IMG/VR virus record: IMGVR_UViG_3300028581_000020
Span: 32,001-96,000 of that record
Strand: one strand, 5' to 3'
Source of the DNA: a virus
DNA length: 64,000 nucleotides
Shown: piece by piece, positions 1 through 64,000 of the stretch
How the letters are laid out: every line of letters starts with the position of its first letter
How positions within the stretch are numbered: position 1 is the first letter of the stretch
Made by a program: the position numbers and the translations under genes
The notes under the pieces: generated by a model
What the model was told of the DNA's origin: nothing
Databases searched by the model: none
What the model saw: the letters and a program-made list of their open reading frames with translations, nothing else

Positions 1-1
1 A

Positions 2-76
2 GTTGACGATACTGGGATTCCTTTTACATATATCGGAAATGAAGTTGAAAAAGAAGTCAAGGACTTGCTTAAGTAA
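2..76 (+). CDS. 3' end of small protein with C-terminal EVEKEVKDLLK helix motif (partial)
   Basis: Frame 2 reads VDDTGIPFTYIGNEVEKEVKDLLK-TAA; the stop overlaps the ATG at 76. Confidence 0.75.
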   Translation, partial: VDDTGIPFTYIGNEVEKEVKDLLK

Positions 77-432
77 TGAAACTCAAATACTTCGATCTGG
101 CAAGACAGCTCTCTGAGAAATCCGACCACCACACGTATAAAATTGGTTGCGTCATTGTTCGTAAAAATCGCATAATTGGAATGGGCTGTAATAAAATGAA
201 AACCCATGTGGCTTCTCCACACAAATGGAAACATATTCACGCAGAATTTGATGCCATTCTTTCGACTCGAAATAAAGAGGACCTTGTTGGTGCGAGCGTT
301 TATGTATTCCGCGCAAGGAAAGACGGAACGAACGCCATTTCAAAACCGTGTCCATCTTGTAAAAATATGTTGCAATCTGTAGGTGTCTCTGATATCTTCT
401 ATACAGAGGACGGTGGATATGGGAAAATTTAA
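76..432 (+). CDS. zinc-dependent cytidine/dCMP-deaminase family protein
   Basis: HAE and PCPSC zinc-binding motifs. Confidence 0.85.
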   Translation: MKLKYFDLARQLSEKSDHHTYKIGCVIVRKNRIIGMGCNKMKTHVASPHKWKHIHAEFDAILSTRNKEDLVGASVYVFRARKDGTNAISKPCPSCKNMLQSVGVSDIFYTEDGGYGKI

Positions 433-637
433 AATAGGGCAATTGATTGAGAGTTCTGCGCATCCCGGTAATATTACTCTAGATAAAATAATTACGGACA
501 TTAAAGAAGAAATTTATATTTGTAAAAATGTAGTAAATGGTGCTCAATTGTACCTTCCTTTTAGTTTTGTCGATAACCGTTACACTTTACATAAATCTTG
601 CCAAATTGAAGAAGAAGTGAAGGATTTATTGAAATGA
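419..637 (+). CDS. small protein, C-terminal helix family (QIEEEVKDLLK)
   Basis: Likely start ATG 419 (MGKFKIGQ); shared C-terminal motif. Confidence 0.75.
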   Translation: MGKFKIGQLIESSAHPGNITLDKIITDIKEEIYICKNVVNGAQLYLPFSFVDNRYTLHKSCQIEEEVKDLLK

Positions 638-858
638 GCTTTAGAGTGGAAATTGGGATGGTATTTCGAGTTCCGCAAGGACTCCAAAGCAGCGGTCCCT
701 GGCACTTCGAATACCTAGGCAACGGTAACTTTAAAAATCTAGAAATTAATAAAATTATTAGCTATGATCCAGACCATTCTTTGTGGGAATCTTATTATGT
801 TCCAAACTATAAAAAAACTAAGGAGATTAAAGATGAAATTTCTACTCTTCTGTCTTAG
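634..858 (+). CDS. small protein, C-terminal helix family (EIKDEISTLLS)
   Basis: ATGA overlap with the previous gene; shared C-terminal motif. Confidence 0.75.
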   Translation: MSFRVEIGMVFRVPQGLQSSGPWHFEYLGNGNFKNLEINKIISYDPDHSLWESYYVPNYKKTKEIKDEISTLLS

Positions 859-1255
859 CCTTTTACCTATTGCCGCACATGCTTGGGGAGAAGTTGATGG
901 TTATCTAGAAGCTCGCAAATATTTTAATGCAAATTATCCTGGTCATTTTGATGCCACAGGAGATCCACAATTATACGGCGTAGATTTCCAATTTAACTTT
1001 CGGCTTGTTCCCAAATATTTTACACTAATTGCCGGAGCCAGGTCTAATGGTAATGCCCACGGCTTCTCTCAAGCAGCCGGACGGGCTGGTATTGAAACGC
1101 ATTGGAAAATGCCCTTTGGTGGTCCGCGCATTGACGTTGGAGTTATGCACGAATCGCAACATAATTTTGAATATGAACAAGGCCTGAACGTTCCCTATCG
1201 CTTCTATACGGGAGAATGGCTGTATGTCCGATACAATTTTGGAAATAAGCCGTAA
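833..1255 (+). CDS. exported protein, possible small outer-membrane beta-barrel
   Basis: AAGGAG upstream of ATG 833; signal peptide MKFLLFCLSLLPIAAHA; alternating aromatic strands ending WLYVRYNF. Confidence 0.6.
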   Translation: MKFLLFCLSLLPIAAHAWGEVDGYLEARKYFNANYPGHFDATGDPQLYGVDFQFNFRLVPKYFTLIAGARSNGNAHGFSQAAGRAGIETHWKMPFGGPRIDVGVMHESQHNFEYEQGLNVPYRFYTGEWLYVRYNFGNKP

Positions 1256-1257
1256 TT

Positions 1258-1509
1258 ATGATGCAAGTTATTACCGTATATAACGGAACGGTTCTAAAAA
1301 ATAAAAATACCGGGACGAAGTGGACCTTTGTTATTGAACCTAATGAGATGTATTGGCTTCGGAATGGGACACATAAATATCCAGTAAACAGCGATGAAGT
1401 TACAAAACGTGAAAATTCCGATCAATACGAGGCGTCAATTCCTGATTTTTTTATCGACATTACAAAAAGCAATGAAATTGAAAAAGAAGTGAAAGACTTG
1501 TTGTCTTGA
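1258..1509 (+). CDS. small protein, C-terminal helix family (EIEKEVKDLLS)
   Basis: ORF track; shared C-terminal motif. Confidence 0.75.
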   Translation: MMQVITVYNGTVLKNKNTGTKWTFVIEPNEMYWLRNGTHKYPVNSDEVTKRENSDQYEASIPDFFIDITKSNEIEKEVKDLLS

Positions 1510-1718
1510 AATCAGCGGATAAAATTGTAGCGGTCAACGATTCCAAAGGTATAACGTATTATGCCTTTAATTTTGACAGTCAAATGTATTGTGCTTATTT
1601 TATGGACTCTGTAAATTTCTATTCCTTTCATAGCGGCTGGCTTCCTATAAATGACGAGGCCCGGAGAATTCTTAAACAACACGAAGTTAATGCTGAGATC
1701 AAGAGTCTATTAAAATGA
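1506..1718 (+). CDS. small protein, C-terminal helix family (EVNAEIKSLLK)
   Basis: TTGA overlap start; shared C-terminal motif. Confidence 0.7.
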   Translation: MKSADKIVAVNDSKGITYYAFNFDSQMYCAYFMDSVNFYSFHSGWLPINDEARRILKQHEVNAEIKSLLK

Positions 1719-1963
1719 AATTTAAAGTCGGTGAATACTACGAAATAACCGAAGACATGCAGGGACACGCAGTATGCCACAAACGCGGCTCGGTTTTTAA
1801 AGTTATGGAATCAACTTCAGAAATTGATAGATTCGTAATCAGATTTATTGATGGAGAAAAAACAACCGGGCCTTGGTATGACGGAATGTCTTGCTATAAG
1901 CACCGCCCAGAACTAAAAAAGGGCGACCAAGTAAAAGAAGAACTTGACAATCTACTAGCGTGA
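1715..1963 (+). CDS. small protein, C-terminal helix family (QVKEELDNLLA)
   Basis: Starts MKFKVGE; shared C-terminal motif. Confidence 0.75.
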   Translation: MKFKVGEYYEITEDMQGHAVCHKRGSVFKVMESTSEIDRFVIRFIDGEKTTGPWYDGMSCYKHRPELKKGDQVKEELDNLLA

Positions 1964-1972
1964 TGATAATAT
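1944..1972 (+). promoter_or_regulatory. sigma70-like promoter upstream of the IMPDH gene
   Basis: TTGACA-17 nt-TAATAT. Confidence 0.5.
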
Positions 1973-1980
1973 AGTTCTAT

Positions 1981-3045
1981 ATGAAATTAGCATTTGATGA
2001 CGTTCTTATTAGTCCCGGATTTTCCCATATCAACTCCCGTAAAGACGTTGACCTTTCCTCCAACCTCGGAAGCTTGGGATTGAAACTCCCAGTAATCTCG
2101 GCTCCGATGGATACTGTAACGGGACCTGCGATGGCAAACGCCCTATCCAAGGTTGGCGCTGCCGCAGCCCTTCATCGCTTTCAAAGTATTGATGATAATT
2201 TGAAGCAGTTTAAAGCTTGTGAAGGAAAAGTCATTGTTTCTGTAGGCTTGAACGATTGGGAACGAACCAGCGCTCTTTATGATGCTGGTGCTGAATATTT
2301 CCTATTAGACATTGCTCATGGAGCGCAAATGCAGGTTGTAGATTGGGTATCTGCCTTTCGGCAGAAGTATTCTGGAGTATGGCTAATGGTTGGGAATTTT
2401 GCTAATGCGAATCAAATCCACACATTTATGACACATACAAATAAAGTAGATAGTTGGAGGATAGGAGTGGGCTCAGGATCGAGTTGCGAAACAAGAGTTA
2501 AGACCGGATGTGGTTTGCCGACTCTTTCAAGCCTTCTCTCCATCAAAGATTATAATTCATCAAATTGGAAGCATCAAATCGAGAATATTGTTGCTGATGG
2601 CGGAATTAAGAATCCTGGGGACGTTGCAAAGTCCTTGGCCGCAGGAGCTTCTGCTGTAATGGTCGGAAAACTTCTTGCTGGAACTGATGAAAGTCCTGGT
2701 GAAATTACAGAAGTCGGAGGATGGTTTGCTCGACCTGATAAATACGCCGTCGAGAAAGAAACCCGAGTTGACGGCATTAAAGTGAAACAATATAGAGGCT
2801 CGGCTTCCGCCGAAAGCTATAAAGATCAAGGAAAAATCCAAGGCTATATTACGACAGAAGGAGTGTCCTTCACAATTCCGTATAAAGGCCCAGTATCTTC
2901 TGTGTTAACCGACATTGAAGGTGGCCTTCGTTCTGCCCTCACCTACGCGGGCGTTTCGAACCTGAAGGATTTTAGACAGTCTGCTGAGCTTGTACAGATT
3001 ACGAATGCCGGAGCTTTAGAAAGCAAAGCACATGGCAAAATTTGA
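1981..3045 (+). CDS. guaB: IMP dehydrogenase / GMP reductase family protein lacking CBS domains
   Basis: FDDVLI, SAPMDTVT, DIAHG, GVGSGSSCETR catalytic Cys loop, ADGGI, YRGSAS. Confidence 0.9.
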   Translation: MKLAFDDVLISPGFSHINSRKDVDLSSNLGSLGLKLPVISAPMDTVTGPAMANALSKVGAAAALHRFQSIDDNLKQFKACEGKVIVSVGLNDWERTSALYDAGAEYFLLDIAHGAQMQVVDWVSAFRQKYSGVWLMVGNFANANQIHTFMTHTNKVDSWRIGVGSGSSCETRVKTGCGLPTLSSLLSIKDYNSSNWKHQIENIVADGGIKNPGDVAKSLAAGASAVMVGKLLAGTDESPGEITEVGGWFARPDKYAVEKETRVDGIKVKQYRGSASAESYKDQGKIQGYITTEGVSFTIPYKGPVSSVLTDIEGGLRSALTYAGVSNLKDFRQSAELVQITNAGALESKAHGKI

Positions 3046-3298
3046 GGTAGGACAGCAATATAGGTTTTCTCCAAAAGGAGTTTATAATCTCACGTTTGAA
3101 GTTTTATCTAAAACTGATGATGGTAGTTATAAATGTATTACGTTGACATTTGAAGCTACTGGAGCGACGCCTACGCCGACTGAAATAGCCGTTCCCGGAA
3201 AAACCTGGACATTTACACCGACTTCTTATATTGAAGAAATTTCAACATCACTAAAAGCCGAAGAAGTAATGGCAGAAATAAAAGAGCTTCTGTCATGA
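3032..3298 (+). CDS. small protein, C-terminal helix family (EVMAEIKELLS)
   Basis: Starts MAKFEVGQ; shared C-terminal motif. Confidence 0.75.
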   Translation: MAKFEVGQQYRFSPKGVYNLTFEVLSKTDDGSYKCITLTFEATGATPTPTEIAVPGKTWTFTPTSYIEEISTSLKAEEVMAEIKELLS

Positions 3299-3447
3299 AG
3301 ATTCTTTGGTTTGTCATATATTATCTAGTGTTATCTGTAATGTGTGCGGGATTTGGACTTATGGGCTGGTATCCGCATTATCGACTTATACTTCTTTCTC
3401 TTTCAGCAATGATGCTTACGAGCTGGACTTTTAGGCTTTTCAAATGA
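3295..3447 (+). CDS. 50-aa membrane protein with two predicted TM segments (not in ORF track)
   Basis: MKILWFVIYYLVLSVMCAGFGLMGWYPHYRLILLSLSAMMLTSWTFRLFK; ATGA overlaps at both ends. Confidence 0.65.
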   Translation: MKILWFVIYYLVLSVMCAGFGLMGWYPHYRLILLSLSAMMLTSWTFRLFK

Positions 3448-4106
3448 AAACATTTCTATTAGCAGTTCTATTATCCTTCACAGTTTTTGCTAAAGAGACT
3501 CGTATTAAAATCGCAGTGATTGACACCGGCATTAAAGATTCTCCAGAAATTACTCCTTATCTATGTAAAAAGGGCCATAAAAACTTTACAAAAGGAACTC
3601 TTAAAGACGTTCATGGCCACGGAACAAATGTGGTCGGTCTTATTGCTAATAACATTAATAAGAATAAAGTATGCCTATTAATTATTAAATACTACCATTT
3701 AGAAACCGATGTGCTTCCTCCTGAAAAATACGGAGAGTTGTTTGATTATGTCAGAAAACAAAAAGTCAAATATATAAACTTTAGCTCTACGGGAAGAAGT
3801 CCTATCGAAGTTGAAAGACAGCAAATTTTAAGCTTGCTTTCTAAAAAAGTACATGTTATAGTTGCAGCAGGAAATGAAGGGATTAATCTGAAATATGACT
3901 GTTCTTCTTTCCCCGGTTGTTATAACATAACGTCTCAGTATTTCCATGTTGTTGGTGCTAAAGACCTGCTAGAAAGTAATTATGGAATGCTGGGACAAGA
4001 GTATGAAAATGGAAAAGATCAGTGTTCTCTAGGCGTTTGTCTTTCGGGATCTAGTCAAGCAACTGCTGTATATACAGGAAAACTTGCGGCAAAGGAGACT
4101 CGATAA
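3444..4106 (+). CDS. exported subtilisin-like (S8) serine protease
   Basis: Signal peptide; VIDTG (Asp), HGHGT (His), AAGN (oxyanion Asn), SGSSQAT (Ser). Confidence 0.85.
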   Translation: MKTFLLAVLLSFTVFAKETRIKIAVIDTGIKDSPEITPYLCKKGHKNFTKGTLKDVHGHGTNVVGLIANNINKNKVCLLIIKYYHLETDVLPPEKYGELFDYVRKQKVKYINFSSTGRSPIEVERQQILSLLSKKVHVIVAAGNEGINLKYDCSSFPGCYNITSQYFHVVGAKDLLESNYGMLGQEYENGKDQCSLGVCLSGSSQATAVYTGKLAAKETR

Positions 4107-5069
4107 GTGTTTAAAGTAAAGAGTAAGAAAGTCTTAGGAACTCTAGAAATTGGTGAAGAAATTCCTGACAGCGACTTTGCTCTGCATTGTCCACAAACTA
4201 ATGAGTTTGTTCAGTTTGAATATGTTGATGGTGAAAAGGTTTACGGACAAACTGAGGTTCGTCCTGGCATCTTTGCCATTTCTAAACGTGCAACGGGTCT
4301 TGTATTAGAAAAAACTTCTTTTGTATCTGACAATATTCTAGAAGAGTTTGTTCACACCCACGACATTCAGGACAAGATTGATTGCTTTTTTAAAAACATT
4401 CACGTATATGCGGAAGAAGGATTTGAAGTTGCTAAGCGTGGGATTTTACTGTGGGGACCTGCGGGCACCGGCAAAAGCACCGCCATCTCCAAGGTATGCC
4501 GTGGTTATGTAAACGACAATAAAACTGCGGTGATTGTCTGGCATACGGACAAATTTGAACCTCAAGTAATTAAGGGATTTATTAAGCATTTTAAATACGT
4601 TGGAGTTGAAAAAATCATCTTTGTTGCTGAAGACATTGGTGGAACAGAGCAGGAAAATGCCCGTTTTCGTAGTGACGCGTCTCTTTTATCTCTTCTGGAT
4701 AACCAAGAAAAGACTTTCACTATCCCAACGCTTATCCTGGCCACTACGAACTTTCCAGAAGCATTCCTAGCAAACTTAACAAACCGGCCTAATCGTTTTG
4801 ATGATAAGATTCAAGTCGGGTATCCTGATAAAGAAAGCCGAGGGAAACTCCTTAGCTTCTTCACAAAAGGTGCAGCAACTCCTGAAGACATCTCTCTAAT
4901 CCAAGACAACAAATGTAAAGAATTTACCCCCGCCCATATTCGAGAAATCCGTATCCGGTCCCGTATCTACTCTAAAACTATTAAACAAGTGATTACGGAA
5001 ATGCTTAAAGAAATTGCGGAATATAAAGCGATGTTCCAGGATAAGAAGGCCATGGGATTCAATGACTAA
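4107..5069 (+). CDS. AAA+ ATPase (classical AAA clade, single domain)
   Basis: Walker A GPAGTGKS, Walker B FVAED, sensor-1 ATTN, Arg finger RPNRFD. Confidence 0.9.
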   Translation: MFKVKSKKVLGTLEIGEEIPDSDFALHCPQTNEFVQFEYVDGEKVYGQTEVRPGIFAISKRATGLVLEKTSFVSDNILEEFVHTHDIQDKIDCFFKNIHVYAEEGFEVAKRGILLWGPAGTGKSTAISKVCRGYVNDNKTAVIVWHTDKFEPQVIKGFIKHFKYVGVEKIIFVAEDIGGTEQENARFRSDASLLSLLDNQEKTFTIPTLILATTNFPEAFLANLTNRPNRFDDKIQVGYPDKESRGKLLSFFTKGAATPEDISLIQDNKCKEFTPAHIREIRIRSRIYSKTIKQVITEMLKEIAEYKAMFQDKKAMGFND

Positions 5070-5283
5070 AAAAATGCCGCAGCAAACCCCGCTAGTTGAT
5101 TTTATTCTAAAAGATAACACTAAGATCAATATAATTGATAAGCCTAGTCCCAGAACCTATATGGTTTCAGAATACGGCAACGAATACATGATTAATGGGG
5201 AATACGAATTTGCCATCTGCCCAGAATCCGGAAGTATTAATAGAATTATATATGACGAAATGTTTAGAAAGTTTCTTAAATGA
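5062..5283 (+). CDS. hypothetical protein
   Basis: Likely ATG 5062 overlapping the previous stop region. Confidence 0.5.
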   Translation: MTKKMPQQTPLVDFILKDNTKINIIDKPSPRTYMVSEYGNEYMINGEYEFAICPESGSINRIIYDEMFRKFLK

Positions 5284-5678
5284 AAACGACAAAAAATATG
5301 CACTGGGCAAATCCTTTTATTAAGTCCGTCAAAGATATTGTAGACCTACATAAACTCACTAAAGTAAGTGGTTATATTGTTCCATTTGGAAAAGAAGCTG
5401 TCAACGACGGGACATTGCATAAAACTGGGAATTCGTACACCCTACAAGTGAGGCTTAATTATTGTCAGGGATCTTCAAAACACGCGCACTATCAGCGCAT
5501 GCCGTTTCCGAGTATTCTAGATACACTAGCTCACGAACTTGCCCATATACAAGAATGGGAACACACGGTTGAGCATATGAAGTTACAATACCGCATCATG
5601 CAAAGATTTGCCACCGTCGTAAAAAAGAAATACGATCCTAAAAATTACTATAATATCAAGTATTGGAGAGAGTTGTGA
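5280..5678 (+). CDS. HExxH zinc metallopeptidase-like protein (SprT/WLM-like)
   Basis: TLAHELAH...H motif. Confidence 0.65.
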   Translation: MKTTKNMHWANPFIKSVKDIVDLHKLTKVSGYIVPFGKEAVNDGTLHKTGNSYTLQVRLNYCQGSSKHAHYQRMPFPSILDTLAHELAHIQEWEHTVEHMKLQYRIMQRFATVVKKKYDPKNYYNIKYWREL

Positions 5679-6157
5679 AGGTTTGTTCCGTATCTGGTTG
5701 TGGGAAAAAAATCCATTCCCGCGGGCTTTGTAATCCGCACGCCCATAAAAAACGTCGCACAGAACATCCGACCGTGGACAAAGAATACGAAAAAACTCCG
5801 GGTGGCTTTTTAATGCGCGCGTATAGAAATATGAAGTCGCGAGTAACAGGAGTACAAAAAAAGAAGTTCTACCTGTACAAAGGTCTTTCTATTCTTCCTA
5901 AAGAACAATTTTACGAGTGGTCGAAAGAAAATAAGGACTTCTGGCGTCTCTTTAAGAACTGGGCGGATCATAGTTATGACCGAAAGTTGAGTCCTTCTGT
6001 AAATCGTATTGACTCTAAGAAAGGATACGAAATTGGCAACATTGAGTGGATTACCCATTCCATCAATTCATCGCTTAGCTCTGTTACTAAGCGTAATAAA
6101 AATAAAGAACTCGAACAAATTTATAAAACACTAGGAGTAAATAATGTCAAAGCTTGA
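5675..6157 (+). CDS. HNH-type endonuclease-like protein with N-terminal zinc knuckle
   Basis: CSVSGC...GLCNPH; SVNRIDSKKGYEIGNIEW resembles the SIDRID..KGY...N motif. Confidence 0.65.
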   Translation: MKVCSVSGCGKKIHSRGLCNPHAHKKRRTEHPTVDKEYEKTPGGFLMRAYRNMKSRVTGVQKKKFYLYKGLSILPKEQFYEWSKENKDFWRLFKNWADHSYDRKLSPSVNRIDSKKGYEIGNIEWITHSINSSLSSVTKRNKNKELEQIYKTLGVNNVKA

Positions 6158-6884
6158 AAAAGTTCTAATTGTACCTGATACGCACGTTCCTTATCACGAT
6201 AAGAAAGCATTCGAATTAATGTTGAAGGTTGCGAAGAAATTCAAACCGTACCATTTGATTATCGGCGGAGATTTTATCGATAACTATTCGGTATCTTCCC
6301 ATAATAAAGATCCTAATCGAGCTTTGAAATTGAACGACGAAGTGAACGAAACCATTAAGGAACTTAAAAAACTCAAGGCTCTCGACGCCAAGAACAACGT
6401 TTTTCTAGGGGGAAACCATGAGGACCGTCTAGAGCGCTATCTGATGGAAAAGGCCCCGGAACTTTACAATATTATCTCAACTCCTTCCATTCTGAAACTC
6501 AAGGAAATTGGGTTTAATTACGTTCCTTATAAACATTCGTACAAACTAGGAAAGCTTGCAATTACTCACGATTTGGGGAAGGCCGGACGTTTCGCTCATT
6601 ATAAAGCGATGGACGATTATCAAAATAATATTGTAATTAACCACACGCACCGTTTAGGATATGCCGTCGAAGGCGATGTTGAAGGTAATAAGCACGTCGC
6701 GGCAATGTTTGGCTGGCTCGGCGATGTTGAAGGTGTTGATTATAAACATCGTCAATTGGCAAAGAAAGAATGGTCACTTGGCTTTGGTATTGGTTATCTC
6801 GATCCAAAGACGAAAGTTGTATACCTCCAGCCGATCCCCATTGTGAATTATACGTGTGTCGTTGAAGGAACCCTTTTTACTTGA
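6144..6884 (+). CDS. calcineurin-like metallophosphoesterase
   Basis: DTH, GDFID, GNHE, HTH motifs. Confidence 0.85.
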   Translation: MSKLEKVLIVPDTHVPYHDKKAFELMLKVAKKFKPYHLIIGGDFIDNYSVSSHNKDPNRALKLNDEVNETIKELKKLKALDAKNNVFLGGNHEDRLERYLMEKAPELYNIISTPSILKLKEIGFNYVPYKHSYKLGKLAITHDLGKAGRFAHYKAMDDYQNNIVINHTHRLGYAVEGDVEGNKHVAAMFGWLGDVEGVDYKHRQLAKKEWSLGFGIGYLDPKTKVVYLQPIPIVNYTCVVEGTLFT

Positions 6885-6928
6885 CAAAATCATTAAGCCG
6901 TGGGAAACTATTTAAATAAAGGAGATAT

Positions 6929-7087
6929 ATGAAGTACATTATTCTGGCCCTAGCAATTTCTGCCTGTTGTTCCCATCCTCCTAAACGTGTCGTGCCTAAA
7001 GGACATAAAACGTCTGCACATAAAAAGGCACCAAAAGTCCATAAAACCCCTCCAGCACGTTCAGTTAAGGTTCGAGGGGACGTATGA
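6929..7087 (+). CDS. small basic lipoprotein (not in ORF track)
   Basis: AAGGAG SD; MKYIILALAISAC lipobox followed by a K/H/P-rich tail; TTGACA at 6881. Confidence 0.6.
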   Translation: MKYIILALAISACCSHPPKRVVPKGHKTSAHKKAPKVHKTPPARSVKVRGDV

Positions 7088-7242
7088 CTCGCCAAGATTT
7101 AGAAGCTATGGACGTTCCTGACGCCCCTAGCGCCTTAGAGCTTGAGATGTTTTTAAACGACGTTCTCGATTTTGAGCCCTCATATCCAGATGAAGTTCAA
7201 AAGCTTAAGACCTGGGCAAAAGATCTATTGGAGCGTTTGTAA
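7084..7242 (+). CDS. 52-aa acidic hypothetical protein (not in ORF track)
   Basis: ATGA and TAATG overlaps with its neighbours. Confidence 0.55.
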   Translation: MTRQDLEAMDVPDAPSALELEMFLNDVLDFEPSYPDEVQKLKTWAKDLLERL

Positions 7243-7481
7243 TGAATAACATTGAGCTTACTATGAGACAATATGTTGTGCTTAATAAGAATACCGGGGA
7301 TCTTCTAATTGCCACGCCTTTGTATCCCGAGCAAGCAAATCTAGATAACGTTGATGGGTATTCTATTTCCATTTCTGTAAAGCCCGAGAATCCTTGGGCT
7401 TTTGCATTGGAAAACGATCAGCATATGGAAGTGTATGCTGAAGGTATTAAGAATTATTTCGAGATCCTTGGAGATTTGTAA
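7242..7481 (+). CDS. hypothetical protein
   Basis: Translationally coupled ORF. Confidence 0.6.
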   Translation: MNNIELTMRQYVVLNKNTGDLLIATPLYPEQANLDNVDGYSISISVKPENPWAFALENDQHMEVYAEGIKNYFEILGDL

Positions 7482-7756
7482 TGGAGCTTTCCGCTTGCTC
7501 TTCTTGCGGTTGGGTTCATTTTGTTGTTTCTAGGGAACATGCGGAAAAGGAAGTGGTAAGATTTAACGAGTATTTCAATAAGCTGGGAGACAAAGAAAAG
7601 TATGAATACTATGGAGGAAAGCCTTCGAGTATTGTATCATATCAGCATTGCTTTTGTTGTGGAAATTCTTATAAAGAATTTGTAGATTACGACGTAAATA
7701 AACATAATAACATTAACGGCCATACGCTATCACCAATTATGAGGAGAGAAGAATGA
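7481..7756 (+). CDS. putative zinc-ribbon protein
   Basis: CSSC and CFCC pairs. Confidence 0.6.
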   Translation: MELSACSSCGWVHFVVSREHAEKEVVRFNEYFNKLGDKEKYEYYGGKPSSIVSYQHCFCCGNSYKEFVDYDVNKHNNINGHTLSPIMRREE

Positions 7757-8169
7757 CACAGAAAGAATTTTTAGAGCTGTTTGATCGAGAAGTGGCGCTT
7801 ATGCGTGAAACGCTGGTTGCCAAGGGCAATGACTATTCTGGTGGAGATTCGGATACTCTTGCGAATTTCAAGATGACAGAAAAGTTAGGATTGGCAGATG
7901 CCGACACTGGCCTTCTTATCCGTATGGTCGATAAAATCCAGCGCGTGAAGAGCTTCCTTCAACGAGGAGAGCTTTCTGTTAAGAACGAGTCGGCAAAAGA
8001 TGCCGTTCGCGACATTATCGGCTATTCTTTCCTAGAGCTTGCTCTTATGGAAGAAAAGGAAGAGCGTGTTAATGTTCCTGTTAAATTCACAATGACCGAT
8101 GGAAAAGTCACGGTATCTCCGGTTGGTAATGAAATTAACTACGGACACGAATGGGTTATCCCTGGTTGA
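7753..8169 (+). CDS. DUF1599-like nucleotide-modification-associated (MazG-like) protein
   Basis: KGNDYS...LANF...RMVDKIQR...DIIGY pattern; adjacent to dUTPase. Confidence 0.55.
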   Translation: MTQKEFLELFDREVALMRETLVAKGNDYSGGDSDTLANFKMTEKLGLADADTGLLIRMVDKIQRVKSFLQRGELSVKNESAKDAVRDIIGYSFLELALMEEKEERVNVPVKFTMTDGKVTVSPVGNEINYGHEWVIPG

Positions 8170-8170
8170 T

Positions 8171-8596
8171 ATGAAAGTGAAAATTAAACGTCTGCATGAA
8201 AACGCTGTAATTCCCCGGCGAGCGAAAAATGGCGACGCCGGTCTAGACATTGTTGCAACGTCAAAAGACATTCAGGAACTTTATACAGAATACGGCACCG
8301 GAATACAATTAGAGCTGCCTCCGAACCATGTAGGACTTTTGTTCCCTCGAAGCTCGATCTCCAATAAAGTTCAGATGTTATCGAATTCTGTAGGCGTAAT
8401 TGACGAAAATTACCGTGGGGAAATCAAATTTCGTTTTCGCGACCGTTTCGGAGCAACAACGAAAAATACATACGATATTGGCGATAGAATCGGACAATTG
8501 ATTATTATTCCGTATCCAGAAGTGGAATTGGAAGAAGTTGACGAATTGTCTGAAACTGAACGGGGAACCGGGGCATATGGGAGCAGCGGCAAATGA
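8171..8596 (+). CDS. dut: trimeric dUTPase
   Basis: AGLD, PRSS, GVIDENYRGEI, RIGQL, RGTGAYGSSG motifs. Confidence 0.95.
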   Translation: MKVKIKRLHENAVIPRRAKNGDAGLDIVATSKDIQELYTEYGTGIQLELPPNHVGLLFPRSSISNKVQMLSNSVGVIDENYRGEIKFRFRDRFGATTKNTYDIGDRIGQLIIIPYPEVELEEVDELSETERGTGAYGSSGK

Positions 8597-8931
8597 TTAG
8601 TATTAGCTATCTACAAGAACTCGCTAAAAAAAGGCAAACCGAAATTGCAGATAATACGGAGAAGAAAAAACACATAGTTCCTTTTATAGTAGAGGAAAAA
8701 TTAAAACGTGCTGCGTATCTTCAACAAACACACACCACCGTAAATATTGCGTTCGAAATCGAACCTGAAAATTTTAAGAAGAATTTTCGTATATCTTTAG
8801 AAGACGTTAACGTTAATGATATCGTTGAAAAATTTGATGAGGTTGTTAAATCCCTTCAACCATTGGGTTACACTGTATGTAGTAATGCAGAATTATTTAC
8901 CAAATCAAAACACTACGTCATTGAGTGGTAA
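8593..8931 (+). CDS. hypothetical protein
   Basis: Coupled ORF. Confidence 0.6.
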   Translation: MISISYLQELAKKRQTEIADNTEKKKHIVPFIVEEKLKRAAYLQQTHTTVNIAFEIEPENFKKNFRISLEDVNVNDIVEKFDEVVKSLQPLGYTVCSNAELFTKSKHYVIEW

Positions 8932-9239
8932 TGGGTAAAAAACGAAACGAAGAATCATACGTTGAGAAACTCGAAAAAGAACTCAGAGAAGAAAAGGCCA
9001 AAAATAGACAGCTTATAAAGCGTCTCAGAAAGCTTGACAAAGCTTATAATCGGTCCATAAAAGAAGCGGAGCAAGAAGCCCGCGACGAACTAGAAAAGGA
9101 ATTTCATGGCCACGTTGAAAAAGAAGAAGTCGAAAAGTGTCCTTCCTGTGGAAAAGGAAGACTCCTTGAAATTAACCTCGGAGCCAGAATCATCAAAAAG
9201 TGTTCCCAATGCCCCTACAGGAAAACCGAAAAAGCCTAA
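8931..9239 (+). CDS. coiled-coil protein with C-terminal zinc ribbon
   Basis: E/K-rich coil, CPSC...CSQC. Confidence 0.6.
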   Translation: MGKKRNEESYVEKLEKELREEKAKNRQLIKRLRKLDKAYNRSIKEAEQEARDELEKEFHGHVEKEEVEKCPSCGKGRLLEINLGARIIKKCSQCPYRKTEKA

Positions 9240-9573
9240 GACCTTCAATTTTAAATCTTTTATCATTCAGTTATTACGTCGTGGAACTTATCGTTATAAA
9301 CCTAGAAATGACGCGCTAAAAGACGCTAAAATAGCTCGTAATCAGTATAAATGTGCAACATGTTCTGGTATTTTTGGAAGGAAAGACGTTCAAATTGACC
9401 ATACAGATCCCGTTGTAAGTGTTGAAACTGGATTTGTAGACTGGAATACATATATAACTCGTATGTATCCGGAAAAACAAGGCTTTCAAATTTTGTGTTC
9501 ACAATGTCATTCTAATAAATGCTTATTAGAAAAAGAAATGCGTAAGTTTTATAAGAATAAACTTGACAAATAA
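9106..9573 (+). CDS. HNH endonuclease
   Basis: CATC...VQIDH...LCSQCHSNK. Confidence 0.75.
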   Translation: MATLKKKKSKSVLPVEKEDSLKLTSEPESSKSVPNAPTGKPKKPKTFNFKSFIIQLLRRGTYRYKPRNDALKDAKIARNQYKCATCSGIFGRKDVQIDHTDPVVSVETGFVDWNTYITRMYPEKQGFQILCSQCHSNKCLLEKEMRKFYKNKLDK

Positions 9574-9591
9574 TGAATTCCATGTTAAATT
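9563..9591 (+). promoter_or_regulatory. sigma70-like promoter
   Basis: TTGACA-17 nt-TAAATT with a TG extension. Confidence 0.55.
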
Positions 9592-9606
9592 GAAAGGAAA
9601 TAAAAT

Positions 9607-9903
9607 ATGATTGTTCTTGACAAACTTAAAAAACTTATGGTATATTGTAATGAACAGGGAGTAATGCTTCCGTTACTACATGATCCAATTAAAAAGGCCC
9701 CTTCTGTGTCTCTGACATTCCTTTTCATCTCAGGGAATGTCGTTCTTGCCGGGCTTCTCGGTAAAGCCGCAGGATTCTTCGGCGGCATTGATATCTCACA
9801 AGCTCTCTATTGGTTTGGTATGTGCGCAGCTTTATATTTTAGTCGTAGCTTTTCTGGCGACGGCAAACAACAAAACATCTCAAACGATGAGAAAAAGGAA
9901 TAA
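9607..9903 (+). CDS. small membrane protein (holin candidate)
   Basis: Two hydrophobic segments and a charged C-terminus. Confidence 0.5.
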   Translation: MIVLDKLKKLMVYCNEQGVMLPLLHDPIKKAPSVSLTFLFISGNVVLAGLLGKAAGFFGGIDISQALYWFGMCAALYFSRSFSGDGKQQNISNDEKKE

Positions 9904-9905
9904 TA

Positions 9906-10814
9906 ATGAATAAGCTACTAATACTGTCCGGCCTTCTTTCAATTACTGCCCTAGCACAGGTTCCTCTATCCAAAACTGATATTGTTCTATCAGAAAAAAA
10001 CACGTTAGTGTTTAATACAGACTTTAATAGTCGTGATGTTGCTAAATTATCTCAGAATGCTCGGGATATGGACGCGGCCTTACCGTCACAAGAGCCTATT
10101 TTTCTTGTTATGTACTCGCCAGCAGGTAGTATCGACGCCGGTCTTGAGCTTATCGAAACGCTTACAAGTCTCAATCGACCCGTCAATACCCTATCTATCT
10201 TTGCCGCTAGTATGGGGTTTCAAACCGTCCAAGGTTTGGGTGAACGTCTCCTGGTAGCCAATGGTACGCTCATGAGCCATAAGGCCACCGGAGGATTTTC
10301 CGGTGAATTTCCCGGACAGCTAGACAGCAGATATTCTTACTATCTAAAGCGAATTGCTCGATTGGATGAGAAAGTTGTTGCTAGGTCTAAGGGAAAGCTT
10401 ACGCTAGAGAAATACCGTTCCTTGGTGGAAAATGAACATTGGTGTGACGGTGAAGATTGTGTAAAAGAAGGTCTTGCCGACAGGGTTGTTAAGGCGTCGT
10501 GCGACTCTACGCTGGCCGGAACAAATGACGTTGTTCTTGCTAAGTTTATGTTTGCCGGAGCATCAATACAAGTCAATGCTGTTAGATCTAAATGTCCACT
10601 AATCACTGGAATTTTGTCTGCTAGCGTTACTATTAATGGTGAAAACATGTACAAAGAAGCTAAACCTCAAAAAGACCCTGTCGTTGTGGATTATTATACC
10701 CAACAAGCCCAGCCGGTTCTTTCAAAAGAAGAGATTGCACAGTTGGTTATTCGGGTTGACAAAATTCTTGACGATAATAGCGGCACAAATCGTCAAGTAA
10801 TTCGAGGCTACTAA
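9906..10814 (+). CDS. exported ClpP-fold serine protease
   Basis: Signal peptide ending ALA-Q; SPAGS, AASMG (catalytic Ser), LMSH (His). Confidence 0.75.
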   Translation: MNKLLILSGLLSITALAQVPLSKTDIVLSEKNTLVFNTDFNSRDVAKLSQNARDMDAALPSQEPIFLVMYSPAGSIDAGLELIETLTSLNRPVNTLSIFAASMGFQTVQGLGERLLVANGTLMSHKATGGFSGEFPGQLDSRYSYYLKRIARLDEKVVARSKGKLTLEKYRSLVENEHWCDGEDCVKEGLADRVVKASCDSTLAGTNDVVLAKFMFAGASIQVNAVRSKCPLITGILSASVTINGENMYKEAKPQKDPVVVDYYTQQAQPVLSKEEIAQLVIRVDKILDDNSGTNRQVIRGY

Positions 10815-11077
10815 TGGAGTATTTGATCGGAATTATCGGCCTCCTTCTTGGGGGCTTTATTTTTCAGCGCACAAAGCGCAAATCAGCAGAATCGCTTCTA
10901 AATAATCTTCCGGTTAAAGAAGAAGCTGCAAAGCACGAAGCCTCCGTTACCAAGAATGAGGCTTTAGGTGACGCTGAGAAACAAAAACGGGCAGACATTG
11001 AATCGGAAACAAAGGCAAAACAAGATGAATCGACTAATCTACAAGATCTTGAGCGTTTCTTTAATCGCAAGCCTTAA
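10814..11077 (+). CDS. N-terminally anchored coiled-coil protein (spanin-like candidate)
   Basis: N-terminal TM followed by a helical charged region. Confidence 0.45.
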   Translation: MEYLIGIIGLLLGGFIFQRTKRKSAESLLNNLPVKEEAAKHEASVTKNEALGDAEKQKRADIESETKAKQDESTNLQDLERFFNRKP

Positions 11078-11426
11078 TATCTCAGCATTAGCACAAGAAG
11101 TAGTTATCGTACAAAAGGGTCAGGAAGCTCCTTTCACGGGGCTTCTTTTCACCAAAGAACGAGCCGATGTTATCAGGGACAATGAAATTGCTCTAGATGG
11201 ACAAAAGAAACTTAATACATCTTTAAACCTTGAACTAACGTTTAAAGACTCCTCTTTAAATGCCCGTAAATCGGAAATTGACATTCTAATGGCCCAGAAC
11301 GACAAGCTGTCAAAATCGCTCATGGAAGAGCGCTCTGTGGGCTCCTGGGAGCGTCTTAGTTGGGTAGCGGTTGGTATTTTAGCTTCAGGATTAGCATTTT
11401 ATGGACTCCAAAAAGTACAAAAATAG
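11025..11426 (+). CDS. signal peptide + coiled coil + C-terminal TM protein
   Basis: MNRLIYKILSVSLIASLNISALA; C-terminal WVAVGILASGLAFYGL. Confidence 0.55.
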   Translation: MNRLIYKILSVSLIASLNISALAQEVVIVQKGQEAPFTGLLFTKERADVIRDNEIALDGQKKLNTSLNLELTFKDSSLNARKSEIDILMAQNDKLSKSLMEERSVGSWERLSWVAVGILASGLAFYGLQKVQK

Positions 11427-12096
11427 CACAGAAGATCTTTTAACGGCTCTTAATTCTTCAGATAAAGACATTGTTATTATTGAGAAAGAAGCTCCCTCTG
11501 ACATTGGTCGGGCGGGGGTTTTTTTACGTTTGTATGATCTTATGCCCGGAAGTACTAAAATCTCACAGAATACAGTTTTTAAAGCTTATAAACTTAGTGT
11601 TAAGAAATTTAAAATCAAGTTTAAAACTAAGCAATCCTTTTTTGACTATTTAGCAACGCTAGGATTTAATACTGAGAGGAATTTTGTATTTGTCGATGGA
11701 AAAGTCAAGGAGCTGGTTTATGCCGCGACTGAAAAAGAAGTAAAGATGGCTAAATACAAGAAAGAAACCACATATAAACTTCTAGAACAGTTTATTAATG
11801 AGCTTTCGATTTCCCCAGGCGATTGTCGTTGGGCTTTTGCCAATGTTCGTACAGTGATTTGGCTATGGCTTATTAATAATAAGTTAAAAAATCGTGTAGA
11901 ATCGAAGCATATCAGTCATGCGTTCTTTAAAAAACACAAATTGGCGAGTAGTAGTACATATCATCTCTACGTCTCGGATGACGCAGATAAAAACATGAAG
12001 GAGTATTTAAATGGTAATGCAAGTAAAGAAAAAACGAGTAAAGCGCAAGAGTCTAAAATACCCGGCGCTGGACCCGGCGGTCAATCTAAAGACTAG
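11401..12096 (+). CDS. hypothetical basic protein
   Basis: 231-aa ORF. Confidence 0.6.
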   Translation: MDSKKYKNSTEDLLTALNSSDKDIVIIEKEAPSDIGRAGVFLRLYDLMPGSTKISQNTVFKAYKLSVKKFKIKFKTKQSFFDYLATLGFNTERNFVFVDGKVKELVYAATEKEVKMAKYKKETTYKLLEQFINELSISPGDCRWAFANVRTVIWLWLINNKLKNRVESKHISHAFFKKHKLASSSTYHLYVSDDADKNMKEYLNGNASKEKTSKAQESKIPGAGPGGQSKD

Positions 12097-12424
12097 ATCT
12101 GATTTGATTGACTATGATTATATTAATAAGCTCTCTGAGAAAGAGAAAGCTTTTCTAAATGACTTTACTGAAGAATATACAAACGCTTCACTAGACTCTA
12201 AAAATCTAGAAAACAATATGCATAATACTGTTGCGTTGAAACGTGACTGTTATAAGCGCAATAATGACAGAAATGCTGACATCTATACAAAATCTAAGGC
12301 TCAGGGAATTTTATTACAGCTCGATGACTTGAAAATCTTCAATGAAAATGAAGAAGATCAGATGATTGAGCGTATTATTTTAAGAAAGAGCGTTAATAAT
12401 ACCGATGACGATGGCAACAAATGA
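12011..12424 (+). CDS. hypothetical protein
   Basis: Last + strand ORF before the strand switch. Confidence 0.6.
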   Translation: MVMQVKKKRVKRKSLKYPALDPAVNLKTRSDLIDYDYINKLSEKEKAFLNDFTEEYTNASLDSKNLENNMHNTVALKRDCYKRNNDRNADIYTKSKAQGILLQLDDLKIFNENEEDQMIERIILRKSVNNTDDDGNK

Positions 12425-12655
12425 TGCTATTGCTGCAACATAACCCAAAATTTCAGCCGTAAACTTAATTTTTCTAACATGAAGTTTGATAGGTTCAAGA
12501 TCTTGTCGTAATAAACCGATACTTTCTTCAGCTAGATCTGTACGTTTAATGTGATGATCTATGTTTGATTCTTGTTTAGCAAGCGTAACCTTCATCTCGC
12601 CAATATCCTCTGAGATTTTTTCTACTTTTTCGTAAAGTTTATCAGCGATAGACAT
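12380..12655 (-). CDS. coiled-coil protein with C-terminal TM (XhlA/holin-like)
   Basis: Heptad coil then ILGYVAAIASFVAIVIGII. Confidence 0.55.
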   Translation of the reverse strand: MSIADKLYEKVEKISEDIGEMKVTLAKQESNIDHHIKRTDLAEESIGLLRQDLEPIKLHVRKIKFTAEILGYVAAIASFVAIVIGIINALS

Positions 12656-12657
12656 GA

Positions 12658-14544
12658 TTACTCCTCAGTCGGCAGTTGTTCTCCAACAGCTTGTCTCGCT
12701 GCTGGGTTTTGTAATATCGTAAATAGTGCGGCATTCTTAGCCATCTGATTCTTATCAGAAAGCGCCGTGCGTAAAGCCTCTCCGACTTTTCCTAGTCCGG
12801 GGGTATTTTGTAGCTTATCTGCAATAAACATCAAGTTGTCGTCGCTGGCAGTCGTTAGCGCACGATTGAAATTTGGTAGTGCTCTGGCGGCCTTCCCTGC
12901 CAAGTTTGCGGCCTCAATTGGGATACCCCTACCAGTCGATACACGACCAAAACTAGCTACAGATATAAGATTATTAAATACGTTACCATGTGGGTCAGTT
13001 CCCAGGGCTGTATGTACGGTGGCGGCTTTGTCGGCTTCATCACGAATTTGCTTAAAGAAAGAGTTTTTATCAACTCCCATTCTATCAAAGATAGTTTCTA
13101 ATTGTTTACCTTCTTTAGATGCTTCGAATTTACGAACGGCTTCAGACGATTCTAATTGCTTAAAGTTTTGTTTTAATTTATTCAAAAGCTCTGTAGAATC
13201 TAAGGCTTTAGTTCCAGGAAGTTCCGATTTATTAATTAGATTCTTCAATTCGTCATAAACCTTGGTTTCGCCCGTCTTTAATTGTCCATAACGAACATTA
13301 GAAAGGCCTTCAGGACGAGCTTTTCCGATGATGGTTTCCGGAATCATTTCGCGGAACTCGGCAAAACGTTTAGCAGCTTTAGCGTATTCTGGAACTTGGT
13401 CATTAAGACGGCTCATAATATTTCGACTAAGATTCTGTAGATTTTCTCTTGCGGCTCGGGATTCTGGATTTAAATTTGCGGCAAGGTATTTAGATGCGTC
13501 GTCAAGCTCTGCTCGTAAAGAACGCACTTGATCTGGGGTGAATTCGAAATTAGGCTGTGAGTAAATCTTACGGAAAATCTTTGAAATAGTATTATCTGCG
13601 TCAATAGCAGGGTTATTGAGGAATGCCTTTTCTAATTCTTGTGCCGATTTATTAAGATCTGCACCAATATTAACCTTAATACCCTTTGCGGTTGCATTGG
13701 CAATGGAATCACCAACAGCCTTCCCGAGCATGTCGTCGGCGGCATTAATTTTATTCAACATAACTTCTGCGGCCTGACCTGGTTTAGACGCAAAAGCTTC
13801 TTTATTGGCAATATCAGTTCCTTCTTTACCGACATCAAATGCGTATTTCATTTGTCTGAGAAGTGCTGGGGCTTTATCTTTGTCCGGGACTTTTTTAAGC
13901 AGGGCGGCAGCGCCAGCTTTAGCCCCCATACCTAGAGCGCCTAATGTACCAAAACCCGCACCCCACTTAGCGCCACTTTCAGCGCCCTCAAGTCCGGATT
14001 CCAGGAGTTTTTTACGACTATCTTCAGTATCAAGGTTTCCTTCAGACTGCGTGAGTCCTAGGATTCCTCCCGTAACGCCTCCGACGCCAGCGCCCTTAGC
14101 GACACTTCCGGCCATGCGAGCAAGAAGAGGAAGCTTTGTTGCGCCTTGTGCGGCCTTGCCAATAGGCAAGAGAGCGCCCATGCCAATGCTACCGGCAATA
14201 TTACTAATCGTACCAGCAGTCGGACTTCTTTTCATTGCATCTTTGGCTTCTTTTTCACCAATCTTCTGATATTCGCGATATAACTCGGTCCAGTCTTTGC
14301 TAGAATCCCCGCCCATTGAATCGGGAAGAATCTTGGCAAGCGAAGCCCCAACAGCACCAGAAGCCTCATCGGCAAGACCACCAGAAAATCCTTGAGCCGC
14401 TTGAATTGCGCTGTCATACAAAGTCTCACCGACAGCGTTGGCACCTTCTTGAATACGAGATCCAATAGAGGGACCTTCGAGGCTTTGCTCTTCAAATCCA
14501 TCATCTAAACCGACATCAATAAAACCATCATCAAGTTTTGGCAT
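12658..14544 (-). CDS. putative internal virion / ejection protein
   Basis: Gly/Ala-rich hydrophobic N-half, helical C-half; position at the end of the tail operon. Confidence 0.6.
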   Translation of the reverse strand: MPKLDDGFIDVGLDDGFEEQSLEGPSIGSRIQEGANAVGETLYDSAIQAAQGFSGGLADEASGAVGASLAKILPDSMGGDSSKDWTELYREYQKIGEKEAKDAMKRSPTAGTISNIAGSIGMGALLPIGKAAQGATKLPLLARMAGSVAKGAGVGGVTGGILGLTQSEGNLDTEDSRKKLLESGLEGAESGAKWGAGFGTLGALGMGAKAGAAALLKKVPDKDKAPALLRQMKYAFDVGKEGTDIANKEAFASKPGQAAEVMLNKINAADDMLGKAVGDSIANATAKGIKVNIGADLNKSAQELEKAFLNNPAIDADNTISKIFRKIYSQPNFEFTPDQVRSLRAELDDASKYLAANLNPESRAARENLQNLSRNIMSRLNDQVPEYAKAAKRFAEFREMIPETIIGKARPEGLSNVRYGQLKTGETKVYDELKNLINKSELPGTKALDSTELLNKLKQNFKQLESSEAVRKFEASKEGKQLETIFDRMGVDKNSFFKQIRDEADKAATVHTALGTDPHGNVFNNLISVASFGRVSTGRGIPIEAANLAGKAARALPNFNRALTTASDDNLMFIADKLQNTPGLGKVGEALRTALSDKNQMAKNAALFTILQNPAARQAVGEQLPTEE

Positions 14545-16229
14545 TATAATTTTCCATCCTTGATTTCTTTAGTTCCATCAGCATAAATAAATTGCGTTTG
14601 ATTAGTTTTAGGATTGTACCCCTTTTTCACAACAGACTTTTGTTGAGATTGTGAAGGAGCTTCGGGAACTTCCGGTAAAATAAGACTAGCATCAACACCA
14701 CGTTTTTTAGCTTGCTGCAAATACGGAGCTGCGGTCGTTTTCCATTGACCATATTGTACGTTTCTGGCGTTTATTGCGAAATTTTTAACATTTTCGCGCT
14801 CTTTTGGCGTTAAAATTTCCCCTTTTAGGCCGCGAGTAATGGAACTTTTTACTGTCGTTGGAATTGAGCGTGCATTCCTAACGAACGAAATTTCACCTTC
14901 ACGAACCACTGAATCTGGATCTAGAGAACGAACGAATCCGTATAATAGCGCCAAATCGTTTTGTGGGTTGGGTTTATTAACCAACTCATCCATCTGTTTC
15001 GTCATACTATCCAAGGTCATGAGTTTTTCGTATTCTTTTCCGGTGACTTTCGGTGCCACTTGTCGGGCAAATTCTTCTCCGCGCTGGTCTTCTTTTGTTT
15101 GCCTATTTACAGCGAGGACCGCCTGGCGGAATTTACCTTCTTCTTTTCTAGCATCCAGACGATCAGCTTGCATGTCTTTTTGATTTTGACGCGCAAGCTC
15201 CATTTCCTTTTCTTTAAATACGTTAGGAAGAATCTTTTCTAGATCTTCAGCAGAAGCATCGCCCTTAACTTCAAGACCAAGCTTCTTCATATAATCACGA
15301 TAACCTTTAGATACAGGACTATTTGGGTCTTTCTTATCAAGAGCCATCGTTTCTTTTACTTGACCGGGCATTGCTTGGGCTTGTTCAATGTTCTTTTGGA
15401 ACAATTCTTGACCAACAGGTTTAACGTGAGCAATCGAAGAACCGATTAAATTTGCAGATTGGCCCAGATTACCAACTAGAGAACCTCTATTAGCTCCCTC
15501 TTGTGCTGCCATAAAAGCCGCCATACGATCTTGTCCATCACCAAAGTCAATGGACTTCTGGGGAGGAGGAAGCGGAGCTTCTAGCTGTGCTGGGGCTCTT
15601 GGGGCAATAGATGCCGGAGGCTTCATACCATCAGCAGGAGGAGGCATAATTGGAGCTTCTAGGGCTTGTGGGGCTTCAGGCATAGGGGGCTGTGACGCCA
15701 TAGGAGCCATTGGAGGCTCACCCTTGACGGAAGGAGATCCACGGAGCATGTCCATAAGACCGAGGGCACCCAAACCGCCTCCCACGACGTATGGAAGAGC
15801 CTTAGGAGTTGACATATTTACAGGGGCAGGAGGAGGAAGGGCTAGTTGCGCAGATTGAGGTGGAAGGGCTTTTGGGGCCATAGAAGGTGCGGCCTCGTCC
15901 GCCATACGAAAAACACCTTCTTCGAAATCATCGGCAGCGCCCATGGCTTTTTTAGTGAAATCGTATCCCTTAGGAACCATATCACCAACAACTTCGGCTT
16001 CTTTTGCTGCCATTGGAAGCGCCTTCATTGCGCCAGAACCGACATTTGAAATTGACCCAATCATAGACGCGCCTTGGGTTGACAAATCACGAATTTTTCT
16101 AGCTTTGTCTTCATCACCAACGAGTTTAGCCGTCATTTCGTCAATGCCTTTTTCGTAAGGAGCGGCAATATCCAACATGGGCTTTTGAAGCTCTTTGTAT
16201 TTCTTAAGAAGCTCTTCTAAGTAATTCAT
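14544..16229 (-). CDS. putative internal virion / ejection protein
   Basis: Pro/Ala/Met-rich linker; DPDSVVREGE; position. Confidence 0.55.
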   Translation of the reverse strand: MNYLEELLKKYKELQKPMLDIAAPYEKGIDEMTAKLVGDEDKARKIRDLSTQGASMIGSISNVGSGAMKALPMAAKEAEVVGDMVPKGYDFTKKAMGAADDFEEGVFRMADEAAPSMAPKALPPQSAQLALPPPAPVNMSTPKALPYVVGGGLGALGLMDMLRGSPSVKGEPPMAPMASQPPMPEAPQALEAPIMPPPADGMKPPASIAPRAPAQLEAPLPPPQKSIDFGDGQDRMAAFMAAQEGANRGSLVGNLGQSANLIGSSIAHVKPVGQELFQKNIEQAQAMPGQVKETMALDKKDPNSPVSKGYRDYMKKLGLEVKGDASAEDLEKILPNVFKEKEMELARQNQKDMQADRLDARKEEGKFRQAVLAVNRQTKEDQRGEEFARQVAPKVTGKEYEKLMTLDSMTKQMDELVNKPNPQNDLALLYGFVRSLDPDSVVREGEISFVRNARSIPTTVKSSITRGLKGEILTPKERENVKNFAINARNVQYGQWKTTAAPYLQQAKKRGVDASLILPEVPEAPSQSQQKSVVKKGYNPKTNQTQFIYADGTKEIKDGKL

Positions 16230-17305
16230 TATGCAATACTCCCGGAGTTACCGAATCCCGAGCCGGAAGAATTTCCTTTTATAAGTTTTTTTGCCGAATT
16301 CTCTAGTTCTTTGTCTTTCAATCTCTTCAAAATCTCATTGTTTTGGAGATAATTAGCACCGGCTCCTAGCCCAGAACCAACACCACTACCAATCCCAGAC
16401 CACATTTGTGCTGTAGAATTTGCATTATTTTGGTCATTTGACGCCTTACCTTGAAGAGCATTTGCTTTGCGTTCGGCCTGTGCTGCACGATTTGCATATT
16501 CTTGCGCTTCTGCGCTTCTTTGACGATTTAGTTCTTGATTGGCCTGTGCTGTATTTTGATCTGAGGCCTGTTGTGCGGCATTTAGATTGTATTTTTGTGC
16601 TTCATTTGAAGAATTAGTATTGCGCGTTTGGCGAGCAATTTGATTTTGTAAATTAAAACGTGACATTTCATCAGCAGCGGAAGCCTTGGCTTGTGCAATC
16701 GTATTATCTTGTCCGCGAATGCTACCGGACATATTACCGTATTTATCTAGGGCGCTTAAAGACGCTCGGGAAGCCTCTGCCGCTAGACGGTCAGCTTCTT
16801 CTGCTTGTTGGTTTGCACCGCTTTGTGCTGCTTGTAATTGAGCAACTAGCTCTGCGCCAGAACCACCCATACCACGTTGTTGTAGTTGTTGGAGAATTTG
16901 TCCACGTTGTCCTTGAACATCACGTTGAACTTTATTACGCATTTCATTGAATGCTGCTCTCTCTTCAGGACCAATTCCGGTTTCGGAGCGGTCTTTTAGA
17001 AGCTGCAAAGCGCTCATCTGAGCTTCACGAAGACTGGGATCTTCCTGTACTTGCGCTGCTTGCGATACAGCATCACCAAGGTCTTTTTCTAATTGAGGAG
17101 TTAAAACCCCAACAGACTTGAATTTTTCTAGAATGATTTCTCGTTGAAGATCAGGGCCAGCGCCAATAGCGTCAATTTCTGCCATAGCAGCATCGAGGGC
17201 CTGCTGCGCTTTTTCTCTGTCTCCACGAGACGAAATGTTGCCAATAACACCACCAGCAATGGGGGCTAAAGCACTACCAATAGCGAGAGCTGTTCCGACT
17301 GCCAT
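16229..17305 (-). CDS. putative DNA pilot / ejection protein
   Basis: Hydrophobic Gly-rich N-terminus; Q/A/N-rich coiled coil. Confidence 0.6.
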   Translation of the reverse strand: MAVGTALAIGSALAPIAGGVIGNISSRGDREKAQQALDAAMAEIDAIGAGPDLQREIILEKFKSVGVLTPQLEKDLGDAVSQAAQVQEDPSLREAQMSALQLLKDRSETGIGPEERAAFNEMRNKVQRDVQGQRGQILQQLQQRGMGGSGAELVAQLQAAQSGANQQAEEADRLAAEASRASLSALDKYGNMSGSIRGQDNTIAQAKASAADEMSRFNLQNQIARQTRNTNSSNEAQKYNLNAAQQASDQNTAQANQELNRQRSAEAQEYANRAAQAERKANALQGKASNDQNNANSTAQMWSGIGSGVGSGLGAGANYLQNNEILKRLKDKELENSAKKLIKGNSSGSGFGNSGSIA

Positions 17306-17306
17306 T

Positions 17307-17684
17307 TTATAACCTCTTTATCATATTAGACATTTTAGTGTCTGTAATTAAAAAACCAAAGTCTTCATATCTCTGAATAAGTCCAGGATGCTCCAGAGAA
17401 GTAAACACACTTTTAAACCCAGATTCTTTTGCTTGTGACAAAAGATCGTCAATAATCAAATTCAGAGCTTGACTACGATCAGACTTATCTGACTCTGGGT
17501 TTGAAATAACAAACTCAAGCCAACAAATTTTACTATCCGTACGATACAAAAAACCAGCAGCAACGCCATCGACAATCATTCCCGTGGCTGGAAGCATGTC
17601 GTAAGAAGGAACAGACCAATCCCTAGCTCTCCACCATGAGGCGAGAGTTGGATAATCGGTTATTTCTACCTTACGCAATACCAT
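17307..17684 (-). CDS. GNAT-fold virion-module protein
   Basis: LPATGMIV..AAGFLY.T motif, C-terminal YEDFGF; homologous to 41055..41453. Confidence 0.65.
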   Translation of the reverse strand: MVLRKVEITDYPTLASWWRARDWSVPSYDMLPATGMIVDGVAAGFLYRTDSKICWLEFVISNPESDKSDRSQALNLIIDDLLSQAKESGFKSVFTSLEHPGLIQRYEDFGFLITDTKMSNMIKRL

Positions 17685-19210
17685 TAAAATCCTCTACTCA
17701 TAAGATTTTTATAATAGGCAAGTTGTTGAGATTGTTGTTCATTATCTCGACGAGCGTTTTCTATATCTCGTTCTTGTTTTGCTATTTCCGATTTAAGACT
17801 TGCACTCTTTGCTTGGCTTTCGAAATCAGAAATACCACGCTTACGAAGCTGTGCTAATTCAGTGTTTAATTGTGCTAATCTAGATTGACCAGTTTGTATG
17901 TGCTGATTTCCCGTTTCATATCTAGCTTGGATTGGGGCACTTTCAGCCGCCCATTGTTGCTTCATTGGGTCTAGAAGGCGATTTCCAGCCTGACGACCGA
18001 CCTGAGCATCGAGTCCGGCCTTAATTTGCGGTAATTGTCCGGAGAATGCCTGATATGCCTGGTCTACGCCACCTAGTCGCGCTAAAGCATTTAAACGTGA
18101 AGCCTTTTGTTCATCAATGAATTGTTGTTCCTTAACAGGACCGGCTTGCTCGTATTGTAAAGAAGGGGAAAGAACGGCGGCAGGATCTAGGCCGTATTCA
18201 ACGGCCTTCTTAGCCAGTTCAACCAACTCAGATTGTTTTTGTTGTGGTGTCCCCAAATTAGACATTCCAGGACGGCTTAAATTTATTTTGTCGCTTTGCT
18301 GGTCTTCGGGAGATTGAATACCAGGGTTACGATATTGACGCTCAAGTTTTTCTATTTGCTGATAATATTCAGGACTTCCTATAGCAACTCCCGCCTGACC
18401 ACGAATAGTTGCCTGAAGTTGGTCGTAAATACCTTGGGCCGCCTGTGATTTTTTATTAAATTGGCGAGCTTGATCGGCAGCTTCGGCTGTAACGGCATTT
18501 TGAGCGCCAGACAACTGTTTTTTAGTTTCTTCTGCAAATTGCTGAGCTTGACCTAGCGCTTGTTGTCCTTGTCCCAAGGCGGCAGCTTGTGCGGCCTGTG
18601 CTTCTGGAGATATGGCAAGTGCTTGACGGCGAGCACCTTGGAGTGCAGAACGATCAACATTAGCGCCAAATAACAAGGAGTCTAGACGTTTTTGTCCACC
18701 CGTATATTGTTGATTCCCAGCAGCAAAACGCTGGAGGAGATTCATTTGTCCTGGAGTATTACTAACATCTCCGGCAAGTTTTGCTGTTCTTTGCGCGGCA
18801 GATTGAATTCCGGCAGAGTTCGAAAGGCCCTGTTGGCCCATCTGTTTTAATTCGGCAGATGGTCCTGATAGATAGTTCTTGAATTTATTGACATCTTCGT
18901 CCGTTGCTGTTTGAGCGCCAGACAGAATGCGGGCAGAATTTTCTTTATCGGCAGAAGTTCCTAATTGTTGTTGTTGAAGACCCGCACTAAACTTTTCTTT
19001 AGATTGACCAATATCTTGCTTGACTTTGCCGGTCTCATTTTTAATACCAGTAGTTACAGCTTGGCCTAGTTTATTACCCTCGTTTGCTTGCAGGTAACGG
19101 CTAAGGTTTGTAAACCCAGAGCCCTTTTTTTGGGGGCCGCCAATACCAGCGTCTTTTTTATTAATAATATCAGCCATAGGTTCCTTAATATAGTTGTTAA
19201 TTGTACGCAA
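17684..19210 (-). CDS. putative ejection protein (Q-rich coiled coil)
   Basis: Composition and position. Confidence 0.5.
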   Translation of the reverse strand: MRTINNYIKEPMADIINKKDAGIGGPQKKGSGFTNLSRYLQANEGNKLGQAVTTGIKNETGKVKQDIGQSKEKFSAGLQQQQLGTSADKENSARILSGAQTATDEDVNKFKNYLSGPSAELKQMGQQGLSNSAGIQSAAQRTAKLAGDVSNTPGQMNLLQRFAAGNQQYTGGQKRLDSLLFGANVDRSALQGARRQALAISPEAQAAQAAALGQGQQALGQAQQFAEETKKQLSGAQNAVTAEAADQARQFNKKSQAAQGIYDQLQATIRGQAGVAIGSPEYYQQIEKLERQYRNPGIQSPEDQQSDKINLSRPGMSNLGTPQQKQSELVELAKKAVEYGLDPAAVLSPSLQYEQAGPVKEQQFIDEQKASRLNALARLGGVDQAYQAFSGQLPQIKAGLDAQVGRQAGNRLLDPMKQQWAAESAPIQARYETGNQHIQTGQSRLAQLNTELAQLRKRGISDFESQAKSASLKSEIAKQERDIENARRDNEQQSQQLAYYKNLMSRGF

Positions 19211-19610
19211 ATACAGTTAATAAGAACGGCGTATTTGCCGGTAGTCCTGTGACGTGTAAAATGTCTACAGATGCCGATAGTTGTCTGTACGTTATAAATG
19301 GGGCATTATTTGGATAACCTGCGGCATTTGATTGGTTTTCCGCTCTTAATACGGATAATCCGACCACCCGCACGGCACTCTTTAAAGGCACAACGGTTTT
19401 GGCTTTTACCGTTCCATCAGCATTTACCGTAATATTAACGGTGAACAGCGTCCCCTGCATATTATCGCCTAGAGTAAGACGACCGCTTAAAGCCGCATAG
19501 GCACTATCAAATCCATCATTTATAGAGCCAGCAAGAAGGTCGATGGTTGGCTGGATTTCTTGGTCAAAATCAGACTTATTAATTCGCTTAAAATTTCCAA
19601 GCTTAGCCAT
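19197..19610 (-). CDS. hypothetical tail-module protein
   Basis: Follows the tail nozzle gene. Confidence 0.55.
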   Translation of the reverse strand: MAKLGNFKRINKSDFDQEIQPTIDLLAGSINDGFDSAYAALSGRLTLGDNMQGTLFTVNITVNADGTVKAKTVVPLKSAVRVVGLSVLRAENQSNAAGYPNNAPFITYRQLSASVDILHVTGLPANTPFLLTVFAYN

Positions 19611-19612
19611 AA

Positions 19613-22600
19613 TTAGTTCCTATATGCTCTTGTAGAAATACCGACATTTCCACTAATAGTTACTCCATATACAGACCACTCTTCTCTAGCAACAGAATGT
19701 AAGAACGATAGATTAATATAACGACATCTCATGTAGTTTCTAGGAACATACGTTCTAAATGGTGATGAATTCGAAGCTCCGCCAAAATAGCCTTCACCAA
19801 AAGGTCCCGTACCCGTCCCAAATATCCCATTACCGGAAGAATTAAATTCCACGTAAGTGGTCAGAGGAATTAAATCGCTACTAAAGCCCATCTTACCTTT
19901 GGTGAATGCCCTATTAGCAAACATGATAGTTGCTTCCATTAAATGTTTCCATCCCAAGGGATCGCCCATTGTTTCTGGAGCATAAGTTACAGAACACGGA
20001 ATAGACTTAAATACCGTCATTTCACCAACAATAAATTGCGGGCTAACGTTAAGTGTAACTTTTTTAATATTACGATTTACAGCAGTTACTACCGCCTCGA
20101 AGGAAGTGTCGTATTCAATTTGTGAATAGTTTGTGAACGTAAAGTTTGTGCTGGTATTCATTGCATCTATCATAGCATTATAACATGCCATAATATCTTG
20201 AAACGATTCTACCTGCGTAGACCAAGTTCCAGTGGTTCCTGGAGTTGTGACATCAACAGGAACCGTAAAGGTATTGGCCGTAAGAACAGTAACTTCACGA
20301 GAACCGTTAATAACTGGAAAGGAATCTGTGCTAGCAATTGTAATAACACGACCAGAAACCAAGCCATGTGCAGAATCAGTGACAACTGTTGGATTAGCAA
20401 CAGAAATTCCGGTTATAGTACCAGTTTTTGATGCAATTAGGCTGCTAAATGTTGGTGATTCTGTTATCTCAGAGTCTAGTTTAGTTGCGAGTGCTTCCAT
20501 TTTAGAGCGCATATCGTCCCCAGAAACAGCAAATAGTGTCGAATAGTAATCATCAGAAGGAACTGATGGATCTATGTCAAGCTTTTCAAGAAGACTATTA
20601 AATCTAAATACACTTAATGTTTGAGATTGTTCAATAACATCACCAACTTCAATATCTGAAACCGAAGAAAACTCTAGGGTATTTGGTGCTGGATATCCAG
20701 AAGAAGACAGCAGAAGGCTATACTGCCTATCAGCATAATCCGTACGAGTGAAGTCTTTTCTTTCTTGTTCGATTTGATTAACATCCCCGGCACCAATAAC
20801 CAGGCGGTCGTCCACAGGATTCACAATGCCACAGGTGTTTTGCTTTTCGTAAGTGGTCCACGTTTGTGTTAGTGTACTGTATCTAAAACACTGTGTTGCG
20901 GTTGTGTCGTTAGTATTGGAGACTGTCCATACCAAGTAAGAATCGTCGGACTCATACCCAATTCCCCACGTCGCTGTTGCAAAGTTTGTATAGCTGCTTG
21001 ACGCTAGCTTAAGTATTTGTGTGTCAATTGCACGCGATCTTGTGTCTACCGAGGCCTCAGTGACCGTTACGATGCCCTTTTTGGTCCAAGCATAAATTGT
21101 ATTATTTGAAGAGTCCACGCTATCTGGAGCAATGAGGATACACGAAAGATCAAATGGTTCTAGTATGTACTGTCCAGTTTCTCCTGAAACGCGATATAGC
21201 CCATCTTCTGTAAAGATGAATAAACTATTTCTTAATGGAAAAATACGAAGTATCTGGTTTTCTAGTGGTCCAACGTCAAAATAGTTAACAAGAGGAACGG
21301 CTTCCGGTTGTCCTGGTTTAGAATAGAATATTCTGTTTGGTCGTGCCTCGTTCTCAGAAACCTCAGCGGAAGGTAGCGGGATCAATGCCCCCATAGTTCC
21401 ATTTGCCGTGGTTGAAACTGGAACGGTAAAGCTTGTTGAATTTATTACAGTAACAACTCTTATTCCGTCAATGCTTGGCGTTGAGTCTGTATTAGTAATT
21501 AACACTTTATCAAGATTATTCAGTCCATGTGGAGTTGAGGTTGTTACGGTTGCTTGTAGTTCTGGTGCGGCGATATTAGAAATCTGCACGCTAGGAGCTA
21601 CAATCGGATCAAAGCTTTCGGCCACCGTTGAGTTATTCGCTAAGATATAGAATTCCGGTACAGGCAGGTCGCGACCTTCTAATAACATAATACCTGGATT
21701 TGTATCAATACCAGGTAAATAATATCCGTATGTAACTTCGCCTTTGTTCTTATTCATAACACGAACAAAGCTCTTTGCTGTATTTTCTACGGCCTGTCCC
21801 ACCGAAGTGATTGTCGAAAGAAGAACTTGTAGCTCTCCTTCTTGTGAAGTGCTTACAGTAAAGCCCCCAGATGTCACGTTCTCTGTAGTAGGTGACGTTG
21901 GTCCATAATCAACACTGGTGATAGTTAGTTGATTTGTATTAACTGAGACGTTAAAATAACCAGTATCAGTCAGCGCAGTTTGGATCTTGATGGCCATCTG
22001 ATCGGCAGTCTCAGATCCAGTGGTGTCAATGCTAATCCCGCTCAAACCGAATACGTTCGGGTCTGTGGCCGATCCGCGATCAAACCATACATAATATTGT
22101 TGTTTACCAAAGGGGGTAAACACACTGAAATAGTCAGCAGTTCCCGCTGCGGCATATGCGGAGCCAGCAACGCACGTAACAACTGAGACTTCTTGTGTTA
22201 CTTTTTCACCACGACCCTGCTGCGTAACCGTGAAGGTGAAGCCTGCTGGAAGCGTAGAAACAACGTCATCAACATACCCATCTTCCAATGTCGTAATTAA
22301 AACTGTGCTGGTCGATATTGAAGATATTTCAGCATTAAAATCGTATAATAATGTATTAATACAGTTTTTTACTTTTTCGGCAACCTGGGATGATGTATCA
22401 GAAGAAAGAACGTCTATAGCAAGTCCCGTTCTACCGGAAAGGGCGGGATCTGTGCCCGCATTGTCAACTCTAAACCAGAAATAGTATAAGTTTTCGTTGT
22501 TGCCAGAATTTATATTGAAATAGCTGCTAGCCAATAATGCTGTACTTCCTGCAGCACAAACCAGGGAGGTCTCTTCTTCTCTCCCAGTAACAAATTCATA

Positions 22601-24592
22601 GGTATGAAAATCGCTGGAGGTTGCTATTGTAATTTTTGGCGGCCTTCCAGCATTATACTCGTCTATTAAATCTTGAACGCCCAAAAGTTTAAATTGTCTT
22701 CTTTGGCGAGTTTGTGTATTCGCATAAAAAACAGAGGTCTTATAAAGCGAAACATCTCCGGCCTCGGGAGGAACATCGTTTGCTTGAACAATTCCTTCAC
22801 CAGTGGTTTCGTTTGTATAAAGATTTGCTCCGAGGAAAATGTCAGGAGTGATATCCTGAACAGTTAGAGTTCCATCGGCGAGTTCTGTGTCGGTAGGAAA
22901 TCCCTCAAATACAAGCTGAAGTTCATCAGAAGGAACCAGGTCATCAAGAACATCTGTTCCGACCGCAGTTACCTGTGCTGAACGATATACTTGATAAAAG
23001 TTATTGGTTGTTGCACTTTCAGGAATAGTAATTTCGAGGTACGACGTTACTGTCGTTGTAATCGCCAAGTCATCGACAAATTCTTGTCCAAGTTCGTCAT
23101 TAAATACAATGGTTTTGCTAATAAAGGCATCTGCATCTGGAGGACCTGAACCTGAATAGGTACTAGCAAATTGTAGGGTGGTTGACGTAACGTTTGTAAT
23201 TGTTTTGTATCCGTCAATACTAGCACTAATAAACCCAGAAAGATAAATCTGTTGTCCAATTTGTACATAGTCTCTTGGGTCGCCAACAGAAAATGTTACG
23301 GTGTAAGTAGACCCATCACCAGAACATGAGGCCGAGTCGATATTGAGAAGTCCGGTGCCCCCCGCGTCATTTGCAAGTAACGACTCGCGTGTAACGTTTT
23401 GAAGGGCCGTGATAATGGACTCCAAATAAGTCTGTAGGTCTTGAAGTTGTGTGTGGGTCGTGGGAGTTGACGGAGCGGAAGGAACTGTAATATTACGGAA
23501 AGTTCCACTAGTAACTGTTGCCGAAGAGCTTGCAGTTACAGTGCCAGTGGCATCTGTGGTAAAACTTAGGGTATTTGCTGTGGGATCAATTGCTGTAATA
23601 GTTCTTAGGCCGTTGAGTGTTCCCGACGTTCCAGCCGTAAATCCGGATAGATAAATAACTTGGCCAATATCGAAATATTGTTTAACATTGCCTCCGTCAT
23701 TTCCTCCAGTAGCAAAGGATACGGTACACGTTGTTCCAGAAATAACGGCAGGAGTTGCTGCTAATTCTAAAGGAATAGCTGCTGAAATTGCTCCGTCATT
23801 ATCTGCATATAAAATATCGTTGTCAAGTTTCGCTGTAAGGCCTAATAAATTTGTATATAAATCGTTAGCATCTGAAGAATCCGTCAAGTTATAAATAGCT
23901 TGATAGTTTCCATCAGTAATCATGCTTCCGAATTGATCCAATTGATCGAGTCTAAGAAGTAGATTATTAAAGTCCCTGGCAATAAGCTGCAACATTGGAT
24001 TGTATAAAATGGTCTGTTCGGAAGGCGTTCCTAAAATTAGGTTATTGTTTAGGTCTCTTGAGGCCCAAACAACACGGTATGCAACAACCGAGTCTTGCTG
24101 AAACCAGGAGGTCTGGTCTCCTAATATAACTCCTAAACGAGCGGCAACATCCAAAGCTTTAATACCACCAGCATCGGTAATATAGCCAGCATTTGCGGTA
24201 AGATCTGTGGCTGTTTTTGCTGAGATCTTTTTAATACCAGCAGACGTTGTAAAATATAAATTCCCATTACTAGCAACAAATTTAATACGAAGACCTGGAC
24301 TAGTTTCTTCATACGAACCGGAAAAATCTGTAAAATTCCCAGATCCATCATCAAAAGCTAGAGTATTGTCATAATGTAGGATAATACGGTCACGATAAGC
24401 TCTTAGTTGATTAGCTCTTTGTTGAATAGAACCAAATGCAGAACCATACAACTTAAAGCCACGACGAGATTCAATGACATTATCACGACGGATAATGACG
24501 TTCTCAGCCTTAACAAGACTTCCTGATGGAAGGTCAATATTATTAGGCGAATAGTTCAAACCTAGGGCTTTTAAATTAACCTGACTAGGCAT
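19613..24592 (-). CDS. large tail nozzle / stabilisation-type protein with inserted beta-domains
   Basis: N-terminal AENVIIRRDNVIESRRGF; NRIFYSK propeller-like segment; T/S-rich repeated beta modules. Confidence 0.6.
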   Translation of the reverse strand: MPSQVNLKALGLNYSPNNIDLPSGSLVKAENVIIRRDNVIESRRGFKLYGSAFGSIQQRANQLRAYRDRIILHYDNTLAFDDGSGNFTDFSGSYEETSPGLRIKFVASNGNLYFTTSAGIKKISAKTATDLTANAGYITDAGGIKALDVAARLGVILGDQTSWFQQDSVVAYRVVWASRDLNNNLILGTPSEQTILYNPMLQLIARDFNNLLLRLDQLDQFGSMITDGNYQAIYNLTDSSDANDLYTNLLGLTAKLDNDILYADNDGAISAAIPLELAATPAVISGTTCTVSFATGGNDGGNVKQYFDIGQVIYLSGFTAGTSGTLNGLRTITAIDPTANTLSFTTDATGTVTASSSATVTSGTFRNITVPSAPSTPTTHTQLQDLQTYLESIITALQNVTRESLLANDAGGTGLLNIDSASCSGDGSTYTVTFSVGDPRDYVQIGQQIYLSGFISASIDGYKTITNVTSTTLQFASTYSGSGPPDADAFISKTIVFNDELGQEFVDDLAITTTVTSYLEITIPESATTNNFYQVYRSAQVTAVGTDVLDDLVPSDELQLVFEGFPTDTELADGTLTVQDITPDIFLGANLYTNETTGEGIVQANDVPPEAGDVSLYKTSVFYANTQTRQRRQFKLLGVQDLIDEYNAGRPPKITIATSSDFHTYEFVTGREEETSLVCAAGSTALLASSYFNINSGNNENLYYFWFRVDNAGTDPALSGRTGLAIDVLSSDTSSQVAEKVKNCINTLLYDFNAEISSISTSTVLITTLEDGYVDDVVSTLPAGFTFTVTQQGRGEKVTQEVSVVTCVAGSAYAAAGTADYFSVFTPFGKQQYYVWFDRGSATDPNVFGLSGISIDTTGSETADQMAIKIQTALTDTGYFNVSVNTNQLTITSVDYGPTSPTTENVTSGGFTVSTSQEGELQVLLSTITSVGQAVENTAKSFVRVMNKNKGEVTYGYYLPGIDTNPGIMLLEGRDLPVPEFYILANNSTVAESFDPIVAPSVQISNIAAPELQATVTTSTPHGLNNLDKVLITNTDSTPSIDGIRVVTVINSTSFTVPVSTTANGTMGALIPLPSAEVSENEARPNRIFYSKPGQPEAVPLVNYFDVGPLENQILRIFPLRNSLFIFTEDGLYRVSGETGQYILEPFDLSCILIAPDSVDSSNNTIYAWTKKGIVTVTEASVDTRSRAIDTQILKLASSSYTNFATATWGIGYESDDSYLVWTVSNTNDTTATQCFRYSTLTQTWTTYEKQNTCGIVNPVDDRLVIGAGDVNQIEQERKDFTRTDYADRQYSLLLSSSGYPAPNTLEFSSVSDIEVGDVIEQSQTLSVFRFNSLLEKLDIDPSVPSDDYYSTLFAVSGDDMRSKMEALATKLDSEITESPTFSSLIASKTGTITGISVANPTVVTDSAHGLVSGRVITIASTDSFPVINGSREVTVLTANTFTVPVDVTTPGTTGTWSTQVESFQDIMACYNAMIDAMNTSTNFTFTNYSQIEYDTSFEAVVTAVNRNIKKVTLNVSPQFIVGEMTVFKSIPCSVTYAPETMGDPLGWKHLMEATIMFANRAFTKGKMGFSSDLIPLTTYVEFNSSGNGIFGTGTGPFGEGYFGGASNSSPFRTYVPRNYMRCRYINLSFLHSVAREEWSVYGVTISGNVGISTRAYRN

Positions 24593-24595
24593 TAT

Positions 24596-25069
24596 TTATT
24601 CCTTTTTTAAAGCTTTTAAACGGCCTTTAGCGCCCTTTAAGATATCATCATATTCATCAGCAACGGCTCGCCCTTTTATTAGCTGTGGGCTATCTAATGC
24701 CTCTAGGGACTTTTCTACGGCCCTACGAGCCAAAGGAGCGGGCTCTGGTTTAATCTGGATATTATCTAGGGCGTTTCCGGCCTGTTCTATAAATTCCTGA
24801 CCAGAAGCCGGAACCTTAGCACCTAAACCACGAAGGTAGTCTAAAAATTCCTTTTTTTCTATTAGGGGAAGGAGCTTCTTCTGAACAGCATGTTCTAGAC
24901 TTTCTTCAATGACTGTCGGTCTGATAGGACCGATACTTCCGACAGCAGAAGCTCCGGATTCTGCTAGTTCCCGAACCCTTTCAGGATCGTTGACATAAGG
25001 ACGTGATAAGTCGTCAATTCCCTTTTGGGATTCGGCAATTTTTTGTTTGAGACGTTCTAAAAGACCCAT
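24596..25069 (-). CDS. hypothetical protein sharing its N-terminus with 14544..16229
   Basis: KGID...RELAESGASAVGSI versus KGID...RDLSTQGASMIGSI. Confidence 0.6.
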   Translation of the reverse strand: MGLLERLKQKIAESQKGIDDLSRPYVNDPERVRELAESGASAVGSIGPIRPTVIEESLEHAVQKKLLPLIEKKEFLDYLRGLGAKVPASGQEFIEQAGNALDNIQIKPEPAPLARRAVEKSLEALDSPQLIKGRAVADEYDDILKGAKGRLKALKKE

Positions 25070-26325
25070 TATGAATTCCTACGCCACCCGTTCCATTTAC
25101 CGTAACGTAAAATACTGTGTGTATTATTAACTTTTTTTGCAGCGCCTTCTACTCGATTAGATATCATCTTATTTTCAGCGCTAATAATGTCTTGAATCTT
25201 AGCATTTGTAACTTGTAGTCCGGCTTGATCGCCAATTGCTGCTAATACTCTAGCGGAGCTTCTTTCTGCCAGCCCGTTATGAAGATCCGATGGGATTTGC
25301 GGGATAATACATTCTCCGGCTGTGCAAATATAATCACCAATTTCAAAATTATCGGGAACTACCCCACTAGAAAATGTAATTTGATTGCCAGAAATTGCAC
25401 TATTTGATAGTAGAATGTCAAATTTATATGTTTTATGCGCTCCGGGGGTTTGTAGAAAGTCGATTTTTGTATTATTCGCGATATTATCGGGAATACTGTC
25501 AAACTGAACCACTTGTAATGGACTGATAATAATAGCATCCTCGTTTACAGTAGAGAAATCTGTTGTCACAATCGAGTACGAGACAGTTACGGTGGCAGTT
25601 GAGGGAGTTCCATTTGATGCTGAATATTCTCCGTTGGAATTTATAGCGTTCACTAGATTGGTAGCTGTCAAAATTGAAGATGCGCCAATTAAAAACTCGT
25701 TACTTAAAGGAGATCCTGTTACGGCGGTAAACTGCTGTTCTCCGATAGTTAAAACGTCGCCATCGGCAATCGAAGCATTGTCAATTTCGATATTTTTTAG
25801 GAATGCCGTGGCCGTTGCTGCTCTATTAATTGGAACCAACTGGTTTGGACGCATGAAATAGTACATAACAAGCGAGCCCGTTGGAGACTGATTTGCTCCA
25901 GGGGTAATCACAATGTCAGACCCTTCCAAATAAAATCCCTGAATTACGTCTGGATTCGCTGCATTTTGCTGGAAGAAAGCCTTTTGACCTGCGTCAATTT
26001 GCGTCATTTCATACAAATTACCGTAGTCTTGACCGGGAATAATTTGGTTATCAGCATAAAACACGTCACGAAGTTTATCACCAATAGCACGCTTAGGAAT
26101 AGCATAGCGAGACTTATTAGATTGTAACGGGACAACAACGTACGATACAAAATATTCTTCGTGGTGCTCAAGAATAGCGGGAACTTGTCCGATCATCATC
26201 TCCTCGTTAGCAAAATCGAGCAAATCCTGTTCGGAAAAGGTCGCAGAAGCTATTGGAAACGAGATCTTACGTTTTAGGGCAGCAATAAGCTGCGTGCTAT
26301 TCATCCAAGACGTTGCATTTGCCAT
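25069..26325 (-). CDS. putative head-tail adaptor (tail tubular A-like)
   Basis: Helical N-terminus (LLDFANEE), YAIP, IPQIP..LH; upstream of the nozzle gene. Confidence 0.55.
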   Translation of the reverse strand: MANATSWMNSTQLIAALKRKISFPIASATFSEQDLLDFANEEMMIGQVPAILEHHEEYFVSYVVVPLQSNKSRYAIPKRAIGDKLRDVFYADNQIIPGQDYGNLYEMTQIDAGQKAFFQQNAANPDVIQGFYLEGSDIVITPGANQSPTGSLVMYYFMRPNQLVPINRAATATAFLKNIEIDNASIADGDVLTIGEQQFTAVTGSPLSNEFLIGASSILTATNLVNAINSNGEYSASNGTPSTATVTVSYSIVTTDFSTVNEDAIIISPLQVVQFDSIPDNIANNTKIDFLQTPGAHKTYKFDILLSNSAISGNQITFSSGVVPDNFEIGDYICTAGECIIPQIPSDLHNGLAERSSARVLAAIGDQAGLQVTNAKIQDIISAENKMISNRVEGAAKKVNNTHSILRYGKWNGWRRNS

Positions 26326-26334
26326 GGAAACTCC

Positions 26335-26715
26335 TTAGGCTTTCTTTGCTTTTAGAGCCTCTTTTTTGGCTTGAAGTGAAGCGAGAAGTTCATCAATTTG
26401 CTCTTCTGACATTTCTTCACCTTCCATGTCATTTTCCGGCTCACGATCTTCGCCGTCATCGGCAATCTCACCAAAACCACCCGCCTGACCTTCAACAATC
26501 TCTTCGGCTTTTTCTAGACCAGACTTCAGCCCCTCGGGAGAGTCGGCGGCAACCGAAACTTTCTTAAGGCCCTGAAGAGGTTCTTTCATAGCACCCATAG
26601 CTTCAGAACGAAGGCTGCTAAGAACAGACTTTTTGGCATCCTTTTCCATAGGGTCCATTTCACAGTCTTTGCCACCTTTAAGCGACTTTAGCTTTTTTAA
26701 CATTTCCATTTTCAT
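26335..26715 (-). CDS. hypothetical charged protein
   Basis: ORF in operon. Confidence 0.6.
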   Translation of the reverse strand: MKMEMLKKLKSLKGGKDCEMDPMEKDAKKSVLSSLRSEAMGAMKEPLQGLKKVSVAADSPEGLKSGLEKAEEIVEGQAGGFGEIADDGEDREPENDMEGEEMSEEQIDELLASLQAKKEALKAKKA

Positions 26716-26724
26716 ATTAATTCC

Positions 26725-26961
26725 TTACTTAAGGTTTAGTGATGCAGAGCCCGAGCCTGCGCCAGAAGCCGCGATTGCTTGCGTAGTAGTGCGCGTAGCA
26801 ATTTCGATCTGAGCGGGAGCACCGGCAGTAATCTGAAGAAGAAGGTTTAGGACTTGCTGGACTACTTCATGGGGTTTGGTGCTGTCTAGTTGTAGTTGCT
26901 GCGTCACTTGTCCGCAGTCTAGGGCTTGAGTCTCGATACGAATCATTACATAACCGGCCAT
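26725..26961 (-). CDS. hypothetical protein
   Basis: GGAG SD upstream. Confidence 0.6.
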   Translation of the reverse strand: MAGYVMIRIETQALDCGQVTQQLQLDSTKPHEVVQQVLNLLLQITAGAPAQIEIATRTTTQAIAASGAGSGSASLNLK

Positions 26962-26970
26962 AATATCTCC

Positions 26971-27420
26971 TTATTTTAGAGCTAACAAAATCAACGTCAG
27001 AACAATTCCAACGCTGTTAATAATATATAGTAAGTTCATGTTTTTATGTTCTGTTATCGTCTTTTCAATAATAACAGGCTTCTCAATGACTTGGTATTCC
27101 GTGATATATTTAGGAATCTCTACGATCTGCACTTCTTTGACAATAACCGGAACTTCGATTTTCTCGATTTGAACTTCTTTAACGACAATAGTTTTTTCAA
27201 CTTCAAAGGGCTCTTTGACAATCTCAGGAATCTTAATTTCTTGTATTTCTTTGACAATGACAGGAACCTCGATCTTCTCAATCTTAATTTCTTGTGGGGC
27301 AGTTTTGATTTGCGACGAAATCACAGGCATTTCGCCGTTCACAATAAGAACTCTGGTTGCATTCATGTTCTCGTCATGCGTATCGCGGATAATTTGGTTT
27401 GAGTCTTTAAGAGTTAGCAT
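26971..27420 (-). CDS. IEKIEVPVIVKE-repeat protein with C-terminal TM
   Basis: Repeated V/I-E/K-P motif; hydrophobic C-terminus. Confidence 0.65.
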   Translation of the reverse strand: MLTLKDSNQIIRDTHDENMNATRVLIVNGEMPVISSQIKTAPQEIKIEKIEVPVIVKEIQEIKIPEIVKEPFEVEKTIVVKEVQIEKIEVPVIVKEVQIVEIPKYITEYQVIEKPVIIEKTITEHKNMNLLYIINSVGIVLTLILLALK

Positions 27421-28970
27421 TATACCGCCGTCGTGATCGCTCTAAATTTCATTGTTAATGCTGAGAATCCCGAATAGTTAGCCGAGGTATACTGAATTTG
27501 TCCGGCGTCCGTAATAGTAAAAACGACAGAAGAGGCGTCGCCCACGGAAGTAATCCCCAATACCCAATCGGCCCCTCTTTGAATACCATTCAGTCTAAAT
27601 TGCTCGAATAAATCACTAGTAGCATCCACAGAAACACTCACCAAAGCTTCAAAACTACGAACAGACGCATTTGAAAACGCAAGACCAGTAACGTTTGCTG
27701 GTGAAGATTGGTTGTTTGCTCCAGAAAATGAGGTTTGGTTAATATCGCCAGTTGAGGCGGTCGGAACTGAAGCCCACGAAAGAGTTCCCGACCCATTAGT
27801 TGATAATACCTGACCAGTTGTTCCACTACTATCAGGGAAAAGAAGGGTCCTATTTGCTGTCAGTGTTTGTGGAATTGAAAAATCGTAACTAAAACCTGAT
27901 CCGTCTGCGTCTCTCATTGAGAGTGTATTGGCGGTTTGGTTCATTTTGAGTGTGGCGGAAAGTCTTGTTCCAGAAAGCCCAGAACCGGAAGCTCCACCAG
28001 TTGGGGAAACGTATAGGTTAATAGCACTTCCGTTTGATCCACGACCAGAAGAGGCCGTAATATTGATATTACCGCCGTTAAGATCTGATCCGGTTCCAGC
28101 AGCACTGGAAGAAATAGATATTGCGCGACCAGGAACTCCAGCACTGGGAGTCGTCACCGAAATTGCGGGACTTGTATTGTCAAAATTAAGGTTTGTGTTG
28201 ATAGCTACAGACGCTAAATTAGATAGCGCAGTATTTGCTCCAGAGCCAGAAGGCGTTGTCCAAGTGCCATCAGCACGTAAGAAATTAGACGTTCCACCAC
28301 CAGATGCGGGAGCAAGACCCTTTAAGGAAGTGGTAAAGTTATCTAGGAGTGCAGTTACCTGTGTTCCGGTAAGGTCTGATGGGGACGTTGAGCCGCCTGT
28401 AGCGTTACCTTTAATAGTGGTGGCCGCCATGTTTGCAAGTTTTGCGTTAGAAACTGCGTTATTTGCAATAGTTGCTGCAGCAGATCCCGGACCAGAGGCG
28501 GTTACATCGCCAGTAAGGTCGGTAATATAATTACCAGTGGACTGCTTGCCGTTTAATTGTGTTTGAATATCAGAAGTTACTCCTGATAGGTATTGAAATT
28601 CTGAGCTTGTTACAGAACCATCTGCGATTTTAGTTGCATCAATTCCAGAAGAAAGAGTTGTTGCCCCGGTATTACTAATGGTAACAGCTCCGGACATGGA
28701 AACCGCTGTGGCTAAATTTGAAGAATTACCAACAAAAATTTGGCCGTCTGTCAAAGAATATCCGCTGTCGGTGTTTACCCAAGCGCTACCATTCCATACC
28801 CAAATTCGACCAGTATCAATGGCAACGCGAGCATCACCAGTAGTATTTCCAGAGGAAGGCAAAGCCGCCTGATTAGCGACAGCAGATTGCCAGGTGATTG
28901 CGCCACCACCTCCACCACCACCTACGAGGTCGAACTGGCCTGTTAGGCAATTGTATCGGTAACCGGCCAT
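27420..28970 (-). CDS. tail fibre-like protein
   Basis: G/S/T-rich; fibre motifs IDATKIADG, GVTSDIQTQLNGK, GQVLSTNGSGTLSW. Confidence 0.7.
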   Translation of the reverse strand: MAGYRYNCLTGQFDLVGGGGGGGAITWQSAVANQAALPSSGNTTGDARVAIDTGRIWVWNGSAWVNTDSGYSLTDGQIFVGNSSNLATAVSMSGAVTISNTGATTLSSGIDATKIADGSVTSSEFQYLSGVTSDIQTQLNGKQSTGNYITDLTGDVTASGPGSAAATIANNAVSNAKLANMAATTIKGNATGGSTSPSDLTGTQVTALLDNFTTSLKGLAPASGGGTSNFLRADGTWTTPSGSGANTALSNLASVAINTNLNFDNTSPAISVTTPSAGVPGRAISISSSAAGTGSDLNGGNINITASSGRGSNGSAINLYVSPTGGASGSGLSGTRLSATLKMNQTANTLSMRDADGSGFSYDFSIPQTLTANRTLLFPDSSGTTGQVLSTNGSGTLSWASVPTASTGDINQTSFSGANNQSSPANVTGLAFSNASVRSFEALVSVSVDATSDLFEQFRLNGIQRGADWVLGITSVGDASSVVFTITDAGQIQYTSANYSGFSALTMKFRAITTAV

Positions 28971-28971
28971 T

Positions 28972-29607
28972 TTATTTCTTCCTCATTGCTTTATGGGCAT
29001 AATTATCGGTCTGTTTATGACAAACATGACATAACGTTCTACAGTTCGAAGCCTCAAAACGAAGTTCTGGGTAATTGCACCACTCTTTAATGTGGTCCAT
29101 TTCTAACGATTTTCCTTTTTTGCTACATATTTGGCAAGAATAATTGTCACGTTTAAGAACTAGAATTCGTAACTCTCGGTATTCAATACTAGAACGAAGT
29201 CTTTGTGATTCAGAGGTTTTTCCGCCATCCCAACGATTTGAAAGCGGTCCTCGTTTACCTAATTTAGCGGCTCTCTGTTTTTGTCTTCCGGCTTCGGTGC
29301 TTAATGACTCAGGATTAAATAGCGCACGATATAATACTGGCTTATTCGATCTTTTACTTCCCCTTCGTGTTTCTGAAGCTTTTCTTTTAGCTTCGGGACA
29401 AGAATGGCCAATCTTAAGACCCTCTAAGTTGAAATTAATTTCCCCGGCAGCAATCTGACACTTCTTACACTTATCCTTAGTGTTTCCCTTTTCAATATTC
29501 CATTTTTGAGCATAAGAAACAATTCTTTCATGCTGACAATCTGGGCAAACGCAAATCCATTTGGTTTCACGCCGCGTAACGTCGGGATTGATTGGAACTA
29601 GCATCAT
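28972..29607 (-). CDS. HNH homing endonuclease
   Basis: RDNYSCQIC...MDHIK...NCRTLCHVCH. Confidence 0.85.
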   Translation of the reverse strand: MMLVPINPDVTRRETKWICVCPDCQHERIVSYAQKWNIEKGNTKDKCKKCQIAAGEINFNLEGLKIGHSCPEAKRKASETRRGSKRSNKPVLYRALFNPESLSTEAGRQKQRAAKLGKRGPLSNRWDGGKTSESQRLRSSIEYRELRILVLKRDNYSCQICSKKGKSLEMDHIKEWCNYPELRFEASNCRTLCHVCHKQTDNYAHKAMRKK

Positions 29608-29611
29608 ATAA

Positions 29612-29881
29612 TTAACTAATCCGTTCGGCTGAAACTAAAACGTCACGATTTCCATTCGTATAAATAATTCTGAGCGAGTACAGAGCAATTCCGTTCTCAG
29701 AAAATGCATAGGTTTCTGTGTCATTAGAAACCGTTGTGGTGCTAATGGTCATCTCAACTTTATTACCAATAAGACCAACAAGAAACCCATTGGTAGAGAT
29801 TGTCTTATCTACGTCATTAAATACAGAACGAATAGCTTGTGCCATGTCTTTATCGGACATTGGCTTTGTGGTGTTTGCCAT
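29612..29881 (-). CDS. hypothetical virion-module protein
   Basis: ORF in operon. Confidence 0.55.
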   Translation of the reverse strand: MANTTKPMSDKDMAQAIRSVFNDVDKTISTNGFLVGLIGNKVEMTISTTTVSNDTETYAFSENGIALYSLRIIYTNGNRDVLVSAERIS

Positions 29882-30084
29882 TAGTCACCCTTCATGTGTT
29901 TTTTAATCTTGGACCATTTACCTTTAGACTCGGGAAGCTTTTTATAGGCTTTCTTCCCTTTATTATCGGATGTGAATTCTTTGGCCTTTTCTGGCGAAAG
30001 ACTTTTAGGAGCGTCAAACATATTCTCTTTATTATTTTGGACAGCTTTCATAAAGCGAAATTGACGTTTTGAGACGCTAGGCAT
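29881..30084 (-). CDS. small basic phage protein (MPSVSKRQFRFM type)
   Basis: MP..SK.Q.RFM N-terminus common in phage virion operons. Confidence 0.55.
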   Translation of the reverse strand: MPSVSKRQFRFMKAVQNNKENMFDAPKSLSPEKAKEFTSDNKGKKAYKKLPESKGKWSKIKKHMKGD

Positions 30085-30086
30085 AA

Positions 30087-32027
30087 TTAGTTTCCGACCC
30101 TCTCGACGTTGAAATAAGTATTTGCAGTAGTTCCCGAAATTGTGAGTGTGCTTGCCGAGTTGTTTCCAAGGCCGTATAGGAAGATTTCAACGTAATCCCC
30201 AGCATTCAACTGAAGCGTCGTGCTTCCATTGAACGCGTTGATTGTCGTTGCGGCAGATGTTCTGTACCCAAACAGACGAGCGGACGCTCCGTTTTTGTAG
30301 AGGTAAAGCCCGTAATCAGATGCGAGCACGTTAGCTGAGGCGAGCAGGACTGCGGAGCTTATGCGGTACTTACCCGATACGGGTGCAGTGAATCTGCTGT
30401 TTGCTGAGCTAAATGATCCGGTCGTGTCAAACACTGCGGAAGAAAAAGCTACCTTAACGAAACTATTATTCGTCGCGATCCCTGTTTGGTTAGACCCTCC
30501 AAGTGTTGCATCCATCGCGACTGTTTCACTCGCCGCGATCTGCGACGGGCCGGAGATACGCGAGATTGAGAAGTAGTTGTCAACAACACTACCTCCGACA
30601 TTCAATGCTCCACCTGAGTTTTGGAAAACTTGAATCCCTACCGTGTCCCCTGCATTGAACAAATATTCTGTTGCACCATTCAAAAACGTACCTGCAGAAG
30701 CCGTAGGGTCGAATATGTATGCCAGTGTGCGGATATTGCTTCCGTTTACACGCAGACGAACCTCACGACCGTTCGTCGAGCTTGCGGCAAAACTTACTTG
30801 AGTCGTAATCCTATACCAGCCGGGGACTGGAATCGTGTAGAGACTTGTACCGGTATTCCAAGCCCCGTGCGTGTCGCTGATTGCGGCATCGAACGCTACG
30901 AGTGTTCCGGTGCTGTCTGGAATTGACTGAGTGGCTGCGCGGCCTGTAGTCATTGCCACGACGCGAGTGTCCGTCTCAGACGACATCTGCACTTGAGACG
31001 ACCATCCGGTGATGGGGACGAGGAAAGATCCGCCAAAAACCGTGTTGTTGGCCCAAGCCGTCCCTAACGTGCCATTGAAATAATTATCTGCCTGTTGGCT
31101 AATGATTGCGACCGTTGTTGGAGAACCTGTGGCTACGAGAATATTGCCTGACCATGGGGTTTTAGATGCGGTAAGCGCCCCCACAACAGAGTTGTTTACG
31201 GCTCTAGTTATGTCCATAGAAAGGCCGCTTGGCAGCGAAATAGAAACTGGTGATCCAGAATTTGTTCCAGAAGTAACTGTAAACATGACTTCAAGAGAAT
31301 CACCTACGCGCCGATACTTGGCGATAGATGCAGAAACAGTTCCTAGGCCAACGTATGTCGGAGTGTAGCTCTGCCAGTCCGTGACTGGCGTTCCCTGCGT
31401 GATGATCTGCGGAGAGACGCGGACGTCGGATAGCGCCATCGTGTAGGCGGATGCCGACGTGCTGCCAACGTGGATACAGAGGCGGTAGCTGGTCGAGTTA
31501 GAGGCTGCCTGGAAAGTGCCTCTCCAACTTTGTTGAACAGTGGTGCTTTCAATCGAAGAAGGGGCCGGTTGAATCAAAATCGAGTTGGTAACATCGTAGA
31601 TCCAGACCGAAAGATCGCTCGTGGCGTAAGTCCCGCTGACTACCTCGTAGGGGAACGTAATTTGCAGGACTTTACCTTTGTCGGAATTATCAATCGTGAA
31701 TGCATTCGAGACCCCGTTGCCTTGCCGGTTGTTTGCATCCTTGACGAGGTTGAAGTCAGCTCCCGGACGAAGCGGCGTTGTGGTCGAGCGCGAGATCGCA
31801 AACGTAGGGCTACCGCCCGTGCAATCGACCGGAGAGCTGGCTGCCGAATCAGCATACCCCGCCCATCCGAGAGTATCTTTTCTAGCGTAGGCGTTTTTTA
31901 TGTAGTTGCGGGAAGAGCTTGATCCGCTGTCGAGGAAATCTGCATCTAAAAACCTAGGGGTTTGCGCAAACGTAGTGCTCGCCCCAAGGGCTGCCGCTGC
32001 CAGTAAGAGGCGTTTGAAAAATTTCAT
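30087..32027 (-). CDS. signal-peptide-bearing fibre/adhesin-like protein with two C1q-like domains
   Basis: MKFFKRLLLAAAALGASTTFA-Q; YTIPVPGWY...FNAGDTV and FTAPVSGKY...LNAGDYVEI. Confidence 0.65.
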   Translation of the reverse strand: MKFFKRLLLAAAALGASTTFAQTPRFLDADFLDSGSSSSRNYIKNAYARKDTLGWAGYADSAASSPVDCTGGSPTFAISRSTTTPLRPGADFNLVKDANNRQGNGVSNAFTIDNSDKGKVLQITFPYEVVSGTYATSDLSVWIYDVTNSILIQPAPSSIESTTVQQSWRGTFQAASNSTSYRLCIHVGSTSASAYTMALSDVRVSPQIITQGTPVTDWQSYTPTYVGLGTVSASIAKYRRVGDSLEVMFTVTSGTNSGSPVSISLPSGLSMDITRAVNNSVVGALTASKTPWSGNILVATGSPTTVAIISQQADNYFNGTLGTAWANNTVFGGSFLVPITGWSSQVQMSSETDTRVVAMTTGRAATQSIPDSTGTLVAFDAAISDTHGAWNTGTSLYTIPVPGWYRITTQVSFAASSTNGREVRLRVNGSNIRTLAYIFDPTASAGTFLNGATEYLFNAGDTVGIQVFQNSGGALNVGGSVVDNYFSISRISGPSQIAASETVAMDATLGGSNQTGIATNNSFVKVAFSSAVFDTTGSFSSANSRFTAPVSGKYRISSAVLLASANVLASDYGLYLYKNGASARLFGYRTSAATTINAFNGSTTLQLNAGDYVEIFLYGLGNNSASTLTISGTTANTYFNVERVGN

Positions 32028-32036
32028 ATCTCTCCT

Positions 32037-35000
32037 TTAGATTCCGTTACGAGCAATTTCGACAACTGCGGCAAGACCCGCATCCCAACGAAGACGAATG
32101 ATGGAGCCCGCTTGCCCGCGCCAATCCCCCTGCAGGAGGACGGTCGAGGATGCGGCTAGGTCACAGTAGTTTGCGTTCGAGGTCCCGAGGATTTCAATCT
32201 CAGCTCCGTCAACCATACTCGAGGTCGTGATCGTGAACGTCTGAGCCGAGCCCCCCGTGTACCTAAAGCGCTGTGCCGGAGAATTCGTGGGCGTAATCGA
32301 GGAGCCGGTGAAGTTCGACTGATCGGGCGTCTTTGCTCCGCCGGTAGATAGCACCACATCCCAGCGCGTATCCGTCGTGTTGTAGACGAGCAGTGCGCCC
32401 TCGTTGAGCTTCAGCACGAGGTCCCGTGCCTGCGGGCAACGGATACGGTTTGCGGAAGTAGATCCCGCCCCCTGATGGCTGATCGTCACATCTGCGGTAG
32501 CGGACGTGTTCACAACCCATAGCATTCGCGGCGAACCGCCCCCTGAAATCCCACCAACTGTGCGTGCAGTGGCGGGAGCCAGACGGAACACGGTGATTCC
32601 CGTTGAGGTTACGTCATCGGTTGTGCCGGTCGCGGTCGAGTCGTCTACGTCGATAGCGAGGGTGCCGTCTAAGTGCAGTGTCTCAGCCGGGGATGCTTTG
32701 TTGACGCCCATCCGCGAGGTCGCAGTCAGTGTAAGCATTTCGACCGGAGTCGTTGATGCGTCGGGCTTCACGAAGAATCCGAGATCGGCGCCCTTACCGT
32801 TGGTTGTGCCGACTCCGCGCAGGATGGCGCGGATGTAGCCTACCAGGCGAGTACTGGCCGAAGGGGAAGTGCCGTTGTTAAGCGAGAAGAATTGCAGAAT
32901 TCCTGCGATGTCGCTTGCTGCCGGGCTTGCGCGGTTGTTGCCGAGTGCTAGTGCGCCGTAGGAGTTCGCACCTGTCGCGTCGCCCATCACGTTCACGCGG
33001 CCTTCGGTCGTAACCGCGGTGCCGATCGGATCATCGCTCGTCGGAGTGCTCCCGAGAGTTAGCCGGAAGTTTTTATACCAGCGGGCAATCTCGATGTTGT
33101 TCACCCGGAACGGGATTTTGAAATCATCGATCGTACCGAAGAACTTCTCAGCCAGCACCGTGTTGCCATCGAGCGTCCAACCGGATCCGCCGCCAGAGCC
33201 AGAGCCAGATCCGCCCACCACCTGCCAGCGGCTTGATGCGGTCTCGTAGTAAAGAATGACGGCGGCACCGTCGGCCATTGCTATGGCCGCGCCCGTTCCC
33301 GTGCGGATACGGTTTGCAGCGGTGCCGCCCGTGTCGTCGTTGAGGTTGACGGATGCGCCCGTGCGGTTGATGAGAACCAGGAACGTGGCATTTGGCGGCG
33401 CCGGAATCATGTCGATCGAAGTCAGCGACCCGTCGGTAACAAGCAAGCTCGTCTTGGTCGGAGTCGCAAGCGTGGCGTTTGCGCCGGTCGCGGCTGCGTC
33501 CGTCTGCTCAGATCCCTGAAGCGTTGCCAAGGCGCGCAGGGCTGCAACAAAGCTCTTAGCTCCGCCGAAACTCTGTGCCGCGGTGCTGACCGATCCGGGG
33601 TTGGTTGCGTCTGCCGGCTGAATCGTAAGGGTGTCTGCCACAAGCGTCGCGCCAGACGTGCCTGGAGTAGACCCAAAAGTCGCAAGCGAGAGGGAGCTTC
33701 CGCCAGCACCTTGGAAACTGCGCCAAGTGCCGCTCGTCATACAGAAGAAAAAGACTTTGGAGCCACTGGCCAGCGCAAAGGCAGCGTCGGCGGCACCCGC
33801 GTCGATCGCCTCGCCCGAGGCCGGGAACACGTCGCAAGAGGCAGCGCCCGAGTTCTGCACGTAAAGCTGCATGCCCGCGACTGCCGCGGGGAGCTTGACT
33901 GAATCGTTTGCGGTGGCGCACACGCTCACGCGGTTTTGCTGTTTAGCAAGCTGGGTTGCGGAAGCCTGTCCGCCGCCCGCAAACGCGGTGATTGTGTCGG
34001 CAGCCGAGAACATCACGTAGGCTTGCGCAATGATGTTGTTTGCGAACGTCTTCACACCCGCGATCGTTTGCGCGATGGCGGTGAGTAACCCCGGCTGGGA
34101 TCCGTCTGCCGGCTGCAGGGTGAGGACTTGGCCTGAGAGCGAGGCGCCGTTTGCAGAGGGGGAGCTGCCGACGGCTGCAAGCGACACATCGCCTGAGTTC
34201 GTTCCCGCGATGTCAGCGTCACTAGAGAAAGTCAGCGAACGCGCGGCGTTTTTGAGATCGATCGTGAGGTCACGATCGGCGTCCTGCGTGACGCTACTCG
34301 TGAAAATGAAGCGCGAGAACCAAGACGTGGACGTTTCTTTGATCGAAACACCCGTCACGAATTTCTTCAAGCCCGCAATCAACTGCGTGAGAGTTGAGAC
34401 GCCGCCGGGGTTGGTTGCATCTGCCGGCTCCATGTTTAGCACAGCACCAGAGAGCGTAAGGCCGTTTGCGTTCGGGGCCGTGCCAAATCCTTGCAGGGTG
34501 ACGGTCGCGGGACCGGCAGGACCAACGGCGCCGGCAGGACCCGGGGGGCCTGCGATACCCAAGTACTCGGACGGATCACGCGCCTGCACGCCGGTACCGT
34601 CATCTGAGATTGAGAGAACTTTACCGGCGTTGATTGCGAGGTCGGGGAAAGCCTTATCCCGATCAGGCGAGGTGGAACCAAAAAGTAGCGCCCGCCGCAT
34701 GCGGCCGACCACTTCCTGTACTTGCTGCACGATACGATCAAGCGTGCGCTCGTTCGTCTCAGGCGGGAAGATCCCCGTCGAAATGTAATCCGTTTCCTGT
34801 GTGACGGGCGTCACTCGACGAACGAGTACGCGCTGCGTGGCGGTCGGAGTCGAAACTGTGACTACCGCACTACCAGGGTCGCCGCCCGAGATTGAATACT
34901 GCCCGGGAGCTGTGAGCGTTGTCTCGGTGACTGCTGTCGGCACCGTGTAGTCGCGTAGGATGACTTGCACCTGCGAGTTGGCAGTGAACGCAAAGGGGAT

Positions 35001-35066
35001 TGCGAATGAAGTCGTAACTCCGTCGCCCTGATAAATCTGCTCGGTCGTCGTGTTAGAGATCGTCAT
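32037..35066 (-). CDS. tail fibre protein
   Basis: T7 gp17-like N-terminus (YQGDGVTTSFAIPF...LDRIVQQVQE); short collagen GPP stretch; three ~45-aa PAD..PG repeats. Confidence 0.85.
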   Translation of the reverse strand: MTISNTTTEQIYQGDGVTTSFAIPFAFTANSQVQVILRDYTVPTAVTETTLTAPGQYSISGGDPGSAVVTVSTPTATQRVLVRRVTPVTQETDYISTGIFPPETNERTLDRIVQQVQEVVGRMRRALLFGSTSPDRDKAFPDLAINAGKVLSISDDGTGVQARDPSEYLGIAGPPGPAGAVGPAGPATVTLQGFGTAPNANGLTLSGAVLNMEPADATNPGGVSTLTQLIAGLKKFVTGVSIKETSTSWFSRFIFTSSVTQDADRDLTIDLKNAARSLTFSSDADIAGTNSGDVSLAAVGSSPSANGASLSGQVLTLQPADGSQPGLLTAIAQTIAGVKTFANNIIAQAYVMFSAADTITAFAGGGQASATQLAKQQNRVSVCATANDSVKLPAAVAGMQLYVQNSGAASCDVFPASGEAIDAGAADAAFALASGSKVFFFCMTSGTWRSFQGAGGSSLSLATFGSTPGTSGATLVADTLTIQPADATNPGSVSTAAQSFGGAKSFVAALRALATLQGSEQTDAAATGANATLATPTKTSLLVTDGSLTSIDMIPAPPNATFLVLINRTGASVNLNDDTGGTAANRIRTGTGAAIAMADGAAVILYYETASSRWQVVGGSGSGSGGGSGWTLDGNTVLAEKFFGTIDDFKIPFRVNNIEIARWYKNFRLTLGSTPTSDDPIGTAVTTEGRVNVMGDATGANSYGALALGNNRASPAASDIAGILQFFSLNNGTSPSASTRLVGYIRAILRGVGTTNGKGADLGFFVKPDASTTPVEMLTLTATSRMGVNKASPAETLHLDGTLAIDVDDSTATGTTDDVTSTGITVFRLAPATARTVGGISGGGSPRMLWVVNTSATADVTISHQGAGSTSANRIRCPQARDLVLKLNEGALLVYNTTDTRWDVVLSTGGAKTPDQSNFTGSSITPTNSPAQRFRYTGGSAQTFTITTSSMVDGAEIEILGTSNANYCDLAASSTVLLQGDWRGQAGSIIRLRWDAGLAAVVEIARNGI

Positions 35067-38000
35067 AGCGTAGGCTCCCCTTTTCGTTTCGCCCGTTGCT
35101 GGGTTTTAAGCATAGTTGATTCTTCGTCTTTTGAAATACCCATGATGGACCGAATTTGTGCACGCGCGTTTTCAACCACGTCACGGTCCACCGTTTGCCC
35201 AAGCGCGGTCGAGCGCGCAACTTGAGCACCCAAGAATTGTTCCCGGATATCCGGGAATTCCAGGAGTAGTTGTTGTTTTGCAGCGGCGCGGTACATGCCC
35301 ACCATTTCTGCAATGACGGTGCGTTTGTTTTCGTCGGTACGGTAGGCCTCCGGGATGCCGGGCTTCCCATCCAATTGCCGAGCGTAGTCGGATTTAATGA
35401 GCGCCCCAAGCATGTCCTTAAGGTTTGGAACCTTTTGGTCCCGTTCCTTAGGTGCTTTTTTGATCTCATCGATCGAGCCAAGGCCGTGCCCCGCCGCAAG
35501 CTCTACAAATCGATTGTACTGCTCACTGGTTAGGTTCACGGGGAAGCTGTCTTTGCCGTCCACGTAGGCGAACGAGATATTGCGGGGAGGCATGTCCACC
35601 ATGAGGTGGCTCTGCCCGGCAAGGGGCTTCGGCTTGACGAGCGGACCCGATACTCCCAGGCGAACAAGCTCTTCCCGGATGGGATCGTCTTTTGCAGGGG
35701 AGTACTTGAACGGGTTCACCAGGGCGATCGCGGAGAGGATCGCAGGGCCCGTTCCCTGCGGGTGTACAACCTCTTCACCGAAGAGGTTTAGCTGCGGCAT
35801 GCCCACACCAAACGAAGCTTTCAGGGGCTTCACCACTGACTCCCAAGCGCCGTCCTGTGCCCCAAGCTTTGTGTCGATTTTCTTATCCCCAAAAGCTCTG
35901 TTTACTTGCTTGAACAGGTTGGGCGTAAGCGACGAGGCGAAGTTATCTGCCAGTTTTTTCCAAGCTGACGTGGGCGCACCGTCCCGAAGCAACTCGAGCA
36001 CTTTTCCGAAATCGTCGGTGAGTACGTCGGGAACTGCCGCGGAGGCAATGTGCGCGGCCCCCGCAAGTGTGAGGTCTTCAAACCCCTGCATGTCCCCATC
36101 CGGGCTATCCCAGTAGGCTGCGAGCTCATGTAGATCGGCGGCAATACCGAGCAGGGTCCCTACGCCTCCCAAGGCTTGGTAAGAGAAATACCCGTCCCCA
36201 ACCTTGATAGAGTTAGGTTGCCAGCCAGTGTCCTCGAGCGCTTTGCGCGCCTGCCAGTTTGTGGGACCGGCGCCCGTGATGACGCCCTCAACGGCGAGTA
36301 GCCCACCAAGCCCCAGCATCGACGTGCCTACTGCTACCTTACCGAGCGCTACGTCCCGAGCGGTACCGCCGGAAGCCATCGCTTCCTTGAATCCGGGGGT
36401 GAGCATCGCAAGGCCAGGGAATCGCTGCAACACTTGATCCGTTTGGTTGATGTTGATTTTGGTAAACGGAACCAGCATGCGGAACATCGGGTTCTGCGAG
36501 ATTCCGTCGTATAATTTTGTGAATATCTCCGGGGTGTAGTTCAGCGTGCGCTGCCCCGCCTCACGCGCGGCCATCATGTTGATGTGTGCCGGCGGGAACT
36601 GCGTCATCTCCTTCACCATTTTTGTGTAGGCATCGCCCGTAAGGCCCGCTGCCCGGGCGGTGCGAACGGCAAGAGCGTTGGTTTGCATGCGATAGATCGT
36701 AGCCTTAGATGCTACGTCGGCGGCGTTCAGCGCACGCCCAGGAATACGAATTCCAGAGCCGATGAAATCCATCGCGTCGGCCCAGACGCCATGCAGCCCG
36801 TTGGCGGCGCCAGTCAAAGTAGAGGGACGCTCAAGCGCCATCAGCTTCGAGCCGCCCGCAGTTAGAAGGGGATCGCTCGTGCGCCACGCCTTGAAGTAAG
36901 CAATCCAACCTTCCTTGAGGCCCTGCCCAAGCGACAGCACCGTAGCGTTAGACTCGGCGAGTGAAACGGCCTCACTTTGCACCTTGTTTGCAAACGCCGT
37001 GTAGGTTGCGTCAATCTCTTCCGCTGGCATCCCACCGAAGAAAGACGAAAGTTCATCCACACTAAGACGTGTGGCAGGGTTACCTTTGCCGCCTACGATT
37101 GAGCGCATTTTCTGGACAGCCCAAGCCGCGTACTTCTCGGGGATTAATCCAATGGTGTTCACCAGGTTGTTGGCGACGTTTACGGTCTGCGTGAGCGGCC
37201 CGGAAAGTAAGCTCATAACCCGCAGCTCTTCGCCCATCGCTGCGAGGTGCCCAAGTCTCGAGCGATTACTCATCCAGGAGAAGTGCTTCACCTTCTCTGC
37301 GGGGGACATCCTAGACATCATGTCCACGATTGTTGCCGCTTGCTTCTGAATCTGCTCCTTACCGCCAGCGACGGTAAGCACGTCCTTTGCAGCGAACATC
37401 TCTGCAACGGGGAACGCAGTCACATTCGACAAGTCCGCCGCACGCGTGGCAAGACCGGCTTCCTTTGTCCCGGCTTTAAACAACGCCATGGAATCAAGCG
37501 TGAGCATCTTCGATCTCTCGAAAGCAGCAATTACCTCATCGCTCGCATTCGGAGCAGCGGCAGCTATCGCTTTCTCAACACTGTCCTGCACGGCGTTAAC
37601 AAAGAAAATTCCAGCACCTTTTACCTCAACGGCATTCCACCCTTGGCCAGGCACCTTAGTAGTAAGCCGGCTAACATCTTCGCCGAGGAGCTTGAACGCA
37701 TCAGCAAGTACCGACTCATCGCTAACAACTCCGCGAGCAATCGTCTCAAAGCCTTCCTTGTTCGCGGCTACAATATTTGAAACCACGCGGCGGAAGTCAT
37801 CGACAGACCCCATCGTGGGCACGTTATCTAGATTGAACCGCTTCGTGGCCTCGGTCGCCGGAGCCTGCAATTCTTCTAGGCTGAGCATACGCAAGTTCTG
37901 CGCTTGGCGCATTACCGTGGGCTGCTCAACTACCCGGGCTGCGTCGAGAACACCACGCCCTTCGGCCACTGCAGCGGAAACCGCAGATGCGTCTGCCGTG

Positions 38001-39007
38001 ATTGTCTCCCCGCCCGAGTTTACAAGGGTGTGCCCTCGCGCGGTCGCTGCCGCATCCAGGGGAGCCTCAGTTGCACCTTCCTGGGCTGCCTTACTTGCAA
38101 TGGCTTGCGCCTCGTCAACCGAAGGGGCAATTGCCTGCCCGGCCTTATCGACGGCAGTGTTTTCTGCAGTGACCTTTACTTCCGTCTTTGCCGCAGCTCC
38201 GGCGGCGCCCTCAGCAACTTCAGTGCCTACTTTGGAGACGCCTCGGAAGGATTTGTAGACCTTCATTGCGCCAACAAAAACTCCGGCAAGTGCGGCGTCG
38301 CCCACGATGCTCGTGACGAAGTTTTTGAAGCGGCCTTCGGCCTCGGTGTCAGTTTCCTTGGCTGCCCAGTAATCGACAATTCCGTTCTGGAACATCGGGA
38401 ATCGCTGAACAAAGTTAGCGATATTCCCCTCGTGCGGGTCGGCCGTAAAATAAGAAGATACGCCTGCAGCGGCAGCGCTGGCCCCCACAGAAACAATCCC
38501 AGGTGCAGCCATAGCCGCAGCGCCTACGCCTGTTCCAATCGCGGTCGCAAACTGGGTTACAAACTTCCCAGCTCCCCGGAATGCACGCTCTGTGTCGGTC
38601 GTAGACGGGGGAGCCAGGTCTTTGCCAAACGTGAACACACGATCGTCATCGATCAAATCTGTTTCTTTGATCCCGGTGGTCGTAAGCCAGTTATCGACCG
38701 AGTTGATGAGATCATGCCCGGCCTGTACAGCACCACGTGCGACATCTACCGCACCTGCGGCAAACTGCTTCATCGGTTTCCCGCCGGACAATTCATCCGC
38801 GCGGGTAGCCACACCCGAGAGCTCATTTGCAGGGGGGGTTGCCTTTGGGGCGGGCCCCTCCTGCGGCTGCTGTTTTGCAAGCAGTTCGTCTGCCGGAGCT
38901 CCGAAAATATCTTTCTCGAGTTGAGAGATTCGGTTGTCTTGTGACCCCGCAATTTCACGGTCTAGTGCGTAGCCGCGTTCCATCGGAGACAGATTTGTCG
39001 TATCCAT
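35063..39007 (-). CDS. large internal virion / ejection protein
   Basis: Likely start ATG 39007 (MDTTNL) coupled to the upstream stop; GVITGAGP...GWQPNSIKVG; position. Confidence 0.7.
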   Translation of the reverse strand: MDTTNLSPMERGYALDREIAGSQDNRISQLEKDIFGAPADELLAKQQPQEGPAPKATPPANELSGVATRADELSGGKPMKQFAAGAVDVARGAVQAGHDLINSVDNWLTTTGIKETDLIDDDRVFTFGKDLAPPSTTDTERAFRGAGKFVTQFATAIGTGVGAAAMAAPGIVSVGASAAAAGVSSYFTADPHEGNIANFVQRFPMFQNGIVDYWAAKETDTEAEGRFKNFVTSIVGDAALAGVFVGAMKVYKSFRGVSKVGTEVAEGAAGAAAKTEVKVTAENTAVDKAGQAIAPSVDEAQAIASKAAQEGATEAPLDAAATARGHTLVNSGGETITADASAVSAAVAEGRGVLDAARVVEQPTVMRQAQNLRMLSLEELQAPATEATKRFNLDNVPTMGSVDDFRRVVSNIVAANKEGFETIARGVVSDESVLADAFKLLGEDVSRLTTKVPGQGWNAVEVKGAGIFFVNAVQDSVEKAIAAAAPNASDEVIAAFERSKMLTLDSMALFKAGTKEAGLATRAADLSNVTAFPVAEMFAAKDVLTVAGGKEQIQKQAATIVDMMSRMSPAEKVKHFSWMSNRSRLGHLAAMGEELRVMSLLSGPLTQTVNVANNLVNTIGLIPEKYAAWAVQKMRSIVGGKGNPATRLSVDELSSFFGGMPAEEIDATYTAFANKVQSEAVSLAESNATVLSLGQGLKEGWIAYFKAWRTSDPLLTAGGSKLMALERPSTLTGAANGLHGVWADAMDFIGSGIRIPGRALNAADVASKATIYRMQTNALAVRTARAAGLTGDAYTKMVKEMTQFPPAHINMMAAREAGQRTLNYTPEIFTKLYDGISQNPMFRMLVPFTKININQTDQVLQRFPGLAMLTPGFKEAMASGGTARDVALGKVAVGTSMLGLGGLLAVEGVITGAGPTNWQARKALEDTGWQPNSIKVGDGYFSYQALGGVGTLLGIAADLHELAAYWDSPDGDMQGFEDLTLAGAAHIASAAVPDVLTDDFGKVLELLRDGAPTSAWKKLADNFASSLTPNLFKQVNRAFGDKKIDTKLGAQDGAWESVVKPLKASFGVGMPQLNLFGEEVVHPQGTGPAILSAIALVNPFKYSPAKDDPIREELVRLGVSGPLVKPKPLAGQSHLMVDMPPRNISFAYVDGKDSFPVNLTSEQYNRFVELAAGHGLGSIDEIKKAPKERDQKVPNLKDMLGALIKSDYARQLDGKPGIPEAYRTDENKRTVIAEMVGMYRAAAKQQLLLEFPDIREQFLGAQVARSTALGQTVDRDVVENARAQIRSIMGISKDEESTMLKTQQRAKRKGEPTL

Positions 39008-40584
39008 TATTGTGCATCCTTCGCGTGTACTTCCAACGCCTGCTGCCAGTCTCCGTAAAGGCGCACGCGGCGCTCCCATTCAGAGGCGCCAAATTGACGG
39101 ATGATTTCCTTCTTCTGCTGAAGCAACGTGGATTTTACCGCATCCATGTTGTTTGCACGCATGGAATCCCGGCCGATACCGGGTAGGGGAGGAAGAGATT
39201 CCGGGGCTCCGATCATCTGTCGAAGCGCCTTGCGCGCCGCGGGCACGGGATCTACACCCTGCTCCATGTACTCGTTGCGTTTGTTGATGACTTCAGCTGC
39301 AAGGCGTTCCTTGTCGGCGTTGCCACCCATTTTAGTTGCAAAATCAAACTGACCACGAGATCCCGTAACGGTAGCGTTGATGATATCGTTAGATACCTGC
39401 ACCTGGCGTTTGAACGCGGGGTCTGCCTGTTTTTCTTTCGACGCTGTTTTAGCTGCGCGCAACAACCGCTCGGTGGTCTCACGCGTAAGTGTACCATCAT
39501 CGAAAGACTTCATAATGTCTTTTTGAATTTTAGACCCCGACTCGCCTTTAAGAATTCGACTGGTGTAGTTCACGCTTGCGCGCGATTCCATCTCGCCAGA
39601 AACATCCTTGGCCTCGGCCTGCAGCCGGTTGTATCCCTCGGGGCTTATCAACCTTTGCTTGAGTAAATCTTGCGCTTGTTGCAGCATAACGTCACGCTGC
39701 GCAGGCGAGGTGGCGGCAGCGACACCCGCAAAAAGTGCGGAATCGTTATTTTGCACCACTTGCTCATAGGCTTCTTTGCGCTTCTTTTCAGCTTGCTCTT
39801 TTTCATCAAGCACGCGATTCGTGTATTGCAGCTTTGTCACGGCAATCTTCTCAGAGAGTTTGTTGATATGCGCGGCATCCTTAGCGTAAGGCGCAAGTTT
39901 TTGTAGGGCCGCTTCCGCTTCCGAGAATTTCTTTTGCCCAATGAAACCGTTGACGGCGGTATCGACAAGCGACGCTTGATCATCAACTTTTATCTGCTCG
40001 CGCACAGGTGCGGTGTATAGCCCTGTGAGCTGATCAACTTCCTTATTGTTTTTTTCGATCTCCTCAATAGCGGCGTCGGGGGCGCTTAAAATCCGCGACG
40101 CCCGTGACGCGTAATTGGCCCTACGCGCGCGATCTAGTGCCTCGGGACCACGACGCGTAACATCAGCGTACACGTTGGCGGCGTAAGAGTTTTTAGCAGC
40201 GCCAAGTACATTCTTTGCTTCGGCAGCGATGTTGCCACCAAGTGCATCGATTTCCTTGGTGATCTCCTTTACTTCATCGTCGTATTTTTTCTGGTACAGC
40301 TCAAGCATGTCGGAGCCATCGTCTTTGGCTTCCTTACCGGCGGCAGCAAACGCTTTCTGTTTTGCCTCTGTACCTGCGTTTTCCACGCGCCCAAGGAAAA
40401 TCTTTTTCTCCTCAGTGTCTTTGACCTTGAAGTAATCCTGCAGATTCGCCGCGGTCTTTACGAGATCGTTGCCAAACCCAGCAACAGCCTCACCCTGCGT
40501 GCGAGCGCCGCTCGTGCCTCCAATGGGGACAGGCGAGGATACTTGCAGGCGAGTGGCTTGGTCCTGTAGCGGGATACGCGGCAT
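39007..40584 (-). CDS. internal virion / ejection protein
   Basis: MPRIP start, helical, position. Confidence 0.65.
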   Translation of the reverse strand: MPRIPLQDQATRLQVSSPVPIGGTSGARTQGEAVAGFGNDLVKTAANLQDYFKVKDTEEKKIFLGRVENAGTEAKQKAFAAAGKEAKDDGSDMLELYQKKYDDEVKEITKEIDALGGNIAAEAKNVLGAAKNSYAANVYADVTRRGPEALDRARRANYASRASRILSAPDAAIEEIEKNNKEVDQLTGLYTAPVREQIKVDDQASLVDTAVNGFIGQKKFSEAEAALQKLAPYAKDAAHINKLSEKIAVTKLQYTNRVLDEKEQAEKKRKEAYEQVVQNNDSALFAGVAAATSPAQRDVMLQQAQDLLKQRLISPEGYNRLQAEAKDVSGEMESRASVNYTSRILKGESGSKIQKDIMKSFDDGTLTRETTERLLRAAKTASKEKQADPAFKRQVQVSNDIINATVTGSRGQFDFATKMGGNADKERLAAEVINKRNEYMEQGVDPVPAARKALRQMIGAPESLPPLPGIGRDSMRANNMDAVKSTLLQQKKEIIRQFGASEWERRVRLYGDWQQALEVHAKDAQ

Positions 40585-41051
40585 TATTTGCTCCTAGCGA
40601 GGAAACCGCTCGCGGTCGAAAGCCCTTGGCCGATGACCGGGAGCACGTTCGCCTCAAAGCTCGAAAGCCGCTCAGCCTGCTCCATGGATGCGCCGGCTTT
40701 CAGGAAAGCCTCGCGCGCCTTGGCCTTGCCGTCGTCGATGATCGCGCGCTCCTCGCCCACCTGGCGAGCCTTCGCGTTCGCAAGCACAAGCATCGGCGAA
40801 CCAGTCAGATCTACTCCCCCGCGCGCGAACGCCGAAACCTGCGCTCCGCGAAACTCTTCTGACTGATCGCGGTAGATGCTAAGCTCACGTTGAGTCGCGG
40901 CCTGTGCAAAACGAGCCTGCTCTTCCAGGAAGGAAGCGTTTGCGCGCTCAGCTTCCGCCTGCGCCTGGTTTGCCTTGATGTTGCCGTAGGCGCTCGTCGC
41001 GAGCCCAGCCGCGGCAATTGAGCCTAAAATGACCCCCGTACCTACAGGCAT
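40584..41051 (-). CDS. small internal virion protein (pilot-like)
   Basis: Hydrophobic N-terminus; A..GVDL.GSP motif. Confidence 0.65.
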   Translation of the reverse strand: MPVGTGVILGSIAAAGLATSAYGNIKANQAQAEAERANASFLEEQARFAQAATQRELSIYRDQSEEFRGAQVSAFARGGVDLTGSPMLVLANAKARQVGEERAIIDDGKAKAREAFLKAGASMEQAERLSSFEANVLPVIGQGLSTASGFLARSK

Positions 41052-41054
41052 CCC

Positions 41055-41453
41055 CTACCCCACTTCCCGGATTAGAATAGTCGCATCCTCGACGCAGGTA
41101 AAGCCAAGCCGGCGCGCAAAATGCTTTGCAATCTCAGGCTTTGTGAAGTGCATAACTGCCTTCATGTTGCAGTCGCGGGCTGCCACCATGAGATGATCGA
41201 TCAGGTAGCCCAGCGCCTTAAATCCCATGATCCCAAGCGTCGGGTCCGTTGCCGTCCATTCGAGCACGCCCAGACTCGAATTCGTGAGGTACAAAAACCC
41301 CACTGCCGCGGGCTTCCCCTCGATCTCAACAATCATCCCCGTCGCCGGCAGGAACTCTTGGGGAGGCACACCCTTTGCATCCCAGCCGTGCCCAATAAAC
41401 CACCCCGAGATCAGCTCGTAATCGCTCGGTTGGTACTTACGCCAGGAGAGCAT
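41055..41453 (-). CDS. GNAT-fold virion-module protein
   Basis: Likely start ATG 41453 (MLSWRK); LPATGMIV...AAVGFLYLT; RLGF. Confidence 0.65.
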   Translation of the reverse strand: MLSWRKYQPSDYELISGWFIGHGWDAKGVPPQEFLPATGMIVEIEGKPAAVGFLYLTNSSLGVLEWTATDPTLGIMGFKALGYLIDHLMVAARDCNMKAVMHFTKPEIAKHFARRLGFTCVEDATILIREVG

Positions 41454-41890
41454 CAACGCACCCGCGCCATGATGTTGTAGTTGCGCCGGTCCTCGCCGAA
41501 AGCCTTCAAAAGCCCTTCCGATGCAAACCCGAGAGTAGTCGCCCAACGGTAAGCCATCGCCTCGCCCTCGAGCACGTAGGCCTGTACGCGGTGAAGCGTG
41601 AGCGCCTGCTCGTAGTCCTGGATCACGCTCAGCACGCCCTTGGTGAACTGCACGGGGCAGGTGTAGATGTGCTTTGAGAAGATAGCCCAAACTTCAGCCA
41701 CCCCCGCCCACAGGACCGTGCCGCCGACTGCTCCCAGGCAGAGGTCGTCCTCGGTATAGAGCGTGTGCGCAAAGTTATGCGGATGATCCATGAAGTGCTC
41801 TTTGGTGTTGATCCCGTTCTCGCCAAAGAAAACGCTGGTAGGTTCCAGGCCGTCGAGATGCCGGGGGTCAAACTTTTTGCGCTTAATCAT
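41453..41890 (-). CDS. GNAT-fold protein (T7 gp13-like position)
   Basis: GVAEVWA, HRVQAYV, WATTLGFASEG. Confidence 0.65.
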   Translation of the reverse strand: MIKRKKFDPRHLDGLEPTSVFFGENGINTKEHFMDHPHNFAHTLYTEDDLCLGAVGGTVLWAGVAEVWAIFSKHIYTCPVQFTKGVLSVIQDYEQALTLHRVQAYVLEGEAMAYRWATTLGFASEGLLKAFGEDRRNYNIMARVR

Positions 41891-44210
41891 TGGTCACACC
41901 GCGGGCAAAGATGCCTTCGACTTCCAGGGGGAGAGGAAGGTCCTGGGCCACGATGAGGTTCAAGCGCTCGCTCCACCCCGACTGGAAGCCAAGGTGGCGA
42001 TCGCCCGTGAACAGCGGAATCTCGGCATTGTTTACGAGATCCGGCGTGCGGAATTCGATCGTCTCGAGCTCCGAGTCGTTGCTCCCAAACTTAGCGCCCA
42101 CCGTGCGGTTGAAGCGGATCACGATGTCGTCGATTGATTTGTTCGCTCCCTGCGCGGATCCAATCACAGATCCCAGGTTGATGTTGCTCGTCTTAAGAAG
42201 GCTCCGGTACTTGAGCCCCGCGATCAGCTCGGTTGCGTTGATGTCGAGCGTGATTTGTCCCGAGCCGTCTACCACTTTCTCACCATGGTAGATCCCGTCA
42301 GCAAGGCACGAAACCGTCTGCCCGATCAAATGCGAGAAGCCGGTGAAGACTTTCCCGGGGCTTCCGAGTGTCACGATTTTGGCGGAATCCGAGAAGATCG
42401 GTTTGTCGAGGTAGCTGGTAGAGTTGTTGTAAAGGTCTTCGAGCTCAAACTCTTTGTTGATCCGCTCGAGGTACGTGATGTCGGCACCGTTGATCGTGCG
42501 CCGGACAGCCAACCAAATGTCGTCGTGCGTGCCTTCCGCATTCGGCGCCACGCAGAAGGACAGAATCTTAGGCGGCGTTGCCTTGCTCGACTCGGTGAGC
42601 ACCCCGCCCAGCTCATGCCAGTGGAAGGCGGCATAGCCCTGATCGCGGTCACGCGTGCACGCGTAGAATCCGCCGTTGCGATCAAGTACCCAGAGCATCC
42701 CGTTGAAGTGCTCTTGGTTAGAAATCTGCACGATCTCGGGGTTCACGTACGTGACGCGCTTTGCGAGCATCTTTTTCGGCATGTGCTCGGCATACGTCGA
42801 AATGTCCGCCGCCTTGTAGGAATCTTCCTGGAAGTTGAAAACAAATTCCCGGAGACGGCGCTTGTTGCGCGGGATGAATACAAGAGAGTTCCCTTGACGC
42901 GCAGGCATAATGAGTGCCCCGCCGTGGGCCGTCTCTGCCTGGAAGCCCACGTTCAGGGGGCCCAGCGTTTGCGAACTGTCAGGGTTATTTGAGATGAATT
43001 CGCGCCCAGTCGAACCAAGCTGCAGCGTCTTACCAGCGGACATCCACACGATCTGCGAGAGTTCGTTGGAAGTGAGGTTCACATCATACGGGTCATCGTT
43101 CGCGACGGTATTGGGGCTGTCGTCCACATACTTTGCTTGGCGCATGTCGCCCAGGTTTCCGATGCGGGAGGCCCACAAACCGTTCGGGCGAAAATAGTGG
43201 CTTCCGTAATAGAGGCGGTTCTCGTAAAACGAAATCACGCCGGGATTGCCGCGGCTGTTGGCCTTCACCGTCGAGTTAGAGACGCCCTCTTTCAGTCGCC
43301 AGTCAGAAAAACACCAGCGAACAGTGGCGCTCGTATCTCCCAGGGTCTTGAGCACCGTCGCGTTCACGCTGCTTGCAAGCCCGTTCGATGGCGATACCAG
43401 CGAGGTGATGAGCACAACACCCGTCGTAGAATTCGATGCGTTCGTGATCCGCATGGCGTGCCCCACCATGGATTCATTGTAGATCGTGATCGGAAACCCA
43501 CCCGAGACCGTGGTGGCGGGGATCGTGATGTTGCCAGTGGTGGCCGAAGGCGTAACCTGGAATAGTCCGTTCGACGGGTTCTCAGGCAAAAACGGCCAGG
43601 ACTTGGCTGCAACTGCGCTCGAGAAACCAGTAATCGAAGTGTTAGTTTGTCCCAGGGCGGAATACGCCCAGAACATAAACAGGCCTAGGTCCGTTGTCCC
43701 GTCGTATTGGATTGCAAACGGCGGATGATCCTTCTGCACGAAGAACATCGCGCGCCCAAACTGTGTGTACTGAATTTCGCGAAGCTGCTGCGCAGTCGAG
43801 AATCCTAGGAACTGTGCGGCACCTGAAAGAAGCGAAAATGGAACCGAAGTCGTCACCGCAAGCTGCGTGACCGTTCCATCAGAGTTCAGTCGGTAAGCGT
43901 CGATCCCCTTGGCGCCGGCAACCGCCGCCACTGTGCGCGTCGTAAACGCGAGTACGATCGTAACCCCATCCTGCACAAACGGGATCAGCCGAACATTCGT
44001 CTCATCCTTGATGAATGAACCGACCGAGCTACCGTGCCCGCCTACGTACTGTGCGCCAGGGCGGCGCATAGCACCGCCTTGCGGGAGCACGAGCATGTTT
44101 GTGAGCTCTTCGCATGAGTTTTTGTAGGTCTCGAGATCAACGCGCGCCTGCGCACGAGGAGAGACTTCGCCCGCCAGGAAGTGGGCGATCTGCTCGCGGA
44201 ATCGTGCCAT
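41883..44210 (-). CDS. tail tubular protein B (nozzle)
   Basis: FLAGEVSP...NMLVLPQGGAMRRPG; FYENRLYYG; HLIGQTV; PLPL. Confidence 0.85.
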   Translation of the reverse strand: MARFREQIAHFLAGEVSPRAQARVDLETYKNSCEELTNMLVLPQGGAMRRPGAQYVGGHGSSVGSFIKDETNVRLIPFVQDGVTIVLAFTTRTVAAVAGAKGIDAYRLNSDGTVTQLAVTTSVPFSLLSGAAQFLGFSTAQQLREIQYTQFGRAMFFVQKDHPPFAIQYDGTTDLGLFMFWAYSALGQTNTSITGFSSAVAAKSWPFLPENPSNGLFQVTPSATTGNITIPATTVSGGFPITIYNESMVGHAMRITNASNSTTGVVLITSLVSPSNGLASSVNATVLKTLGDTSATVRWCFSDWRLKEGVSNSTVKANSRGNPGVISFYENRLYYGSHYFRPNGLWASRIGNLGDMRQAKYVDDSPNTVANDDPYDVNLTSNELSQIVWMSAGKTLQLGSTGREFISNNPDSSQTLGPLNVGFQAETAHGGALIMPARQGNSLVFIPRNKRRLREFVFNFQEDSYKAADISTYAEHMPKKMLAKRVTYVNPEIVQISNQEHFNGMLWVLDRNGGFYACTRDRDQGYAAFHWHELGGVLTESSKATPPKILSFCVAPNAEGTHDDIWLAVRRTINGADITYLERINKEFELEDLYNNSTSYLDKPIFSDSAKIVTLGSPGKVFTGFSHLIGQTVSCLADGIYHGEKVVDGSGQITLDINATELIAGLKYRSLLKTSNINLGSVIGSAQGANKSIDDIVIRFNRTVGAKFGSNDSELETIEFRTPDLVNNAEIPLFTGDRHLGFQSGWSERLNLIVAQDLPLPLEVEGIFARGVTND

Positions 44211-44780
44211 CTAGTACCTCGAATCAAGCCAGGAAGATGCTTCCGGCGCTTGCTGGGAACCACGTTGCTGGGCGGAGTACGACCGTGCCTCGCGCATTTT
44301 CTCTTTCCAGAGGGTCTGCATGTTAGCAGCGAGAGTAGCGTTCTGCGTAATCGTATACGCCATCTCAGCCGCCATCTTGTACGCAAGTACCTCTTGGAAG
44401 GCCGGCTGGTAGCTGCTCGTGTCTGTGTTACGCCAGGCGTAGCGAACGGCAATCACATCGGTGTAGTTCGTAAGCAGCTGACCGCTTTCGATGATCCAGT
44501 CCACCTCGTTAGGGATGTTGGAGTCAAAAACTCCAAGGCAATCCCCCGGGAGCTGATATGCACGCGTGTATTGAAAAGCCGGTACAAGGCCCGCAATTTG
44601 CGCGACTTGCGCGCGGCGGGTCGCAAAATTCCACGGCTGAGAGGCGAGCAGCGCGTCCCTGGAAATGAAGTACGTGTCCTTGCAAGTGCGCCCCTCGAGA
44701 GAATCATCCGAGAGCGACGTTATCCGCCGCGCTCGGAGCTTCGCTAAGGCCGCGTTACAAATCTCGACTTCAGTTGCCAT
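44211..44780 (-). CDS. tail tubular protein A (adaptor)
   Basis: EICNAALAKL, PWNFA, YQLPGDCL motifs. Confidence 0.85.
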   Translation of the reverse strand: MATEVEICNAALAKLRARRITSLSDDSLEGRTCKDTYFISRDALLASQPWNFATRRAQVAQIAGLVPAFQYTRAYQLPGDCLGVFDSNIPNEVDWIIESGQLLTNYTDVIAVRYAWRNTDTSSYQPAFQEVLAYKMAAEMAYTITQNATLAANMQTLWKEKMREARSYSAQQRGSQQAPEASSWLDSRY

Positions 44781-44833
44781 TCGGCTGCTCCCTCCCACCC
44801 CTGGGTGGCTATGATATAGCCCAGAACGGAAAC

Positions 44834-45289
44834 TTAGTCTTGGACGATGTAGAAAGCGCCCTTGATGAGCACGTTGCCCACGTCGGTTGCTTCCGTCCAG
44901 GCCAGCACAACGTCCACTTCAGAAGCGAAACGCTTCAAGTGTCCGGCATGCCCTGCGGCAGGCTTAGCCAAAACCGCAGCGCCACCAGCGTCGTAGCCCG
45001 ATCCAAAGGCATCGTCATCTGCGGCAACAACCGCATCCGCCGAAACAAGGTTGCCAATCTTACAGATACCCGTGGTGCCCGTGGAAGGGATTTGAATATC
45101 CCAACCAACAACACGCGAGCCTGCAGGGAGGCGGAGAAGGGTCAGGGTATCCGCGATAGCTTGGACCGCGGCGCCCGTGACTTCAAAGTAGAATGCACGC
45201 ACGCGACCACGTACGTTGCCGATCTCTTGCTTGTCGAGACCGACACCAGACGATTGGGCCGTGAACAGAGAGGTATTGACGTTCGCCAT
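44834..45289 (-). CDS. putative capsid decoration / cement protein
   Basis: Follows the major capsid gene; LPAGSRV beta-rich. Confidence 0.55.
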   Translation of the reverse strand: MANVNTSLFTAQSSGVGLDKQEIGNVRGRVRAFYFEVTGAAVQAIADTLTLLRLPAGSRVVGWDIQIPSTGTTGICKIGNLVSADAVVAADDDAFGSGYDAGGAAVLAKPAAGHAGHLKRFASEVDVVLAWTEATDVGNVLIKGAFYIVQD

Positions 45290-45309
45290 GAAAGTGGCTC
45301 CTTATGCTT

Positions 45310-45346
45310 AAAATCAAAGGGCCCCGGGGGACCACCCCCCGGAGCG
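45310..45346 (-). terminator. GC hairpin / probable terminator after the major capsid gene
   Basis: CCGGGGG/CCCCCGG stem followed by TTTGATTTT on the - strand. Confidence 0.5.
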
Positions 45347-45363
45347 TTACTGCAGGGCAAAAC

Positions 45364-46305
45364 TTAGGCTTCGGTGCAGAGGATACCGACGACTTTAGTC
45401 TCTTCCAGGCGAACAGCGCCACAAGTCATGCTCGCGTACACTTGCTTGGAGTAGGACTTGTCGGCGCGCTCGTCGATCCGGCCTTTGATCTCGGAACCGC
45501 TCGCAAGAACGATACCGCTTTCGGCCCAAGCAAAACACCGGCGGGTGTTGTTGCCGTTACCCGTCGAGAGCGTGACCGCGCCCGTGGTGGTGTTGATCGA
45601 GGCAAGGAAGCCGCCAGCGCCGGCCGTACGCAAGAGTTGCGTGCGGTGGAACTTGAAGCCCATGAACGTGTCCACTTCGCCGTGCACAAGCGCCTTGATG
45701 GCGTTGTAATCGGCAGAGGTGACTTGGTTCTCGCCCAGGAGACCGTCGATCTGCTTCTGCGAAACCGCAATGTGCAGCATCTCGTTCTCGTCCACGTCGG
45801 CCTGCCCGAAGAGCGACTTGACCTTGATCAAGGTCGCGACGTTCAGGTTCGACACGGCCGTCGAAGCCACGGCACCGACGTACTGTGCTGCCAGTTGAGC
45901 TTGAGTGCTGTCGCCTTCTTTACCAGTGATGGCCGAGCCAAGAGCTGCGTCGATGATCTCAAGATCCATCGCGCGGCCAAGAGCCCAGGCTGCCGACATC
46001 GCGTAGGGGCTGGTAGGATCGATGAGAGCGCGGATGCGATCTTCCTTGTCGATCAAGTCGGCCCATTCGTAGTCGTTCATCTTCACGCCACGACGGCTGT
46101 GATCCGAGTTCACCAAGGGGGTGTCGGAATGACGGCCGACTTTCTTGATGGCGCTCGTGGGTCCGAGGCGGTCGTAGAAATCGACTTCGGCGTTCTGGAC
46201 TTCGTTGCGCACGAAGGGACGCAGACGCGAGCCCTTTTGTTGCGCGAGGTGGAAAATGTTGTCAGAGAAGCCCTTTACAAAGGCTTGCGGGTACAGATTC
46301 GACAT
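45364..46305 (-). CDS. major capsid protein
   Basis: QQKGSRLR...ALGRAMD...FMGFKF...GAVRLEE; follows the scaffold gene; AAGGAG SD. Confidence 0.85.
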   Translation of the reverse strand: MSNLYPQAFVKGFSDNIFHLAQQKGSRLRPFVRNEVQNAEVDFYDRLGPTSAIKKVGRHSDTPLVNSDHSRRGVKMNDYEWADLIDKEDRIRALIDPTSPYAMSAAWALGRAMDLEIIDAALGSAITGKEGDSTQAQLAAQYVGAVASTAVSNLNVATLIKVKSLFGQADVDENEMLHIAVSQKQIDGLLGENQVTSADYNAIKALVHGEVDTFMGFKFHRTQLLRTAGAGGFLASINTTTGAVTLSTGNGNNTRRCFAWAESGIVLASGSEIKGRIDERADKSYSKQVYASMTCGAVRLEETKVVGILCTEA

Positions 46306-46555
46306 GTGGAATGTCTCCTTTGGTTTCGAGTTGTGGGTTCAGATTACCGAGCGATATCGGAACTGCCCTCGAAACCGAGGATTCCTTCGCATCGTGCCTG
46401 CTTTCAGGCGCGCTACAAACGTGGCTGCTACTTAGAGTGGACCCGAAAAGGGTTGCCCACAAACAGCCGGGAATCCGAGGATGCTAAAATAACACTCCCC
46501 CCGGGACATCTACTAGAATGCCACGGGGGGAGTTAAATGCAAGTACCGGGGCTAA
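46306..46555 (-). promoter_or_regulatory. structured leader upstream of the major capsid gene
   Basis: Four hairpins, two with a GCA bulge (46359-46385, 46437-46460). Confidence 0.5.
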
Positions 46556-47425
46556 CTATTTTTGCTCGGCAGGGTAGCGCTGCTCCCAAAGCTTCGACAT
46601 CTCGGCCACCGCTGCCTGGTGGTTCGGATGATCCTTCAGGTAGTAGGGGTGCTGGCGATCGCTCTTGATTGACTCAATGCGTTCCTTGGCCTGCTCAGGA
46701 GTCATCCCACCACCCTCGCGCGACGTGCCACCAGGGAGCTTGTCCTCTCTAAGCTCAGCCCCGATTTTGGCGAACACTTTGATGAGCCGCGAATCATTGT
46801 TCAGCCCCGACTCTTTCAGGTGCTTTATCAGCTCGTCGCCGCCGAAGTCGCGGATCGCGAGTTCCGCAATCTTGATCTGCTGCTCAAACCCGTTGCCCCA
46901 CTCTTTTTTGAGCTCGGCAATTTCTGCCGTCTGCTTTTCGGTGTGCTTTGCTTTCAGGGACTCGGCCGCACCTTTGGCAGTGAGGCCATACCAGTTGAGG
47001 AGCTTTTCGGCTTGCTTCGGGAGGATGCCCGCCTTGTGTGCCTGTTCCTTGAAGGAATCGAGAAACGAGTCCTCGAGCCCCGCTTCCTTGTCGAGCTTCA
47101 CCTGGTAGTCCTTCAACTCTTTCGGACGCCCCAGCTTGTCGAAGATGTTTTGCCAGTCTTCCTCGGTTGCGTGCTGATCGGGAACCGGGATCTTGTCTTT
47201 TCCGATGAGCTTCTGCGCGTTGATGAACGCCTTCGTCAAATTCGGAATGTCCTTGATGCTCGCAAGCGAGGGGTCAGCGCGGAATTCTTCCGGGAGCCCT
47301 TCCTTCCAATTTTCCGGGAACGAGACGCTACTTGCAGGGGGAGGCGGAGCTCCGGCTCCCGACTTGTCACCACCACCACTGGCAGGGGCCCCGCCCGCAG
47401 TCCCCATGAATCCTTCATTCGCCAT
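46556..47425 (-). CDS. capsid scaffolding protein
   Basis: WKEGLPEE, KLGRP, LKKEWG, HPNH; between portal and capsid genes. Confidence 0.8.
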   Translation of the reverse strand: MANEGFMGTAGGAPASGGGDKSGAGAPPPPASSVSFPENWKEGLPEEFRADPSLASIKDIPNLTKAFINAQKLIGKDKIPVPDQHATEEDWQNIFDKLGRPKELKDYQVKLDKEAGLEDSFLDSFKEQAHKAGILPKQAEKLLNWYGLTAKGAAESLKAKHTEKQTAEIAELKKEWGNGFEQQIKIAELAIRDFGGDELIKHLKESGLNNDSRLIKVFAKIGAELREDKLPGGTSREGGGMTPEQAKERIESIKSDRQHPYYLKDHPNHQAAVAEMSKLWEQRYPAEQK

Positions 47426-47681
47426 TTTCGCTATCCTCCACGATTTTACGCAACCGCTCCGGGTTCACGTTTATAAGCTTCAGGATGCGGAGCACGACAT
47501 TGCGCTCCCCCTCCCAAAAAATATGACGGTTGGGAGCTGCCGGATCAAACGTGCACGACAGGACGTGATGCTGTTTGATTAAATCACGCAGCACGCGCTC
47601 CCCTGCCTGAGACGAAAAGATTTGCTTGTAGTCCTTCACACGCGCGAGCGCGGAATTCTCGACTTCTTTATTGTCAGCCAC
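47415..47681 (-). CDS. Bbp19-like small protein
   Basis: F.S..GERVL.DL...EGER.VVL.I; between portal and scaffold genes. Confidence 0.7.
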   Translation of the reverse strand: MADNKEVENSALARVKDYKQIFSSQAGERVLRDLIKQHHVLSCTFDPAAPNRHIFWEGERNVVLRILKLINVNPERLRKIVEDSENGE

Positions 47682-47690
47682 GGGACTCCT

Positions 47691-49310
47691 TTACGCTTGT
47701 TTGGAAAGCTGCTCAAGTCCGATCGCGGTCGGCCCCAGTTTGGCGGCGCCATCGATCTGCTTTGCTTGCTGCTCCTGCGCCACGGCCTGCGCCTGCGCGT
47801 CGGCCCGTGCTTTCCGCTTCTGCTCAACCTCATCCGCATCCCGGATGATCTCTTGCGGGAAGTTGAACACGCGAGCAGCAAACTTCAAAGCGGCATCGCC
47901 ATTCAAGTTGTCGAGCACGCTCTGATCTGCCTGCACGAACGGCGCGATGAAATCCATCGTCTTCGAGATCGATTGCGCTTCCGCCACACGCTGCGCTTGC
48001 GCAATCATGGACGTGTACGCAACATCGATCTGCCGGCCACGGAGAACTTCGGGGGCCTCGTCAATCATTCCCTTGCGCTGCATGATCTCAAACACGCGAT
48101 CAATCAAGGGACGTAAGAATTCCGATTGCTGGCGACCGAGCATAGGGCCCAGCAAACGCATGCGCTCTTCAGTCCGCTGCATGACTTCCGTTGCCGTCAT
48201 CTGCGGGCCAGTGTTGAGCTGCAACTGATCGATATAGAACGTCTGCTTGATCCGCTCGCGGCGCTCGCGCATGACTTCAAACCCAAAATCCACGCGCGTG
48301 TCGTTGAACACGGGCTCGATCCGGTCTTGCGACCCTGCACGGTAGTAGCTCACGCCACCAGGGCGAGTTTTCAGCGGCATTACAAAGCCGTCGTCGGGCG
48401 CCTGCACCGGAGGATCGACGGCTTTCTGGGCGCCAATCAGCACCGTCTCAGTCATCTTGTTCAGGGTCTTCACATCCGGGAGTGCATTCATCCCGGGGCC
48501 GCGTCCGTAGACTTCGCCCGAGGCCTTCGTCCACCGCGGCACTACCAGGGGGAGTTCTCGGAACTGCCCCTCAGAGAGCTCCACTTCGTCCACTGACTTC
48601 AGAATGAACTGAGAGACGTAGCGGAACTTGGCGGTGGAAACCTTGGCTGCATCCCGTGGATAGATCGCCTGGATCAATTCAAATTTGTCTTCCACGCCCT
48701 TTTCATAGGCGCGCTTCAGATTGCGCGAGAGCTCGAGAACTTTCTCTCCGAATTGCTGCACGATCTGGCGCGCAGTCCACTGGAACGAGCGGTAGATTTC
48801 ATCAATCTGCCCCTTGTTGTTCTCAGCGATGTAGAGCTCTTTGATGTGGCGAGCGGCAAACCGCACGACTTGATCCTCGTCCTCTTCAATCGAGAAACCG
48901 GCGGTGCCAATGCAGGGGAGATCAAGATAATACTGGTGCACTTCCGTCTGGAAGTTTGAGCCGTTGAAGACATTAAGCATCTTGCGCGAGCTGTTTTGCA
49001 GCCACTTGCGCACATCATCGAGATCATCGATCTCGGGGTTGCCGGTTGTGAGCATGAACCACTGCCCAGAGGGGTTTGTCAGCATCCCATGCAGCGCTCC
49101 TGCCAGGAGCTCATTCGATTGCACTCCCGTCGAATCCAGGAGCACGAGATTGCGCTTCTGCCCCGGCGAGTACACGGTGTTGATATCGGAGCGGTTTGGG
49201 AGCATGTAGGTTGCGCACTCACGCCAGTGGGATTCCCACGTCGTGCGATCGGCCTTGAGCTGCTCGAAGCGTTTGCAAATCTTTTTTGCCGAGAGCTTAT
49301 CTGCTGCCAC
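47691..49310 (-). CDS. portal (head-to-tail connector)
   Basis: YGRGPG, MTATEV..R.EE...LGP motifs of T7/BPP-1-type connectors. Confidence 0.9.
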   Translation of the reverse strand: MAADKLSAKKICKRFEQLKADRTTWESHWRECATYMLPNRSDINTVYSPGQKRNLVLLDSTGVQSNELLAGALHGMLTNPSGQWFMLTTGNPEIDDLDDVRKWLQNSSRKMLNVFNGSNFQTEVHQYYLDLPCIGTAGFSIEEDEDQVVRFAARHIKELYIAENNKGQIDEIYRSFQWTARQIVQQFGEKVLELSRNLKRAYEKGVEDKFELIQAIYPRDAAKVSTAKFRYVSQFILKSVDEVELSEGQFRELPLVVPRWTKASGEVYGRGPGMNALPDVKTLNKMTETVLIGAQKAVDPPVQAPDDGFVMPLKTRPGGVSYYRAGSQDRIEPVFNDTRVDFGFEVMRERRERIKQTFYIDQLQLNTGPQMTATEVMQRTEERMRLLGPMLGRQQSEFLRPLIDRVFEIMQRKGMIDEAPEVLRGRQIDVAYTSMIAQAQRVAEAQSISKTMDFIAPFVQADQSVLDNLNGDAALKFAARVFNFPQEIIRDADEVEQKRKARADAQAQAVAQEQQAKQIDGAAKLGPTAIGLEQLSKQA

Positions 49311-49712
49311 TTATTTCCCCGAAATCTGGCGCGCTGCGAGCGACCCGAAATATTGCTGTGCCGGCGACGGCTTAGAGAGGCCCACGTTCGGAGATGTCAT
49401 CAGCTTCGCCGACTCTTCCGTCTGTGCGCGAGCCGCAGCTGCCCGGGCACTTGCAGCGGTAGCCGTCTGTGTGTACCGATTGATGAGATCATTCTGTTTG
49501 TTGATGATGTCGGGCTGGGCCAGGAACGATTGATCGTCTTTGCTTGTGGCTCCCAGGGCTTCGATCTCGGCGAGATACGCCTTGCGCTCTTCATCCGAGA
49601 GCTCCGCATTCTTATTGACGGCGTTGATGATCGAATCCCGCCCGCGGAGAACTTCCTGGCTGTAAAGCATGCCCTGTGCCGTGCCGGCCTGGCCGCGATC
49701 ATTGCTACCCAT
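49311..49712 (-). CDS. hypothetical protein
   Basis: Between terL and portal; GGGAGG SD. Confidence 0.6.
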   Translation of the reverse strand: MGSNDRGQAGTAQGMLYSQEVLRGRDSIINAVNKNAELSDEERKAYLAEIEALGATSKDDQSFLAQPDIINKQNDLINRYTQTATAASARAAAARAQTEESAKLMTSPNVGLSKPSPAQQYFGSLAARQISGK

Positions 49713-49728
49713 TGAAAGCCCTCCCCAT

Positions 49729-51060
49729 CTACCCTAGAATATCGTAGCTTGAGTCGGTATGATCCGGCAAGTGGTCGCGACGCGTCCTGACCGAATTGTC
49801 AATATTCCCCATGGCTACCAGGCGGAAACCGTCCGCGCCGTGCGAGGCCCAGTTATGCAGGGGCTTCGTCGAAAAAATCTTGTTCTTTGCGTCCCACTTG
49901 CGCTCGTAGTTCTTGAGCGCATCGATCCCACGGGCGCACTTCTCCGCGTCAAACCACACCTTGGGTATCAGCAGGCGGGCTGCGTTGATCCCGTCTTCGA
50001 CTGAGTGCCGGGGCAGGACCTTGGCTGTCACACCTAGATCCCGGAGCGACTGGATCCGGTTCTTTCCCGTCTGTAGCTCACGCGCCTCGGCATCGTGCGG
50101 AAGAATATGATCGCGGTACACGTAGCCACCACGGCGCTGAGCACGCTTCTGAAGCTCGGCCACGTAGTGGGGGAGCGCCTGCCCAGAATCCTCCAGATAG
50201 TCGATCGCATGGAACTCCCTCCCCACTTGCTGAATGAACCAAATGACGAGCGAATCGCCGATCCCGAGGTCCCAGTAGGTATCGACGGGAACCGCGGGGT
50301 CATGTGGGACTTCGCAAATGCGGCCAGCTTTCTGTGCCGCTTCCATCTCTTTTCCGTAGTAGGCCCCGATAAGCGCTGCCGTAAACGAGCACTCAAACTC
50401 CTGCTCAAACTCCTCCGGCGACATAATCGCCCGCGCGTCGTCCAGCTCCTTGGCTGGAACGATGCCCGTCTCAGAAGCTTTAAACACGCCCCAGTACCAG
50501 TCCTGATCAACACCAGATTTCGACTTCGCGACTTTTAAGATATCCCAGAAGTGGTTCTGCCCCTTGGGAGTACCGATGAAGATCGCCCAGCCCATCCGGT
50601 CCGAGAGCGCCGGGCGAATTACCTGCGACCACACCAGGGGGTCCATTTCCGCGAATTCATCCAAAATAACCCCGTCAAAATACATCCCCCGGATCGATCC
50701 GGGGTTGTCGGCTCCCAGGAGTACAATTCGGATCCGATCGCCCCCGTTGACGCCAGGGCGAGGAATATCCACTCGCAACTCAGCCTCATTTGCCGTCACC
50801 CCAGGGATATTCTTCGTGTACTCTTTGAGGTAATCCCACGCGACGCGCTTGGCTTGCCCGTAGTAGGGCGCAAAATATGCGTACTGCGGGTTCTTGCGCG
50901 GGCAACGGAGTGACTTGTCAACAACTTCGTTGATCGCAAGTACCGTTTTCCCGAAACGGCGATGGCAGACGAGCACATTGAAGCGCTTCAGGAGAGTATG
51001 AATCTTCTCCTGCAGTTTGCGCGGAACGTACCCGGTTCCGACTTTCTTTTGCTGCATCAA
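49729..51060 (-). CDS. terL: terminase large subunit
   Basis: HRRFGKT Walker A, ILDEFA Walker B, GTPKG, WDLGIGD nuclease, SHGADGFR. Confidence 0.92.
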   Translation of the reverse strand: MMQQKKVGTGYVPRKLQEKIHTLLKRFNVLVCHRRFGKTVLAINEVVDKSLRCPRKNPQYAYFAPYYGQAKRVAWDYLKEYTKNIPGVTANEAELRVDIPRPGVNGGDRIRIVLLGADNPGSIRGMYFDGVILDEFAEMDPLVWSQVIRPALSDRMGWAIFIGTPKGQNHFWDILKVAKSKSGVDQDWYWGVFKASETGIVPAKELDDARAIMSPEEFEQEFECSFTAALIGAYYGKEMEAAQKAGRICEVPHDPAVPVDTYWDLGIGDSLVIWFIQQVGREFHAIDYLEDSGQALPHYVAELQKRAQRRGGYVYRDHILPHDAEARELQTGKNRIQSLRDLGVTAKVLPRHSVEDGINAARLLIPKVWFDAEKCARGIDALKNYERKWDAKNKIFSTKPLHNWASHGADGFRLVAMGNIDNSVRTRRDHLPDHTDSSYDILG

Positions 51061-51099
51061 TTCCCCCGGCCCCAGGATACCAGGGGGGAGGAAAAACCG

Positions 51100-51390
51100 C
51101 TAGGATTCACGAACGGGAATCCCGGGTTGCGCTAGATCATGTACCGTGATCGACAGCCACACCGTCCAGGGCTTGCAATTCTGGCACCCCGGATTCTGGC
51201 AGTGGGGCTGCTTCACCTTCTTCGTCAGCGTCGCTCCATGCAGGAGCTTCGCTGTGTCCCCGATCCCCGTGATCTGGTGTTCGACTATCAGCTTCTTGAT
51301 CACCTCTGTCCGCAGTCCCGGAGCCTTCACCTGGAAGTGCTCGAGCTGGTTCCACGTCACCGCTGATGTCGTCTCGAATTCCACCCACAT
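51100..51390 (-). CDS. possible overprinted protein within the 3' part of terS
   Basis: AGGGGG-N6-ATG at 51390; globular-looking sequence with CQNPGCQNC. Confidence 0.4.
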   Translation of the reverse strand: MWVEFETTSAVTWNQLEHFQVKAPGLRTEVIKKLIVEHQITGIGDTAKLLHGATLTKKVKQPHCQNPGCQNCKPWTVWLSITVHDLAQPGIPVRES

Positions 51391-51979
51391 CTTTTGCCCC
51401 CTGGAATCCCGGATCTCCGGGCCTACGAATACCCGTGTCAATGATTAATTGCAGGGGGGCTTGCGCATCCCCCGAAATTTTGACCTTGCTTCCCCAGTTT
51501 TCGGGGTCGAGTTTTTCCGCCTGCCACTTCAAAGTCTCGACCGCGAGTTTAACTCCCGCAACTTCATCCTTGCCCGGCTCTGTAAGGGCGCGATTGACTG
51601 CATCCTGGGCAGCGTTTTCCGCTGCAATCTTTTTTGCAAGCTGGACCTTCTCGCGGAAGTTCGGTTTGTCCGTCATCCACTTCATCAACACGCGAGCCGG
51701 CGGCATGCCTTCAATCTTTGCGACATCCGTAAACGTCGCTCCGCCTTGTACCAGGGAGGCCACACGGTCAGCCAGCCCCATCGAGTACACAAAGCGTCCG
51801 TCAACGCGGGCGAGCTGCTCACGGCCTACCAGGGCCCCTGTCTCGACATCGATGAGGTTGTATTCCTGGATGCTCTCGTCCCATTCCCAGTGGACGTGCT
51901 GGCCCGCCTGCGAGGTTTGCAGGGGGGAGGAAGACGGGGCAAGTTCTAGGTCGAGCGGACGCGGAGTGGTCATTCTCAC
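51137..51979 (-). CDS. terS: terminase small subunit
   Basis: GMPPARVLMKW HTH and LKWQAEKLDPENWG; upstream of terL. Confidence 0.75.
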   Translation of the reverse strand: MRMTTPRPLDLELAPSSSPLQTSQAGQHVHWEWDESIQEYNLIDVETGALVGREQLARVDGRFVYSMGLADRVASLVQGGATFTDVAKIEGMPPARVLMKWMTDKPNFREKVQLAKKIAAENAAQDAVNRALTEPGKDEVAGVKLAVETLKWQAEKLDPENWGSKVKISGDAQAPLQLIIDTGIRRPGDPGFQGAKDVGGIRDDISGDVEPARALPGEGSGTADRGDQEADSRTPDHGDRGHSEAPAWSDADEEGEAAPLPESGVPELQALDGVAVDHGT

Positions 51980-52265
51980 AGGATACAGGATTTAAAACAA
52001 TCCGGGAACCCGCGACATAGTTGCCGCACTGCGTCAAATGAAAACTGAAAAACTTGTCCCGGTTGCAGTCGGCACCGAACGCCCTAACCGGTCTCGGGGA
52101 ATTTGGGGGTGCACCCCTTTGAAAAGACCCCCCGGGGGGCCCCGGCATCCGTCTATCAATGCGCGGCGGGCCGCTCTTATATACTAGACCCCGGTACCCT
52201 GGGGCGCACACGCCTAGGGGCTCGCGCTACCCTTATCCCGGGGGCGCACATTTATTTCACTTTGC

Positions 52266-52318
52266 TATTGACAAGGCTAATCACTTATCATAATGCACTG
52301 ACTCACAATGTACCAACA
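52266..52318 (+). promoter_or_regulatory. putative early promoter
   Basis: TTGACA...TATCATAAT...AATGTACCAACA; a related arrangement occurs at 53267-53309. Confidence 0.5.
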
Positions 52319-52331
52319 CAAAGGAGTTCAA

Positions 52332-52580
52332 ATGAAACGCACCCTTCGTAACCTAACTCTAGGCCTTACCCTCGGCGCCGGGATCCCCGGAGTCCTCCTC
52401 TACAGCGCCCCAGTGCACGCCGCGGCAGGTGCCCAGGCTGCCAAAGGGGGAACTCCCCGAACGATTGATCCCAGGAATCCCTGCCATTGGTCCAAAACCC
52501 ACATTGTATGGGTCCCTGAGACCCGGGGGTGCATGACCCCGGCCGCTTACTCCCAATGGTTGAAAGAACGCGCTAAATAG
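52332..52580 (+). CDS. small exported protein
   Basis: AAGGAG SD; signal peptide ending VHA; two Cys. Confidence 0.6.
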   Translation: MKRTLRNLTLGLTLGAGIPGVLLYSAPVHAAAGAQAAKGGTPRTIDPRNPCHWSKTHIVWVPETRGCMTPAAYSQWLKERAK

Positions 52581-52939
52581 ATCGTACATGGCTAGATGGC
52601 ATCTATCGGGGCATCAGGCCACTGAATTCTCAAACATCTTTTTGGTTCCATATATCCAACGCGTATTTTTGCCAGATATCCTTATAATGCCTTTCCAGAA
52701 AAAAGATATTTTTTTTAGAGAAGTATCTGCCCTAGTCACTACTATGCAAATAGATTTTAGAAAATCAAGTACTTAGGGGAGTGACGAGGTACTTTAGGGC
52801 CTCGTCACTGCCCGGTAACTCATACCCTGCTAGATACTATCTGACACTTAGTTAGGTCAGACGCAAATTAAAACCTTGTCCAAACGCCATGCTACATGGC
52901 ATGTAACACACACAACATCTAACCAAGGAGATTAACGCG

Positions 52940-53248
52940 ATGCCTGTAAAATTAGAAACTGTTAAAATTCGAGTACATGCCGCCGGTCAAGTGTTTGAAA
53001 TGGAAGAAGGGGATAGCTTAGCGGCACAGTGCCTAATACGTATCCCGGAACTAAGGAAACCCTATGAGCGGGACCTAAAAACGCTCCCGTTCGAAGACGC
53101 CGCCGAGATGGCGCAACGCTTTGAGGATTGGCACCCCGGACTCCTAGACCTTCCCATCACCTGCCAGGTGTTATCCCTGCATTTGTACCGCGTAAGGCCC
53201 CGGGGAACCGGGAAGTACCGCCGCCTAGTGGCCACGCGCACGTTCTAA
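52940..53248 (+). CDS. hypothetical protein
   Basis: AAGGAG SD. Confidence 0.6.
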   Translation: MPVKLETVKIRVHAAGQVFEMEEGDSLAAQCLIRIPELRKPYERDLKTLPFEDAAEMAQRFEDWHPGLLDLPITCQVLSLHLYRVRPRGTGKYRRLVATRTF

Positions 53249-53340
53249 TCCCCCTGCAAATAATCCTTGACTCTCAACGTCCCAACTATCATTATCAAAT
53301 GTACCAACAGCCCTAAAAGCCGAATTGGAGCGGCTAAATC

Positions 53341-53595
53341 ATGAAATACCGATTTAAAACCACGTTGATAGCAACCTTGCTCGCAGGGAGCCTTGGGGTT
53401 TCCTCTTCTCCTGCAAATGCGATCGCGAAGCCGCGCATCTCCCTGGAAGATGCCGTCGAAAAGCTTCGTGTAAAGTATTCGATCATGGATGCATCCGAGA
53501 ACATGCGTGCACGTCACAAGCAAGAACGAGCGGAACTAAAAGAGCGCCAAAAAACTGAGCGCGAATCTCTCAAGTTCCAATTGGGGCGCAAATGA
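53341..53595 (+). CDS. small exported coiled-coil protein
   Basis: Signal peptide ending ANA; GGAGCGG SD. Confidence 0.6.
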   Translation: MKYRFKTTLIATLLAGSLGVSSSPANAIAKPRISLEDAVEKLRVKYSIMDASENMRARHKQERAELKERQKTERESLKFQLGRK

Positions 53596-53780
53596 AAACA
53601 AAGCTTGCTGAAATCTTCCGCGAATACTGGAACAACTTTCTTAGCGTTGAAGGCTTTGCATCGTATTATGGAATCCCGGTTTCCAGGGCGCAACGCATGA
53701 TTAATCTAGGCCGCTGGGCGCACGACAAAGGCGCTAAAGCCCCTTGGACAATCCAGGGCCGCAAGGCAGGTAGCAAATGA
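53592..53780 (+). CDS. hypothetical protein
   Basis: YWNNFLSVEGFASYYG; coupled ORF. Confidence 0.6.
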   Translation: MKTKLAEIFREYWNNFLSVEGFASYYGIPVSRAQRMINLGRWAHDKGAKAPWTIQGRKAGSK

Positions 53781-53992
53781 GTAAGGTCCAAGTAATTGAA
53801 CAATCGCGAAGCGTCTTCATTACGTGGGACTTTGGCTCCCTGGGATCAAGCCAACGTTGGCTAAGAAAGATCCGGGGTGCCAAGTGTGTTTCCCCCTGCA
53901 GATATGTACGCAACTTATACGGCGAAGAGTTTTTGCTGCGCGAATATCAAGACAATCAAGGTACGCGTTTTTTAGTGAAGGAGAGTATTTAA
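53777..53992 (+). CDS. hypothetical protein
   Basis: Coupled ORF. Confidence 0.5.
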   Translation: MSKVQVIEQSRSVFITWDFGSLGSSQRWLRKIRGAKCVSPCRYVRNLYGEEFLLREYQDNQGTRFLVKESI

Positions 53993-54247
53993 ATGAGACA
54001 TTACATAAAACTTGACCGCAGCGGCCCTCGCGCAAAATCGTTTGGCTTTGGATCGAACAATAAGATCACGGAAGGCAAGCAGGACTTGACTTTTGAAGCT
54101 GAGTTCTTAACGCAGGAAAAACCCCGGGAGAATGATACACGCAAGTCCCTAGGTTCGGTGCAACTTGTCGTCCTCCCCTGCAAAACCCGAGAGCTACGGC
54201 ATTGGCATAATGGTGTGTGCACGGTACTCGCTATGGTGAAAGTATGA
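53993..54247 (+). CDS. hypothetical protein
   Basis: AAGGAG SD. Confidence 0.55.
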   Translation: MRHYIKLDRSGPRAKSFGFGSNNKITEGKQDLTFEAEFLTQEKPRENDTRKSLGSVQLVVLPCKTRELRHWHNGVCTVLAMVKV

Positions 54248-54498
54248 ATGTGGATCTTGGTTACGTGGCAACACGTAGGAAGCGTATACTTGTGGAGCAA
54301 TGGGAGTTGCCGTTCGCTACCTGCCAAGTGTGGGAAGCGCATGGACCCCCGGGAGCCCGCCACATTCAGCACAAGTATGCGGCATGCTACTTAGATGAGT
54401 TTGGAAAGAAGCAATGGCTACGAGAGCCTGAAACTGATTTTGAAACGGTGTCGGGAGCACGCACGGCAATTCTTATCTTCATGGAGACTTTAAAATGA
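54244..54498 (+). CDS. hypothetical protein
   Basis: ATGA overlap start at 54244. Confidence 0.55.
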   Translation: MNVDLGYVATRRKRILVEQWELPFATCQVWEAHGPPGARHIQHKYAACYLDEFGKKQWLREPETDFETVSGARTAILIFMETLK

Positions 54499-54587
54499 CA
54501 GCAGATTACGGATGGAAATTGTGGGAGCTTGCAATTATTGTGGGTCTCATTATGCTAGTTGGAACAAAATTAGGGGTGATTAAATGA
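54495..54587 (+). CDS. 30-aa single-TM peptide (not in ORF track)
   Basis: MTADYGWKLWELAIIVGLIMLVGTKLGVIK; ATGA overlaps on both sides. Confidence 0.5.
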   Translation: MTADYGWKLWELAIIVGLIMLVGTKLGVIK

Positions 54588-55279
54588 GTTCAAAAAGTCG
54601 TGTGAGGCCAGGTGTTCCCGCGAGTCGGAAGGACCCTATGCCACCGAAATTTCCGGTGGAGATCCCCCCTGCAAAAAAAGAGCATTGGCAGGAGGAGCCG
54701 GTTAAAGGATGGCTGGACCCCTGGGAGTATTTCATCCAGGATCAAGTCAAACAAAAATACCCCGAATTACTTGCACTCACGCCTAGGCGTATGCAAGTGG
54801 TTGATCCCAAGTGGGCGGGGCGTGACGAGGAGTCCCGCCTGCAATGGTGGGCATGCTTTCTCTGGGCATTGGCGGGCCCTGAATCTAATCGTTCTCGGAC
54901 GATGATCTATGTTGAGGGGACGATGGATAAGGACCCCGTGACGGGCTTCCAGGTGCGCTCAGAGGGGTTACTCCAGCTGAGCTATCAGGACGTGCCCAAC
55001 TATAAATATAAGGGTGAAATCTCCTGGGAGAAGGATCGGGAGCTTGCGCGCTTTGATTATGAGACGAAAGCGAAGTTCGGAGATGGACTGCGTACGTTGC
55101 ATTCTGCTTACGCGAATCTTGACTTAGGTCTCTTCATCATGCGCAAGCATTTGGTTGAATTCAACTCGGATCGATCGTTTGAGGATGCACTAGGCAAATA
55201 CTGGTATGTGATGCAAACGCGTAACAAGGAAGAGTTTGCGCAGGTGTTGGCTGGGCTTAAGACTCGGGGGATGCGGTGA
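54584..55279 (+). CDS. lytic transglycosylase (SLT-like) / lysozyme-fold protein
   Basis: Catalytic ES motif (PESN), SEGLLQLS, N...G. Confidence 0.6.
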   Translation: MSSKSRVRPGVPASRKDPMPPKFPVEIPPAKKEHWQEEPVKGWLDPWEYFIQDQVKQKYPELLALTPRRMQVVDPKWAGRDEESRLQWWACFLWALAGPESNRSRTMIYVEGTMDKDPVTGFQVRSEGLLQLSYQDVPNYKYKGEISWEKDRELARFDYETKAKFGDGLRTLHSAYANLDLGLFIMRKHLVEFNSDRSFEDALGKYWYVMQTRNKEEFAQVLAGLKTRGMR

Positions 55280-55578
55280 GAATCATCAAATTCGTCTCAC
55301 GCGAAATTAGCGGTGGGCAGATTGCGCTCTATCCTATCTATGAGAATGGCAGGGAGGGTGCGCTTGCGTGTAAGTGTACGCCTGAAGTTGCGCACATGTT
55401 CATGAGCGCGCCAAGCCTTATGCGTATGGCAGAGCAAGCAACTGGCTCCCCGGACCCCATCATGCGCAGTCTCGCGCGTACCTCGCTCGCACTCGCGAAG
55501 CGTGCGCCAGACGTTCTCCCTGCAAATAGCCGCTCTGATGCGTTCATGAGCATCATTAGGGGGCTTCGGGATGGCTAA
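55276..55578 (+). CDS. hypothetical protein
   Basis: Coupled ORF. Confidence 0.55.
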   Translation: MRIIKFVSREISGGQIALYPIYENGREGALACKCTPEVAHMFMSAPSLMRMAEQATGSPDPIMRSLARTSLALAKRAPDVLPANSRSDAFMSIIRGLRDG

Positions 55579-55972
55579 GCGCATTGGACTCACCAAGGGT
55601 TTTCACTGCATTGTGAGTGATGAGGACTTTGAATGGATCGGATCATTCAAATGGCACGCATCTATTGCAACGACAGATGAGCGCAGTATCCAAAAAGTAT
55701 ACGCGAAGCGCCGTAGGCGAGTCTCCGAGCCTGGCGAGACAGCCATGGTGTACATGCACCATGAGGTCATGAAGCGGCACTTGCGCGAGCAAGGCCTTGA
55801 CGTTGACTTGGAGCTTGCAGGCAAGTACATCGATCACGGGGATGGGGACTCTTTGAATAACACGCGCGAGAATCTTTGGCCTGTTTTGCCGAAAGAGAAC
55901 ATCCCACGCTACACGCTGATCCATAATCAGCCACGCGTGAAGCGTGCGCTTAAGAAAGCGAGAAGGAAATGA
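55571..55972 (+). CDS. HNH endonuclease-like protein
   Basis: LTKG...IVSDED; IDHGDGDSLNNTRENL. Confidence 0.75.
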   Translation: MAKRIGLTKGFHCIVSDEDFEWIGSFKWHASIATTDERSIQKVYAKRRRRVSEPGETAMVYMHHEVMKRHLREQGLDVDLELAGKYIDHGDGDSLNNTRENLWPVLPKENIPRYTLIHNQPRVKRALKKARRK

Positions 55973-56232
55973 CCCCCGAATCCAAGACCCCCAGCGCGTG
56001 GCCGAGTGAGGAAGACTTCTGTCACATAGCGTGGGAGTGTTTCGGCCAAGACATTGCGTCGCATAACTTCAAAGGCCTCTACGCAGTTCTCACCACCCGC
56101 CTCAAAGACCACGTCATCCTACCAAGGGATCAGGTGGAGAAGCTAAGGGAAGAGATTGTGAGCGACGTTAAGTCTCTGCGTACATTCGACTGCCTCAACA
56201 TCCTCGACGCCGCATTAACAAACAACAAGTAA
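55969..56232 (+). CDS. hypothetical protein
   Basis: Coupled ORF. Confidence 0.55.
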   Translation: MTPESKTPSAWPSEEDFCHIAWECFGQDIASHNFKGLYAVLTTRLKDHVILPRDQVEKLREEIVSDVKSLRTFDCLNILDAALTNNK

Positions 56233-56241
56233 AGGAGACCT

Positions 56242-56610
56242 ATGGAAATCAGTGCAAATGAAATTGAAATCAACGGCCAAAAGTACGTGAAGAAAGGCAC
56301 ACAGTCGCAGGCAACATCGCCTGAAGGACTTCCCTACGTCATCATCCGCAGCGAGGGGGCTGGCGTCTTTGCCGGTTACTTGAAAGAGCAGAATGGTCAG
56401 GAAGTCGTGATCCTTGAGTCTCGTCGTCTTTGGTATTGGTCTGGTGCCGCATCGCTCAGTCAGCTTGCCATTGACGGTACATCGAAGCCCAAAGACTGCA
56501 AGTTCCCCGAGGCTGTGTCGTCACAGAAGATTTTCAAGGTGCTTGAGATCATCAATGTGACCCAGAAAGCAAAAGACTCGATTGCGAGCGTGAAGCCGTG
56601 GCAACTGTAG
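56242..56610 (+). CDS. DUF6948-like phage protein
   Basis: YVIIRS..AGVFAG...RRLWYWSGAASLSQLA..G. Confidence 0.7.
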   Translation: MEISANEIEINGQKYVKKGTQSQATSPEGLPYVIIRSEGAGVFAGYLKEQNGQEVVILESRRLWYWSGAASLSQLAIDGTSKPKDCKFPEAVSSQKIFKVLEIINVTQKAKDSIASVKPWQL

Positions 56611-56819
56611 AGGTTGATTCCGGCTCCGGCGACGGCTCCGGCGACGGCTACGGCTACGGCTCCGGCGACGGCGACGGCTCCGGCTACGGCTCCGGCGACG
56701 GCGACGGCTCCGGCTACGGCGACGGCTACGGCTCCGGCTACGGCGACGGCTCCGGCGACGGCGACGGCTCCGGCGACGGCGACGGCTACGGCTCCGGCTA
56801 CGGCGACGGCTACGGTTGA
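56598..56819 (+). CDS. Gly-(Asp/Ser/Tyr) repeat peptide
   Basis: GTG start overlapping the upstream gene; GSGDGYG repeats. Confidence 0.55.
   Translation: MATVEVDSGSGDGSGDGYGYGSGDGDGSGYGSGDGDGSGYGDGYGSGYGDGSGDGDGSGDGDGYGSGYGDGYG
56619..56816 (+). repeat. hexamer tandem repeat GGC(TCC/GAC/TAC)
   Basis: About 200 bp of ggctcc/ggcgac/ggctac units. Confidence 0.9.
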
Positions 56820-56853
56820 TCTATGAAAACTTTTCGCAAAGCCTCCAGCAACC

Positions 56854-57198
56854 GTGCCGCAAAGACGCCGGGGGTGGCGAGTGATTAGCGACTGGCACAT
56901 GCAGGATGACCGCAAGTCAGGGAAAGTGATCAAAGTCCGCAAGACTTTACGCCCCATGGACGAGGCAGCCTCGGATGCGTGGCTAAAGAAGCTCGGCGAA
57001 TGGATCGAGGCCAATCCTCCCCCTGCCAGTGGCGTGGCCCTAAAAATGGCAGAAGAGCGCACGACAAACAAGATCGTGTGGTGGGCTCTCAATACCTACG
57101 GTAATGTCCAACTCGCTGCCGACAAATTGGGTATGCTGAGATCAACTCTCTTTGAGCGTATGCGGGCTCAGGGAATTAAATGGGAGCGGAAGAGATGA
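56854..57198 (+). CDS. Fis-type helix-turn-helix protein
   Basis: ALNTYGNVQLAADKLGMLRSTLFERM; start uncertain (possibly GTG 56881). Confidence 0.7.
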   Translation: MPQRRRGWRVISDWHMQDDRKSGKVIKVRKTLRPMDEAASDAWLKKLGEWIEANPPPASGVALKMAEERTTNKIVWWALNTYGNVQLAADKLGMLRSTLFERMRAQGIKWERKR

Positions 57199-57485
57199 TT
57201 ATTGAAGTATCGACCTACACCGACGAAGACGAATTGGTTGAATGCAAGTTCGATGTTTGGCTCCCCGGAGGCGACGACACTCCGCAAGCGACATTCGTCG
57301 AGGGTTGGAAAGACGGGCCCGCATTGAGAGAGGATCTGTACGATACGGCGTGGCTCAGACGTGCTGGCATCTACGATGAATTAGTCGAGGCAGCCTGCGC
57401 GAAGTATGATCCGGTGCTTGACTCAGAGCTTGCGGATATTGAGAAGGGTGACAACGCCTTGGATCTCGCGAGGGAGCTAGATTAA
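57195..57485 (+). CDS. acidic hypothetical protein
   Basis: GGAGCGG SD; ATGA overlap. Confidence 0.6.
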   Translation: MIIEVSTYTDEDELVECKFDVWLPGGDDTPQATFVEGWKDGPALREDLYDTAWLRRAGIYDELVEAACAKYDPVLDSELADIEKGDNALDLARELD

Positions 57486-57519
57486 AAAAAGGGCTCCTGG
57501 TTTTTAGCCAGGAGCCCTT
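57484..57519 (-). terminator. intrinsic terminator (T-tract on the - strand)
   Basis: 12-bp perfect stem AAGGGCTCCTGG/CCAGGAGCCCTT; the A7 on the + strand gives a T7 tract on the - strand. Confidence 0.75.
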
Positions 57520-57564
57520 AACGGCGTTAACAGATACCATTGGAGCGGACTGAGAGACGCCTGA
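57484..57564 (-). ncRNA. candidate ~80-nt antisense small RNA
   Basis: TTGACG-17-TACCTT promoter at 57599-57571, terminator, no plausible SD-led ORF in the transcript, complementarity to 61469-61506. Confidence 0.55.
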
Positions 57565-57635
57565 TCCGGTAAGGTACTAGCGCAAATTAAAATCGTCAAG
57601 TAAGTTTCTGTCCGGGGAGCGGAGGGGATCGTCAT

Positions 57636-60005
57636 TTGTTACAGATTTTGGGGCTGAGGGAAAAGTTCAATTCAAAGCTCGGCATACGTAGACCTAGCGA
57701 GGATTTCTTCGCGAAGGGCTGGCGCGCAATGGACTTGCGCACGATGTTTGCCTCCCTGCCAGATGTGCTGGCGCAGATCCCGGAAGATCAGCGTTGGAAC
57801 CTGTTCTACACGATGCACCATGTGTTTGAAGAGCCAGGCCGGCGCATGGAGCGCATGGAGGCCTACGCCTTTGACATCGATCAGATCCCCGGCTTCTCGG
57901 GTACGCGCGATCAGGTACGCGAGATTGCGGGTGTGGTTGCGCGCACGCTAGGCCTCCCCCTGGAAGAACTTGGCGTTGTCTGCAGCGGGAACGGCGTGCA
58001 CGTTCTCGTATATTTGGACCCGAGTTGTTGGCAGACATCGCCGGAATATTTTGAAAAGAACCGGGGGCATTACCGGGCAGTCTGCGACAACATCAATCGA
58101 GCCCTGGATGTGGCGGGCTACGGGGGCGCAAAAGCTGACCCCGCAATCTTTGATCAGGCGCGAATTCTCAGGCTCCCCGGAACCCTCAATCGCAAGACGA
58201 AAGAGGGGCAGTTACGTGAGCGTAACTGTTACCTCTTGCAGGGGGATTTAAAGCCCCAGAAAATCGATATCTCCGAGCTCTCGGGGATCCCGGAAGTCAG
58301 TCCCGAGGACGCAATCCCCGAGGCGCAGATGGCTAGGTTCCCGGAGCCAGACCCGGAAGGGGTGCTGGGCGGCTGCAGTTTCCTGAAAGAGTGCAAGGCG
58401 CTGCCTAAGACGGTGACGGAGCCCAACTGGTACGCCATGCTCTCGATCATTGGTCGCTTGCCTAATGGCCGCGAGCTTGCGCATGAATATTCAAAAGGCC
58501 ATCCAAACTACACCCCTCAGGAGACTGAGGCGAAGCTTGATCAGGCGATGGCCCAAGCGGGCCCCCGCACCTGCCAGAACGTGCAGGATCTTTGGGGCAA
58601 ATGTAAGCAGTGCCCCTATTACGGAAAGATTCCGAGTCCGATCGTTATCAAGGGCGAGAACTATATCGCAACCGAGAAGACGGGCTTTCACCACATGACG
58701 ACGGGCCAGGACGGGAGACCGAAGCCTGGCAAAGCCGACTGGGATGGGCTGAGAAAGTTCTTTCAGCGCAAACACCCCTACGCAACGCTTGCCGATGGCG
58801 AGTATCTAGTGACCTGGACCGGCACCCACTGGCAGGAGTATTCAAAGGTTGAGGCAAAGGCATTTGCGCAGAAGCACTTCAGGCCGGTAGCGGATACGAA
58901 TAAAGCGAATGAGTTCCTGGGAATTTTGCTACGCAATGAGGTGCGCCCCCGGGGTTGGACGCAACATGGGACGAAGGGGAAATTGAACTTTCTTAATGGA
59001 ACCCTGGAGCCCCGTACGATGTCGTTTGGTCCGCACAACCGAGACGACGGATTCATGAACGTGATTCCCTACGCGTATGATCCGAAGGCTGCGGCTCCTC
59101 GGTTTGAAAAGTTCCTTGATGATGTGACATGCGGGCACCGGGAGCTTCGCGAAATCCTCCTGCAATATATCGGATACTCGCTCTCAAACGATGCGATATG
59201 GGAACAGAAATGCCTCATCCTGCAGGGGGAGGGACGCAACGGAAAATCCACTCTAATGCAGGTAGTGCGCGAGCTTGCAGGTGAGGGTAACTCTGCGTCG
59301 CTGACTCTCACTGAGCTTGAAAAAGACACGAACCGTTTCTCGCTTGACGGTGCGTTCTTTAATATGGCCGAAGAAGCTCCCACGCGTGGGATGCTCGAGA
59401 GCGGAATCTTCAAGACGCTCATTGGCGGCGGGAGCTTCCAGGTAAAGAAGCTTTACTCGCAGCCGTACTCAATTCAAAATCGTGCGAAGCTCTGGCTTGC
59501 GTGTAACGACATGCCTCGCTTCAACGACTTCACGGTGGGGATGTTCCGCCGGCTTGTGATCGTGCCTTTCCAGGCGAAGTTTGAGGGAGCAAACGTCGAT
59601 AAGAACATCGGAGCAAAGCTCAGCGAAGAGCTCCCCGGAATCTTCAATCTTGCGATGGCAGCCTACGGGCGGATGCGCGCAAACGGAGGACTCCTGGATT
59701 CGCAATTGGTGCAGGAGCAGGCCGACATGTACCGGCTTGAACAGGACTCGGTGTACAACTGGTGGCAGGATAATGTCGAAGTTGTACCCATGTCGGAGAC
59801 GGCCCCCCGGGTTGACTCAAGTAAGTTATTCCAGGAGTACGCAATGCACATGCGCCAGTCGGAGGAGAAGCCTTTGTCTGCTCAGCAATTCCAAAAGCGT
59901 GTGCGCACATTTGTGAAAGATATTGAAGCTAGGCGCGTGCGATCAAATGGCGTGCGTTGGCTCATAGGCATTTCGTTATTGACAAGGCGTATGGAAAACT
60001 TCTAG
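57636..60005 (+). CDS. primase-helicase (primase-like N-terminus, D5/P4-family SF3 helicase)
   Basis: FDID, SGNGVH, RILRLPG primase motifs; GEGRNGKST Walker A; ACNDMP; FRRL. Confidence 0.88.
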   Translation: MLQILGLREKFNSKLGIRRPSEDFFAKGWRAMDLRTMFASLPDVLAQIPEDQRWNLFYTMHHVFEEPGRRMERMEAYAFDIDQIPGFSGTRDQVREIAGVVARTLGLPLEELGVVCSGNGVHVLVYLDPSCWQTSPEYFEKNRGHYRAVCDNINRALDVAGYGGAKADPAIFDQARILRLPGTLNRKTKEGQLRERNCYLLQGDLKPQKIDISELSGIPEVSPEDAIPEAQMARFPEPDPEGVLGGCSFLKECKALPKTVTEPNWYAMLSIIGRLPNGRELAHEYSKGHPNYTPQETEAKLDQAMAQAGPRTCQNVQDLWGKCKQCPYYGKIPSPIVIKGENYIATEKTGFHHMTTGQDGRPKPGKADWDGLRKFFQRKHPYATLADGEYLVTWTGTHWQEYSKVEAKAFAQKHFRPVADTNKANEFLGILLRNEVRPRGWTQHGTKGKLNFLNGTLEPRTMSFGPHNRDDGFMNVIPYAYDPKAAAPRFEKFLDDVTCGHRELREILLQYIGYSLSNDAIWEQKCLILQGEGRNGKSTLMQVVRELAGEGNSASLTLTELEKDTNRFSLDGAFFNMAEEAPTRGMLESGIFKTLIGGGSFQVKKLYSQPYSIQNRAKLWLACNDMPRFNDFTVGMFRRLVIVPFQAKFEGANVDKNIGAKLSEELPGIFNLAMAAYGRMRANGGLLDSQLVQEQADMYRLEQDSVYNWWQDNVEVVPMSETAPRVDSSKLFQEYAMHMRQSEEKPLSAQQFQKRVRTFVKDIEARRVRSNGVRWLIGISLLTRRMENF

Positions 60006-60008
60006 GTT
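59979..60008 (+). promoter_or_regulatory. sigma70-like promoter upstream of the helicase gene
   Basis: TTGACA-18-TAGGTT; TATTGACAAGGC identical to 52266-52277. Confidence 0.45.
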
Positions 60009-60024
60009 AGTGGGTGGAGCGGCA

Positions 60025-61497
60025 ATGATCGAATTCGATAAATTATGGGACCACCAAAAGCGAGCCGTCGCGCTCGCCATGCAGCAGCGAGACTTCGCGC
60101 TGTTCCACGACATGGGCGCGGGCAAGACGGGCACGATGATCAATATCCTGCGCCGCCGCTATGGCGAGGCCGGGCGCCTGCGCCGCACGCTGATCGTCTC
60201 GCCGCTCATCACGCTTGATAACTGGAAGAAAGAATTCGGGCAATTCTCGAAGGTGGATCCCCGGCACATTCTTATCTTGAAAGGCGCGGGCCGTAAGCGT
60301 GCAAAGGATTTCATGAAGTTTGTTTCGGACCCCGTGACCGAACGACTTGTTTTCAACCGCGTGGTCATCATGAACTACGAGTCGGTTCAAATGAAGGAAC
60401 TGTATGACGCAATCAAAGCCTGGAATCCTGAGATCATTGTTTTTGATGAAGCTCATCGACTCAGAAATCACCAGTCAAAACGCGCGCGAGCTTGCGCGAA
60501 TCTGGCTGACATCGCAAAGCACCGATATCTGCTTACGGGATCGCCGATCCTTAATTCAGCAATGGACGTGTTCTTCCAGTACCGCTGTCTCGACCTTGGA
60601 GACACGTTTGGGCAGAACTTTTACGCCTTCCGAAACCGATACTTTGAAGACCGAAACTCTGGCTGGGCTAGTAAGCCTGGTTACTTCCCCGACTTTGAAG
60701 CTCGTCCTGAGGCTTTTGCCGATCTCCACGCGCGCATGTACAAAGACGGCAGAGGGCTTGCCCGCGCCCACCGAGTGATGAAGAAAGACTGCCTTGACCT
60801 ACCCCCACTGGTGAAGACCAAGATCGAAGTAGAGCTCTCGCCGGATCAACGGAAGATGTACAAGGAAATGTCAGACGAGTTCCTGACATTTGTTGAGCGC
60901 GAGAAACAAACGGGCACACCACTAGCAGTGGTGGCACAGCTTGCAATCACGAAGGCGCTCCGCTTGCAGCAGATCGTAACCGGCTTCTGCAAGGCGGAAG
61001 ACGGAGTTGAGTATGAGATTGCAGGGGGGAATCCCAGGCTCGAGGCGCTAGAGGAATTGCTTGAAGACTTGGCTCCGAACGGCAAAGTAATTGTGTGGGC
61101 ATGCTTTAAGCAGAACTACCAACAGATTGCACGCGTGTGTGACAAGCTGAAGCTCCCTTACCGGATGATCCATGGTGAGATTAGGAACGCTGATAAGCAG
61201 ATAGCCATGGAAGAGTTCCGCAAAGACGAATCGATCAAGGTGATGATTGCAAACCAGGGGGCTGCAGGCATTGGCGTGAATTTGGTTGAAGCCCCGTATT
61301 CTGTGTTTTTCTCCCGGAACTTTTCGCTTGAGCAAGATACTCAGGCCGAGGCACGCAACTATCGCGGTGGATCTGAGATGCATACAAGTGTGACTCGCTA
61401 TGATATTGTTGCGCGAAATAGTATTGACGAGTTAATCGCCGACGCGTTAGCAGGTAAGCAGAAAATCGCAGATACCATTCTCGATTGGAAAATATAA
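60025..61497 (+). CDS. SNF2-family (SF2) helicase
   Basis: DMGAGKT, DEAH, LTGSP, GIGVNL, QAEARNYR. Confidence 0.9.
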   Translation: MIEFDKLWDHQKRAVALAMQQRDFALFHDMGAGKTGTMINILRRRYGEAGRLRRTLIVSPLITLDNWKKEFGQFSKVDPRHILILKGAGRKRAKDFMKFVSDPVTERLVFNRVVIMNYESVQMKELYDAIKAWNPEIIVFDEAHRLRNHQSKRARACANLADIAKHRYLLTGSPILNSAMDVFFQYRCLDLGDTFGQNFYAFRNRYFEDRNSGWASKPGYFPDFEARPEAFADLHARMYKDGRGLARAHRVMKKDCLDLPPLVKTKIEVELSPDQRKMYKEMSDEFLTFVEREKQTGTPLAVVAQLAITKALRLQQIVTGFCKAEDGVEYEIAGGNPRLEALEELLEDLAPNGKVIVWACFKQNYQQIARVCDKLKLPYRMIHGEIRNADKQIAMEEFRKDESIKVMIANQGAAGIGVNLVEAPYSVFFSRNFSLEQDTQAEARNYRGGSEMHTSVTRYDIVARNSIDELIADALAGKQKIADTILDWKI

Positions 61498-61506
61498 GGA
61501 GCGGAC

Positions 61507-61977
61507 ATGGCAAGTGAATTGGATTCCTGGGACGAAGCGACTCCCGTGATTGAGGTCTCAACGCAAGAGCTAGATGCTCTCGTGCAGCGAATGGACACCC
61601 TCTGGGACGAGTCAGAGAAGGTAAAGAAGCTGGCAAGTGAGGCTCGCGCGGCCTACGATGAGGTCGAGGCACGCGTGCTCGCGATGCTGAAAGCCGCTGG
61701 AAAAAAGAGCTACATCGTTGATGGACTTGGCACCGTGTCGATCACCAACAAATACATGATTACAACGCCCAAGGGGATTGAGGAAAAGAAACGGCTCTTT
61801 GCCTACATCAACAAGGAGCACGGGGAAGAGGGGCTATATGGCTTACTCACGATCAATTCCCAGACGCTCAATAGCTTTGTGAACGCAGAGCTTGACCGCA
61901 AACCTGAAGTACAAATTCCCGGACTCGATGCACCGACTCACCGTGAGTCTCTTTCGTTCCGGGCAAAAAAGAAGTGA
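61507..61977 (+). CDS. conserved replication-module protein
   Basis: Coiled coil plus GLGTVS...INSQTLNSF...IPGL. Confidence 0.6.
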   Translation: MASELDSWDEATPVIEVSTQELDALVQRMDTLWDESEKVKKLASEARAAYDEVEARVLAMLKAAGKKSYIVDGLGTVSITNKYMITTPKGIEEKKRLFAYINKEHGEEGLYGLLTINSQTLNSFVNAELDRKPEVQIPGLDAPTHRESLSFRAKKK

Positions 61978-61984
61978 GGAAGAA

Positions 61985-62773
61985 ATGGCAACCAAGAAGT
62001 CCCCGAAATCAGATACCCCTGTGAGCCAAGCCCCGGCAGTCGTTGAAGTGAACGGGGCGCTCGTATCGGCAGAGGAGCAGGCAGCCTGGGGCGCGAGTCC
62101 CTTCCTGTCGAGCCGTGACACGATCATCCCGAAGATTCTGCTCATGCAGCCGATGTCAAAGAAAGTGCTGGCAGACGAGGCAGCCTTCGGTGAGCTCCGC
62201 GATTCGGTCACAAACGAGGTCTACGGGTCTGATAAGAAATCGATCGAGATCATCCCCTTCCACCTGCAAACGGTGTGGGTTGAGCACGAGAAGAACGTGG
62301 ACCCTAAGACCGGCAAAGAGGACTTGAAGTACCTCCGCACGGTGCCGCTCTCTCCGCAGAACGACACGCTGCCCCTCGATGAGCCCAACTTAAAGCGCGT
62401 GCGCACGATGCAGTTCTACGTGCTGCGCCCGGAAGAGTTGGGATCCGGGATCCCTAAGGTGATCGCCTTTCGTATCACTTCAATCAAGGCCGGAAAGAAA
62501 CTGGCAACACAAATGTATGTGACGAACCGGGCAGCCGGGCTTCCCCCTCCGGGCAGGGTGATGCGGCTTTCTGTCTCCCGCCAGACCAATGGCAAGGGCA
62601 CGTTTGCGGTGATGGATGTCGAGCCTGTTCGCGCTGCCACCAGTGAGGAGCGCGCTTCTGCTCTTAAGTGGTTCAAGATTATCCAGACGGATGCGGCTGT
62701 TAAGGTCGATGATTCGGATGTGGCAGAGGTCGAGACTCCGGTCGAAGACTCGGGCACTACCGGACAATTCTAA
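61985..62773 (+). CDS. putative single-stranded DNA-binding protein
   Basis: IPKILLMQPMS; acidic tail ending in Phe; position in the replication module. Confidence 0.55.
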   Translation: MATKKSPKSDTPVSQAPAVVEVNGALVSAEEQAAWGASPFLSSRDTIIPKILLMQPMSKKVLADEAAFGELRDSVTNEVYGSDKKSIEIIPFHLQTVWVEHEKNVDPKTGKEDLKYLRTVPLSPQNDTLPLDEPNLKRVRTMQFYVLRPEELGSGIPKVIAFRITSIKAGKKLATQMYVTNRAAGLPPPGRVMRLSVSRQTNGKGTFAVMDVEPVRAATSEERASALKWFKIIQTDAAVKVDDSDVAEVETPVEDSGTTGQF

Positions 62774-62782
62774 GTAACGTTG

Positions 62783-62818
62783 GGGCCCCTGGGGGTAAGG
62801 GAACAGGGGCCCGTTTTT
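62783..62818 (+). terminator. intrinsic terminator
   Basis: GGGCCCCTG/CAGGGGCCC stem followed by TTTTT. Confidence 0.6.
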
Positions 62819-62834
62819 ACTAAAGAGGGCATGT

Positions 62835-63602
62835 ATGCGAGTGCTTTGCATTGACTTTGAGACGACACACAAGGACCCGCTACAAGCCCGCCCGTGGGAG
62901 TTTGCCGCGTGCGTGGCTACTAACAATTCGTGGGCATTTGCACAGGAGGGGCAATATACTGGGCGCATGTGGGCAGCTGATTACCCTGAGTTGTCGCCCG
63001 AGATCCAACGTGTCTGCAAGCTGCCGAGTGAGCGTAAGAACTTTGTCGGCTCTCCCAGCACCAAAGAAGTTCTTGCGAATCTGCACTCCCTGGCAGGGCA
63101 GGCAGATTACCTGATGGCTTATAACGCCGAGTACGACCGGACGGTGTGGGAGCAGGAATGCATCCGGCAGAAGGTGCCCTTCCCTACCACCCCCTGGCTG
63201 TGCGCCTACTCTGATGTCCCGTACCCTGACTATTACCGCTGCCGGCAGCTCTCGCATCTGGCGCTTGACCATGGGATCAAGGTCGATCCCGAGGCACTGC
63301 ATGGAGCCCTGGGAGATGTGAGACTGATGGGCCAGCTACTCAGCCGAGGTGGATACACCCTGGAAAAAATCCTGGAATATAAGCAGGAGCCCTGGGTGTA
63401 CATGAAGGCGGTGTTCAATGCGTTTGGCCCTGGAGGCCAGGAGCTCAAAGAAGCGGCAAAGGCAGACGGCTACGGCTGGCAGCAGTGCCGCGGAGATACG
63501 GTTACGTTCATGAAGACTTGGGTTAAGCGAGTGAAGCTATCCAAGTTTGAGGAAGAGAAGGCTCGCACGCTGCCGTTCAAGCGTGAAACTTTGGAGGCCT
63601 GA
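62835..63602 (+). CDS. DEDDh 3'-5' exonuclease
   Basis: IDFETT, AYNAEYD, HGALGD. Confidence 0.85.
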   Translation: MRVLCIDFETTHKDPLQARPWEFAACVATNNSWAFAQEGQYTGRMWAADYPELSPEIQRVCKLPSERKNFVGSPSTKEVLANLHSLAGQADYLMAYNAEYDRTVWEQECIRQKVPFPTTPWLCAYSDVPYPDYYRCRQLSHLALDHGIKVDPEALHGALGDVRLMGQLLSRGGYTLEKILEYKQEPWVYMKAVFNAFGPGGQELKEAAKADGYGWQQCRGDTVTFMKTWVKRVKLSKFEEEKARTLPFKRETLEA

Positions 63603-63808
63603 TGCATACGAAAAATCTGAAACAACAACCTGCCCGCAAGGGGAATACTCCCCGCCGCAAACCGCTAACGGTCCGTATCGATCGCACGCTACACGACTTT
63701 GTGACCCGCTCAGCACATGCCAAGGGCGAGTGCGTGGCCGTGACGGTCTCGCGCATCTTAAAGTCCTACCAGCGGAGCGTCGGCCGCGCGAAGGCACTGC
63801 ACGCGTGA
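63602..63808 (+). CDS. ribbon-helix-helix DNA-binding protein
   Basis: PLTVRIDRTLHDFV pattern. Confidence 0.55.
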   Translation: MHTKNLKQQPARKGNTPRRKPLTVRIDRTLHDFVTRSAHAKGECVAVTVSRILKSYQRSVGRAKALHA

Positions 63809-64000
63809 TTGTCACCGACTCCAATTTTGAAGAGGTCGTAGGCCTGCTCTCCCGCAGCGGGGAGTACGGCCTGGACTGCGAAACCACGGGGCTTGATTTC
63901 AAGGCTCGCTTGTTTTCGATCATCATTGCGAGTCGTGAACAGTCCTATTATTTCAATTTCCACGACTACGGGGACGGGACGCCGGTACTTCCGCGCTCAC
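63805..64000 (+). CDS. N-terminus of a family A DNA polymerase (partial)
   Basis: GTG 63805 frame reads ...YGLDCETTGLD, an ExoI motif; open to the window end. Confidence 0.7.
   Translation, partial: MIVTDSNFEEVVGLLSRSGEYGLDCETTGLDFKARLFSIIIASREQSYYFNFHDYGDGTPVLPRS

What the first reader, a model, noticed from the sequence alone, without database searches (positions are those of the whole stretch)
2..3298. Seven divergent small proteins share one C-terminal helix: a candidate tag or adaptor system
Seen: seven ORFs end as EVEKEVKDLLK (2-76), QIEEEVKDLLK (419-637), EIKDEISTLLS (634-858), EIEKEVKDLLS (1258-1509), EVNAEIKSLLK (1506-1718), QVKEELDNLLA (1715-1963) and EVMAEIKELLS (3032-3298). All fit [EQ]-[VI]-x-x-E-[VIL]-x-x-L-L-x-stop at an identical distance from the stop, and six of seven have Lys at -14. 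The LL codons vary synonymously (ttg ctt, tta ttg, ctt ctg, ttg ttg, cta tta, cta cta), so selection acts on the peptide, not on a DNA repeat. The upstream ~60 aa are beta-rich and barely alignable; three begin KF[KE][VI]G and a fourth has the related FRVEIG, like small SH3-type barrels. The interspersed enzymes (deaminase, IMPDH) lack the motif. Inference: a library of variable target-binding domains on a constant amphipathic docking helix. It could recruit targets to a shared partner (phage AAA+ ATPase or host protease), act as a capsid-loading signal, or drive hetero-oligomerisation. The array probably continues upstream of the window.
Basis: partly seen in the sequence, partly recalled or inferred. 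Interest (0 to 1): 0.9.

Follow-up and report, generated by a model that had tools for sequence, protein, structure and literature searches.

The report
Shared C-terminal helix on phage proteins
An uncultured phage ends about 40 small, otherwise very dissimilar early-region proteins with the same 14-residue C-terminal helix, whose DNA also carries the ribosome-binding site and start codon of the next gene; the peptide is clearly under selection, probably as a common handle, but its partner is unknown.

Summary
The window is bases 32001-96000 of a 104.5-kb IMG/VR virus record. The seven ORFs are the last of 40 + strand copies in record bases 1-35,298. All end in K-x3-[IVT]-x2-E-[VIL]-x2-[LI]-L-x-stop, with no internal copy and none in the other 69 kb.

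Synonymous codons between copies are as random as codon usage predicts, so selection acts on the peptide, not on a DNA repeat.

The K-D codons are biased to AAG-GA, a Shine-Dalgarno site. The last codon usually overlaps the next start (NTGA). The tag is therefore also a translational-coupling junction.

Two members fold (AF2) as an SH3-like barrel followed directly by the helix. Without the tag, most bodies show no detectable similarity. At least two carry bodies of another kind: a DUF6745 domain and a two-segment hydrophobic, apparently membrane-spanning body.

No homologue exists outside this phage among 1.84 billion representative proteins.

The best reading is a conserved protein-protein handle on fast-diverging early proteins.

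Notes from this scan describe the same kind of array, with other tags, in other uncultured phages. I did not check those notes.

The parts
1..76 (+). 3' part of a 27-codon mini-ORF (record 31993-32076) that is little more than the tag (tag codons 32-73, stop 74-76). Its AAGGAC supplies the SD, and its TAA overlaps the ATG (TAATG) of the dCMP deaminase gene.
76..432 (+). dCMP/cytidine deaminase gene, untagged. Its ribosome-binding site lies inside the preceding tag.
   Evidence: Pfam PF00383, E 3.5e-14
419..637 (+). Tagged small gene (72 aa; starts M-G-K-F-K-I-G). Tag 593-634; ATGA overlap with the next gene.
634..858 (+). Tagged small gene (74 aa). Tag 814-855, variant ...EISTLLS without K-D. 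The next gene (833-1255) starts inside this tag, with AAGGAG in the tag's K-E codons.
833..1255 (+). Untagged 140-aa protein with a signal-peptide-like start (M-K-F-L-L-F-C-L-S-L-L-P-I-A-A-H-A). No Pfam family.
1258..1509 (+). Tagged small gene (83 aa). Tag 1465-1506; TTGA overlap with the next gene.
1506..1718 (+). Tagged small gene (70 aa, TTG start). Tag 1674-1715; ATGA overlap with the next gene.
1715..1963 (+). Tagged small gene (82 aa; starts M-K-F-K-V-G-E-Y-Y). AF2 gives five strands plus helix 66-81. Tag 1919-1960, variant ...ELDNLLA, not coupled. Its L-D-N codons form TTGACA of a promoter-like site (1944-1972) 9 nt before the IMPDH-family gene.
1981..3045 (+). IMP dehydrogenase / GMP reductase family gene, untagged.
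   Evidence: Pfam PF00478, E 1.9e-76; PHROG 9582
3032..3298 (+). Last tagged gene of the array (88 aa; starts M-A-K-F-E-V-G). Tag 3254-3295; ATGA overlap with a 50-aa hydrophobic ORF (3295-3447).
3444..4106 (+). Subtilase (S8) family protein with a signal-peptide-like start. Context only.
   Evidence: Pfam PF00082
4107..5069 (+). Classical-clade AAA ATPase, closest by sequence to VAT/Cdc48/p97 D1 modules, with a roughly 100-aa N-domain. A candidate reader of the tag by family logic only; untested.

Best explanation
The seven ORFs are the 3' end of an array of about 40 small genes in the early, replication and nucleotide-metabolism region of an uncultured phage with no close relatives.

Shown:
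- Each gene is a fast-diverging body, mostly a small SH3-like beta barrel that begins M-K-F-K-V-G-x-x-Y, plus a fixed 14-residue C-terminal amphipathic helix: K(-14), I/V/T(-10), E(-7), V/I/L(-6), L/I(-3), L(-2), one more residue, then stop.
- The helix pattern is kept by purifying selection on the amino acids.
- The copies are old and are not homogenised by gene conversion.
- The same DNA also works at the RNA level. The codons for K(-5) and D(-4) are biased to AAG-GAY, giving AAGGA about 9 nt before the next start. The last codon plus TGA forms ATGA, GTGA or TTGA, so most tags hand the ribosome to the next cistron, including nrdA, nrdB, an RNA ligase, a nuclease and the deaminase.

Inferred:
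- The conserved face (hydrophobic stripe -10, -6, -3, -2 with the invariant charges K-14 and E-7 beside it) is a protein-protein interface common to all members. It would be a handle that plugs many different small proteins into one partner, either a phage or host protein or each other.
- The fixed end position follows from the junction geometry and perhaps also from recognition of a free C-terminus.

Which partner, and what follows from binding (recruitment, timed unfolding or removal by the phage's Cdc48-like AAA ATPase, or loading into heads), is not known.
For: Count, position and strand: 40 copies, all stop-anchored and on the + strand, none internal.

Peptide-level selection:
- Conservation has period 3. 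Information at codon position 3 is 0.1-0.3 bit at -6, -3 and -2, against 2.0 bits at position 2.
- Leu codons at -3 and -2 use all six codons in genome-like proportions (chi-square p = 0.054).
- Between copies, same-codon frequency at identical residues equals the codon-usage expectation (Leu-3 0.185 vs 0.204; Leu-2 0.195 vs 0.202; all sites 0.52 vs 0.46). No tag pair exceeds 83% nucleotide identity.
- Tags with no gene coupled behind them still keep K-14, E-7 and L-L.

The tag behaves as a module:
- With the tag removed, only 3 pairs among 36 bodies reach BLASTP E < 0.01, and 29 bodies are singletons.
- One member carries DUF6745 (E 5.8e-15).
- One has two hydrophobic, presumably membrane-spanning segments, and others look helical by eye.

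Structure:
- AF2 helix 66-81 (pLDDT 85-90) in one member and 63-76 (pLDDT 92-95) in another.
- The body is SH3-like: Foldseek Fyn/Csk SH3, E about 0.015, TM 0.5-0.64; VIA FeoA, Z 6.2.

Junction role:
- K-5 codons are AAG 22: AAA 11 against 396: 799 in the genome (Fisher p = 1.2e-4), while K-14 is 5: 34.
- 28 of 40 tags have an NTGA overlap with a downstream ORF of 40 aa or more, and 35 of 40 have a start within 10 nt.
- Tag remnants are kept in front of genes: mini-ORFs before nrdA and the deaminase, a start-less tag in frame after the nrdA stop, and a 7-codon M-D-K-D-L-L-K micro-ORF before record 31359.
Against: - No binding was tested.
- There are no relatives, so a genome-wide co-variation test of tag against partner is impossible.
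- The helix starts one or two residues after the last beta strand, so its hydrophobic face may pack on the barrel as a structural cap instead of being free for a partner.
- Many bodies share an N-terminal strand motif, and profile-profile comparison gives weak homology (probability 50%, E 1.7e-4). Much of the set may therefore simply be one old paralog family.
- The link between an SD-like word in the tag and actual coupling is not significant (18/10 vs 5/7, p = 0.30).
- In the one apparently membrane-spanning member, the positive-inside rule read by eye would put the tag outside the cytoplasm. That would not fit a single cytoplasmic reader (inference only).
Confidence: 0.5

Rival explanations
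The helix is part of the fold (barrel plus C-terminal helix, as in Sso7d or chromo-type small barrels) and is conserved for stability. There is no shared partner, and each protein acts through its own variable surface.
For: - The helix follows the last strand after one or two residues and is modelled with high confidence.
- Most members share the N-terminal M-K-F-K-V-G-x-x-Y strand.
- Tagless profiles show weak homology.
- Three paralog pairs are still detectable.
Against: - The tag sits on bodies of another kind: DUF6745, a body with two hydrophobic segments, and helical-looking bodies.
- The tag is far more conserved than any core position of the barrel. Two charged residues are invariant in 39-40 of 40 copies, while the surfaces they would touch are unalignable.
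- Mini-ORFs of 23-27 codons carry the tag with no barrel.
Confidence: 0.22
2. The primary function is at the nucleic-acid level. The tag is a plug-in gene junction (SD, spacer and overlapping start, or in some copies a promoter) that lets cassettes be gained, lost and shuffled without breaking the operon. The peptide is a tolerated by-product.
For: - AAG bias at K-5 (p = 1.2e-4).
- NTGA overlaps.
- Tag remnants kept before nrdA, the deaminase, record 9784 and record 31359 after their bodies were lost.
- Promoter-like TTGACA-N17/18-TAnnnT inside 6 of 12 uncoupled tags against 4 of 28 coupled ones (p = 0.04). Ten of 59 listed + strand sites lie in the 5% of the sequence that is tag.
Against: - Strict period-3 conservation, with free third positions at -10, -6, -3 and -2.
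- Synonymous identity between copies equals chance, so there is no nucleotide-level constraint and no recombination-driven homogenisation outside the SD.
- The invariant K-14, I/V-10 and E-7 lie upstream of the ribosome-binding site.
- Uncoupled tags keep the peptide.
- Other genes of this phage couple by NTGA without any tag.
Confidence: 0.1
3. Capsid-loading signal. The helix binds the inside of the procapsid (coat, scaffold or portal), so the small proteins are packaged and injected into the next cell. This would be the role of the T4 capsid-targeting sequence or an encapsulin cargo peptide, placed at the other end of the protein.
For: - The phage has a ClpP-type head maturation protease (Pfam PF00574; PHROG 94), so it has proteolytic head maturation.
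- The overall layout is the same: many divergent small proteins with one short terminal signal (T4 CTS: PMC3012670).
Against: - All tagged genes lie in, and are translationally chained to, the replication and nucleotide-metabolism block, on the strand opposite to the structural block.
- Forty cargo species would be unprecedented.
- There are no virion data.
Confidence: 0.08
4. C-terminal degron or unfoldase handle. The tag is read by the phage's own Cdc48/VAT-like AAA ATPase (window 4107-5069), or by the MoxR-VWA pair at record 1433-3984, to unfold, remodel or remove early proteins on schedule. This would work like the C-terminal MIM1 helices of ESCRT-III paralogs read by Vps4.
For: - The AAA ATPase belongs to the classical unfoldase clade (VAT/p97/Afg2, E 4e-15) and lies 0.8 kb after the last tag.
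- The MoxR and DUF2201 VWA/metallopeptidase pair directly precedes the densest run of tags.
- Precedent for a Leu-rich C-terminal helix read by an AAA N-domain: PMC7240154.
Against: - Only neighbourhood and family logic support it; no test was possible.
- MoxR homologues are common in large phages (238 records), so the pair is not specific to this lineage-specific tag.
- No MIT domain was detected in the AAA protein by Pfam.
- The last residue is variable (K, A, S, E, F).
Confidence: 0.1

Closest known systems
T4 capsid-targeting sequence (CTS) on the internal proteins IPI, IPII, IPIII and Alt (PMC3012670)
   Same: One short, conserved terminal peptide on several otherwise dissimilar small phage proteins. 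The genes sit in fast-changing parts of the genome.
   Different: The CTS is N-terminal, is cleaved by the prohead protease and sits on a handful of proteins. Here the tag is C-terminal, on about 40 proteins of the replication block, with no evidence of packaging or cleavage, and it doubles as a translational junction.
PeSL cassettes (early promoter plus stem-loop) between small genes in the hyperplastic regions of T4-type phages (PMC2839356, PMC4122927)
   Same: A repeated element at the boundaries of small variable genes that carries expression signals for the next gene and could help modular gain and loss.
   Different: PeSLs are non-coding and conserved as DNA. This element is coding, is conserved as a peptide with randomised synonymous sites, and supplies mainly a ribosome-binding site and an overlapping start.
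MIM1 helices of ESCRT-III paralogs read by the MIT domain of the AAA ATPase Vps4 (PMC7240154)
   Same: A family of paralogs that each end in a short Leu-rich amphipathic helix with flanking charges. An AAA ATPase gene is present in the same genome.
   Different: There is no sequence relationship, no MIT domain was detected, and no binding has been shown. The bodies here are not homologous to ESCRT-III.
Poxvirus ankyrin proteins with a C-terminal PRANC/F-box-like domain (own knowledge)
   Same: A viral multigene family with variable target-binding parts and a constant C-terminal adaptor element.
   Different: PRANC is a domain of about 40-50 residues with a known reader (host SCF). Here the element is a 14-residue helix with an unknown reader, in a bacterial virus.
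Small SH3-like barrels with a C-terminal helix, such as Sso7d/Sac7d and chromo-type domains (own knowledge), and FeoA
   Same: The architecture of the two modelled members: a five-stranded small barrel followed directly by one helix.
   Different: There is no sequence similarity. In those families the helix is a structural element and is not more conserved than the barrel.

Membership tests
Any Pfam or PHROG family (for the tagged proteins) | A significant profile match over the protein | tested here: not met
   Of 36 members, 35 have no meaningful Pfam match. One has DUF6745 (E 5.8e-15). PHROG hits are all weaker than E 0.004.
SH3-like small beta-barrel fold (body) | A five-stranded barrel superposable on solved SH3 or Tudor-type domains | tested here: inconclusive
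   AF2 models have pLDDT 77 and pTM 0.62-0.63. Foldseek best hits are Fyn and Csk SH3, E 0.015, TM 0.49-0.64. VIA gives FeoA and RecD2 SH3 at Z 6.2, below the tool's Z 8 caution line. Only two members were modelled.
T4 capsid-targeting sequence | N-terminal position of the signal | tested here: not met
   The motif lies only at -14 to -2 from the stop.
T4 capsid-targeting sequence | Proteins are packaged in heads and the signal is cleaved by the prohead protease | not testable with these tools
   This needs virion proteomics. A head maturation protease gene is present.
PeSL-type mobile regulatory cassettes | A non-coding intergenic element conserved at the nucleotide level (promoter plus stem-loop) | tested here: not met
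   The element is coding. Synonymous sites are at chance identity, with mean nucleotide identity 57% and maximum 83%.
ssrA-like ClpX C-degron | Non-polar last residues (L-A-A-COOH type) | tested here: not met
   The last residue is K in 20, A in 9 and S in 8 copies, with E and F in the rest.
Vps4 MIT / MIM1 system | A MIT three-helix domain on the AAA ATPase | tested here: inconclusive
   Pfam finds only the AAA core in window 4107-5069.
Bacterial beta-clamp binding motif (Q-L-[SD]-L-F) | The consensus pentapeptide at a terminus | tested here: not met
   Position -9 is variable, and there is no aromatic residue at -3 or -2.
Translationally coupled gene pairs (NTGA overlap, SD inside the upstream gene; review PMC12548453) | A 4-nt stop/start overlap and an SD-like word 5-10 nt upstream | tested here: met
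   28 of 40 tags have an NTGA overlap with a downstream ORF of 40 aa or more. AAGGA or a similar word occurs in 23 of 40. AAG bias p = 1.2e-4. Coupling itself was not measured.

The most novel reading that the evidence does not exclude
A phage-encoded C-terminal 'address code'. About half of the genes of the early block carry one 14-residue helix that is read by a single phage-encoded machine, most plausibly the Cdc48/VAT-like AAA ATPase next to the array. That machine gathers, remodels or removes a whole set of host-takeover proteins on schedule. The tag's DNA has been co-opted as the universal ribosome hand-over junction, so new genes inserted into the array acquire address and expression signals in one step. 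Notes from this scan report similar arrays with other tags in other phages. If those hold, this would be a general and undescribed way of organising phage early proteomes.
Probability: 0.15. Interest if true: 0.85.

Novelty: new variant of a known kind. Interest (0 to 1): 0.62.

Why it matters
Small early phage genes are the largest pool of proteins with unknown function in biology, and they are usually treated one by one.

Here about 40 of them in one genome share an invariant, peptide-selected end. That implies one common step for all of them: binding, sorting, turnover or assembly. Identifying a single partner would therefore give a functional foothold for 40 orphan proteins at once.

The dual coding is also a clear natural example of a protein motif and a translation-initiation region written in the same 45 nt. 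It suggests how gene arrays can grow without breaking polycistronic expression.

Practically, a 14-residue portable tag with a dedicated reader would be a useful tool for targeting proteins during phage infection.

Tried and rejected
Searches for relatives, all negative:
- A nucleotide pattern for E-V-K-D-L-L-K-ATGA in IMG/VR gave 7 single chance hits and no multi-copy contig.
- The same pattern in JGI metagenomes gave 42 single hits. Ten of these are the unrelated Ref-type HNH nuclease family, which happens to end ...EVKDLLK.
- A profile of 29 members found only the phage's own proteins among 5.8 billion clustered proteins.
- The same profile against 1.84 billion representatives found only the phage's own proteins, plus two spurious repeat proteins.
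- The 90% clusters hold 1-3 members, from about 10 near-identical contigs of 63-124 kb.
- The three strain substitutions seen all lie outside the tag, but this has no statistical power.
- The helicase found no relative in IMG/VR. A structural protein found only a widespread domain.
- The nearest isolated phages share about 28% identity in PolB (Salinibacter phages, cyanophages).

Other negative results:
- BFVD and the ESM Atlas gave no informative match.
- There are no tRNAs, so there is no suppressor to read through the stop before the tag after nrdA or the internal TAG of record gene 12739.
- Literature searches found no description of such an array.

Ideas rejected:
- A DNA repeat or gene conversion.
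- A cationic membrane-targeting helix of the MinD type: the tag is net acidic or neutral.
- A ClpX degron, a clamp-binding motif and a PRANC domain (see Membership tests).

Full report
WHERE THE WINDOW LIES

The window is bases 32001-96000 of a 104,527-bp IMG/VR virus record. The record has a block of about 40% GC from 1 to 62 kb, and a second block of about 58% GC from 64 to 100 kb.

Bases 1-44 kb are one + strand block. It holds a MoxR AAA ATPase and a DUF2201 VWA/metallopeptidase, nrdA, an RNA ligase with an intein, nrdB, a PD-(D/E)XK nuclease, ThyX, an ERF recombinase, a DnaB-like helicase, a family B polymerase, a PNKP-type phosphatase, a kinase, a dCMP deaminase, an IMPDH/GMP-reductase-family enzyme, a dUTPase, an S8 protease, a classical AAA ATPase and a ClpP-type head maturation protease. 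The structural genes follow on the - strand.

THE OBSERVATION

They are the last seven of 40 copies. In the record, 40 + strand reading frames between bases 1 and 35,298 end in K-x3-[IVT]-x2-E-[VIL]-x2-[LI]-L-x-stop.

- K-14 is present in 39 of 40 copies.
- E-7 and L-2 are present in 40 of 40.
- Positions -10, -6 and -3 are always aliphatic (or Thr at -10).

The chance rate of a looser pattern is 6 in 19,286 ORFs in 1.16 Mb of unrelated phage DNA. That gives P = 3.5e-15 for the seven copies in window 1-3300 and P = 5e-69 for the 40. The other 69 kb of the record has none. Shuffling C-termini gives 0.015 matches against 35 observed. Without anchoring to the stop, 40 of 41 matches in six frames still lie exactly one residue before a stop, so the motif is never internal.

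One detail differs from the finding. 'ORF 2-76' is a 27-codon mini-ORF, not the tail of a longer gene.

PEPTIDE OR DNA?

Conservation has a strict period of three. At -6, -3 and -2 the second codon base carries 2.0 bits and the third 0.1-0.3 bit. All six Leu codons are used at -3 and -2, in proportions not different from the genome (p = 0.054).

The stronger test is pairwise. Where two tags have the same residue, they use the same codon as often as codon usage alone predicts: 0.185 vs 0.204 and 0.195 vs 0.202 at the two Leu positions, and 0.52 vs 0.46 overall. No two tags exceed 83% nucleotide identity.

So the copies are old, they are not homogenised by gene conversion, and what is kept is the amino-acid pattern.

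THE SECOND LAYER: A TRANSLATIONAL JUNCTION

Genes of this phage use AAGGAG-type Shine-Dalgarno sites. In the tag, K-5 and D-4 are written AAG-GAY in most copies, which puts AAGGA about 9 nt before the next start.

- Lys at -5 uses AAG 22 times and AAA 11 times, against 396 : 799 in the genome (p = 1.2e-4).
- Lys at -14 uses AAG 5 times and AAA 34 times.

The last codon ends in A, G or T followed by TGA, giving ATGA, GTGA or TTGA. Twenty-eight tags overlap in this way a downstream ORF of 40 aa or more, and 35 have a start within 10 nt. The genes launched in this way include nrdA, the RNA ligase, nrdB, the nuclease, a glycosyltransferase-like gene and the deaminase.

Tag remnants survive where the body is gone:
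- 23- and 27-codon mini-ORFs before nrdA and the deaminase.
- A perfect tag without a start codon, in frame just after the TAA stop of nrdA.
- A 7-codon M-D-K-D-L-L-K micro-ORF before record 31359.

In the window, the tag of 634-858 lacks K-D. There the next gene starts inside the tag (ATG 833), with AAGGAG in the tag's K-E codons.

The statistical link between an SD-like word and coupling is not significant (p = 0.30). Other genes of the phage couple by NTGA without a tag. The junction role therefore explains positions -5, -4, -1 and the fixed distance to the stop. It does not explain K-14, I/V-10, E-7, V/I-6 or L-L, and uncoupled tags keep all of those.

Some uncoupled tags also contain promoter-like TTGACA-N17/18-TAnnnT sites that end 7-9 nt before the next ATG. 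This holds for 6 of 12 uncoupled tags against 4 of 28 coupled ones (p = 0.04). Window 1944-1972, before the IMPDH-family gene, is one of them. These are consensus matches only.

WHAT THE PROTEINS ARE

Thirty-five of 36 members have no Pfam or PHROG family.

AF2 with the paralogs as alignment gives, for two members, four or five strands followed after one or two residues by the tag helix, with pLDDT 85-95 in the helix. The barrel resembles SH3, Tudor and FeoA domains at modest scores.

Many members begin M-K-F-K-V-G-x-x-[YW]. With the tag cut off, only three pairs among 36 bodies are still similar by BLASTP. Two tagless sub-profiles match weakly over the N-terminal 34 columns (probability 50%, E 1.7e-4). 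Most members are therefore probably one very old, very diverged paralog family.

The tag is also found on a DUF6745 domain, on a 121-aa protein with two hydrophobic, presumably membrane-spanning segments, and on longer proteins that look helical by eye. It therefore behaves as a module.

On a helical wheel, the conserved residues form one face. L-3, I-10, V-6 and L-2 make the hydrophobic stripe, and K-14, E-7 and usually E-11 lie along one edge. This follows directly from the sequence.

DISTRIBUTION

No protein outside this phage and its near-identical contigs matches the family in 5.8 billion clustered proteins or 1.84 billion representatives. Nucleotide pattern scans of IMG/VR and JGI metagenomes find no other multi-copy contig. 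The nearest isolated phages share only about 28% identity in PolB.

Comparative tests, such as co-variation of the tag with a partner or dN/dS, were therefore impossible.

HOW IT MOST LIKELY WORKS

Shown: a peptide-selected amphipathic helix fixed at the C-terminus of about 40 early-block proteins, with its DNA reused as a ribosome hand-over junction.

Inferred: the conserved face is a common protein-protein interface. My reasons are as follows.
- Two charged residues are invariant, while the surfaces they could contact within each protein are unalignable.
- The tag occurs on bodies of another kind.
- The tag is much more conserved than the barrel core.

I put about 0.5 on a shared handle, whether the partner is a common protein or the tagged proteins themselves. 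Sub-cases are an unfoldase or degron handle for the phage's Cdc48/VAT-like AAA ATPase, which would work like the MIM1 helices of ESCRT-III read by Vps4 (PMC7240154), and a capsid-loading signal like the T4 CTS (PMC3012670).

The main rival, at about 0.22, is a purely structural cap on a paralog family. It is favoured by the very short link between the last strand and the helix.

A purely nucleic-acid function, at about 0.1, is contradicted.

COMPARISON WITH KNOWN SYSTEMS

The closest are the T4 CTS, T4-type PeSL cassettes (PMC2839356, PMC4122927), MIM1/Vps4 and PRANC proteins. The array is a member of none of them (see Membership tests). I found no description of such an array in the held literature.

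Notes of this scan report arrays of small early proteins with other shared terminal helices in other uncultured phages. They are unchecked AI notes and I did not test them. They suggest the phenomenon is recurrent.

VERDICT

This is a lineage-specific, undescribed tag whose reader is unknown.

Noticed in passing
window 30086-64000 and beyond (record 62086-63400 and 100348-101662): A unit of about 38 kb at 58% GC, with its own structural and replication genes, lies between two direct copies (1,315 bp, 94% identical) of the 3' module of a fibre gene of the 40% GC phage. It is either an assembly chimera of two phages that share a receptor-binding module or a real nested element. Contigs of 63, 85 and 124 kb carry the same tagged proteins.
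   Followed up: partly
L007:9713-9787 (record coordinates): A perfectly conforming tag (…K-S-L-E-I-S-Q-E-L-Q-D-I-L-K-stop) lies in frame directly after the TAA stop of nrdA, with no start codon of its own. Its AGGA and ATGA launch the next tagged gene (9784). It is either a relic of a lost body or a read-through extension of nrdA. There is no suppressor tRNA in the record.
   Followed up: partly
L007:12739-12950: A tagged gene of the H-L-P-N-Y-K-K linker type is interrupted by one in-frame TAG. It is an apparent pseudogene whose tag, with TTGACA-N18-TAGAAT, still precedes the next gene.
   Followed up: partly
L007:7622-7651, 12919-12948, 17166-17195; window 1944-1972: In tags that are not coupled by an NTGA overlap, the I-D-K or L-D-N codons spell TTGACA and the L-L-x-stop codons give a TAnnnT box. 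This box ends 7-9 nt before the next ATG, which would yield near-leaderless transcripts. These are consensus matches only.
   Followed up: partly
L007:6971-7001 and L008:8083-8113 (record 26083-26113): Two tags are followed by the same 29-nt leader (TTCAYTAACRTTCARTCGAGCTTYGCA-ATG). One precedes an 86-aa gene and the other the family B DNA polymerase gene. There are no other copies in the record. It may be a shared translational operator.
   Followed up: no
L007:10528-12738: The RNA ligase gene (PHA02142 OB fold plus RNA_ligase domain) carries an intein with a LAGLIDADG endonuclease.
   Followed up: no
L008:8111-9619 and 9606-10277 (record 26111-27619, 27606-28277): The family B DNA polymerase is split into two overlapping ORFs. 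The first holds the exonuclease domain and the start of the polymerase domain; the second holds the rest of the polymerase domain.
   Followed up: no
window 7084-7242: A 52-aa ORF ends …K-T-W-A-K-D-L-L-E-R-L. It contains K-D-L-L but runs three residues further and lacks the rest of the pattern. It may be a decayed tag outside the array.
   Followed up: no
L114:12430-12708, L134:10686-10988 and eight other metagenome loci: A Ref-type (HNH/Cys-His) nuclease family of freshwater phage contigs ends by coincidence in …E-L-L-x-E-V-K-D-L-L-K followed by ATGA. It is a caution for motif-only searches.
   Followed up: yes

Follow-up and report, generated by a model that had tools for sequence, protein, structure and literature searches.

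What does a short spacer in front of a phage primase gene encode, when all genes around it point one way and the strongest terminator-like site of the entire record stands within it, facing the other way? The question arises in a stretch of 64,000 nucleotides (the window) that corresponds to bases 32001 to 96000 of a 104.5-kb IMG/VR virus record whose source is lake water. An early and replication block runs along the + strand in the order small genes to 57485, a 150-nt spacer, primase, helicase, gp33-like gene, gp34-like gene and exonuclease, and every neighbor of the RNA gene that we predict in the spacer lies on the + strand. Three of the genes downstream are central to the argument.

57636-60005, + strand: D5-type primase gene, start codon TTG, set by homology with relatives (ATG/TTG then TTA)
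60025-61497, + strand: SNF2 helicase gene, true start ATG 60025, which the 490-aa database protein P0001 fits
61507-61977, + strand: gp33-like gene (Pam3 gp33-like, DUF7307; Pfam PF23984), the main predicted target

The minus strand of the spacer carries the parts of a small transcription unit that would run divergently from the primase gene.

57594-57599, minus strand: -35-like box TTGACG of the predicted small-RNA promoter, read from the sequence
57571-57576, minus strand: -10-like box TACCTT, separated by a 17-nt spacer from the -35 box, matching the consensus at 3 of 6 positions and keeping A2 and T6
57484-57564, minus strand: predicted small RNA, about 81 nt; the -10 box sets the presumed 5' end, and the 3' end lies in the U tract
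57531-57550, minus strand: seed region, reading GUCCGCUCCAAUGGUAUCUG in the RNA, with the CUCCAA part in the apical loop
57484-57519, minus strand: intrinsic terminator, with a hairpin at 57519-57489 of 12 bp (8 G-C) and a 7-nt loop, then U7 ending at 57484

The hairpin and T7 tract form the strongest terminator-like site of the whole 104.5-kb record and point against all neighboring genes, and the terminator is one-directional because the stem, when read on the + strand, has only UU after it. The upstream + strand gene is touched only at its stop codon TAA (57483-57485), which the U tail overlaps, and the 12-bp stem followed by U7 would suit the usual form of an Hfq-binding module, a 3' hairpin with a U tail of at least 6. 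The predicted RNA has a minimum-free-energy fold of -34.6 kcal/mol (z = -5.3), consisting of a 5' stem-loop and then the terminator hairpin; a GGCGU/ACGCC stem is present in this fold, and the 20-nt seed has a predicted mean unpaired probability of 0.54. A promoter scan of the spacer did not call the minus-strand TTGACG/TACCTT site, and the pattern TTGACN-N16-18-TAnnnT occurs 2 times in the 38.6-kb unit, vs about 3.5 expected, so promoter-like matches are not enriched.

No SD-led open reading frame was found in the predicted RNA, whose sole AUG has CU-rich upstream sequence and opens a frame that runs through the terminator. Other coding candidates were rejected: a minus-strand 43-aa frame at 57635-57504 begins upstream of the promoter and is without an SD, the AUG at 57540 is likewise without one, and a + strand TTG at 57540 opens just 10 codons. 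A string near the -35 box (TTGACGATTTTAA), considered as a phage promoter motif, was also set aside, its recurrences being coding-sequence coincidence. A scan of Rfam 15 returned no family at the gathering score; the best minus-strand match, BjrC68 (21.6 bits vs 39, E = 0.012), was probably driven by the terminator hairpin, and the C4 antisense RNA was unlisted at E <= 10. The first-pass annotation of this DNA had described a minus-strand promoter at 57599-57571, a 12-bp terminator with a T7 tract at 57519-57484, the lack of a plausible SD-led frame and a GGCGU/ACGCC stem presenting a seed in a loop. These descriptions agree with the sequence; the -10 box is weak, and the CUCCAA part of the seed sits in the loop.

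A repeat connects this spacer with the genes downstream. The 20-mer read on the + strand at 57531-57550 equals an 11-mer at 61469-61479 plus a 9-mer at 61498-61506; the 18-nt gap between the two contains the helicase stop codon TAA (61495-61497), and ATG 61507 follows directly after the 9-mer, exactly as had been noticed in the first pass. Could chance alone have put a split repeat into an unremarkable, hairpin-bearing spacer, where it then caught the eye? The 11-mers common to spacer and genome are frequent, the 150-nt spacer having 9 direct and 8 inverted matches of at least 11 nt (17 in total) to the 104.5-kb record, and each half of the split repeat alone is at chance level. When split repeats are defined by blocks of at least 8, a total of at least 20 and a gap of at most 30, the real record contains 5 outside a tandem repeat, vs 1.5 per Markov-2 simulated genome. 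A split repeat by itself is not rare; its setting is the unusual part. The contiguous copy lies within the body of about 45 nt between the promoter-like site and the terminator, and the split copy lies on an SD and start codon, a placement for which our rough estimate is about 1e-4 coincidences expected. Provided that the 9-mer site is real, the probability that an 11-mer falls within 30 nt of it by chance is about 7e-6; selection or descent therefore very probably ties the bipartite match to the RNA. Weighed against the shared 11-mers, the approximately 1.5 split repeats expected per genome and the unenriched promoter-like strings, these two figures and the replication of the pattern in independent lineages (see below) make a chance origin very unlikely.

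Complementarity to the seed is not confined to the split site. The following sites of the + strand could pair with the predicted RNA.

61469-61479, + strand: target block 1, CAGATACCATT, in the last helicase codons (A-D-T-I); 11-bp helix of about -14.0 kcal/mol
61498-61506, + strand: target block 2, GGAGCGGAC, the SD of the gp33-like gene, abutting ATG 61507; 9-bp helix of about -17.4 kcal/mol
57616-57623, + strand: GGAGCGGA in the primase start region, the second predicted target, 8 bp
60015-60022, + strand: TGGAGCGG in the helicase start region
57183-57190, + strand: GGAGCGGA ahead of ATG 57195, where the upstream 96-aa gene probably starts, with an ATGA overlap with the preceding stop
53324-53333, + strand: ATTGGAGCGG, a 10-nt seed match 7 nt 5' of ATG 53341 (84-aa gene)

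The word GGAGCGG occurs in 6 copies on the + strand of the early region, namely in the RNA body and in 5 start regions (those of the 53341 gene, the 57195 gene, primase, helicase and the gp33-like gene), and the other + strand genes, roughly two dozen by a crude call, have different SD contexts. This pattern looks like a small predicted regulon rather than a single target. The first-pass annotation had proposed one target, 4 kb away, and that choice was right insofar as 61469-61506 is the strongest predicted site of the RNA: the seed-only duplex there reaches -31.9 kcal/mol, by far the best trans seed hybridization in the early region, vs -21.5 kcal/mol for the next best trans site within 52-64 kb, and the duplexes with the other four GGAGCGG start regions range from -18 to -21 kcal/mol. 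It was incomplete in that five start regions carry the word and that the partner kept most widely among relatives is the neighboring primase start (57616-57623). A crude ranking with accessibility terms over 209 kb (both strands) placed 61469-61506 in the top four and ahead of every other start-region site; its first entry was the RNA's own site, at -94.8 kcal/mol. A full-length RNAduplex ranking of start regions discriminated poorly, its score being dominated by long interior loops and the GC-rich terminator arms, and was replaced by exact-match statistics and seed-only duplexes. The 18-nt bulge is unusual for a small RNA-mRNA duplex.

A word shared by several start regions might also be an operator for a translational repressor or DNA-binding protein, or a private extended SD, of which the spacer happens to hold an extra copy while the hairpin acts as a terminator or insulator only. 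The presence of GGAGCGG at five start regions and its variable spacing to the start codon would fit such a site. On the other hand, the flanks of the start-region copies extend the match to the RNA on differing sides (ATT at 53324; AC and the 11-mer at 61469-61506), which a fixed protein site does not predict, and the gp33-like copy is intra-operon, 10 nt past the helicase stop, a position at which a DNA operator would have no evident function. The comparison among relatives, given next, bears on this explanation as well.

The spacer cannot be aligned because no close relative was present in the collections searched, and we therefore examined the recurrence of its features instead. The relatives compared have helicases 42-57% identical to that of the window; among cultured phages the closest helicase reaches 30% identity and among uncultured ones with usable flanks 57%, a single-protein locus search yielded one relative at 47%, and a metagenome scan found no helicase relative closer than 59%. 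A nucleotide search of the spacer against the phage collection gave no match, and the exact 20-mer was not found in IMG/VR. A primase-profile scan of IMG/VR returned mostly generic D5-helicase matches, with only L147, L148 and L156 usable. An identical helicase is carried by 12 contigs.

The position and strand of the terminator recur in this family. A minus-strand intrinsic terminator, with a hairpin of -11 to -24 kcal/mol and a T tract, lies 62-170 nt 5' of the primase start in the relatives L091, L068, L006, L008/L047/L082, L007, L071, L108, L073, L009, L012 and L083/L089, and in many lineages the stop codon of the upstream gene is part of the terminator A tract, as in the window. Across the 200 nt before primase in 17 lineages with primase-helicase synteny, 12 minus-strand terminator-like sites were counted vs 1 on the plus strand, a density of 3.5 per kb before primase vs 0.67 per kb elsewhere, or about 5-fold enrichment; a clear minus-strand terminator before primase was absent in the syntenic lineages L004, L010, L015 and L017. 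Minus-strand sigma70-like promoters are found 33-56 nt 5' of the primase start in the window's phage (WIN), L007, L071, L108 and L073, with weaker candidates in L012, L009, L083, L091 and L156, and the -10 boxes of relatives in this spacer are of the TAnCCT type. The predicted RNAs of these lineages measure 57-94 nt; all have a terminator hairpin, and most also have one at the 5' end. L007, L071 and L108 have in common the promoter and, at the predicted 5' terminus, an 11-nt motif (TTCAATGCCGC), so their predicted RNAs are homologous; mini-ORFs at the 5' ends of these three were rejected, their peptides not being conserved.

The relation between RNA body and start region recurs as well. Copies were counted as exact matches on the + strand between the RNA body and a start region, that is, as sites complementary to the minus-strand RNA. 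By this measure 8-9 lineages have an RNA-body copy of the primase start region, lineage-specific and 7-12 nt long, and five lineages have one of the gp33-like start region.

Window: primase, GGAGCGGA (8); gp33-like, GGAGCGGAC (9) and the 11-mer
L007: primase, AAGGTAGG (8); gp33-like, AAGGTAGGC (9), 12/13 with one bulge
L071: primase, AAGGAGTAA (9); gp33-like, TAAGGAGTAAA (11); a third start region (9)
L108: primase, AAAAGGAGTAA (11); the contig ends before the gp33-like gene
L073: primase, a 12-mer; gp33-like, none
L091: primase, a 9-mer; gp33-like, none
L012: primase, a 7-mer; gp33-like, an 8-mer
L008: primase, none; gp33-like, an 8-mer
L156 (helicase divergent): primase, AAAAGGACAAG (11), in the terminator loop; gp33-like, none
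L148 (without a helicase match in the locus): primase, TCTATATGAA (10), over the start codon

No primase start-region match was found in L068, L006, L009, L083 and L147, and in L156, L148 and L091 the motif is confined, within the locus, to the RNA body and the start region. When the null is built by sliding a window of the same length along each locus, the primase copies have a Fisher's combined p of 1e-5 over 14 lineages and 4e-5 without the window's own phage; for the gp33-like copies the value is 1.3e-3, and 6.7e-3 without the window's own phage. Single matches of 8-9 nt are marginal (p 0.01-0.05), and several include ordinary SD letters. All copies of at least 8 nt are in the orientation that makes the minus-strand RNA complementary, and reverse-complement controls on the same start region gave 4-7 nt in the lineages with copies of at least 8 nt and 4-9 nt over all lineages. 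The seeds fall mostly in predicted unpaired regions, in the terminator loop in L071, L108 and L156. The words differ by lineage and the relation is kept, which amounts, at the level of sequence, to covariation within the family.

Two further repeat patterns in the relatives would suit a protein-binding site: the motif shared in L073, CTGGCAAGA, has four iteron-like copies in the spacer and could be a protein-binding iteron, and in many lineages the divergent promoter region is bracketed by direct repeats spaced 74-121 nt apart. Yet the extra copy always lies inside the minus-strand promoter-terminator unit, always in the orientation for antisense pairing, and often in a predicted loop. Taking these points together with those from the window, we consider an operator or private SD without a pairing RNA quite unlikely. 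Target-site duplication by a mobile promoter cassette was also considered as a source of the repeats and rejected, the gp33-like copies being 4 kb away and the repeats being perfect in highly diverged lineages.

A different possibility accepts the minus-strand RNA and denies its action at a distance. The RNA could act in cis only, in the manner of lambda OOP, by RNase III cleavage or transcriptional interference that uncouples primase from the upstream operon, or it could be a spurious by-product insulated by the terminator, and in either case the trans matches would be incidental. In size, orientation and place beside replication genes it resembles lambda OOP (PMC12197685). No + strand sigma70-like promoter is visible between the RNA gene and primase in the window, and the hairpin is no + strand terminator, so a read-through mRNA would be fully complementary to the RNA, as reflected in the -94.8 kcal/mol of the self site. 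This full antisense match to any read-through mRNA crossing the spacer had been overlooked in the first pass. A cis-only RNA nevertheless leaves unexplained both the lineage-specific copies at the primase and gp33-like start regions and the GGAGCGG at five start regions; its coding overlap upstream amounts to the stop codon only; and in L009, L012 and L004 there is a + strand promoter downstream of the RNA gene, so that the primase mRNA would not overlap the RNA in those lineages. For these reasons we regard action in cis alone, or the absence of any action, as unlikely.

The location directly 5' of the primase-helicase genes also invites the idea that the short transcript serves DNA replication, through origin activation or priming, and not translation control. 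OOP RNA was once proposed as a primer, and the OOP promoter influences lambda replication (PMC12197685). Such a role leaves the complementarity to ribosome sites unexplained, and no AT-rich or iteron pattern was seen in the window's spacer; we consider it highly improbable.

The observations are best accommodated by a small RNA, conserved in the family, some 60-95 nt long and transcribed divergently from primase, that blocks the ribosome sites of replication genes, which the sequences compared here make reasonably probable. According to this model, the spacer before primase would encode a non-coding RNA of ~80 nt on the minus strand, divergent from the primase gene, with transcription halted at the strong intrinsic terminator next to the upstream stop codon. 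We infer that the RNA is produced, that its single-stranded or loop region GUCCGCUCCAAUGGUAUCUG pairs with mRNA ribosome-binding sites, and that the pairing is repressive, hindering 30S binding and lowering translation initiation. The gp33-like gene would be hit hardest, by 11 + 9 bp formed across the 18-nt bulge from the SD up to the AUG; this pairing would extend over the final codons of helicase and the full intercistronic space (10 nt) and would therefore also block translational coupling. Primase, helicase and two small early genes would be weaker targets, reached through the GGAGCGG core (8-10 bp), with primase as the partner common to the phage family. If the primase mRNA arises by read-through, the RNA would in addition be fully antisense to it across the spacer, and a cis, OOP-like component is possible because no + strand promoter was seen in the window's spacer.

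The central proposal of the first-pass annotation, a trans-acting antisense RNA on the gene that follows the helicase, thus gains comparative support from the terminators, promoters and start-region copies of the relatives. Its suggestion that the RNA operates in a carrier or lysogenic state does not, as nothing was found in its favor and no integrase or repressor was noticed in passing. The role is more likely the dosing or timing of the replication module in lytic growth than one in lysogeny. Extending this to the relatives, we tentatively propose, as a possibility somewhat short of an even chance, an uncultured and apparently lytic podovirus family of ~40 kb that has a private ribosome-site code. 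Each lineage would carry its own extended SD word on primase, the gp33-like gene and sometimes helicase (GGAGCGG here, AAGGTAGG in L007 and AAGGAGTAA in L071), together with a back-to-back RNA of 60-95 nt that bears the anti-word, and the two would co-evolve. If this is correct, RNA and tags would give the phage means of its own to time or dose DNA replication at the level of translation.

Several known systems resemble parts of this arrangement. RsaE/RoxS and RNAIII of the Firmicutes are chromosomal regulators of host metabolism or virulence in which a CU-rich loop seed pairs with the SDs of several mRNAs, and they have a 5' hairpin and a U-tailed terminator. The predicted RNA is similar in its CU-rich loop seed, its several SDs and its 5' hairpin and terminator, and differs in being directed at the phage's own replication module and in using a private SD extension, GGAGCGG. 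As in trans-encoded small RNAs generally, an accessible seed is predicted to be complementary to a start region, and the gene is conserved while seed and target appear to change together.

Phage-encoded RNAs that regulate genes of the same phage by base pairing have been described chiefly in a handful of temperate models (c4, OOP and sar). In temperate phages, c4 RNA works in immunity, and it is excised from the very sense transcript that it controls. In contrast, the RNA predicted in the window lies on the strand opposite its targets and has its own predicted divergent promoter and terminator, its predicted targets are replication genes, and no lysogeny genes were noticed in passing. The c4 RNA of P1/P7 (immI) represses a phage gene through short, separate pairing segments at or near the ribosome site (Citron and Schuster 1990, via PMC8198154). 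The likeness lies in the two short segments (11 + 9 nt, 18-nt gap) predicted to pair at the SD up to the AUG of a target that the RNA's own gene does not overlap. Lambda OOP RNA, of about 77 nt, has its own promoter and intrinsic terminator, is read against the early operon from a place just ahead of the replication genes and terminates at the upstream gene's 3' end (PMC12197685). The window's element shares with it a predicted promoter and terminator of its own, an orientation opposite to the early operon and a place beside replication genes. Unlike OOP, which has a long overlap with the coding end of cII and works in cis via RNase III, the predicted RNA overlaps a stop codon only and has seeds for sites 74 nt and 4 kb away. 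The sar RNA of P22 is a short cis-antisense RNA whose gene lies on the other strand of its target ribosome site, and it controls the antirepressor (PMC12197685); the predicted RNA is likewise a short phage RNA that would mask the ribosome site of a phage gene, and differs in having almost no coding overlap. The short RNA that precedes the primase/helicase gene of PAK_P3 is no parallel, being a fragment of the 5'UTR on the sense strand (PMC10914365). Thus c4 is closest in logic and lambda OOP is closest in layout, and the window's element is a member of neither: it has no Rfam match, lies on the strand opposite its targets (vs c4) and has almost no coding overlap (vs OOP/sar).

The type of mechanism is already established; what this locus would add is a conserved RNA family and a multi-gene set of predicted targets. 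If the model is correct, it provides a conserved example in an abundant uncultured freshwater and marine podovirus-like group, acting on the replication module through privately tagged start regions. The prediction can be tested without the host, since it specifies an 81-nt RNA, defined seeds and five targets.

For the product of the main predicted target, the AF2 model (pLDDT 78.5) gave no fold match in the PDB, and in BFVD it matched uncharacterized phage proteins and faint nuclease-inhibitor-like rows only. A search of sequencing runs for the phage DNA listed 12 lake-water DNA runs and no RNA run, and no variants were found in 57100-61700 across the four DNA runs examined. With regard to the record itself, a stretch is repeated at 30278 and 68540, a Logan unitig spans about 56782 to 68301, and the relatives of the replication genes sit on contigs of about 40 kb.

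Within the early and replication block of the window, a run of plus-strand genes that includes the primase, the SNF2 helicase and the gp33-like gene, five start regions are tagged by the heptamer GGAGCGG, which tags none of the block's other genes. Judged from the sequence, GGAGCGG is a private extension of the Shine-Dalgarno (SD) sequence in this block. A sixth copy, at 57542, lies within the body of the predicted minus-strand small RNA.

GGAGCGG tags and the promoter match before the helicase.
53327, plus strand, GGAGCGG at a start region
57183, plus strand, GGAGCGG at a start region
57616, plus strand, GGAGCGG at a start region
60016, plus strand, GGAGCGG at a start region
61498, plus strand, GGAGCGG at a start region
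59979-60008, plus strand, promoter match TTGACA-18-TAGGTT within the primase 3' end, just ahead of the helicase start region

Two gene starts probably differ from those of the longest open reading frames. ATG 57195 (region 57180-57198) is the probable start of the gene that lies upstream of the pre-primase spacer: it forms an ATGA overlap with the stop of the preceding gene, and the SD GGAG stands 8 nt ahead of it. For the helicase the probable start is ATG 60025 (region 60010-60027), in agreement with a 490-amino-acid database protein. Besides the promoter-like site of the small RNA, the match at 59979-60008 is the only one of the TTGACN type in the 38.6-kb unit carrying the replication genes, and an mRNA from it would start almost at the helicase GGAGCGG tag.

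In three relatives, anti-SD words occur in terminator hairpin loops, and that of L071 and L108 is similar to the 16S rRNA 3' end.

Anti-SD words in relatives' terminator hairpin loops.
L071:1932-1970, UUACUCCUU
L108:785-818, UUACUCCUU
L156:2011-2051, ACUUGUCCUUUU

Another relative, L073, has four copies of CTGGCAAGA in or near the spacer before its primase (3280-3615); these look iteron-like and may have a protein-binding role in that lineage. A 16-mer of its RNA body, GGCAAGAAATAGGACA, has another copy at the place where an open reading frame of 153 codons has its start region (L073:9700).

The predicted fold of the gp33-like protein (DUF7307; 61507-61977), a single long helix and, after it, a small beta/alpha domain (pLDDT 78.5), had no match in the PDB; its BFVD matches were phage proteins that are uncharacterised, and there were faint matches to entries named host-nuclease inhibitor and Gp157.

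Positions 56620-56800 (plus strand) hold a dense, imperfect tandem repeat with units such as ACGGCTACGGCTCCGGCGACGGC. It lies within a small plus-strand open reading frame, which would encode a repeat protein rich in Gly, Tyr, Ser and Asp; Logan unitigs end at this repeat. Near-identical stretches lie at 30278 and 68540, one at each end of the ~38-kb unit, and with a unitig end near 68301 they fit a chimeric assembly of the record, joined at a shared fibre module.
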